Source: Edaphobacter aggregans | GTDB lineage: Bacteria; Acidobacteriota; Terriglobia; Terriglobales; Acidobacteriaceae | Assembly (NCBI RefSeq): GCF_003945235.1 | Contig: NZ_RSDW01000001.1 | Span: forward strand, 5,130,001 to 5,162,000 | Direction: 5' to 3' | DNA: 32,000 nucleotides | In this document: one piece after another, positions 1 to 32,000 of the stretch | Numbering within the stretch: position 1 is the stretch's first letter | How the letters are laid out: the number at the start of each line of letters is the position of its first letter | Made by a program: the position numbers and the translations under genes | The notes under the pieces: generated by a model | Seen by the model: the letters and a program-made list of their open reading frames with translations, nothing else | What the model was told of the DNA's origin: nothing | Databases searched by the model: none

Positions 1-731
1 GGATACTCACGTTGTTGTTCTTTCGAGAATTGATTGAGGAGCGGTTCCAATTGGGCATCCGCGGCGTCGAGGCTAATTCCTGGTCGCAGTTTGGCGACAA
101 CACCGCCACCACGGGCGTCGCCAATTTCCTGTGGCAGATACACGTCCGCTCCCCAGCCCCACGTGAAGTTGGGACGGGTGACGCCAATGATGGTGTACTG
201 CTTGTGATCGATCTCGAGCATCTTGCCGACGATGGTCGGATCGCCATTGAAATGGCGCTGCCAGAACCGGTAATGGAGCATCACGACAGGTTGCGGCTCC
301 ACTCCGTCCGGGGAGTCGGATGGGCCGAGGTTGCGGCCAAGTAGCGGCGGCACGCCTAGCGTTGGGAAGGTTTCGCCGATCCCGAAGAACGCAATAACGC
401 CTTCGGGAAAATCGCGTCCGGTAACGACGAGGGCGCGCGCGCTCCAGGTGGCGAGACCTGTAAAGGTGTGTACCTTGCGCAGTTCCCGCAACTGGGATCC
501 CGAGAACCAGACATCAGAGATATTGCCGCGCGGATCCGTGATGCTCAGGTTGGTCAGTCGGTCGACATCGGCATATGGAAACGGATGCATCAGCACGCCG
601 TTAATCACGCTGAATACGGAGACGGTTGCGCCGATACCCAGGGCTAGAGAGATAATTGCCGTCAGAGCGAACTTTGGATTTTTAACGAGCTGCCGCAGTG
701 AGTAACGGAAATCCTGAAGAACCGTCAGCAT
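1..731 (-). CDS. ADOP-family / MacB-like FtsX permease, N-terminal part (continues beyond the left window edge)
   Basis: Absent from the ORF track because there is no stop in the window. Manual minus-strand translation from the ATG at 731 gives MLTVLQDFRYSLRQLVKNPKFALTAIISLALGIGATVSVFSVINGVLMHPFPYADVDRL... and stays open to position 1. The LQDxRYxxRxLxKxPxF start followed by a TM helix is the hallmark N-terminus of acidobacterial duplicated orphan permeases and MacB-type permeases. Confidence 0.8.
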   Translation of the reverse strand, partial: MLTVLQDFRYSLRQLVKNPKFALTAIISLALGIGATVSVFSVINGVLMHPFPYADVDRLTNLSITDPRGNISDVWFSGSQLRELRKVHTFTGLATWSARALVVTGRDFPEGVIAFFGIGETFPTLGVPPLLGRNLGPSDSPDGVEPQPVVMLHYRFWQRHFNGDPTIVGKMLEIDHKQYTIIGVTRPNFTWGWGADVYLPQEIGDARGGGVVAKLRPGISLDAADAQLEPLLNQFSKEQQREY

Positions 732-860
732 ACTCGACCCTCGCGGCGTGATGCCAACCATGATCGCATGCGATTGCTGCTCCGACCAGTTCTCCACCCA
801 TTCAAGTATCGATTGGCGCGAAATCTCCGAAGCTGTAGCGCGATATACAGGAGTTCATCT

Positions 861-920
861 GCCGAAAAACGGTGTTATCGGCAACTTCGAGTCGAACTTG
901 CCGAAAACCCGACTTGCAGG
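861..920 (+). repeat. Tripartite intergenic repeat, copy R1 (type II arms)
   Basis: gccgaaaaac-ggt-GTTATCGGCAACTT-cgagtcg-AACTTGCCGAAAAC-ccgacttgcagg. Arms B and C pair at 12/14 positions. It aligns with the copies at 2817, 4253, 5048, 7037, 9010 and 9730. Confidence 0.85.
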
Positions 921-1079
921 CACTACATTGCACAGACGGCAACCTAAACAACACGAAGGGGCGTGGTTATCGACTGTCCTCAACTGGGTGTTGAGGCACT
1001 CTGATAAGAGTGCTGAAAAAAGCCGAAGGGTCAAGTCGAACGCCGTTATAATTCGTCCAAACGGACGGAGGCTATAGGA

Positions 1080-1745
1080 ATGCGTCGTCTAGCTGCTCTC
1101 ATCGCTCTTATCTTCGCCATCCCTTCCACCGCGATCTTCGCACAAACCCGCGTAATGAATATGACGGCTATTCGGAATCGACCATTTACAGCAACCGAAA
1201 GTCACACCGGGCCGAACTTTATTGGAGCTGTCACGCAAAAGATAGCCCGCAACTCAGAGGGAAGTCTGTATTACCAGGCCCCGGAGGGAACGATTTACAT
1301 CTTCGATGTCACTAGCAAGACCAGGACGACATTATTTGTAACTTCCAGGCGCTATCGTGTTGATGCGATGCCTCAGCTTGCTGCAGGGGTGGTGTCAGAG
1401 GAACAAGTTGCGCGGATGGCGGCGCGTGTCGATCAGGCGCGGCCTGTGCATGTTGAACAAAACGGAATTATTCAGGATGGCCACTCGATTGGCACAAAGA
1501 ATATTCAAGGCTTTGTAGCATTTGGGCATCTCACAACATTCAAAGGGACCGATGAAAAAGCAAATATCACAGACAGGACAGAAGAGGTTTGGGAGTCGCC
1601 GCTCGTCGGTGTGATCAATGCCAAAACCGAGGATCACGTCGGTGGCGAAAACTCGACGATGATCCGTGGAAATTTTCAGATGACCGAGCCCGATCCAGCC
1701 CTCTTCCAAATACCAGCCGGCTACCTTCCTGAAAAAGGGACTTAA
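1080..1745 (+). CDS. Hypothetical secreted protein (221 aa)
   Basis: ORF with GGAGG 8 nt upstream of the ATG. The N-terminus MRRLAALIALIFAIPSTAIFAQ looks like a signal peptide. No family recognised. Confidence 0.6.
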   Translation: MRRLAALIALIFAIPSTAIFAQTRVMNMTAIRNRPFTATESHTGPNFIGAVTQKIARNSEGSLYYQAPEGTIYIFDVTSKTRTTLFVTSRRYRVDAMPQLAAGVVSEEQVARMAARVDQARPVHVEQNGIIQDGHSIGTKNIQGFVAFGHLTTFKGTDEKANITDRTEEVWESPLVGVINAKTEDHVGGENSTMIRGNFQMTEPDPALFQIPAGYLPEKGT

Positions 1746-1751
1746 ACTGCA

Positions 1752-1991
1752 CTACACTTTCCGAACGAAGTGTTCTTGGAAAAGCGCTTGCGCCTTCTGG
1801 GCCCCCGACTCCGTCATTCTCACGGACTTTGCTGCGTTCTGAGGATCGGAAATGTACCCTCTCTTGTAAAGGCGATCCATAGCGTTCCAGTCATGTCCTT
1901 TCCAGGCTCGTATACCCATACCTTCCGTGAAAGTGGTCAGGTGTAGGAGCGCGAGAACCATTTCGTCAACCTTGTCTTCGTCATATTCCAT
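1752..1991 (-). CDS. Small DUF6429-like protein (79 aa)
   Basis: Internal ATG at 1991 with GAGG upstream. The sequence MEYDEDKVDEMVLALLHLTTF..RAWKGHDWNAMDRLYKRGYISDP..AKSVRMTESG resembles DUF6429-type proteins as I recall them (unverified). The longer ORF-track N-terminus (to 2162) looks non-coding. Confidence 0.5.
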   Translation of the reverse strand: MEYDEDKVDEMVLALLHLTTFTEGMGIRAWKGHDWNAMDRLYKRGYISDPQNAAKSVRMTESGAQKAQALFQEHFVRKV

Positions 1992-2219
1992 ACAGACCTC
2001 GCTTTGATTGCAGTATCGCGATCTCAGCATTATGCCAGTGGAACAAACTTCAGCCCAAGTCACATAAGGACTACCGAAGGTGTCAGTAGCCGATGGGATG
2101 ACGAACAGTCCGAAAACTCGACTTTTCGGGATGTAGAACAGCCACTCTACGAACACCGTCACCGTGGGCCGGTCCCGAATGCAATTCGTGATAGGTCCAC
2201 GATGTCGGAGTTTGTGTGT

Positions 2220-2684
2220 TTAGGGTTGTGCATAATATCCGTGACGTGTTCTCACAATCAGGCCCGGCCTGTCTACCCTTACCTCAACACGGTGGTATTC
2301 GTTTGCACTTTGCGCAATCTGAGCGTCAAAGGTGATCTCGTATTGAAAGAGTTCACCACGTTCGGTGTCGCCCGTTTGAACTTGCGTAGTTGCTACACCG
2401 ATGAACGAGGAGACCACAGCCGATGTTGGCTTTAGAAGCACGCTCTTGAACGATGTTATGTTTCGTGCCGAATCATTGTCGAAGACCTTGAAGTCCTGCT
2501 GTTGAAGATCGGTTACCCACTGTCCAGAGTTCCTCGTGACGATGACATTCAGGTGTACGCTCCGAGGAGCCGGACTGCCTTCAGGAGATTTCTGCTGGGC
2601 GAAAGCAGGCACGGTGCAAAGCAGGATCGCCTCCAGAAAAAGACACACGCGTTTGTCTTTGAATATAGATTGGCTTTGCTTCAT
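2220..2684 (-). CDS. Secreted 'VWFA-related acidobacterial domain' (TIGR03436-like) mini-protein lacking the VWA core
   Basis: Signal peptide MKQSQSIFKDKRVCLFLEAILLCTVPAFAQQ. The N-terminal part (VHLNVIVTRNSGQWVTDLQQQDFKVFDNDSARNITSF) and the C-terminal part (YHRVEVRVDRPGLIVRTRHGYYA) match the two ends of TIGR03436-type proteins. At 154 aa there is no room for the central VWA domain. Confidence 0.6.
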   Translation of the reverse strand: MKQSQSIFKDKRVCLFLEAILLCTVPAFAQQKSPEGSPAPRSVHLNVIVTRNSGQWVTDLQQQDFKVFDNDSARNITSFKSVLLKPTSAVVSSFIGVATTQVQTGDTERGELFQYEITFDAQIAQSANEYHRVEVRVDRPGLIVRTRHGYYAQP

Positions 2685-2816
2685 TCGACTTCACCAGCCG
2701 TGAGATTTACTCTAACAATTCACTTTTGGTGCTGCCCCTAACGGAATTATCTGCAACTGCTTTGCCCGAAACTCGCTTCGGCAGCTTTCTTTGGTCCAAC
2801 TTTCCATGGCCATACT

Positions 2817-2867
2817 CCCACAAAACGGGGGTTATCGGAAACTTCAACCGAACTTGCCGAAAACCCG
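2817..2867 (+). repeat. Tripartite intergenic repeat, copy R2 (type II), with its right flank displaced to 3069-3082
   Basis: cccacaaaac-gggg-GTTATCGGAAACTT-caaccg-AACTTGCCGAAAAC-ccg. The expected flank (c)ccgactttgcagg reappears at 3069-3082, after a ~200-bp insert. Confidence 0.8.
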
Positions 2868-2873
2868 TGCCAG

Positions 2874-3064
2874 CTCAACCGGTCGATGCAACACTATCTA
2901 ATCAGCTGATCCACAAATGCTTACCCTGAAGAATCGATCTGTTTGGCTGATGTGGCCAAACCTAGCCAGGGTAAGGCTCCGGCTGATCTAACCTTAGCCA
3001 GCGCATTTAGCTTTTGTTTTCAATGAATGTGGGTCTGAGCTGAGTGTTGCGTCGACCCATTGAG
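2874..3064. repeat. 191-bp hairpin-rich element bounded by 22-bp imperfect inverted repeats (MITE-like)
   Basis: The left end is ctcaaccggtcgatgcaacact (2874-2895). The reverse complement of 3043-3064 is ctcaatgggtcgacgcaacact (19/22 identical). Internal nested hairpins include gcttaccctg (2919-2928) with cagggtaaggc (2967-2977), and gtttggc (2941-2947) with gccaaac (2955-2961). Confidence 0.45.
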
Positions 3065-3259
3065 ACCACCCGACTTTGCAGGAAGCTGGCTGACCTACTG
3101 CGGTCGAGGAGCAATCAGTAGTCGAGAGGTGTCTATACCTTGTGGCTCCCTATCGCGCTCGGAACAGCAATCGAATCGGAGGCGCGCAGGTCGCTAGCGA
3201 TCGCAGAACGGCGGGATATAGTGGAAGCGTTAACTGAAGAATACTAATTGGGAGTTGTT

Positions 3260-4147
3260 ATGAAGGTTGGCAACATCGCTTTAACGATATTGCTCTTTGA
3301 ATTTCTTGGCACTCCATTCGCGTCGCCGAAGATCGCTATGCCCTTTCAGAATCAGCAGCAATCTGCTGTGACGGCACAACACATCGAGACGGTTCCAGAA
3401 CTGCATGCAAAGCTCTCAGCTGATCAGCAACTAGTATTCGACCGTGCAGGCAAGCTCTTTGATCAAGGTAAGTTTGCCGAAGCGACACCACTCTTTCGCG
3501 AACTGCTGACGCAGGAACCAGGGGATCCTGTGCTCGCCAAAATCACGGCCGAGTGCGCGATTAACGGTAATGACTACTCAGCCGCAAAGCGGCTTATCGA
3601 CCCGGTCTTAGCTGCAAATGAGACCGATTGGCAGGCACATACGTTGCGAGCACGTCTGGCGGCACAGAGCGGAGATAAGGCTACTCGCGACGTCGAAATT
3701 GCTCTCATCTCCAAGCTGCATGAACAGGCGCTGATACCCGGGCAGCTAACCCAGTACCCTATTGAGCGAGACTCACTTCCGAACGGCGGTTCGATACTGA
3801 TCTTCCAGTCAATCTATCCGTGGGGCAACTTTAAAGTCCACAACTACGCGCGCATCTTCGACATGGACGGAAAGCTGCTTCGTCGTATCACGCTCGAGAG
3901 CGCTGACTTTGACCAACCGCCCTTTGCGAAGGAACATCCGGCCGAAGCGGTGGCAGGCGGACGCCGTTTCTCTTATGACAGTTATCAGACCGGGCCTACA
4001 CAGCCGAACGGACAACACACCGAAATGCATGCACTGTTTGGATTCGTCGACAAAGAACCAACCTACGACGAGATGCGCACGCGCTTCCTGCAGCTCGCGA
4101 CGGGCGGGGGCCAGCCTACCTCAACGAACGCGCACCCTGCGCCGTGA
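3260..4147 (+). CDS. Hypothetical secreted protein with a TPR-like N-terminal region (295 aa)
   Basis: ATG at 3260 (the ORF track starts at a TTG at 3248). Hydrophobic N-terminus MKVGNIALTILLFEFLGTPFASP. A helical TPR-like segment reads GKFAEATPLFRELLTQEPGDPVLAKITAECAINGNDYSAAKRLIDPVL. Confidence 0.6.
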   Translation: MKVGNIALTILLFEFLGTPFASPKIAMPFQNQQQSAVTAQHIETVPELHAKLSADQQLVFDRAGKLFDQGKFAEATPLFRELLTQEPGDPVLAKITAECAINGNDYSAAKRLIDPVLAANETDWQAHTLRARLAAQSGDKATRDVEIALISKLHEQALIPGQLTQYPIERDSLPNGGSILIFQSIYPWGNFKVHNYARIFDMDGKLLRRITLESADFDQPPFAKEHPAEAVAGGRRFSYDSYQTGPTQPNGQHTEMHALFGFVDKEPTYDEMRTRFLQLATGGGQPTSTNAHPAP

Positions 4148-4252
4148 GCCGTGGCAACATCAGCTCTCTTCCAAGCGCCCCTCGGCGGCGATGGGTTGGT
4201 AACACGAGACGACTTGCATGGGGAGTGGTCAGAGCCAGAAGGTCGGGTCGCT

Positions 4253-4334
4253 CCCGCAAAACGGGGTTTTGGGAAACTGCAACCCGGCTCCTGAGTGTCT
4301 GACCATGCAATTTCCGAAAACCCGACTTTTCAGG
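4253..4334 (+). repeat. Tripartite intergenic repeat, copy R3 (type I, long 31-nt spacer)
   Basis: cccgcaaaac-ggg-GTTTTGGGAAACT-(31 nt)-ATTTCCGAAAAC-ccgacttttcagg. A remnant resembling arm C plus the right flank (ggtaacacgagacgacttgcatgggg) lies just upstream at 4198-4224. Confidence 0.85.
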
Positions 4335-4376
4335 AACGCCACCAACTCAGCACCAGCCGTAAGGTTAGGTAACGCT

Positions 4377-4985
4377 TCATTTCGAGTCTCGGTTTGAGTG
4401 AAGATGTCGAGACGAAGGGCAGAATTTGTGGAGCAAGTGTTGAGTCTCTTGCTCTGGTTCAAGGTCCTCCAAAACACTCAAGACTTCCTCATGTGTTTTT
4501 GCATTCTTTGTCATTACTGCCCAGTACTCGTCGTGGCTTATATGTATGAAGAGGTCGCCACGGCTGGGAACGATGTAGGCGTCCCATCCAAAGACGAAGC
4601 ACGGAAGAATGAACGCAGCTAACTCAACGACAGCACCGTTACGAAACCAGTGCGCTGGCGCGATCTCAAGGGGGCGGTTTTCACCGAAACCACGACGCAT
4701 CATTTCCACCATGGACCACCCAGTCTTTTCGAGTTGTGGGCTGCCTATGTCGGAAAGCTTAATCCACAGCAAAGCACCGTAAAACATACTCTCGTCTTCG
4801 GCCCCAAGCATGGAGGCCAACCTAGAGAAATATGTAGCTCGTAGCGGGGTTTCCGGGAACTTCAGATAGAGGGCATTTGCTTCCGGATCGTCGTAGCGCA
4901 ACGCCCGTTCATCAGCTTTGATTCCGGTATTCCATTCGTTCCTCGCGAAAAACTGGCGAGCTTCTTCTTCAGTCAATGCAGTCAT
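4377..4985 (-). CDS. Hypothetical cytoplasmic protein (202 aa)
   Basis: ATG at 4985 preceded by GGAG (cggagacgaccATG). Protein MTALTEEEARQFFARNEWNTGIK... has no signal peptide and no recognised family. The ORF-track extension to 5186 reads through repeat R4 and is rejected. Confidence 0.6.
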   Translation of the reverse strand: MTALTEEEARQFFARNEWNTGIKADERALRYDDPEANALYLKFPETPLRATYFSRLASMLGAEDESMFYGALLWIKLSDIGSPQLEKTGWSMVEMMRRGFGENRPLEIAPAHWFRNGAVVELAAFILPCFVFGWDAYIVPSRGDLFIHISHDEYWAVMTKNAKTHEEVLSVLEDLEPEQETQHLLHKFCPSSRHLHSNRDSK

Positions 4986-5047
4986 GGTCGTCTCCGAGAG
5001 CATGAAATCATCGTAAATGTTGGGATCGATGAACGGTCCTGTCAGTT

Positions 5048-5116
5048 CCCGCAAAACGGGGTTTTGGGAAACTACGACCTGCCAGAGCGAAGTTTCCGAA
5101 AACGTGACTTCACAGG
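5048..5116 (+). repeat. Tripartite intergenic repeat, copy R4 (type I)
   Basis: cccgcaaaac-ggg-GTTTTGGGAAACT-acgacctgccagagcga-AGTTTCCGAAAAC-gtgacttcacagg. Arms B and C pair at 12/13 positions. The spacer is identical to that of R6. Confidence 0.9.
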
Positions 5117-5317
5117 CATCATTCACACGGCGGCCAGATGGGCCCATATTCAGTCTGTGCTGTGTCTCGGAGATGTAGTTCCTCACGTACGATTCTCGAC
5201 TCGCAGGGGCAGGATCGTGTCCGGTACAGAGTTTGGCTCTATGGGTTTCCGCTCCACCTGAAATCGACCTGGTTGGCTGCTATGCTTGGGCGTGACGTCC
5301 AACAAACGCAGGTGGTT

Positions 5318-6862
5318 ATGCTCGCCTTTTCTTTTGCATTACTAGCTTTGCTATCCCCGCAATCACAGGTTCCGGCGCAGCCACCTGATATTCCCTCGTT
5401 CACCATCAGTGTCGACCAGCCTGTCTACAGTGGGCAACCGATCTGGGTTCGCGTTGTGGATGGTCCGCGAGCGAACATTCGCTACCCGTTTCATGCGGTG
5501 GTGGGAGACATCGGTTGCAATCGCCTGGAGGTAACGTTTAACGGAGTTCTACTCAAGCCGCTCCCGATACAAAGAGGCCCAACTACCATGATCGGTCCAG
5601 CATGTGGCTCTTCGGCTCCGCAAGGTTCTCCGTCGGATCGGCTTCCTCTTCACATCCTCTATCAGCTAACGTCTCCTGGGATCTACTCGGTGCGATGGAC
5701 TATAGGCTTATCTTTCCCATCGAGGGACGGGACGGCAAGCGCTAAACCAGAACCGCATTCTGACTGGGTCACGTTTCAAGTCGTCGAGACGACGCCCGAG
5801 CAACATGAGGCTTGGATCAAGAATCTGCTCGCCGATCCGCCTTCGGATGATGGACACTTGGCCGGCGACTTCCTCCCATCGTTACTTGCAGCGGCCCCGG
5901 ATCCGCGGGCTCTGAGTACCTTCGTGAAATACCTCTACTCGGACAATCCAATGGTCTCCGGAATGGCTGCTTCTGCGCTGGAAGAATTTCCCCAATCGCA
6001 AGTCCTTAGTGCCGTGGCCACGGCACTTGAGAAGCAAGGTCCCAGCGAACAACTTGCTTATTTTGCTACTTATCACAAGGGGTGGACGAATGAGGATCAA
6101 GTTAAGATTGTCCACGCTACAATTCCTTACCTACAACCCGGGAATTCAGCTGTTCCATCGGGAAAGCAACCACCCCCGTATGCTCCAACGCGAACGTCGG
6201 CGGCGATCAAATTGCTCCGGTTCATCTTTTACGTTCCCAATCACGCTTGGCCCGGCAATCCTGAACTCCAGTCCTACGTGGACACTCAGGTTCTTCAGGC
6301 GGCCCCGAACATCATGGCGAAGGCGAACATGAACGCGGTTCAGGAGCTGGCCGAATACCTTGGATCGATGTCATCTTCCCCTCGCGCCCACGAGCTTCTT
6401 CTCCAGATTGCGGAACGCTCAGACAATGCAGCCACGCAGGCGCGAATCTGCCTCACCTGGCATCCTCAGTCTGAAGACCTCTCCCATCTTGCCGCAGTTC
6501 TTATCGCCCCTGGTGATGCCGATTCCCTTGGCACCGATCGCAGCAGTCTGCCATACTCCCTCGTTAAGGCTTATGGAGACAATGCTCTTCCGTACCTGGA
6601 ACGCGCGGTCGCGAGTTCGCCCTACGTGTGGGTCCGTGTCGCGTCCGCACAACAGCTGGTACTCCACAACCGGCCCATCGGATTTCAGTTCTTATTGGAC
6701 CAGCTCGTTCAGGACCCATGGTCAGCCAATCGTGCTTACAAGCCGCAGCTGATCCGATGGGTTCGCGACAACTTCCGCACAAACCTTCCACCCGATGCGT
6801 CGGACGATCTGGTCACAAGCTTTTTGCGTAGCCGCGTGGCGGAACTATCTCAACAAAAATAG
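5318..6862 (+). CDS. Hypothetical secreted protein (514 aa), possibly with HEAT/ARM-like helical repeats in the C-terminal half
   Basis: ATG at 5318 with AGGTGG upstream. Signal-like N-terminus MLAFSFALLALLSPQSQVPAQ. Upstream in-frame starts (5138, 5282) extend toward or into repeat R4 and are unlikely. Confidence 0.6.
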   Translation: MLAFSFALLALLSPQSQVPAQPPDIPSFTISVDQPVYSGQPIWVRVVDGPRANIRYPFHAVVGDIGCNRLEVTFNGVLLKPLPIQRGPTTMIGPACGSSAPQGSPSDRLPLHILYQLTSPGIYSVRWTIGLSFPSRDGTASAKPEPHSDWVTFQVVETTPEQHEAWIKNLLADPPSDDGHLAGDFLPSLLAAAPDPRALSTFVKYLYSDNPMVSGMAASALEEFPQSQVLSAVATALEKQGPSEQLAYFATYHKGWTNEDQVKIVHATIPYLQPGNSAVPSGKQPPPYAPTRTSAAIKLLRFIFYVPNHAWPGNPELQSYVDTQVLQAAPNIMAKANMNAVQELAEYLGSMSSSPRAHELLLQIAERSDNAATQARICLTWHPQSEDLSHLAAVLIAPGDADSLGTDRSSLPYSLVKAYGDNALPYLERAVASSPYVWVRVASAQQLVLHNRPIGFQFLLDQLVQDPWSANRAYKPQLIRWVRDNFRTNLPPDASDDLVTSFLRSRVAELSQQK

Positions 6863-7036
6863 CTGGATGCTCTGATGACCCGGCCTACCTCTTCGCTTAC
6901 GAGAGATCAGGCCGTTGAACTCTGCAATATTTGCAAGATCGGATGATTTGATGTGATTTGAGTGCGTCTTGCAAATAGCCCCTTCTGGATTGTGTCTCAC
7001 AAAATCGAGAGTCTGCATGAAGTGCGGAAGGTAGTT

Positions 7037-7109
7037 CCCGAAATACGGGGTTTTGGGCAACTACGATCTGCCCTCCAACCCGAACTTGCCGCAAAGCCGA
7101 CTTTACGGG
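7037..7109 (+). repeat. Tripartite intergenic repeat, copy R5 (diverged type I)
   Basis: cccgaaatac-ggg-GTTTTGGGCAACT-(20 nt)-AACTTGCCGCAAAG-ccgactttacggg. Confidence 0.8.
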
Positions 7110-7231
7110 CGGTACGAGGATTACTTCCGGAATGGCGGTGACTCGTTAACCCCAAACCTTCATTCAAGGACATACAGCAGGCGAAGCCGCACAGAGCGGT
7201 TGACGTCTTGCCGAAGTTATCTGCGAAAGGG

Positions 7232-7669
7232 TCACTTATCTTTGTGGGATTTGCGCCTGTTTCCAGGCGCGCTGGGTGCGGTGTTTGGTTGATTGCCTGG
7301 GCCCGGAGCGGGCCTTACTTTGCCGGTTCCCGATCCCTCAGCAGACGCTTCGGGTAATTGTGCACTAGTTTGGGGCCGGGTAAGTGCTATCCGGATCGCC
7401 ACGCCGTTCTTTTTGCCAGGATCGATGTTGTAGTCGGCGGTGACGGGCAGATTGTTGACGAATCCGTCGCGCAGGAGGCTGAACATTGCCTGGCGGGCGG
7501 GAAGGTTGTTGTCATTTCGAAGTTGAAAGCCGTAAGCACCATCGCTGATTGCGTTGAGGCAGAAGACAGCTTCTACATCCAGCTGATCGTTTGGAGGACC
7601 AAAGCCGGTGCCAAGGTCGTGGGCGCGAAGAAAGACAACTTTTCCGGTTTTTTCAAGCAGGTTGGGCAT
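7232..7669 (-). CDS. Hypothetical protein (145 aa): N-terminal domain paralogous to the C-terminus of the upstream gene, plus a disordered P/G/K-rich tail
   Basis: GGAG lies 8-11 nt upstream of the ATG at 7669, which is 12 nt after the upstream stop. TGKVVFLRAHDLGTGFG...GFQLRNDNNLPARQAMFSLLRDGF...DY aligns with residues near the C-terminus of the 7682-8755 product. Confidence 0.65.
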   Translation of the reverse strand: MPNLLEKTGKVVFLRAHDLGTGFGPPNDQLDVEAVFCLNAISDGAYGFQLRNDNNLPARQAMFSLLRDGFVNNLPVTADYNIDPGKKNGVAIRIALTRPQTSAQLPEASAEGSGTGKVRPAPGPGNQPNTAPSAPGNRRKSHKDK

Positions 7670-7681
7670 GGTTGAGTCTCC

Positions 7682-8755
7682 TCAGGGGTTCGCGACGCGA
7701 ATGATTTCACCAGCGCGGGGGCCCTTTGTTACGTAGTCGAGACGGATGGGACGCCCGCCAACGAAGGCGGATCGAAGCAGGTCGAACATATCTAAACGGG
7801 TGGGTGCGTTCTGGTCGGTACGCAGTTGGAATCCGAAGGAGAGCAGGGGTTCTTCGGCGAGTTGCACGATGACTTCAGCGTCGAGGAAGTTCGGGGCTTT
7901 GCCGAATCCGCTGCCCAATTCGTGAGCTCGCAGGAATGTGATGTGGCCCACGGTCTCGATCAGGCTTCCGATAGAATTGACCCGGCCGTAGCCGATCACA
8001 TCCATAACCTGAAGATCCACAGCCGATACGGGATTGACCACGCCGCTGTTCTCAAACTGATTGAAGGAGTCGTTTGTGCCGCCTGCCCAATCGCGGGTAT
8101 CCAGATGATTTACGGAAGAGTCGTTGAACTGTTTCAGCAGAGTGGTGCCGTTGTCGATGGAGAAGAAGTTGCCAGCCCCACCTTTCAGCGACCTCTTTCC
8201 GGGACCGGTGTAGGCGAAACAGTCGATCAGGCTAAAGGTATTATTGCTGCCGGAGATGCCGGTGCGACCCATCACTTCAGCAATTTCATGCGCGGCAATA
8301 CCATGGAAATCAAATGTGTTTGGCGCGATCGGACCCGAGAAGGTGAAGGCATTTCCCGTACCGAAGGTAGTGCCTCCATCATTTGCCATATCGTCGGGAA
8401 TCTTGCCAAGCGCTTTGGCTTGCGCTCGGGTCAGCTTCCAGGTTCCGGTGCCGTTGGTGGGATCGGTCGAACTCATCGAGCCGCCAGGACCGATGGCGAT
8501 GGCATCGTTCTGTGTGGAGGCGTATGCAGTGATCTGGTTAAAGAGATCGGCGTACGAGATAGAAACGAACCAGAACGAACTCTCTCCGAAAACGTCCGTA
8601 CCGGTTACAGCATCAACGTTGATGTTGACGTGAATGTCGTCGGAGAATGCGTCGGTGAAGACCTTGGCGGCAGCAATCCAAGCCTCTTTGGCTGCTGTTG
8701 CATTGCTGCCGAAATTAGTGTCGAACCCGGACGTGAAGGTAGGAGTGATAATCAT
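7682..8755 (-). CDS. Hypothetical protein (357 aa): N-terminal metalloprotease-like domain with an HExxE variant motif (AAHEIAEVMGR), plus a C-terminal ~95-aa domain shared with the downstream gene
   Basis: Preferred start is the ATG at 8755 (GGAGG upstream; MIITPTFTSGFDTNFG...). The ORF-track start at 8944 adds 63 implausible residues. No signal peptide. The ends ...DLQVMDVIGYG and HEIAEVMG recall NF038122-type putative metalloproteases, from memory only. Confidence 0.6.
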   Translation of the reverse strand: MIITPTFTSGFDTNFGSNATAAKEAWIAAAKVFTDAFSDDIHVNINVDAVTGTDVFGESSFWFVSISYADLFNQITAYASTQNDAIAIGPGGSMSSTDPTNGTGTWKLTRAQAKALGKIPDDMANDGGTTFGTGNAFTFSGPIAPNTFDFHGIAAHEIAEVMGRTGISGSNNTFSLIDCFAYTGPGKRSLKGGAGNFFSIDNGTTLLKQFNDSSVNHLDTRDWAGGTNDSFNQFENSGVVNPVSAVDLQVMDVIGYGRVNSIGSLIETVGHITFLRAHELGSGFGKAPNFLDAEVIVQLAEEPLLSFGFQLRTDQNAPTRLDMFDLLRSAFVGGRPIRLDYVTKGPRAGEIIRVANP

Positions 8756-9009
8756 TCGACCTCCGCTGTGCTCAGGTGCTTCAGGGGCCGTCAACCATAA
8801 CTCGAACGCTTGCGCCCTGTTCGTCACCCCCTGGAAAGATGAATCATAACTGCCATGTACGGGGGAACCGGGCCGAATGAATTGGCAAACGATACCACAA
8901 CTCACTTGACCCAGTCTATGCACATGCTGCGGACGCGACAGCAAATTCTGGACGTGTGATTGCGTAACCGGAAAGTAACCCGTGATGGCGGCTTGTCACT
9001 TCTGTGGTT

Positions 9010-9078
9010 CGCGAAAAACGGGGTTTTGGGAAACTACGACCTGCCAGAGCGAAGTTGCCGATAATACGACTTTCCGGG
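9010..9078 (+). repeat. Tripartite intergenic repeat, copy R6 (chimeric: type I arm B, type II-like arm C)
   Basis: cgcgaaaaac-ggg-GTTTTGGGAAACT-acgacctgccagagcga-AGTTGCCGATAAT-acgactttccggg. Arms B and C pair at only ~9/13 positions. Confidence 0.85.
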
Positions 9079-9151
9079 CATTGCGGGATTACTTCCGGGT
9101 TGCCGGGTGATGCGGACATTTCGACCCGGATGGCCGATTCCGTCCCATCCG

Positions 9152-9571
9152 TTAGTCTGCTTTTAGGACCAGTATTGGACATGGATTGCCTGCCACTTGT
9201 TTCCCTGCGACCCACTTGTACTTCGATTTTGGGAACAAGAACCAACTGATCAAAGGACCATTAAGGCCGCTCCTCTGCGGGAGAACGACTACGTCGAGCG
9301 TTCCTTTGCTGGGAATTACAACTCGGTACTTGCCATCGGGCAAAAGGCCGAAGCGTACCCTGCCACTCTGGTCGGCGATCGCAGAATGCACCAGCTTGTC
9401 TCCGGCATATAGCTGCAATGGGGTTGCGACAGCAGGCGTGTTATCAAAGAAGACCTGCAAATCAAGAGCTTCGTCGTAGTGCAGGTTTATAGGTAACGGT
9501 GCCGGACAATCGCCTGCCCAAGCAATAAAACATACCGAAAGGACGATTAGGAGTGTCGTAAGTCTCAGCAT
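9152..9571 (-). CDS. Hypothetical secreted protein (139 aa), possibly with a carboxypeptidase-regulatory-like beta-sandwich
   Basis: ATG at 9571 gives the signal peptide MLRLTTLLIVLSVCFIAWA. The segment SGRVRFGLLPDGKYRVVIPSKG resembles CarboxypepD_reg-type motifs (weak). Confidence 0.55.
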   Translation of the reverse strand: MLRLTTLLIVLSVCFIAWAGDCPAPLPINLHYDEALDLQVFFDNTPAVATPLQLYAGDKLVHSAIADQSGRVRFGLLPDGKYRVVIPSKGTLDVVVLPQRSGLNGPLISWFLFPKSKYKWVAGKQVAGNPCPILVLKAD

Positions 9572-9729
9572 CAATATCTCCCGGTGGATCGTAGCACTTG
9601 CGAGACTGCCCAGATAGTAACTTCTCAATTGCGCTCACGACCCCTACGACCGTCCCCTCCTGTTGCGGCCGGTTTGTCGGCAATCCGGAAATAATCCTTG
9701 GCCCAATACCGATACCCGTCGTCGAACTT

Positions 9730-9787
9730 CCCGCAAAACGGGTTATCGGTAACTTGAACGAACTTTCCGATAACGTGACTTCCAGGG
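9730..9787 (+). repeat. Tripartite intergenic repeat, copy R7 (type II, 5-nt spacer)
   Basis: cccgcaaaac-gg-GTTATCGGTAACTT-gaacg-AACTTTCCGATAAC-gtgacttccaggg. Arms B and C pair at 12/14 positions. Confidence 0.85.
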
Positions 9788-9907
9788 AACGACAGTGGTA
9801 TAGCCCGTCAAAAGGCAATCAATGAAGATCAAGACCTTCTTTGGAGGGTGACGTGCGACCGCCGATAGCCTTCATACAAAGCTGAAAGGTGGTACCGTTT
9901 TCAGCAT

Positions 9908-10423
9908 ATGAGGCGGCTATTCACGGTTGGCGTATTCCTTCTGATTGCAACTTGCGCCTCGCCTTGCCAAAAGATAAAGCGCGCTTATTGTGGGGGCGAC
10001 GCAACCTTGCAGGTGGTCTACGTTGATGGGACAACGAAGTCACTGCCAAGAGAGCCGATGCAGGTTGGGTGCGATGGTGTTACCGTCGCAGACGACAAGC
10101 ATACAGTTGGCTGGTCTGTGCTGGTTGCGAACTGCTGTACTTCTTACCCAATACCCGTAGCAGTTGCAGTATTGCGCGATGGCCGAAAGCAGGTCTTCTC
10201 AGCCGAACAAATGGTTTGGCGATGGAGATTCATTAGCGGTGCCAAGAAGCTTGCAATGCTGTCAGGGCCTGTTCACGGAAATGCGGGGCAGGCTACTTTG
10301 TATGACATTCGTAGCGGACAACAATTGGCTACATGGAATGGAAGCGGTGAATCGCCGGGATGGACATCCGGTTGGGAACCGGAATTCGGCCCTCCTAACG
10401 ACCCGGTAGGCGCTCCTAAATGA
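9908..10423 (+). CDS. Hypothetical secreted (possibly lipo-) protein (171 aa)
   Basis: Signal-like N-terminus MRRLFTVGVFLLIATCASPC. Cys-rich. No recognised family. Confidence 0.55.
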   Translation: MRRLFTVGVFLLIATCASPCQKIKRAYCGGDATLQVVYVDGTTKSLPREPMQVGCDGVTVADDKHTVGWSVLVANCCTSYPIPVAVAVLRDGRKQVFSAEQMVWRWRFISGAKKLAMLSGPVHGNAGQATLYDIRSGQQLATWNGSGESPGWTSGWEPEFGPPNDPVGAPK

Positions 10424-10445
10424 ATTCCCCAAGGTCATCGTTCTT

Positions 10446-10472
10446 CCCTGTAAACGGGGTTTGCGGCAACTT
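10446..10472 (+). repeat. Half copy (arms A and B only) of the tripartite repeat, R8
   Basis: ccctgtaaac-ggg-GTTTGCGGCAACTT, starting 23 nt after the stop of 9908-10423. No arm C or right flank is recognisable. Confidence 0.6.
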
Positions 10473-10734
10473 CAAATTCTGATCCCGCCCCTAAGGCAGG
10501 CCATGGAAATGACAGAGTCTGGAAAGCCTGGAAAGCCATAAAGCCGGCTTCCCACCCTCCCCACACTCTTTGGAAATCCCTTTGGGATTACCACATTCCC
10601 ACGGCCTCGACGACGGGAGTAGGTATTTATAGGCAACGGCAGAGGCTAGCCGTTAACCTCAATTTGAGCCCCTAGCCCCGATCACGCCAGTAACGTATGA
10701 GCCGCCGAAGCTTTAGAATGCCTGGCTTTCGGTT

Positions 10735-11280
10735 TTACCAAGAGAAGCCACCCGAGACCGGGGGCCATGCCTGGTGGAGCTGGCGGAGGACAACAATGCG
10801 GCCAAGGTGATACGCGTTGTGGGCGGCGAGGCTAATGAGTTGGTCGCGTACAGACATGACCCGGGTGGGAGTGCCTGGACGGGACGGGCAGCGTACAGAT
10901 TCGTCAAGGTATCCGGTATTGCGAGCAGCAGCTGCGGCCTGCTCCGCGGTCTGGAGGAAGCGCTGGGATAGATGTTCCCAACTCTCGGCGTTGGTTTTGG
11001 AAGGGAAGCCATCAGAGGGGTGTGCGGGGAATGGCGTCTCGATGCCGCGAATCCAGTCGAGGCTGATCTGCTGCCAGAATGCAAGGTGCCAGAGCTCTTC
11101 GTAGATGGTGCGGGGAACGTTAGGGAGAATACGGTGAACGAGGTCCTCGTTGAGGCCTTCGATGATGTGGGCGGCTGGCGCGGCTGCGCTGTCGCCCGTG
11201 AGTGCCTGCGCGAGTTCGCTCATGAGTTGCTCCCTTGGCAAAGGTTTGTAGGGCTCGGGCTTTAGTTTACGAAAACGCAT
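10735..11280 (-). CDS. DinB/YfiT-like (DinB_2, DUF664-type) putative metal-dependent hydrolase family protein
   Basis: ELWHLAFWQQ ... AAHNAYHLGRIVVLRQL are the typical four-helix-bundle DinB-superfamily motifs. Its ATG overlaps the Pol IV stop codon (TGATG, 1-nt overlap at 11280). Confidence 0.75.
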   Translation of the reverse strand: MRFRKLKPEPYKPLPREQLMSELAQALTGDSAAAPAAHIIEGLNEDLVHRILPNVPRTIYEELWHLAFWQQISLDWIRGIETPFPAHPSDGFPSKTNAESWEHLSQRFLQTAEQAAAAARNTGYLDESVRCPSRPGTPTRVMSVRDQLISLAAHNAYHLGRIVVLRQLHQAWPPVSGGFSW

Positions 11281-12347
11281 CAGAGGAATAACTGGTGTCG
11301 CGTGCCTTCCTCTTCCGGATCACTGAAATTGCTCAATCCAACACCTACAAGTCGGAACTTCTGTTGTGGACTCAAGTCCACGCGCTTTCTAAGCAACAGA
11401 GCCAACTCAATGAACTCATCACAGGATGATGGTGGAGTAGGAGGCGTAAAGCTCCGAGTTAACGTGGCGAACTCACGGGTCTTTAGTTTCAGGACGACCG
11501 TGCGTGCGATCCTGGAGTCTTTGCGATAGGCGAGCCAGGTTTTTTCCGCAAGACGTCGAATAGCTGATTCGGTCTCGCTGAGAACGATGTCTCGCTCAAA
11601 GGTGTCTTCGGCGGAGATCGACTGGGTCGGTCTGTCTGACACTACTTCGCTCTCGTCTATCCCTCGCGCCAACTCGAATAGTCGTTTGCCATAGCGGCCG
11701 AATTGTTGATGAAGACTATCAAGCTCCATGCTCCTCAAATCTGAGAGGATTCGCACGCCTAACTTCTCGAGACGCTGTTCCGTCACTTTGCCCACACCAG
11801 GGATTCGACCAACGGGTAGCGGGGTTAGGAAGTTCTCCACTTCGGCTGGCTGAATGACGAACAAGCCGTTCGGCTTGCGCCAATCGGACGCTATCTTGGC
11901 CAGAAACTTGTTCGGGGCAACGCCTGCTGAGGCGGTCAGGTTCAATTCGTCTCGAATCTGCTTGCGAATCGCGATGGCAACGCGGGTTGCGGTCGTCAGG
12001 CCCGTCTTGTTTTCCGTTACATCGAGATAGGCCTCGTCGAGCGACAGGGGCTCAACAAGATCGGTATGAACTTTGAAAATCTCCCTTACAGCCGCTGATA
12101 CGGCACGATACCGAACGAAGTCTGGAGGAATGAAAACTGCCTGTGGGCACATTCGTTCGGCGCTGATTGCCGGCATGGCAGATCGGATGCCAAAGCGTCT
12201 TGCCTCATAGGAGGCTGCGCATACTACGGAACGATTTCCTTTCCAGGCGACGACGACCGGTCTGCCGCGAAGACCTGGGTCATCTCTCTGTTCGACCGAG
12301 GCGTAAAACGCGTCCATATCGACGTGAACAATCTTCCGGTTGCTCAT
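11280..12347 (-). CDS. dinB: DNA polymerase IV (Y-family)
   Basis: MSNRKIVHVDMDAFYASVEQRDDPGLRGRPVVVAW... and SLDEAYLDV are canonical Pol IV motifs. 355 aa. Confidence 0.95.
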   Translation of the reverse strand: MSNRKIVHVDMDAFYASVEQRDDPGLRGRPVVVAWKGNRSVVCAASYEARRFGIRSAMPAISAERMCPQAVFIPPDFVRYRAVSAAVREIFKVHTDLVEPLSLDEAYLDVTENKTGLTTATRVAIAIRKQIRDELNLTASAGVAPNKFLAKIASDWRKPNGLFVIQPAEVENFLTPLPVGRIPGVGKVTEQRLEKLGVRILSDLRSMELDSLHQQFGRYGKRLFELARGIDESEVVSDRPTQSISAEDTFERDIVLSETESAIRRLAEKTWLAYRKDSRIARTVVLKLKTREFATLTRSFTPPTPPSSCDEFIELALLLRKRVDLSPQQKFRLVGVGLSNFSDPEEEGTRHQLFL

Positions 12348-12360
12348 CTGTTAGCTCTCA

Positions 12361-12396
12361 TTTTATTTGCGTCGATCGTGCCACTTCCTTGTATTC
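12361..12396 (-). promoter_or_regulatory. Candidate SOS-type operator/promoter block upstream of dinB
   Basis: Read toward dinB: GAATACAAGG-aa-GTGGCACGATcgacgcaAATAAAAT-N12-ATG. The GTGGCACGAT, AATAAAA and GAATACAAG blocks recur before imuA. Confidence 0.4.
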
Positions 12397-12535
12397 AGAG
12401 CTCCTAGCCTGGCCAAGCACCCTGATTCCACCGTTGATAGTGCAACCTACACGCCCTCTAGGACTTAGCCGCATATTGTCTACGCACTAGAAACGATGCA
12501 CGTTGACTGCACAGGCTTATGTCGAGTTATTCTAG

Positions 12536-12568
12536 GTGGCACGATAGCGAATAAAAGGCGAATACAAG
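12536..12568 (+). promoter_or_regulatory. Candidate SOS-type operator/promoter block upstream of imuA
   Basis: GTGGCACGATagcgAATAAAAG-N12-ATG, with GAATACAAG inside the N12. A possible -35 TTGACT sits at 12503-12508. Confidence 0.4.
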
Positions 12569-12569
12569 C

Positions 12570-13697
12570 ATGGCCCATTTTACACAAAGCGCGATGCTGA
12601 AACGCGAGATCGAAGCAAAGCTGGCGTCGCGAATACCCGCTGCTTTGTCGCCTCAGGGATTGCAGGCGCCGAGGCTCATGGCAACTGGAGTTCCGGAGAT
12701 TGATGATCTGTTGGGCGGAGGACTGCCAATTGGTGGCATTAGTGAATTCACGGGTTTGGGAAGCTCTGGGCGAACTTCGCTTGCGCTCTCGCTGCTCGCT
12801 GAAGCATCTGGTGATTCTGCTTGTGCCTATATCGATGTGAACGACAGCATTGACCCAAGAAGCGCTGCGGCTGCAGGTGTCTATCTGCGAAACCTGCTTT
12901 GGGTTCGCCTGGCTTCTGTTCCACACGAGTCGACTACTCGAAAGGCACCGTCCACTGCTCCATCCCTCGCTTCATCAGCGAACACGGGGAAGTTGGCGGG
13001 ACAGCATTGCGGGGGACATCATCCTCGCACTGAGACAAAGGGACTTAATAGAGCTTTAGAAAAGATGCTGGCGGAAAAGGCAGAAGCGAGGATCGAGAAA
13101 AAGGTGGGGACACCGGGCTATCCCAATCGCAGGCTAAGCCTGGAGGCAGCGCCCGAAGAGCAGATCCGGTACGAACACTTCAATTCACGACGGTCGGATG
13201 CGTCCGACCAGCTCCGGCAGGCAGATGAACGGGCGGCTATGGAAGCTCGTCAGCGCATTCAGGCTGCAGTTATTTTGGGTTCTTCGATGCGAGGACGGGA
13301 GAAGCCATGGAATCGATTGGAGAATTCTATTCGAGCGACAGACCAGATCCTGCAATCGGGTGGCTTCCGTGTGGTCGTTCTCGATCTCGCATCCGTTCCA
13401 CAAGATCAGGCGCTGCGGATTCCATCAGCGACGTGGTTCCGCTTTCGACGCGCGGCGCAGGAGAGCGATGCGATCTTCCTGTTGCTGACGCAGGTAGCAT
13501 GTGCAAGATCGAGCGCGCTGTGCGTGCTCGACTGCTCAGGTGGAATTTCAAGTTCTTCTCAGAATGTCCTCTGTGGGTTGTCGCGGTCGGTTGAGGTGGC
13601 CCGTCAACGCTTAAGCAGTCCATTCGCCAAGAAGGCGCCGGGCCGGGCTGTCACCTGGGAAGCAACACCAGTCTGGATGCGCGCGGCGGGGAGATAG
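12570..13697 (+). CDS. imuA: ImuA (RecA/SulA-like component of the imuA-imuB-dnaE2 mutasome), with a ~130-aa central insertion
   Basis: ATGVPEIDDLLGGGLPIGGISEFTGLGSSGRTSLALSLLAEAS...LLWVR and ...ILQSGGFRVVVLDLAS match the ImuA core. It sits immediately upstream of imuB and dnaE2. Confidence 0.85.
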   Translation: MAHFTQSAMLKREIEAKLASRIPAALSPQGLQAPRLMATGVPEIDDLLGGGLPIGGISEFTGLGSSGRTSLALSLLAEASGDSACAYIDVNDSIDPRSAAAAGVYLRNLLWVRLASVPHESTTRKAPSTAPSLASSANTGKLAGQHCGGHHPRTETKGLNRALEKMLAEKAEARIEKKVGTPGYPNRRLSLEAAPEEQIRYEHFNSRRSDASDQLRQADERAAMEARQRIQAAVILGSSMRGREKPWNRLENSIRATDQILQSGGFRVVVLDLASVPQDQALRIPSATWFRFRRAAQESDAIFLLLTQVACARSSALCVLDCSGGISSSSQNVLCGLSRSVEVARQRLSSPFAKKAPGRAVTWEATPVWMRAAGR

Positions 13698-13699
13698 CG

Positions 13700-15211
13700 G
13701 TGGGCTACGCAGCGATTTACATCCCGGAGTTTCCGTCGTTGGCCTGGCTGCGACTCGAACCCAGTGCTCGGCCCCGTGCCATTGCTGTCGTTGAGGGTAG
13801 TGCACCGCTCGAACGCATTGTTTCGTTCAATCGAGCTTCGAAAGAGCTAGGCCTTAAACACGGAATGAGTAAGGTGCAGGCAGATACGTCCGGTCAGATC
13901 CTATTTCATGCCCGCTCTATTGCAGAAGAGGAGGCCGCCTTGGATGTGGTCGTTGAAGCTGCAGAAGCATTTTCCCCGCGCGTCCAGATCATCGCTTCGC
14001 CAGTAAACCAGTACGCGAAGTCGAAGCAGCCTGCAGCAGTGCTCCTGCTGGATCAGACGGGAACAGAGAAGCTATTCGGTAGTGCGAGAAGTTTTGCCGA
14101 GAAGCTTCGGAAGGCACTCCATGATCTCGATTTTCCATCGAATGTCGCGGTCGCTCCGAATGCGGAAGCAAGCCTGTTGCTGGCGAGGAGCTATTCCGGA
14201 GTTACCCAGGTCGATCAGCGGGATGTGCAAGCCAAGCTCGCTCCCCTGTCGCTATCGATGCTTCGATGTGAAGGCGCACCCCTCGCCACGTTGACACGGT
14301 GGGGAATCAGGAATCTTGGGGAACTTGCTGCGCTTCCTGAGACGGCGTTAGTAAGCCGCATCGGCCAGCAGGGAAGGCGACTGCGGCGACTTGCTTTAGG
14401 GGTTGAAGATCATCTGCTCGTTCCGGAAGATCCCGCTTTTGTTCTTTCCGACCACGTCCTGCTGGATACGCCATTAGAGTCCATGGAGTCGCTCTTGTTC
14501 ATCCTTTCACCGATGCTTGAAAAGCTGCTCAAGCAGGCGATCAACCATGCTTACGCTCTGCGGAGCGTGACCACCACACTGGAATTGGAGAAGCGTACTC
14601 CACATCAACTCGAGGTACGTCCAGCGGTTCCGGTGCAAAACAAAGACCTACTACTCAAGCTGCTAAACCTGAAGCTGCAGTCTGATCCCCCGCAGGCAGG
14701 AATTCTTGGTGTAACGCTCGCGGCCGAACCGGCTGTCCCACAGGTATCGCAGCGCGGCCTGTTCCAGGCGCAATTTCCGGAGCCGGACAAACTCGACCTC
14801 CTCCTCGCACGACTCAAGTCGATTGTCGGCGAGGCAAACGTTGGCTCGCCTGTGCTGTGCAACAGCCATCGTGATGATGAATTCAGGATGGGCCCGTTCC
14901 AACCAACGGCGGGCGGAACGGAAAGACCACCTAAATCAAAGACAGTGCGGTCGACCTTGCGTCGATTTCGTCCGCTGCAGCCGGCAAGGGTTGTCTTTCG
15001 CGGAGCCGCACCATCTCTGCTCTTTTGGAATGGGGAGCGGCTGGAACTTGGGGATGTAACCGGCCCCTGGCAATCGAGTGGATATTGGTGGGACGGGCGG
15101 CAGTGGGAAGCCGACGAATGGGACGCAATCGTGGCGCAGCCTCCACAGGCTTTGCGCCTTCGGCATGAACCCAAACCCGGGAGTTGGTACGTCGCGGGGC
15201 AATATGACTGA
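13700..15211 (+). CDS. imuB: ImuB (catalytically inactive Y-family polymerase-like protein)
   Basis: GTG start 2 nt after the imuA stop. MGYAAIYIPEFPSLAWLR is a typical ImuB N-terminus. 503 aa. Overlaps dnaE2 by 8 nt. Confidence 0.9.
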   Translation: MGYAAIYIPEFPSLAWLRLEPSARPRAIAVVEGSAPLERIVSFNRASKELGLKHGMSKVQADTSGQILFHARSIAEEEAALDVVVEAAEAFSPRVQIIASPVNQYAKSKQPAAVLLLDQTGTEKLFGSARSFAEKLRKALHDLDFPSNVAVAPNAEASLLLARSYSGVTQVDQRDVQAKLAPLSLSMLRCEGAPLATLTRWGIRNLGELAALPETALVSRIGQQGRRLRRLALGVEDHLLVPEDPAFVLSDHVLLDTPLESMESLLFILSPMLEKLLKQAINHAYALRSVTTTLELEKRTPHQLEVRPAVPVQNKDLLLKLLNLKLQSDPPQAGILGVTLAAEPAVPQVSQRGLFQAQFPEPDKLDLLLARLKSIVGEANVGSPVLCNSHRDDEFRMGPFQPTAGGTERPPKSKTVRSTLRRFRPLQPARVVFRGAAPSLLFWNGERLELGDVTGPWQSSGYWWDGRQWEADEWDAIVAQPPQALRLRHEPKPGSWYVAGQYD

Positions 15212-18200
15212 CGGCTATGTCGAACTGCATGGTCGCTCCGCATTCTCCTTCCTGGAAGGAGCCTCGATGCCGGAGGCAATGGCGCAACAGGCCGCCAACC
15301 TTAACATGCCAGCACTTGGCATCCTTGATCGGGACGGTCTCTATGGAGCGCCCCGTCTTTATATGAGTGCGAAGAAGCTTGGACTTCGCTCGCACATTGG
15401 GGCGGAGATCTCGGTTGCAGAGCTTAGCAGCCAGGTCCTTCCGGAGCTATGGCAACCGCACACGATTCCCGATCGACCGGTGCGACTTTCACTCTTATGT
15501 GAATCGCAGACAGGCTATCGCAATCTGTCTCAACTCATCACCGGCTACAAGCTCCAGCAGAAGACCAAAGGCGAGGGAATCGCCTCCCTCCGGTCGGTGC
15601 GGGAGAACGCCGAGGGGCTGGTCTGTCTCACAGGTGGAGACGAAGGACCATTAGCTGCCGCACTCGCGCGCGGTGGCATGGACGAGGGACGCCGCGTTGT
15701 GAAGTGTTTGGTACAGACCTTCGGACAAGACAATGTCTATGTCGAGCTGCAGCGGCATCGCATCCGCGAGCAGGAGGCCCGCAATCTGGCTGCGATTGCA
15801 TTGGCTCGTGAGCTGCACCTGCCATTGCTCGCGACAAACGGTGCAAACATGGCAACCTCGTTGGAACGGGAGGTTCTCGATGTGCTCACTTCGATTCGAC
15901 ACCGGACGTCGCTCGACGAAGCTGGGATGCTCTTGCAGCAAAATGCAAATCGTCACATGCGCGGCGCGGCCGAGATGAGAAACCTCTTTCGCGACCTGCC
16001 ATCGGCTGTCGCTGAAACGGTAGAGCTATCCTCGCGGTTGCAATTCGTCATGAAAGACATGGGCTATCAGTTCCCGCTCTATCCCATTCCGGAAGGCGAG
16101 ACGATGGACACCTTCTTGCACAAACGAACCATGGAAGGTGTCGCCAATCGCTATGGTTGTAAAGCCAGTGCGAAGTTGAGGCGAAAAGCCGACAAGCAGG
16201 TGGGAAAAGAGCTCGCGCTGATCGCGAAGTTGGGTCTTGCGGGGTACTTCCTTATCGTCTGGGACATCGTGGAGTTCTGTCGTAAAAATGGGATTCTGGT
16301 GCAGGGACGCGGCTCCGCAGCAAACTCTGCCGTCTGTTACTCGCTTGGAATTACCGCTGTGGACCCGGTCGGGATGGAACTGCTGTTCGAGCGTTTCCTT
16401 TCCGAGGTTCGGGGCGAGTGGCCGGACATCGACCTCGATCTTCCTTCAGGCGACGATCGCGAGAAGGCTATTCAGTACGTCTATGCCCGCTATGGACAGC
16501 TTGGCGCTGCCATGTGCGCGAATGTCATCACCTATCGTGGACGTTCAGCTGCTCGCGAAGTGGGCAAGTCGCTTGGCTTCGACGAAGACACCCTGACGCG
16601 GCTTACCCGGCTGGTCGGCTCCTGGGAGTGGAAGGGTCCAACGGACACGATGCAGAACCAGTTCCAGACTGCCGGCTTCGATCTCGCACATCCCCGCATC
16701 GCCAAGTATCTCGAACTCTCAATCCGGATGCTTGATCTGCCACGTCATCTGGGGCAGCACTCGGGTGGCATGATTATCGCGCAGGGCCAGCTTGCCTCAG
16801 TTGTTCCCATCGAACCCGCCAGCATGCCCGGACGCAACGTGATTCAGTGGGACAAGGAAGACTGCAGCGACATGGGCCTGATCAAGGTAGATCTGCTCGG
16901 GCTCGGCATGATGGCGGTGCTGAAGGACTGCACGGGGCTCATCCCTCAGCACTACGGAACGAAAGTGGACATCGCGCAGATCCCTCATGACGATGCCAAG
17001 GTCTATAAGACACTCCGTGAAGCCGATACGGTCGGACTATTTCAAGTGGAATCTCGCGCCCAGATGGCCTCGCTTCCGCGCAACAATCCTGACAAGTTCT
17101 ACGACCTGGTCGTTCAAGTCGCTATCATCCGTCCAGGACCGATCGTGGGTCAAATGATGAACCCCTACATGGAACGGCGGCAGGGAAGAGAGGAGATCCG
17201 GTACCCGCACCCTCTACTCGAACCCGTGCTGTACCGCACCCTGGGTGTTCCCCTTTTTCAGGAACAGCTCCTGCGGATTGCGATGATCATTGCGAACTTC
17301 ACTGGAGGCGAGGCGGAAGAGCTTCGCCGCGCTCTCGGCAGTCGCCGCTCAGCTGACAAGATGCGCGCTCTGGAACTGAAACTGCGTAACGGAATGGATC
17401 AGAATGGCGTCGGTGCCGCAGCGCAGGAAGAAATTATTCAGGCGATCAGCTCGTTCGCTCTTTATGGGTTCCCCGAATCACACGCTGCCAGCTTCGCGCT
17501 GATCGCGTATGCCAGCGCCTGGCTAAAGTTCCATTATCTTGCCGCCTTTACCGCCGCAATACTCAACAACCAGCCGATGGGGTTCTACTCGCCGGCTGTA
17601 CTTGTGAAAGATGCTCAGCGCCATGGACTGCGGGTCAAACCGGTGGATGTCCTCCGCTCCAACTGGTCTTGCACGCTGGAGAAAGAAGAGAACGGAACGT
17701 TCTCGCTCCGTCTTGGAGTTCGCTACGTGAGAGGTTTGCGGCAGGGAAGTGCGGCAGAACTCGAAGCAGCGCGTGAAATGCGGCCGTTCGCCTCGATTGA
17801 GGAATTAGCCCGTCGCGTCCCTTCGTTGACGCGAGCCGATCTCACGACTCTGGCCGAAGTAGGTGCATTGAACTCGATTGGCGAAGGAATTCATCGGAGG
17901 GACGCGCTCTGGCAGGTCGAACGGGCCGGCCGACGGCCAGGAGCGCTGCTGGCCGCACTTGATCGAGATGAGGAAGTTGTCTCCCCGCTGCGGCCAATGG
18001 AACCTCAAGAGCGAATGGTAGCTGACTACGCGTCAACCGGAGTGACGGTGGGACGACATCCAATGGCGCACTGCCGCCAGCAACTCCGCGCGATGAGAGT
18101 CGTCAGGGCAGGAGATCTTTCGCTGCTGCGACATGGTGTGAAAGCTCGCATTGCCGGCTGCGTGATTGCGCGGCAGCGTCCGGGCACGGCTCACGGCTTC

Positions 18201-18413
18201 ATTTTTCTTTCCATCGAAGACGAGACCGGCATCGCCAACGCTATCGTCGATCCTGAGCTTTACGAGCGATATCGGTCGCTCGTGACGTATTCCAAGTTCC
18301 TGCTCATCGAAGGTTCTCTCCAGAACGTCGATAAGGTAATTCACATCCGAGCTAGGCACATCGAGGAACTGAGTGTGACCGCAGCTCCCATGCAGTCACA
18401 TGACTTCCACTAA
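15204..18413 (+). CDS. dnaE2: Error-prone DNA polymerase DnaE2 (ImuC)
   Basis: MTDGYVELHGRSAFSFLEGAS (PHP domain start), Pol III alpha core motifs and the OB fold at the C-terminus. ATG at 15204 overlaps the imuB stop (ATGACTGA). The ORF-track start at 15078 lies inside imuB. Confidence 0.95.
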   Translation: MTDGYVELHGRSAFSFLEGASMPEAMAQQAANLNMPALGILDRDGLYGAPRLYMSAKKLGLRSHIGAEISVAELSSQVLPELWQPHTIPDRPVRLSLLCESQTGYRNLSQLITGYKLQQKTKGEGIASLRSVRENAEGLVCLTGGDEGPLAAALARGGMDEGRRVVKCLVQTFGQDNVYVELQRHRIREQEARNLAAIALARELHLPLLATNGANMATSLEREVLDVLTSIRHRTSLDEAGMLLQQNANRHMRGAAEMRNLFRDLPSAVAETVELSSRLQFVMKDMGYQFPLYPIPEGETMDTFLHKRTMEGVANRYGCKASAKLRRKADKQVGKELALIAKLGLAGYFLIVWDIVEFCRKNGILVQGRGSAANSAVCYSLGITAVDPVGMELLFERFLSEVRGEWPDIDLDLPSGDDREKAIQYVYARYGQLGAAMCANVITYRGRSAAREVGKSLGFDEDTLTRLTRLVGSWEWKGPTDTMQNQFQTAGFDLAHPRIAKYLELSIRMLDLPRHLGQHSGGMIIAQGQLASVVPIEPASMPGRNVIQWDKEDCSDMGLIKVDLLGLGMMAVLKDCTGLIPQHYGTKVDIAQIPHDDAKVYKTLREADTVGLFQVESRAQMASLPRNNPDKFYDLVVQVAIIRPGPIVGQMMNPYMERRQGREEIRYPHPLLEPVLYRTLGVPLFQEQLLRIAMIIANFTGGEAEELRRALGSRRSADKMRALELKLRNGMDQNGVGAAAQEEIIQAISSFALYGFPESHAASFALIAYASAWLKFHYLAAFTAAILNNQPMGFYSPAVLVKDAQRHGLRVKPVDVLRSNWSCTLEKEENGTFSLRLGVRYVRGLRQGSAAELEAAREMRPFASIEELARRVPSLTRADLTTLAEVGALNSIGEGIHRRDALWQVERAGRRPGALLAALDRDEEVVSPLRPMEPQERMVADYASTGVTVGRHPMAHCRQQLRAMRVVRAGDLSLLRHGVKARIAGCVIARQRPGTAHGFIFLSIEDETGIANAIVDPELYERYRSLVTYSKFLLIEGSLQNVDKVIHIRARHIEELSVTAAPMQSHDFH

Positions 18414-18622
18414 TGAGTGACCACATGACATCGCCGGGAGAACGCGAACCACCCAAAGATTGGTGGCTGGAGAACGCCTGCCGCATCGCGGCCTTTCGAC
18501 TGCGGCAGTCTCAGTATCTCAGCGCGAATACATTCCCGATTCGCGAACAGGTGAAGGATAGCGTCGAGTTTGTGCGGTTGGTGTGGGAAGAGATCGAACG
18601 GTCGCTCGAGGAAGAGCCATGA
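18413..18622 (+). CDS. Small hypothetical ORF (69 aa) coupled to the dnaE2 stop
   Basis: The ATG overlaps the dnaE2 TAA (TAATG). Codon usage is GC3-rich like its neighbours. Protein MSDHMTSPGEREPPKDWWLENACRIAAFRLRQ...EEIERSLEEEP has no recognised family. Confidence 0.35.
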   Translation: MSDHMTSPGEREPPKDWWLENACRIAAFRLRQSQYLSANTFPIREQVKDSVEFVRLVWEEIERSLEEEP

Positions 18623-18959
18623 TTACACGACGGAGCGACTGCGCCACAGAGCGAATATCTAACAACACTATGGAAGAGATAAGACCTGTGCCGAACTCAG
18701 GATTCAGCCATTGCAGGTTACGCTACCTTGCCGATCATCGCAATGATCTTGCAGCTCAACCGGGTTCCGCCCCTGCCGCGCTTCGGTCCGCTAATGTTGA
18801 GAGCGGTCAGTGAAATTAGCGCAGCACAGAGGCCTTGTCTAAGATCGCGGATCGGCAGACAATGCGAACTGGAGATGCAACTGACCCGGGCTACTGCCAA
18901 TCCAATATCGCCGCCTCGACTCTGAACGGTGCAGCAGAGTACCCGGACAGCCAATATCC

Positions 18960-19784
18960 TTAGCCCTTGAGGAACGCCAGCAGATCCGCATTGATCTTTT
19001 CCGCATGCGTCGTGGGCATGCCGTGCGGGAAGTCCTTGTACGTTATCAAGGTTCCGTTCTTCAACAGCTTGGCGGACAGCGGCCCCGCGGCAACATAGGG
19101 AACGATCTGGTCGTCTTCGCTATGCATCACCAGCACCGGAACACTGATTTTCTTCAGGTCTTCCGTGAAATCGGTTTGGGAAAAGGCCACGATGCCGTCA
19201 TAATGCGCCTTGGCACCCCCCATCATGCCTTGGCGCCACCAATTTTGGATGACGGCCTCCGAGGCTTTCGAGCCCGGTCGGTTGTAGCCATAGAAAGGTC
19301 CGGCTGGCACGTCGCGATAGAACTGTGAGCGATTGGCTGCGAGTTGCGCCTGCAGATCATCAAACGCGGACTTGGGTAGGCCAAGCGGGTTGGCCGCCGT
19401 CTTCACCATCAGCGGCGGCACCGCGCTAATCAGGGCAGCCTTAGCGACGCCCTTTTCGCCATGACGAGCCAGATAGTGCGTTACCTCACCGCCGCCGGTT
19501 GAATGGCCGACATGGATGACATCCTTCAGGTTGAGATGAGCCATAAGAGCGGCCAGGTCGTCAGCGTAATGGTCCATATCGTGGCCGTCGCCAGTCTGAG
19601 TAGAGCGTCCATGGCCACGGCGGTCATGGGCGATCACACGATAGCCACGATGCAGGAAGAACAGCATCTGCGCGTCCCAATCATCGGCCGAAAGCGGCCA
19701 GCCATGGCTGAACACAATCGGTTGACCTTTACCCCAGTCTTTGTAGTAGATCGTGACGCCATCCTTTGTCGTGATCGTGTCCAT
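18960..19784 (-). CDS. Alpha/beta hydrolase of the non-heme chloroperoxidase/arylesterase type
   Basis: [39 protein letters not shown]...[10 protein letters not shown] (GxSxG nucleophile elbow). GGAGGAG upstream of the ATG at 19784. Confidence 0.85.
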
Positions 19785-19996
19785 CTTCTCCTCCTGGCTG
19801 TGGCATTTGCTTCGAACTGCGCACCCCGCTGTTCGCGGCAGAAGAGACAGGCTTCTTTCTGCGATGCGCACTTCGGTTTCCGTCTCCTGGCGGCAGTGCA
19901 CCGCGGCACTTGAATTAAACCTACTCGCGGGGATAGTTTTTCGGAAGCGCTAGCATGCTTATATCAATTGCGCGAACCCGATGCCAGAGGTCCCAT

Positions 19997-21019
19997 ATGA
20001 CATTTTCAGAGGTAAAACAGACAGTCGTCCCAACGAGGATCGGCGCTGAAATCGGCATACTGGTGTATCCAAACTCACAGGCCGCAGCCGTTCATGGACT
20101 AACGGACCTGTTTTGCGCCGCGAATTCCATTCACCGCGCGCGGGGCGGGTCGCCTCGCAGCGAGATTTCGGTCAGCCACTGGAAGCTCAACGAAGACTCG
20201 GGTCGCATCCGACGAATCTACACCACGCACTCCGGCCGCACCCAAAAGCTCGCGGTTGTCATTCTTCCGCCGAGCATGGGGGTTCCCAGCGGCAGTAATG
20301 CTAAACGGGAGCGACTTTGTCGTTGGCTGAAAGCGAGGTACGCCGATGGTACAGCACTCTGTTCAGTGTGCGCGGGAGCCTTTCTTCTAGCGGAAACAGG
20401 TTTGTTGGATGGGCGAACAGCTACGACACATTGGTCTCACGCAGAAGAAATGGAACGCCGATTTCCGAAGATCAAGATTGAGACACAAAAGCTGCTCATC
20501 GACCATGGTGACATTTTCACTGCCGGGGGAGTTATGGCGTGGCTCGATCTGGGCCTTCGATGGATTGAGAAGCTGATGAGCCCAACGGTGATGCTGGGGG
20601 CGGCACGCTTCTTCGTTATAGACCCGCCGCGTAGCGAGCAACGCATATATGCCATTTTCTCTCCGAACCTGCTTCACGGTGACGCCAAAATTCTGCAGCT
20701 TCAGCACTGGATCCACGCCAATTACTCCGAAGAGCTGTGCGTTGCGATGATGGCCAGGTTTGCCGCGATGGGAGAGCGCACTCTGCTTCGTAGGTTCCAT
20801 CGGGCAACCGGTCTAAAGCCGAGCGAATACTTCCAGAATGTTCGAGTAAGCAGGGCACAAGAGGCGCTTGAGTTTTCAACTCATACCGTAGAAGAGATCA
20901 CCACCATGGTCGGATACCGGGACAACAGTGCATTTCGTCATATGTTCAAGAAAGTTGTAGGGTTGACTCCCACTGAGTATCGGAGTCGCTTCGGACTTGT
21001 AGGGACGCATCGTAGGTAG
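19997..21019 (+). CDS. GlxA-family transcriptional regulator (DJ-1/PfpI-like domain plus AraC-type HTH)
   Basis: LCSVCAGAFLLAETGLLDGRTATTHW (DJ-1-like) and a C-terminal AraC HTH (...TTMVGYRDNSAFRHMFKKVVGLTPTEYR). ATG at 19997 has GAGG upstream. An alternative ATG lies at 19955. Confidence 0.85.
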   Translation: MTFSEVKQTVVPTRIGAEIGILVYPNSQAAAVHGLTDLFCAANSIHRARGGSPRSEISVSHWKLNEDSGRIRRIYTTHSGRTQKLAVVILPPSMGVPSGSNAKRERLCRWLKARYADGTALCSVCAGAFLLAETGLLDGRTATTHWSHAEEMERRFPKIKIETQKLLIDHGDIFTAGGVMAWLDLGLRWIEKLMSPTVMLGAARFFVIDPPRSEQRIYAIFSPNLLHGDAKILQLQHWIHANYSEELCVAMMARFAAMGERTLLRRFHRATGLKPSEYFQNVRVSRAQEALEFSTHTVEEITTMVGYRDNSAFRHMFKKVVGLTPTEYRSRFGLVGTHRR

Positions 21020-21170
21020 ATGCGCCAGAAAATTCCAAAGCTGGTGCCTTAATTGTTCCGGCGAGATAGCCCTTTCCCAGAGGGCTGTAAGGAAGGGAAG
21101 ACTAAAAATAATCACACCCGCCTGTTGAACTACCATGTGCTGTTGTGGATTTCGTGGAATGGAGGACTTC

Positions 21171-21565
21171 ATGAAAGCAGCTTGGTACGAAAAGCAGGGA
21201 CCCGCGCGGGAGGTTCTCACCGTCGGCGAAATGCCGGATCCGGCTCCGGGACCAGGCGAACTTCGCATTCACATCGCCACCTCGGGATCAACCTAGGGGA
21301 CATCAGGAAGCGTCAGGACGACTTTGGAGTTGGTATGCCGTATCCTCGCGTCATTCCGCACAGCGATGGCGCCGGACAAGTAGATCTGGTGGGCGACGGT
21401 GTTGCTCGGGATTGGTTGGGGAAATCAGTATGGTGCTATGGCGCCCAATCCTATCGCCCGTTTGGCACCGTCGCTGAATTCACAGTCGTCCCCGCAGCGC
21501 AAGCCGTTCCCCTACCCGCAAACGTGACCATGGAGCAAGGCGCATGCCTCGGCATTCCCGGCATG
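21171..21565 (+). pseudogene. NADPH:quinone oxidoreductase / zinc-type alcohol dehydrogenase-like gene, frameshifted and 3'-truncated
   Basis: Strong SD (GGAGG), then MKAAWYEKQGPAREVLTVGEMPDPAPGPGELRIHIATSG, then a stop at 21294. Homology continues in the -1 frame (INLGDIRKRQ...RVIPHSDGAGQVDLVGDGV...TMEQGACLGIPGM), implying a 1-nt deletion near 21286. No Rossmann GxGxxG part follows ~21565. Confidence 0.7.
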
Positions 21566-21716
21566 GGATTCAATCTGTCGCAGTTATTTTGTCCTGACTG
21601 GAGCGGAAGCGTCGTGACTGCGATGTGCAACATGCAATTTGTCTTGCCAAAAAATCTACCACGCTTCTGCACTACCCGCGGAGCGGGTCTAGGGGTGTGC
21701 CGGGCATGTTCAATAG

Positions 21717-22046
21717 CTAGGAGTGTGTCGGGGATAGCGGCAAGCGTATACGAGGGAAGCTGAGTTTTGGCGGAAGCTGGGTGTGTTTTCCTGGCCGCAT
21801 GGGGTTGGGGGCGCCTTGGGGTCTCAGGCGGCTAATCGGAGTCCATGCGAAGCGAAACAGCTTCAGCAGATTGTGTGTGAGGCAGATCAGCTTCCACTCT
21901 GCCTGCACGTTGACCCGTCCGCGGAAGCTGAAGCGGCGGAAGCCTCTGCGTTCCTTGATCTGTCCGAAGACCGGCTCAACGATCTCGTCGTCGATGCGCG
22001 TTCGATGAACAAGAGCGTTACACCAGGATCGAAGTTGGGCGATCAT
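21717..22046 (-). pseudogene. C-terminal fragment of an IS1182/IS5-like DDE transposase
   Basis: ...DDEIVEPVFGQIKERRGFRRFSFRGRVNVQAEWKLICLTHNLLKLFR matches the conserved C-terminal end of IS1182-type transposases. The N-terminal ~350 aa are missing. Confidence 0.6.
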
Positions 22047-22384
22047 ATCTGCTCCGGGGTTGCGCTAAGGATGGCATTGACGACATCGGTCATTTGCGAC
22101 CACTTCTCCGCCTCGGATTTAAGCTGGCGACTGCCCGCCGGGGTGAGTTGATAGAACTTGGCTTTGCGGTTGTTTTCGGATTCTCCCCACTCGCCTTTGA
22201 TCCACCCCTTATGCTCGATCCGATAGAGAGCTATATAGAAGGAACCTTGAGGGATCTCAAGTCGTCCTCCAGAGATCTGCTGGATGCGTAGCAGGATGCC
22301 GTACCCGTGGAGAGGGCCGAGCGATACTGCCTTGAGAATCAATATCTCGAGTGTTCCCTGGAGCAGGTCGACCTGTTTGCCCAT
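22043..22384 (-). CDS. PadR-family transcriptional regulator
   Basis: MGKQVDLLQGTLEILILKAVSLGPLHGYGILLRIQQISGGRLEIPQGSFYIALYRIEHKGWIKGEWGESENNRKAKFYQLTPAG is a classic PadR winged helix. ATG at 22384 with GGAGAG upstream. Confidence 0.9.
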   Translation of the reverse strand: MGKQVDLLQGTLEILILKAVSLGPLHGYGILLRIQQISGGRLEIPQGSFYIALYRIEHKGWIKGEWGESENNRKAKFYQLTPAGSRQLKSEAEKWSQMTDVVNAILSATPEQI

Positions 22385-22425
22385 AAATGTGTACTCTCCT
22401 ATTTGAGATAGGAGAGTACACATTG
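22385..22425. promoter_or_regulatory. Perfect 18-bp inverted repeat (5-bp spacer) abutting the padR start codon; candidate operator and/or SD-sequestering hairpin
   Basis: aaatgtgtactctcctat-ttgag-ataggagagtacacattt. The padR SD (GGAGAG) lies inside one arm. Confidence 0.6.
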
Positions 22426-22585
22426 CGCCCTCGACTCGTCAAGGAATTCTTCGAAAGAGAAGACTACGAAACAGCCAGATGGCAGCTAACATCGTACCTA
22501 TCTGTGATCACACAGTTTCAAGTTTCTGCTCTCCGTGGTTGCACATTGTCCGTCAGACTAGGCGCTTGTAGAACACACCGTTCGC

Positions 22586-23887
22586 TCAGTTGATCATCGA
22601 CGATGGAGGTACCGATGGTTCCAACTGAACCACTTTGACAACAGCCGCCCTCCGTTTGAGCCGTCGTCGGTTGGTCGCGCTGATGGTGGGTTTTGATTGC
22701 TCCACAGGCCACGCGTTGCGAACACTCTGCTGAAGCTGAATCTGGCGAGCTTTGACCCAGGGAGAGTAGTGCTTTTCGGTGATCTTTACGCTGGCGTGGC
22801 CGAGCAGGATCGAAACCTGATCGATCGGTACGCCCGCCAGCAGCATTTCTACCGCGAACGTGTCTCGGAACATATGTGGGTGGCAGCGTTTCGGGGACCC
22901 GTCCGGTCTTCTTATGTCCGCCAAGGTGAAAAGCCTGCGAAAACTTCTCTGCCAATTGGCGACAGCACTCTTTGCTAAACCGTTTCCGCTCCAAAAAAAG
23001 TAGCGCGGATTCGGCTTCGGGCCTGGCGGTAGCGCTCTCAAGGATTCGACCAAGAAGGAGGGAAGCGGAACGTAGACAGGCGTACCGGTCTTCGCTTGGT
23101 AGAGCAATAGGCTGTCGCCGTGAAGTCGCGTCTTCTCGAGTGTGACCGCGTCCCGAATGCGGAGACCGCTCCAGCGCATGAGCAATGTCATAATGCGAAG
23201 TCGAGTGCTGTTGGTGTTCCCGATTTCGCCGCGATTCTCACGATAGGCATAAGTTGCGTCCACGATCTTGTCGAATTCGTGAGGTGGAAAATAGTCCGTT
23301 GGCGTTTGATCGACCTTGATCTTTCCTAAACCAAACGTCGGATTCTCGGTGATGTAGCGACGACGGACGCATGCCCAGAAAAAGCCGATGAGGCGCTCCT
23401 GCTTCTTGCGCTTCGCAAGGGGGCCATCGATCCAGGTATCCCGGAAGGTGAGCAGCGCATCCAGATCGACCTCATCGAGGAACTTGTAGCCCTGTGAGCT
23501 GCACCAGGCTAAAAATTGCTTGCGGAATATTCCCTCTAGTTTCGAGAGCGTGGAGGATTCAAGTCCTCGGGATCTCGCGGCACTCAGGTAAGCCTCTACT
23601 GCTGTCTCAACCGTGACCCGGGCTTTCTTCTGATCGCGATGGTGGCCGGTTGGAGCTCTATCAGAGATGCGGACGGATTCGTAAGCCTGAACAGGTGTGG
23701 GGATGGAGACCCCCTCCAGCAGCCGGCGATACTCCTCAGCTTTTTCCCAGCTCCGGGTCTTCGCGCTCTTCCGGATCAACTCACCGTCATGGGTGCCTGA
23801 GATCCATTTGGGACAGCGACAGCGGCGCCAGTCTTTGTCCTTGGCCTTGGCGCAGTCGGCGGCGTGGCGGGTGTAAACAGAGAGCAT
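22586..23887 (-). CDS. Tyrosine-type site-specific integrase (phage/island integrase)
   Basis: The catalytic signature is present: ...SGLRIRDAVTL..., HPHMFRDTFA, LLGHASVKITEKHY. ATG at 23887 with GGAGG upstream. It lies directly 3' of ssrA. Confidence 0.9.
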   Translation of the reverse strand: MLSVYTRHAADCAKAKDKDWRRCRCPKWISGTHDGELIRKSAKTRSWEKAEEYRRLLEGVSIPTPVQAYESVRISDRAPTGHHRDQKKARVTVETAVEAYLSAARSRGLESSTLSKLEGIFRKQFLAWCSSQGYKFLDEVDLDALLTFRDTWIDGPLAKRKKQERLIGFFWACVRRRYITENPTFGLGKIKVDQTPTDYFPPHEFDKIVDATYAYRENRGEIGNTNSTRLRIMTLLMRWSGLRIRDAVTLEKTRLHGDSLLLYQAKTGTPVYVPLPSFLVESLRALPPGPKPNPRYFFWSGNGLAKSAVANWQRSFRRLFTLADIRRPDGSPKRCHPHMFRDTFAVEMLLAGVPIDQVSILLGHASVKITEKHYSPWVKARQIQLQQSVRNAWPVEQSKPTISATNRRRLKRRAAVVKVVQLEPSVPPSSMIN

Positions 23888-23998
23888 CGGACCTCCGGCA
23901 ACTCGGTCCAAGAGTGGGCTGAGTTGAGTTGATTGTACAAAATTTGTACAAATCCGGAGAGTAGCTTAGTAAGTTGCTAAAACTAAACAACTTAGAAA

Positions 23999-24352
23999 TG
24001 GTGGAGGCGGCGGGAGTCGAACCCGCGTCCGAAAAAACTTCCAACAGAGAGCTTTCATGCTTTTTCCGGTTCATTTTTGTCTCGTCACCGGTGCTTAGAA
24101 CGGACGAAGATGCGACGGCGACCAGTCTGATCAGTCTCGTCCGACCCGCTCAGACGGAGCAGGGAAGACCAGCCTACTGTGCGACGATCGGTACGGGCCC
24201 GTAGGCGAAGCCCGAGCGATCGGCTACTTAGTTAATTAAGCAGCAAGAGCCAGGTTGTTATCGGCACTTATAGTTTTGTGAGCGATTACGGGTGTCCACA
24301 CCCCGGCATGCCTCTCTGCCACAAGCAATCCCGTCGAAGCCGTGACGCCCCC
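23999..24352 (-). ncRNA. ssrA: tmRNA (SsrA)
   Basis: The 5' end GGGGGCGTCACGGCTTCGACGGG pairs with the 3' end ...GGACGCGGGTTCGACTCCCGCCGCCTCCACCA (acceptor stem with a G3-U pair, T-arm, CCA). The internal tag ORF GCC GAT AAC AAC CTG GCT CTT GCT GCT TAA encodes ADNNLALAA (resume-codon assignment tentative). Confidence 0.92.
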
Positions 24353-24430
24353 ATCTGGAGCTGGCACCAACCTTGCGTTGGGCACTCAAAGAACTGTTCT
24401 CAGTATACAGTGACCCATTCCTATCGGGGT

Positions 24431-24850
24431 CTAGGCGAAGGCCAGCATCGCGGCACCGATGGTGATCAGTGATGCCGCGCCGATCTTCAATGGAGTTATA
24501 TGCTCGCCCAAGAAGAGCCACGCGCCAAAGATGACGAGTACAACGCTGAGCTTGTCGACCGGAGCTACGCTTGAGGCGGGGCCTAGCTGCAACGCACGGA
24601 AGTAGCAGAGCCAAGACAGGCCGGTGCAGATTCCTGAGAGGATGAGAAAGAGCCAGCTTCTACGGCCGATCTCAGCCAAGCCGTGGTGCGTTTCAAGGCC
24701 GAGAGCGATCGCCCAGGTGAAGACTAGTATGACGGTGGTGCGGATTGCTGTCGCCAGGTTGGAGTCGATGCCGGAGACCCCTACCTTGGCCAACAACGCT
24801 GTTGCGGCAGCGAATGCAGCGGAGAGCAATGCCCAAAAGACCCAAGTCAT
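24431..24850 (-). CDS. Small EamA/DMT-family membrane transporter (139 aa)
   Basis: From the ATG at 24850: MTWVFWALLSAAFAAATALLAKVGVSGIDSNLATAIRTTVILVF..., four to five TM helices and a single EamA-like domain. The upstream ORF-track extension is implausible. Confidence 0.75.
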   Translation of the reverse strand: MTWVFWALLSAAFAAATALLAKVGVSGIDSNLATAIRTTVILVFTWAIALGLETHHGLAEIGRRSWLFLILSGICTGLSWLCYFRALQLGPASSVAPVDKLSVVLVIFGAWLFLGEHITPLKIGAASLITIGAAMLAFA

Positions 24851-24916
24851 GCTTCGAGGATACGCCGCTCGGCCTGGTTCTTGACGGGTCCGGATCTCGT
24901 ACGTGAATATTTTGCC

Positions 24917-25807
24917 ATGCGGAAATGCCTGCAACATCTTGTCTCCAGTCTGGTCTTTGTTCTTGCGGGAACATCGTTTCTGGGTCAGCAGCCGGCTCCT
25001 TATGTGTCTCCGACGGATCCTGATCTCCACGAGAAGCTGGGCCTGCCCAAGCCTGCCGATCCTAATCTGCCTACACTTTTTCTTGTCGGAGACTCGACGG
25101 TTCGCAATGGTCATGGTGACGGGGCCAACGGTCAGTGGGGATGGGGCGAGCCACTGGTGGAGTTCTTCGATGTCGCCAGGATCAATGTGGTGAATCGTGC
25201 GATCGGGGGCCGAAGCAGCCGCACCTATATTACTGAAGGACACTGGGACGATACGCTGGCGCTGATGAAGCCTGGTGATGTTGTGCTGTTTCAATTTGGG
25301 CACAACGATTCGGGGCCTTTGGACGATACTGCTCGGGCTCGCGGCACGTTACCGGGTGTTGGCGACGAGACTCGGGAGATTGAGAATCCTATTCTGAGGA
25401 GGCACGAGACGGTTCATACGTACGGCTGGTATATGAGGAAGTATGTGGGTGATACGATCGCCAAGGGAGCGACTCCGATTGTTTTCTCACCTATTCCACG
25501 GAAGATATGGAAGGATGGCAAGGTTGTGCGTAATGCGCAGGACTATGGTGGATGGGCTCGCCAGGTGGCGGTCCAGCAGCATGTTTTTTTTGTCGACCTG
25601 AATGAGATCATCGCCCGGCGCTACGATGCTTTGGGCGAGGCGAAAGTGGAGGCCCTATTTGCCGACCCGCATACGCATACGAGCCGGGCTGGAGCAGAGT
25701 TGAACGCCGAGTGCGTTGTGGCTGGACTCAAAGCGCTTCCGAAGAATCCGGTGGCGGCGGATTTTTCGGTGAGGGCGAAGGCGGTTTCAGCCGACGCGGG
25801 AAACTGA
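24917..25807 (+). CDS. SGNH/GDSL hydrolase, rhamnogalacturonan acetylesterase-like
   Basis: Signal peptide MRKCLQHLVSSLVFVLAGTSFLG. Block I is LFLVGDSTVRNG. The C-terminal D-x-x-H is DPHTHTS. Confidence 0.8.
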   Translation: MRKCLQHLVSSLVFVLAGTSFLGQQPAPYVSPTDPDLHEKLGLPKPADPNLPTLFLVGDSTVRNGHGDGANGQWGWGEPLVEFFDVARINVVNRAIGGRSSRTYITEGHWDDTLALMKPGDVVLFQFGHNDSGPLDDTARARGTLPGVGDETREIENPILRRHETVHTYGWYMRKYVGDTIAKGATPIVFSPIPRKIWKDGKVVRNAQDYGGWARQVAVQQHVFFVDLNEIIARRYDALGEAKVEALFADPHTHTSRAGAELNAECVVAGLKALPKNPVAADFSVRAKAVSADAGN

Positions 25808-25808
25808 G

Positions 25809-26246
25809 TTAGAGCGCGGCCTTTTCGAGATCGACCGTCTGCCATTCGCCGCGCTCAATGCCGGCGCGAATCTGGGACGGGGTCAGTCCCTTTTTGGTTT
25901 GCTCGTATGCGTAGACACCCTCTTTCAAGCAGGTAGAGCAGACAGCCCCATGGGTTCCTTCGAAACAGCTGTGTAGGCTATTGTGGCCCATCGCTCGGTC
26001 GCAGTGGCAGTAACAGGGTTGCTGATGCAGGACAGCCGGGATTTTCGCAGCCATCTTGTAGGCAGTTACTTGGTAGGGGTGTGAGAAGTAGATTCCCGTG
26101 AGCTGGTCTCCGCTCAGAATTGGCGGCAATTGCTTTGTAGGAGCGGTTGCATTGTAGGCCGGAACGTCGGCTGAGGGATTGGTCCATTGCGCCGATGCTG
26201 CGAGGGTTACCAGTCCGAGTACTGCGCAACCGAGAATTTTTTTCAT
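25809..26246 (-). CDS. Secreted Cys-rich CYCXC-motif protein
   Basis: ATG at 26246 (AGGGAG upstream). Signal peptide MKKILGCAVLGLVTLAASAQ. Motif PCYCHCDRAMGHNSLHSCFEGTHGAVCSTC. The family name is from memory. Confidence 0.65.
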   Translation of the reverse strand: MKKILGCAVLGLVTLAASAQWTNPSADVPAYNATAPTKQLPPILSGDQLTGIYFSHPYQVTAYKMAAKIPAVLHQQPCYCHCDRAMGHNSLHSCFEGTHGAVCSTCLKEGVYAYEQTKKGLTPSQIRAGIERGEWQTVDLEKAAL

Positions 26247-26348
26247 GCTCCCTATCATATTGCTCATCCTGTTCAGCCTAATCAATATTTTCCTTTTTCT
26301 TAGACGTTGGGAAGGAAGAACGGTCCTCACTGATTCTTGTCAAATCGT

Positions 26349-26365
26349 CTTATTTCAATGAGATA
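26349..26365 (+). repeat. 17-nt motif cttatttcaatgagata (copy a)
   Basis: Repeated with a single-T indel at 26826-26843. Lies ~100 nt upstream of the minus-strand CYCXC gene start. Confidence 0.6.
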
Positions 26366-26585
26366 GAGAATTTTATTTGTGAAATTGTATTGAGTGAAAT
26401 GACTTGCAGATAGTGTTCATCCTAAATAAGGAAGCGCGGCCAAAGTTCTCATATCCTTGCGATAAAGGCTGGATCCATTCGGCAATGAGATCTCTTTGTA
26501 TATGAATGACATTAGGGGAGATCAGCTGGCCAACATTTGTCGCCAAGGCTGTCTGGGTGAGGGTTATTCCTAGTCGGAAACGGTC

Positions 26586-26623
26586 AAAAAAAAGGCGGCA
26601 CGAACGGTTCATTGTTCGTGCCG
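26586..26623 (-). terminator. Strong Rho-independent terminator (minus strand)
   Basis: Minus strand reads CGGCACGAAC-aatgaacc-GTTCGTGCCG-cc-TTTTTTTT: a 10-bp GC-rich stem, 8-nt loop and T8 tract. It is ~300 nt downstream of the nearest minus-strand stop (26928). Confidence 0.75.
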
Positions 26624-26825
26624 GGAGGCCAGTGACGCAACTTGTGTCAGCCGGTGATTTACGACTTGGCTGAAAACCTGACGGACGGGAAGTGCTCACG
26701 TCCTTATGTATTGAATATACCACAATATGGAGGATGTCATTAAAAAAATACGTTCTGCCATATAAATTTCACGTTTTTGGCTCGATTTTTAGGTGAAGAC
26801 GGCAGCTGTTTTAAGAACTTATCCG

Positions 26826-26843
26826 CTTATTTTCAATGAGATA
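26826..26843 (+). repeat. 18-nt motif cttattttcaatgagata (copy b)
   Basis: See copy a. Lies ~85 nt upstream of a promoter-like TGgTATATT on the minus strand. Confidence 0.6.
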
Positions 26844-26927
26844 TCCGTTTTTATAAAATAAATCGCTTTTTCTGTGTTTTGTAGTAGACAGTATGAATGA
26901 ATGTTCGTTCGCCCACGAAAAGGTTAG

Positions 26928-27212
26928 CTAGGCGAGCTCTTTGGTGATGCGAGCGGCCATGGCAGCGTCGCGGCTGGTGATGCCGCCAGCGTCGTGGGAG
27001 ATGAGACCAAGTTGGACCCGGTTGTAGCGAATGTCGATGTCAGGGTGGTGGCCTGCAGATTCGGCGAGTTCGGCTACGCGGTTAACGAAGGCCATGGCCT
27101 CAACGAAGTCCTTGAAGGTCCATTCACGGATGAGTTTGCCTTCATGGAGCTTCCACTCCGGGTTAGCTTTTAGCAGGACGTCGATCTCGGCGGTAGAGAG
27201 GGCTGGCTTCAT
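26928..27212 (-). CDS. Pterin-4-alpha-carbinolamine dehydratase
   Basis: MKPALSTAEIDVLLKANPEWKLHEGKLIREWTFKDFVEAMAFVNRVAELAESAGHHPDIDIRYNRVQLGLISHDAGGIT is the canonical PCD fold motif (GHHPD). GAGGTG upstream of the ATG at 27212. Confidence 0.9.
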   Translation of the reverse strand: MKPALSTAEIDVLLKANPEWKLHEGKLIREWTFKDFVEAMAFVNRVAELAESAGHHPDIDIRYNRVQLGLISHDAGGITSRDAAMAARITKELA

Positions 27213-27305
27213 TCGGTTCACCTCGCGGATTCTGATCTGTGCGGCGGATTCCCTGCGGGATGACAGCAGGAACGGTGGTAGCAAAATGCTGCTTCGAGAG
27301 GGATG

Positions 27306-28424
27306 CTAGACCGCCACGCGATCTTGCGCAACTTCGGGGTGACAGAGCTTGGCGGAGAGGATTGCGGGGGAGAGGCGCTCGATTTCGGCGCGCAGATCGG
27401 TCCATGATTCGGTGGGCATGCTGAGGAAGACTTCGACGATGGTGGGATCGAATTGGTGGTTGGAGCAGTGGGTAATCTCTTTTTTTGCGGCTTCGAAGGT
27501 AGTGCCTTTGCGGTAGGGGCGGTCGGAGGTCATGGCGTCGAGCGTGTCGGCGATGGCGAAGATGCGTGCGCCCAGGGGGATTTCGGTGCCGCTTAGGCCG
27601 CGCGGATAGCCGGTTCCGTCGAAGCGTTCCTGGTGGGCGTAGACGATTTCGGCGGCTTCGCGGAGGAAGGGAATTTTGCGGATCATCTCGTAGCCGCGCT
27701 GACAGTGTTCGCGCATGATGGCCATCTCTTCGGGGTTGAGACGGCCGGGTTTGAGGAGGATTCGGTCTGGGATGGCGATCTTTCCGATGTCGTGGAGGAA
27801 GGCTCCGCGGGCGATGATTTTGAGGTCGTCGGCGTGGATGTTCATGGCGCGGGCGAGAGCGATGGTGTAGGCGGTGACTCGCTTGGAGTGGCCCTCGGTC
27901 TCCTGGTCGCGGAGGTCGAGGGCGTCGCCCATGGCTTCGAGGGTGATGTCGTAGCTGCGCTCCAGGTCGGCCATGGTGGCGCGCAGGCGGCTGGTGCGGG
28001 CGGCGACCATGTCTTCGAGGTTGTGGAGGTAGATAGTGTTTTGCTGGCGCAGGCGGCTGTGTTCGACGGCACGGGTGACGACGGCTTCGAGCTGGGCGCG
28101 CTGGAAGGGCTTGAGGAGATAGTCGACGGCTCCGCGGCGGAAGGCGTTGGTGGCGACGTGGATGTCGTGGACTGCGGTGAGCATGACGACGGGGATGGCT
28201 GGATAGTCGGCGCAGATCTGGTCAAGGAGGCTGAGGCCGTCGGTGCCGGGCATCATGATGTCGGAGAGGACGAGGTCGTAGGCCTGGTCTTCGCGGAGGT
28301 GATGGAGGGCTTGCTGGGCGCCTTCGGCCGTGGTGGCGGAGTAGCCGAGGTGGTCGAGCATGGCGGCTACGATGCTGCGCACGGCGGCCTCGTCATCGAC
28401 TACCAGGATTCTTTGCTGCGACAT
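27306..28424 (-). CDS. Response regulator with HD-GYP phosphodiesterase output domain (RpfG-like)
   Basis: REC domain (ILVVDDEAAVRSIV...LVLSDIMMPGTDG), then HD-GYP (HDIGKIAIPDRILLKPGRLN...HQERFDGTGYPRGL). The ATG at 28424 is preferred. An in-frame upstream ATG at 28610 would add a 62-aa Q/P/T/H-rich extension. Confidence 0.88.
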   Translation of the reverse strand: MSQQRILVVDDEAAVRSIVAAMLDHLGYSATTAEGAQQALHHLREDQAYDLVLSDIMMPGTDGLSLLDQICADYPAIPVVMLTAVHDIHVATNAFRRGAVDYLLKPFQRAQLEAVVTRAVEHSRLRQQNTIYLHNLEDMVAARTSRLRATMADLERSYDITLEAMGDALDLRDQETEGHSKRVTAYTIALARAMNIHADDLKIIARGAFLHDIGKIAIPDRILLKPGRLNPEEMAIMREHCQRGYEMIRKIPFLREAAEIVYAHQERFDGTGYPRGLSGTEIPLGARIFAIADTLDAMTSDRPYRKGTTFEAAKKEITHCSNHQFDPTIVEVFLSMPTESWTDLRAEIERLSPAILSAKLCHPEVAQDRVAV

Positions 28425-28707
28425 TTGGCTTGGTGCTCCGCTGCGCGATGGCGCTTTTTTTGTTATCGGCTGGGTGTGCTGAGGCTTTAATTGTGTGAAT
28501 TTTTGTGTGTGGTGAAGAGTGGCAAAGGGCTGTTTTTGCTGGGGGTTTTGAGGAGATGTGCGAGCAAAACGTGGCGGTTGGTGGTTGGTTAGCGGTGAAA
28601 AGTGTGGCAAGTGTGGTAAGCGGACGGCTGTTTTTGAGGTTTGAAAAGCATGCCACGGGTTTGAGATTTTCTGTGGAAAAGTTTTTTTGGACGGTTTCCT
28701 TTCCGAT

Positions 28708-28742
28708 GGAAGGAAGCGTTCGCGCTTTGCGCGAATGCCCCA
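28708..28742 (+). repeat. Short hairpin repeat E1
   Basis: ggaaggaaGCGTTCGCGCtttGCGCGAATGCccca. About 28/35 positions are identical to 30132-30167. Confidence 0.55.
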
Positions 28743-28890
28743 ATCATGTGATGAGACCGCATGATTGGGGTACCCAGAGTATGGGTCGGTTTTGATGTAT
28801 GGGCCACTGTTTGCCGACTAAGCCAGAATTTCTGAAAACGGATGCTATAAATCGGACGGAACATTTTCGTTCAAACGAGATCAATCGGGG

Positions 28891-30114
28891 ATGGATATGA
28901 GACGTGTTGCTGTTCTTTTGATGTGCCTGGTTTGCACTACAGGATTTGGGCAGAGCACGTTGCCTGAGCTGAAGGCCCTTGCTGATGCTCACCAGTGGGC
29001 CGATCTTCGAGAGGCTGCAGCGAAGAGTGACCACGCTACGTTCTATCGCGCGATTGCGGCAGCGGTCTTCAATGAGCCTGGGGCAGAGGCGTTGTTCAGG
29101 TCGGTCATCCTGAACGATCCGCGCTCTGAGGAGGCGTATCAATCGTATGACTGGCTGTCGAACATGTATCTCAAGACAGGGCGGTATCGGAGTCTGGAGG
29201 CCGTGATGGAAGCGAGATGGGCGGCGTTTCCAAACAAGAAGGGGGCGGCCTCCGAGAAGAAGGAGTTAGTTCCATTTCGCGGCTTACCGGACCAGAAAAA
29301 CGGTGAACGGCGGATATCTACACTTCATCACGATCCTCATTCATTCGGGGTTTCGCTCATAATCAACAACAAGCAGGTTGAGTTCTTCTTCGATGATGGA
29401 GCAGACTTTTCCTGCATCAGCGAACTTGAGGCAAAGAGGCTGGGTATGGAGATCCGAGAGACGACGGGTTCGGTGGGAACTATGACGAGGGACGCCAGCT
29501 TCCGCACGGCAATAGCGCACAATGTGACGATCGGCGCTATGCACTTTGAGGATGTGTCCTTTGCTGTCTTTCCAGATGACCATGAGCCCTGGTCGCTTAC
29601 TCCGCTGGGAAATCGGGGAATCATCGGCCTGCCTCTGATGGTTGCGACTGGGACGTTTCGCTGGAAGGCCGATGGGACGCTCATTATCGGCGAAGAGCCA
29701 GAGCCGCTGAATGCGCAGGAATCCAACCTCTTTTTCGATGTGGGAAAACGTCCTGTGTTGAAGGTGGGTTTTCAGGGACAGGAGATTTGGACAGCACTGG
29801 ATACCGGCGCCATGACGACGGACATCTATGCTGCGTTTGCGCAGCGGTTCTCGGAGTATCTAAAGAAGAATGGCAAGGCCGGACAAAATGAGATTCGCGG
29901 TATCGGTGGTGCGGAGACATACGATTCGATTGACGTGCCTGAACTTCCGTTGGAAGTAGGAGGGAGCGAAGTGATGTTGAAACCGGCACATGTCCTTACC
30001 AAACGGAGTGAACGAAGAGACTGGATATTTGCAAACGTCGGGAAGGATCTGCTTACGCAGACTTCTGGGTTCAAGATCGACTTTGGAGCGATGAAACTGA
30101 CGCTTGAGCCCTGA
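28891..30114 (+). CDS. Secreted tandem retropepsin-like aspartyl protease family protein with a TPR-like N-terminus
   Basis: Signal peptide MDMRRVAVLLMCLVCTTGFGQ. Two clan-AA-type motifs: FFFDDGADFSCIS and TALDTGAMTTDI. Confidence 0.7.
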   Translation: MDMRRVAVLLMCLVCTTGFGQSTLPELKALADAHQWADLREAAAKSDHATFYRAIAAAVFNEPGAEALFRSVILNDPRSEEAYQSYDWLSNMYLKTGRYRSLEAVMEARWAAFPNKKGAASEKKELVPFRGLPDQKNGERRISTLHHDPHSFGVSLIINNKQVEFFFDDGADFSCISELEAKRLGMEIRETTGSVGTMTRDASFRTAIAHNVTIGAMHFEDVSFAVFPDDHEPWSLTPLGNRGIIGLPLMVATGTFRWKADGTLIIGEEPEPLNAQESNLFFDVGKRPVLKVGFQGQEIWTALDTGAMTTDIYAAFAQRFSEYLKKNGKAGQNEIRGIGGAETYDSIDVPELPLEVGGSEVMLKPAHVLTKRSERRDWIFANVGKDLLTQTSGFKIDFGAMKLTLEP

Positions 30115-30131
30115 TGATTCGATTTGCGTGG

Positions 30132-30167
30132 GGAAGGGAATGGTTTGCGCTTTGCCCGAATGGCCCA
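30132..30167 (+). repeat. Short hairpin repeat E2
   Basis: ggaagggaatggtttgcgctttgcccgaatggccca, similar to E1. Lies 18 nt after the protease stop. Confidence 0.55.
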
Positions 30168-30199
30168 TGCCATTTTCAGAATAAGTCAGCTTGCTATTT

Positions 30200-30628
30200 A
30201 TGTGTACTATGCGTAATAGTACACGTGTGATCCCCTTTCGCCTGACAAACCGTCCAGGTATTCCCATCTATGAGCAGGTTGTGTATGCCGCCACACGTGC
30301 CATCGTGGCTGGGCAGCTTAGCGAGGGTGATCCGTTTCCTTCTGTACGTACGCTTTCTCGGGAACTCCATATCAACCCGAATACTGCACATAAAGTGATT
30401 GCGCAATTGATCGACGACGGATTGCTTGAATCCCGCCCAGGCATCGGTACTGTTGTCGCTTCCTTTCGTACTGCAACCGCCAGAGAACGTACAGAGCTTC
30501 TCAATAGACAAATCGAAGAGCTTGTTGTCGAGGCAAAGCGCCTTTCGATCGAACTCAATGAAGTGACGTCGGCAATATCACGGCACTGGAAACGTCTGTC
30601 CACCTTATCGCAGGAAGTATCCAAATGA
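30200..30628 (+). CDS. GntR-family (YtrA-subfamily) transcriptional regulator
   Basis: IPIYEQVVYAATRAIVAGQLSEGDPFPSVRTLSRELHINPNTAHKVIAQLIDDGLLESRPGIGTVVA, with the short C-terminal helical tail typical of YtrA. The start could be ATG 30200 or 30209. The stop overlaps the ABC ATPase start (ATGA). Confidence 0.88.
   Translation: MCTMRNSTRVIPFRLTNRPGIPIYEQVVYAATRAIVAGQLSEGDPFPSVRTLSRELHINPNTAHKVIAQLIDDGLLESRPGIGTVVASFRTATARERTELLNRQIEELVVEAKRLSIELNEVTSAISRHWKRLSTLSQEVSK
30202..30224. promoter_or_regulatory. Perfect 9-bp inverted repeat overlapping the GntR start region; candidate YtrA/GntR autoregulatory operator
   Basis: GTGTACTAT-gcgta-ATAGTACAC fits the GT..AC-type GntR operator logic. It is followed by an overlapping ACACGTGT palindrome (30221-30228). 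Confidence 0.6.
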
Positions 30629-31566
30629 CCCCACAGCCTCCGGCAATCGAAGTACGTCAACTCAGTAAACAATTCGGTGCAGCTCAGGTTCTCTCGCCGC
30701 TTGATCTGGTTGTTCCCGCTGGATCGATCTTCGCGCTTGTAGGGCATAACGGCGCGGGCAAGACAACGCTTATTAAGCTGCTGATGAATATTCTTCGACC
30801 GTCTGCGGGCGCTGCTACCGTTCTTGGGCAATCGACGACCTCTCTCTCGAGTTCAGCGTTCACTCGCATTGGTTATGTGTCCGAGAACCAAGAGCTGCCG
30901 GAGTGGATGACAGTTCAGGGGTTTCTTGATTATCTGCGGCCCTTCTATCCCACGTGGGACGAGTCGGGGCTTCTCGCTGATCTCGATCTTCCACGCGATC
31001 AGAAGCTCAAGCATCTTTCGCGTGGTATGCGGATGAAGGCTCTCTTCGCCAGCGTGCTTGCGTTTCATCCCTCCTTGATCCTGATGGACGAGCCCTTCTC
31101 TGGGCTTGATCCGGTTACACGCGACGAGCTTATTCAAACGCTGCTTGGACGAATGAGCCCGGAGGATGAATTGAATCATCGCGGGACCACGATCCTCATC
31201 TCTTCGCACGATCTTGCAGAGATCGAATCGTTCGCCACTCACGTAGCTTTTCTGCACCGAGGAGCGCTCCTCTTCGCGGAACCGATGGACACGCTCATTG
31301 CGCGGTTTCGCGAGGTTACTGTGACGCTTTCGACGGGGGAGACAGTTGGAGCTAACGCCGATCTCCCTGCTGACTGGTTGTCGCCAGAGTCGTGTGGCGC
31401 GGTTCTTCGATTCGTACACAGCAGGGCCGACAGGGAAGATCCCGAGATGGAGGTTCGCAAACTCCTGCCCGGGATCAGGCATGTCGAATCGGAGCCGATG
31501 ACGCTTCGAACGATCTTCCTTGCGCTTGCAAAGGCGAATCGCCATCAGGAATGGAGTCGTTCATGA
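30625..31566 (+). CDS. ABC transporter ATP-binding protein (ABC-2/YtrB-like, with a C-terminal extension)
   Basis: Walker A GHNGAGKTT, signature LSRGMRMK, Walker B LILMDEPFSGLD, H-loop SSHD. Confidence 0.92.
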   Translation: MTPQPPAIEVRQLSKQFGAAQVLSPLDLVVPAGSIFALVGHNGAGKTTLIKLLMNILRPSAGAATVLGQSTTSLSSSAFTRIGYVSENQELPEWMTVQGFLDYLRPFYPTWDESGLLADLDLPRDQKLKHLSRGMRMKALFASVLAFHPSLILMDEPFSGLDPVTRDELIQTLLGRMSPEDELNHRGTTILISSHDLAEIESFATHVAFLHRGALLFAEPMDTLIARFREVTVTLSTGETVGANADLPADWLSPESCGAVLRFVHSRADREDPEMEVRKLLPGIRHVESEPMTLRTIFLALAKANRHQEWSRS

Positions 31567-32000
31567 TGCAAGCTTTTCACATCTTTCGCAAAGATCTCCG
31601 CCATCTGTGGCCGGAGTTTGGAGTTTATGTTCTTTTACTTCTGGCCTATGCGGTCGCCGCTCCTGAGGTTCGGCCCGGATCGGGCTCGCCCGACTCTCTG
31701 GTACTCATATCCGTCAGGCTGCTGACGTACCTGATCGCCATTGCCTTTTTTGTCCTCATTGTTCGAGTGATTCACGAAGAGCGTCTTGTTGGCGTGGAAC
31801 AGTTTTGGATCACACGTCCCTATCGCTGGAGTTCGTTGCTGATTGCAAAGGTCATCTTTATCTTTACCTGTGTGGTTCTGCCGTTTGTCGTCATGCAGGG
31901 GTGGTTGCTTTCCCAGGCTGGGCTCGGCATGCTTGATTCTCCATCGGGCATGATGCGTTCTCTGCTGATGATTTGTCTGATTGTGTGGCTCCCTTTCACG
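31563..32000 (+). CDS. Integral membrane protein (putative permease partner of the ABC ATPase), 5' part; continues past the right window edge
   Basis: Not in the ORF track (no stop). The ATG at 31563 overlaps the upstream stop (ATGA). Manual translation gives MMQAFHIFRKDLRHLWPEFGVYVLLLLAYAVAAP...LLTYLIAIAFFVLIVRVIHEE...VIFIFTCVVLPFVVMQGW, with several TM helices. Confidence 0.7.
   Translation, partial: MMQAFHIFRKDLRHLWPEFGVYVLLLLAYAVAAPEVRPGSGSPDSLVLISVRLLTYLIAIAFFVLIVRVIHEERLVGVEQFWITRPYRWSSLLIAKVIFIFTCVVLPFVVMQGWLLSQAGLGMLDSPSGMMRSLLMICLIVWLPFT

Follow-up and report, generated by a model that had tools for sequence, protein, structure and literature searches.

The 32-kb stretch of Edaphobacter aggregans DNA analysed here (the window) carries an array that resembles an integron cassette array, yet without the defining recombination-site motifs and integrase, which raises the question of what kind of element its repeat is. 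Scanning the window with a degenerate left-arm pattern gave eight matches within 859-10475 and none elsewhere, and the same pattern found nothing in 100 shuffles of the sequence. Seven of these matches are full copies and the eighth is a left half, all on the + strand. With a covariance model trained on the seven full window copies themselves, those copies (R1 to R7) scored 51 to 90 bits (E from 1e-12 to 5e-24), and the best match in the window outside the array scored 12 bits. The eight + strand copies listed in a preliminary description were all recovered by pattern scan and covariance model; the other 21.5 kb held no pattern match, in agreement with its statement that 10.5-32 kb is free of clear copies, and the copies are intergenic, as it had claimed, relative to ORFs with family or homologue support.

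R1 (859-922, arms 862-890 and 893-920; 70 bits, E 2e-18, also detected by arm HMMs) is the left end of the array and lies upstream of a MacB-like ABC permease gene that starts 130 nt away and whose 5' part forms the left flank (3-731, - strand; Pfam MacB_PCD, E 2e-21). R2 (2815-3082, 51 bits) is interrupted, its left arm (2816-2847) and inner right arm (2849-2867) being followed by an insertion (2868-3068) and then by the outer end of the right arm (3069-3082). This last piece had been listed as a separate remnant, but it is R2's own arm end, pushed away by the 200-bp insertion; another proposed remnant, at 4198-4224, fell below every threshold applied. R3 (4251-4336, arms 4252-4282 and 4307-4334, 80 bits) has a long centre and R7 (9728-9789, arms 9729-9757 and 9759-9787, 63 bits) a short one. 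Between them are R4 (5046-5118, arms 5047-5078 and 5088-5117; 90 bits, E 5e-24), R5 (7035-7111, arms 7036-7066 and 7081-7109; 78 bits) and R6 (9008-9080, arms 9009-9040 and 9050-9079; 84 bits), whose two arms are of different variant types. R8 (10444-10475) is a solo left arm (10452-10475) found by the left-arm HMM and by the left-arm pattern with no mismatches; because the right arm is missing, its covariance model score is just 14.5 bits. It closes the array on the right, and the stop codon of a DinB_2-family gene lies 260 nt away.

Over 75 nt, the 17-nt centre included, R4 and R6 share 87% identity. Their identical spacer had been read as recent copying or gene conversion, but the same centre type also occurs in R5 and in another genome, and it reflects a widespread subfamily and not a private local event. 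One element had been missed, a solo right arm at 2103-2130 (+) detected as a member of the repeat family, by pattern match and by the right-arm HMM, and it subdivides the first module. A possible degenerate left arm (CTTCCTGAAAAAGGGACTTAAACT, 1722-1745, +) is weak, with two mismatches to the arm pattern and 7.8 bits in the covariance model, and overlaps the 3' end of ORF 1080-1745. It could possibly pair with the solo right arm around a DUF6429 gene.

Each repeat comprises 60-85 bases and two arms, and each arm is a REP-like palindrome of about 28 nt. The left arm has the consensus TCCCGnAAAAC-GGGG-TTTTCGGnAACTTCG, and the right arm, CGAACTTGCCGAAAAC-CC-GACTTTnCGGG, is its imperfect inverse. 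The arms differ consistently, with AAAAC in the left and GACTT in the right plus one extra G, and therefore the site has a direction. In a set of 89 full copies drawn from many genomes, 84-88 carry AAAAC and 83-89 GACTT. We found no arm-to-arm covariation; both arms are conserved in sequence and change independently of one another, as do their outer parts. The inner block (positions 24-50), which spans the inner halves of both arms across the centre, is inherited as a unit with strong linkage (z 8-12), and centre length falls into three discrete classes (0-5, 7-14 and 21-28 nt). When hairpin stability was compared with shuffled sequence by DNA folding, the copies ranged from z = -5.2 to +1.5; R1 forms a hairpin (-4.3 on the + strand, -5.2 on the - strand) and R6 folds no better than shuffled sequence (+0.7 and +1.5 respectively). 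Given the lack of covariation, the uneven folding and the three centre-length classes, the earlier view of these inverted arms around a variable centre as an attC-like hairpin is not supported.

The repeat is widespread in soil Acidobacteriaceae, with copies in Terriglobus, Edaphobacter, Tunturiibacter, Granulicella and many MAGs of the family, and dozens of Acidobacteriaceae genomes have co-oriented arrays of it; two 20-kb Edaphobacter loci had none. In 120 fetched loci (numbered with an L) plus the window, the arm census gave 78 full units, 60 solo right arms and 109 solo left arms, this last count being inflated by the search pattern and chance matches. Adjacent pairs, less than 4 kb apart, were co-oriented in 80 cases versus 4 opposed, so the mixed local orientation that had been named as the mark of an ordinary REP was not seen, and 30 of the 38 blocks with at least three units were uniform. 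Neighbouring copies have a median spacing of 784 bp, and the intervals from a right arm to a left arm (n = 82) measure 365-3674 bp, with a median of about 750 and one gene in most. In the window array each transcription-unit boundary has exactly one site, over eight consecutive boundaries. Orientation showed no link to local GC skew, and arrays 0.3-1.2 Mb apart on single chromosomes have opposite orientation, which together argues against a replication-strand explanation. Gene direction relative to the repeat is random (33 versus 38), and copies sit in intergenic regions whether the adjoining genes are divergent, convergent or in tandem. The likeness of repeats is 0.77 within one array versus 0.735 between genomes.

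Comparison of loci indicates a strain-variable region. Two loci of the closest relatives, L124 and L125 (92-93% nucleotide identity), match the window by blastn at 10735-14052, and all similarity stops exactly at 10735, the array-side end of the DinB_2-family gene that forms the conserved right flank (10735-11280, - strand; Pfam); L124 has no repeats within 3 kb past the breakpoint. L053 and L114 have a common flank and left arm and diverge from the repeat centre onward. Modules are also re-used. Gene 4377-4985, which encodes about 198 aa and matches no known family, forms together with the left arm of R4 a cassette (4384-5078, - strand) that is 91% identical by blastn and alignment in contig L132, where two repeats again enclose it and the gene keeps its polarity relative to them, with other neighbours. 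The flanking repeats are about 65-82% alike, against 91% for the gene, and therefore no nucleotide-level crossover is readable. This gene has 219 homologues, and those at 72-74% are core genes without repeats. The DUF6429 module (1751-2129, - strand), made up of gene 1752-1991 (Pfam DUF6429, E 2e-29) and the downstream sequence to the solo right arm, is 95% identical by blastn in two other MAGs (L015 and L084), where a clear left-arm variant precedes it and similarity stops at the outer ends of the arms. An ArsR/SRPBCC operon is found at the array edge in L042 and in the array interior in L117, and one operon faces one way relative to the repeats in one genome and the other way in a second. 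Across 105 modules, the longest ORFs match 89 Pfam families, none dominant. The similarity break at DinB_2, the re-used module and the diversity of genes show that the modules behave like cassettes. Module content and neighbours thus differ between relatives, and the architecture first proposed, a polar array bounding gene modules, is borne out by the 80:4 orientation, the variable region and the re-used module.

The repeat also receives insertions. The 200-bp insertion in the right arm of R2 (+ strand) is non-coding and MITE-like, and has 92-95% identical copies in L064 and L015, every one inside a repeat arm; the insertion point follows AAAAC plus 3 nt, in the left arm in L064 and in right arms in the window and L015. 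At least three lineages of IS110 insert at fixed positions and in fixed orientation (CCCCGTT^TT, CCGAAAA^CCCG and the centre), with both target halves kept, and those between arms are clearly secondary insertions. In a simple k-mer test, complementarity between IS110 guide and target was not significant. IS110 elements insert into REPs (PMC11208160, PMC12288879), and the fixed-site, fixed-orientation insertion of IS1111-attC and REP-targeting IS110 elements (PMC11187229, PMC11208160, PMC12288879) is seen here too. However, those systems compare to the parasites of the repeat and not to the repeat, and the IS110 elements are such parasites, separate from the nature of the repeat itself. A 2.5-kb YR+Y2 element, which encodes an Xer/IntI-like tyrosine recombinase (YR), integrates at CGTTT of the left arm; six independent insertions of it share a single insertion nucleotide and one orientation and have CGTTT at either end, and by these recurrent insertions the repeat is a recombination substrate for something. 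The YR shares 33% identity with IntI1 and has no IntI-specific insertion; its score is 192.6 bits versus an NCBIfam cut-off of 265.

No recombinase is linked to the arrays: among the genes up to 3.5 kb from the ends of 30 arrays no family is recurrent, the window has no recombinase next to its array, and the 30 arrays and their surroundings yielded no IntI. The lack of canonical attC cores and intI stated in the preliminary description stands, the right arm having GACTT for GTT. An Rfam search, which it had suggested, gave no match for the repeat at E <= 1, and no terminator-like or promoter-like signal matched inside any copy. We saw no target-site duplication around copies and, in the compared loci, no instance in which the repeat alone was present or absent; the recurrent gene families included no Y1/RAYT gene.

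The reading that we favour, tentatively and with somewhat less than even confidence, is that the repeat is the polar recombination site of a non-integron cassette system with an enzyme acting in trans. In flexible parts of Acidobacteriaceae chromosomes, this two-armed, polar site would mark off gene cassettes. A recombinase supplied in trans would pair two sites, and a DNA circle with one site and one to three genes would enter or leave the chromosome at an existing site, which would place co-oriented sites on both sides of each module; repeated insertion would build arrays. Gene direction would be free because each module would bring its own promoter, unlike integrons, where a single promoter reads the array. 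The repeat is polar and clustered, with one site per transcription-unit boundary in a strain-variable setting with re-used modules, and its asymmetric motif is conserved family-wide; site-specific recombination itself, the crossover position and the enzyme are what we infer. Candidate enzymes acting on the site are the tyrosine recombinase of the 2.5-kb element and the RNA-guided IS110 recombinases. Against this cassette reading we counted the absence of an array-linked recombinase, the lack of a readable crossover in the one well-resolved shared cassette, the operon polarity flip, the frequent solo arms and the near-equal repeat likeness within versus between arrays, and the discrete centre sizes and unit-inherited inner block fit copy-and-paste elements as well.

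Such elements are the main rival, a REPIN/MITE-type selfish repeat, which had been named from the beginning and which we retain as possible though rather doubtful. The repeat would be an inverted doublet of a REP-like palindrome, copied whole into intergenic DNA by a transposase in trans (RAYT/Y1-type or other); copies would build up in flexible islands, where insertions are tolerated, and modules would move via repeat homology or composite-transposon ends. Each arm is indeed a small palindrome (CCGnAAAAC-GGG-GTTTTCGG), the arms are inverted copies as in REPINs, and inner-block linkage is expected from whole-unit copying. The discrete centre classes, the common solo arms, the near absence of array-specific homogenisation, the lack of arm covariation, the unfolded copies, the genes without polarity and the IS110 insertions, as into REPs, point the same way. 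Furthermore, L052 and L055 carry in opposite orientations one segment that has a right arm on one side and a left arm on the other, and therefore the arms recombine as ordinary inverted repeats. However, the 80:4 co-orientation is without precedent in REP/REPIN/BIME clusters and is explained neither by GC skew nor by chromosome position, and one copy at each of eight consecutive boundaries with none in the adjoining 21.5 kb is contrary to this reading, as are the absence of target-site duplications around any copy, of repeat-only presence or absence in the compared loci, and of Y1/RAYT among the recurrent gene families. The arms might instead be the terminal inverted repeats of gene-carrying transposons, a full copy being the junction of two abutting elements or a deletion derivative. 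We consider this improbable, although a right arm-gene-left arm unit occurs in an otherwise repeat-free context (L052), left arm-gene-right arm units exist (DUF6429 in L015, L084 and the window) and the outer arm parts vary independently. The occurrence of both arrangements leaves no consistent outer end pair, the gap between arms falls into three narrow classes with conserved sequence, the inner arm halves are linked across the centre, and there is no transposase between arms except in the secondary IS110 elements.

A divergent true integron, in which the repeats would be the attC sites of a cluster without an integrase (CALIN) and an IntI from another place in the genome would recombine them, would account for co-oriented sites, cassette-sized spacing, diverse orphan cargo, the variable region and the conserved left-arm AAC; CALINs commonly have no intI nearby (PMC4889954) and chromosomal integrons exist in Acidobacteria (PMC8352920). 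It is nevertheless highly unlikely, given GACTT in the right arm where GTT is required, a conserved mismatch that therefore breaks R''/R' pairing. Covariation is absent and some copies do not fold, ORF polarity is 33:38, the published Acidobacteria attC model has a consensus (GCCUAAC-AacuC-GUUgAAGC) unlike the repeat, and the sole IntI-like recombinase near repeats is the YR with its low score and missing insertion. The likewise earlier suggestion of a shared cis-regulatory or RNA element, be it a terminator, an operator for a dimeric regulator or a small RNA, has lost ground with the negative Rfam, terminator and promoter results, and we give it very little weight. A palindromic, sequence-conserved intergenic motif without covariation would suit a protein-binding site, but the cargo is functionally unrelated, all three kinds of intergenic region are occupied, and strict polarity independent of gene direction is unexpected for an operator or terminator.

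Returning to the favoured cassette system, its nearest counterparts are the integron arrays (CALINs and sedentary chromosomal integrons), which likewise have co-oriented, imperfectly palindromic sites of 60-85 nt, mostly single-gene modules of 0.3-3 kb, diverse and largely orphan cargo in a strain-variable region, the same cassette in different arrays, a conserved arm asymmetry that sets polarity, and IS110/IS1111-type elements inserted in the site. Unlike them, the repeat has no GTT core in its right arm, is conserved in sequence and not in structure, includes copies that do not fold, shows no arm covariation, differs from the published Acidobacteria attC model, has no IntI at or near 30 arrays, bounds genes that face either way with no common promoter logic, and is barely more alike within an array than between genomes. 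With REP, REPIN and BIME sequences and their RAYT it shares short imperfectly palindromic arms in an inverted-doublet unit, extragenic location, solo arms as decay products, restriction to one bacterial family and use as an IS110-family target. It differs in that neighbours are co-oriented 80:4, occur one per gene and not every tens of bases, and, in the sequences analysed, occur in flexible regions only, and in that RAYT is absent among recurrent families.

Two further systems are comparable. In the pdif modules of Acinetobacter plasmids and in Xer-exploiting elements, short sites bound modules of one to a few genes that recur in different contexts, and the recombinase is encoded elsewhere. 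The modules described here are similarly site-bounded, of one to a few genes, and recurrent in different contexts, and their recombinase would also be encoded elsewhere, but pdif sites are 28 bp (11-6-11), dif-like and of alternating orientation, whereas the repeat is 60-85 nt, with a variable-length centre, no dif-like arms, and co-oriented. In Neisseria, the family-specific repeats of dRS3/NIME and minimal mobile elements flank exchangeable modules between conserved genes and are also integration sites for elements carrying IS110-like recombinases; transformation and homologous recombination are the presumed routes by which the modules move. The dRS3 repeat measures 20 bp, and array polarity is not known for it. 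Like it, the Acidobacteriaceae repeat is family-specific, flanks exchangeable gene modules and hosts elements with IS110-like recombinases; unlike it, the repeat is 60-85 nt long and forms polar arrays.

A search of the window with the left-arm pattern AWACGGKGTTWKSGGNAACT, allowing up to two mismatches, gave eight matches, all on the + strand and all within 859-10475, and none in 100 shuffles. A covariance model trained on the window's seven full copies scored them at 51-90 bits and anything else in the 32 kb at no more than 15 bits. Every copy listed in the preliminary description was recovered by reading positions 1-11000 together with repeat finding, and its statement that no clear copy lies in 10.5-32 kb also held, the remaining 21.5 kb containing none. 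That list had overlooked a solo right arm at 2103-2130, and the two right-end remnants it proposed did not stand: the one at 3069-3082 is the outer end of the right arm of the second full copy (R2), split by a 200-bp insertion at 2868-3068, and the one at 4198-4224 fell under every threshold used. The repeats are intergenic, with exactly one at each transcription-unit boundary inside the array and none outside. The array is flanked on the left by a MacB-like permease gene (3-731, - strand) and on the right by a DinB_2 gene (10735-11280, - strand), and its GC content is 0.52-0.555 versus 0.56-0.58 beyond it. Its ten ORFs are mostly without a family, the exceptions being DUF6429, TPR and HEAT, and four genes lie on the + strand and six on the - strand.

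A damage-response/mutagenesis cluster of SOS type (10735-18413) adjoins the array directly. In it the DinB_2 gene is followed by a Pol IV gene (11280-12347, - strand) and then by a divergent imuA-imuB-dnaE2 cluster (12570-18413, + strand) encoding an imuA-like RecA-fold protein, an imuB-like Y-family protein and DnaE2; it is 92-93% conserved in the closest relatives. The only recombinase gene of the window (22586-23911, - strand, 441 aa) is 12 kb from the array and beside a tmRNA gene (23999-24352, - strand, 167 bits). A tmRNA gene with an adjoining tyrosine recombinase gene is the usual sign of a genomic island integrated at ssrA, and this recombinase is a classical island integrase. A second copy of the tmRNA 3' end, sought to delimit an island containing the array, was not found in the window. 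Short ORFs on the - strand between the island integrase and an ADH-like gene (21717-22423) may be fragments of a regulator or transposase, and one of them (22043-22423) has relatives in two of the compared loci, L099 and L108. Further on, positions 26001-30000 combine a positive GC skew of 0.22-0.24, far above that of the rest of the window, with a negative AT skew over 4 kb.

The consensus of 89 full-length copies reads TCCCGnAAAAC-GGGG-TTTTCGGnAACTTCG ... CGAACTTGCCGAAAAC-CC-GACTTTnCGGG. A single arm is a small palindrome (CCGnAAAAC / GTTTTCGG) and the two arms are inverted copies of one another, so that the unit is a four-fold arrangement of one motif. There is a conserved difference between the arms, since AAAAC in the left one (84-88 of 89 copies) stands opposite GACTT in the right one (83-89 of 89), and the asymmetric features that are kept comprise A11 opposite A62 and C63 and one extra G (GGGG in the left arm versus CCC). 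This asymmetry defines the polarity of the repeat. The two arms are separated by a gap that belongs to one of three size classes (0-5, 7-14 or 21-28 nt). Of the 28 arm-to-arm pairs compared, nearly all (19/55, 21/53 and 7/67 among them) have variable positions that match each other no better than shuffled partners do, and four inner pairs (24/50, 29/45, 31/43 and 32/42) show a weak excess. By linkage analysis, the inner block (positions 24-50) is inherited together (z 8-12) and the outer parts of both arms vary independently of each other. When the window copies were folded as single-stranded DNA, the z values ranged from -5.2 (R1) to +1.5 (R6), the latter copy folding no better than its shuffles. 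Given this lack of covariation and the uneven folding, the conserved property is the sequence and not an obligatory hairpin, which suggests a protein-recognition motif. Repeats within one array are almost as different as repeats from different genomes (identity 0.77 versus 0.735), so there is almost no array-specific homogenisation.

The left-arm pattern, scanned against 185,579 species genomes, matched at least 120 blocks of 8 kb, and among the listed blocks the full model matched only in Acidobacteriaceae and other Terriglobia. The hosts include Terriglobus roseus, Edaphobacter aggregans, E. modestus, three Tunturiibacter species, Granulicella sp. L46, strain KBS 89 and many MAGs. In T. roseus DSM 18391 (NC_018014) an array occupies 3.628-3.632 Mb, and in Tunturiibacter gelidiferens M8UP28 (CP132939) one occupies 4.216-4.224 Mb. 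Pattern matches in other phyla were bare chance matches with no full-model match. In the fetched loci and the window, neighbouring copies less than 4 kb apart had the same orientation in 80 cases and opposite orientations in 4, at a spacing of 260-3674 bp (median 784); the loci were ascertained through the left arm and the 8-kb block limits often cut array ends. At least three units were present in 37 of 116 fetched blocks, and 30 of 38 blocks with at least three units were uniform in orientation. Successive arms ran mainly from left to right across a short gap, making a full copy (78), or from right to left across a module (82), the other transitions being right to right (14), left to left (11) and left to right across a long gap (8). 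Gene direction within modules was random relative to the repeat, the longest ORF of each interval pointing the same way in 33 cases and the opposite way in 38. We also considered orientation by replication strand and found no link to local GC or AT skew at 86 loci (45 positive), in a low-power comparison confined to 8-kb blocks; arrays on the same chromosome carry opposite orientations. The repeat is absent from two compared stretches of 20 kb each (L121 and L123). A plasmid collection, which does not include the Tunturiibacter megaplasmid, returned one partial Granulicella match to the consensus. The exact protein of one window cassette, looked up so that the contig could be followed to the left, matched no record. 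Neither Rfam nor the literature searched on Acidobacteria gave a prior description of the repeat.

Several independent lines of sequence comparison suggest that the modules behave as cassettes. As the comparison with relatives proposed in the preliminary description reveals, the array region varies between strains: two metagenome contigs match the window at 92-93% identity over 10735-14052 (L125) and 10735-12949 (L124), in both the similarity stops exactly at the DinB_2 stop codon, and a further 3 kb of L124 holds other genes and no repeat. Modules are also re-used. Window positions 4384-5078, comprising the gene at 4377-4985 and the adjoining left arm, are 91% identical to part of contig L132, where the copy again has a repeat on either side, with unchanged polarity, and belongs to a four-site array with unrelated flanking genes. 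The gene of this shared cassette is better conserved than the repeats that flank it, which agree at only about 65-82%, and the crossover point is therefore unreadable. Two other MAGs carry the DUF6429 module (1751-2129) at 95% identity, with similarity ending at the outer ends of a left and a right arm, and loci L053 and L114 share a 1.9-kb flank with its adjoining left arm and diverge from the repeat centre onwards. An ArsR/SRPBCC operon points to recruitment into an array, since it borders one in L042 and is inside one in L117, its polarity relative to the repeats being opposite in the two genomes. The cargo is diverse, the longest ORFs of 105 modules matching 89 Pfam families of which none is dominant. 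Homologues of gene 4377-4985 at 72-74% identity belong to the core genome, where they neighbour a photolyase gene and a cytochrome-oxidase operon and have no repeats close by; its relatives in metagenomes, homologous at 72-81%, carry weak arm remnants at most. From these repeat-free core homologues, the cassette genes look like recruited ordinary genes.

Other features of the fetched blocks are recorded here. A segment bounded by a right and a left arm (L052 2183-2756) is inverted relative to L055 between flanks that are 85-91% identical, its interior not being alignable, which indicates inversion and/or replacement between arms. Ser/Thr protein kinases fused to an FGE-sulfatase domain were present in 24 blocks (e.g. 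L117 2167-5250), and MacB-like permeases and DUF3738 proteins, families that are expanded in Acidobacteria, were recurrent in repeat-containing blocks.

The repeat is itself a target of other mobile elements. IS110-family RNA-guided transposases occur in 12 of about 95 Acidobacteriaceae blocks, and both halves of the target are retained. At least three lineages insert into the repeat (L111 3110-4480 and about 5100-6470, L016, L078, L084, L114, L116 and L064), each at its own fixed position. Subfamily A (1371 bp) uses CCCCGTT^TT of the left arm and, in one case, the corresponding position of a right arm, subfamily B uses CCGAAAA^CCCG of the right arm, and a third type sits in the repeat centre. 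Complementarity between guide and target, assessed by k-mer sharing with the 3' non-coding region, was not significant. A 2.5-kb element encoding a 297-aa Xer/IntI-like tyrosine recombinase and an IS91-family Y2 transposase was found at L029 2251-4786, L015 3515-6050 and 7388 to the end, L091 1669-4196 and 6772 to the end, and L115 815 to the end. Six independent left junctions (AACCCCGTTT|GAAC...) fall at the same left-arm nucleotide and three right junctions read ...CTAACGTTT|TnCGGGAA, so that CGTTT is present on both sides of the element. Its recombinase is 33% identical to IntI1, is without the IntI-specific insertion of about 30 aa, and scores below the NCBIfam integron-integrase cut-off. 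These insertions indicate that at least one predicted IntI-like enzyme recombines at the repeat. A non-coding element of 200 bp (TGCCAGCTCAACC...GAGACCAC), found in three genomes (window 2868-3068, L064 6552-6764 and L015 7103-7341), follows AAAAC plus 3 nt in either arm, in constant orientation relative to that motif, and looks like a miniature site-specific element. Finally, a segment with the gene for a 767-aa acidobacterial VWFA-domain protein, 97% identical in L032 (7287-8000) and L046 (3656-4369), adjoins that same spot of the repeat in both; it starts exactly at a truncated left arm in L032 (AAAACCCCG|TCAGTCAG) and after the left-arm-like CCCGTTTT in L046.

How the repeats come to be arranged in this way can be read in more than one manner. 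Perhaps the repeat is a cassette-recombination site, and we tentatively prefer this reading. Insertion of a circle carrying one site at an existing site would always leave two co-oriented sites, so that conservative recombination between like sites predicts both polarity and one site per boundary. The strict local polarity, independent of gene direction and, as far as tested, of replication, and the single site at each boundary are the constraints that would thus favour a cassette site. The main competing explanation, a REPIN/MITE-type repeat, is a serious rival, if a less probable one. With REPs and REPINs, short extragenic imperfect palindromes that often form inverted doublets, the repeat shares its arm and doublet anatomy and its intergenic position. 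Such an origin would also suit the discrete size classes of the centre, the linkage of the inner block, the frequent solo arms, the near absence of homogenisation within arrays and the one module in opposite polarity, as well as the failure to link any enzyme to the arrays: neither BLAST clustering of all ORFs nor phmmer clustering within 3.5 kb of 30 array ends gave a family, recombinase or other, that recurs at array ends. However, independent selfish insertion into intergenic DNA predicts neither local polarity nor one site per boundary. REPs are dispersed in many copies that include core intergenic regions; the stretches covered here, with no copy in 21.5 kb of the window or in L121 and L123, may or may not be typical of whole chromosomes. 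REPINs go with a RAYT (Y1 transposase) gene that the repeat flanks, and no Y1 family was present among the recurrent ORF clusters of the 8-kb blocks, a search that misses single-copy genes beyond them. MITEs have terminal inverted repeats and a target-site duplication, and relatives can differ by the element alone; the repeat has inverted arms, no duplication was evident in its flanks, and none of the few syntenic pairs of relatives differed by the repeat alone. IS110/IS1111 elements are known to target both REPs and attC sites (PMC11208160, PMC11187229, PMC12288879), and the insertions into the repeat therefore fit both a cassette site and a REPIN-like repeat.

That the arms are abutting transposon ends is improbable, and a regulatory or RNA element would be very unlikely. 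The latter had been raised in the preliminary description as a shared cis-regulatory or RNA element, and a scan of the whole window against Rfam 15, including Acido-1 and Acido-Lenti-1, at E <= 1 gave no match in the repeats; the tmRNA (23999-24352), overlapped by a weak match to the permuted tmRNA, was all that it returned. An intrinsic terminator is a GC-rich stem followed by a T run and a sigma-70 promoter has -35 and -10 hexamers; neither was predicted in any repeat, the counts being at or below shuffle expectation.

A wider proposal, which we consider conceivable but doubtful, is an integron-independent cassette system of Acidobacteriaceae with a polar, bipartite site of about 65 nt, conserved in sequence and not as a hairpin, on which a non-IntI enzyme would act in trans; self-expressed genes, drawn from ordinary loci of the chromosome, would in this way be stacked and exchanged across genera. 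Candidate enzymes would be the Xer/IntI-like recombinase of the 2.5-kb element (CGTTT, left arm) or an RNA-guided IS110 recombinase. To our knowledge, no well-understood system other than integrons builds arrays of promoterless genes through site-specific recombination, and integrons are detected by the attC fold and by IntI. Here an integron-like architecture (single-gene modules between polar sites, orphan cargo, variability between strains and cross-genome re-use) accompanies a site that fails both tests, and IntegronFinder-type surveys would probably overlook these arrays. Acidobacteriaceae are among the most abundant soil bacterial families, and Acidobacteria genomes are large in accessory genes and rich in paralogues. 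If a recombinase acts on the repeat, it would represent a second, independently evolved cassette platform and a handle on how these genomes are assembled; if the repeat is REPIN-like, a local polarity of 80:4 would be something new in that class and call for a mechanism. As the landing pad of three IS110 lineages and of an element with an IntI-like recombinase, the repeat is in either case a natural system for the study of target choice. In Acidobacteriaceae assemblies it also gives rise to spurious ORFs and shows where flexible regions begin and end.

Among known systems, Xer/dif-type module sites differ from the repeat. The dif consensus is a 28-bp site of 11-6-11 architecture that alternates in orientation in pdif arrays, whereas the repeat measures 60-85 nt, has a centre of 0-28 nt and keeps one orientation, and is thus not of dif type. 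The comparison with integrons is closer, although a divergent true integron is highly improbable. In an attC site the R'' box (RYYYAAC) and the R' box (GTTRRRY) are complementary, with AAC and GTT conserved; the left arm of the repeat has AAC in 84-88 of 89 copies (nAAAAC), but GACTT replaces GTT, and where TT is needed the right arm carries A in 84 copies and C in 83. This agrees with the observation, made at the outset, that canonical cores and an intI gene are missing from the window. The attC hairpin is kept by compensatory change, whereas in the repeat covariation is essentially absent and some copies are unfolded. Strand and polarity of attC sites are fixed by a conserved asymmetry, their extrahelical bases; the conserved asymmetric features of the repeat (A11 opposite A62 and C63, and the extra G) may or may not act in that way. 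The repeat begins TCCCGnAAAACGGGGTTTTCGG, unlike the published covariance-model consensus of Acidobacteria attC sites, which begins GCCUAAC-AacuC-GUUgAAGCgGAC and is of the classical form GCCUAAC...GUUgAAGC (PMC8352920, supplementary file 3). Integrons have an IntI with its specific extra domain next to the array; we found no integron integrase in the window, in at least 120 listed loci or at 30 array ends, and all recombinases found were below the integron-integrase cut-off. At seven loci a tyrosine recombinase of about 400 aa adjoins a tRNA or tmRNA gene; these are island integrases of the ordinary kind. Cassette ORFs of integrons are mostly co-oriented with their sites, in contrast to the 33 versus 38 seen here. 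On the other side, co-oriented sites separating cassette-sized modules (80 versus 4, median 784 bp) are common to both, as is the presence of the same cassette in different arrays and contexts (window 4384-5078 and L132). Departing from integrons in five of the eight features compared, the repeat is not a member of that class, yet it works most like a CALIN (a cluster of attC sites lacking an integrase) or a chromosomal integron array.
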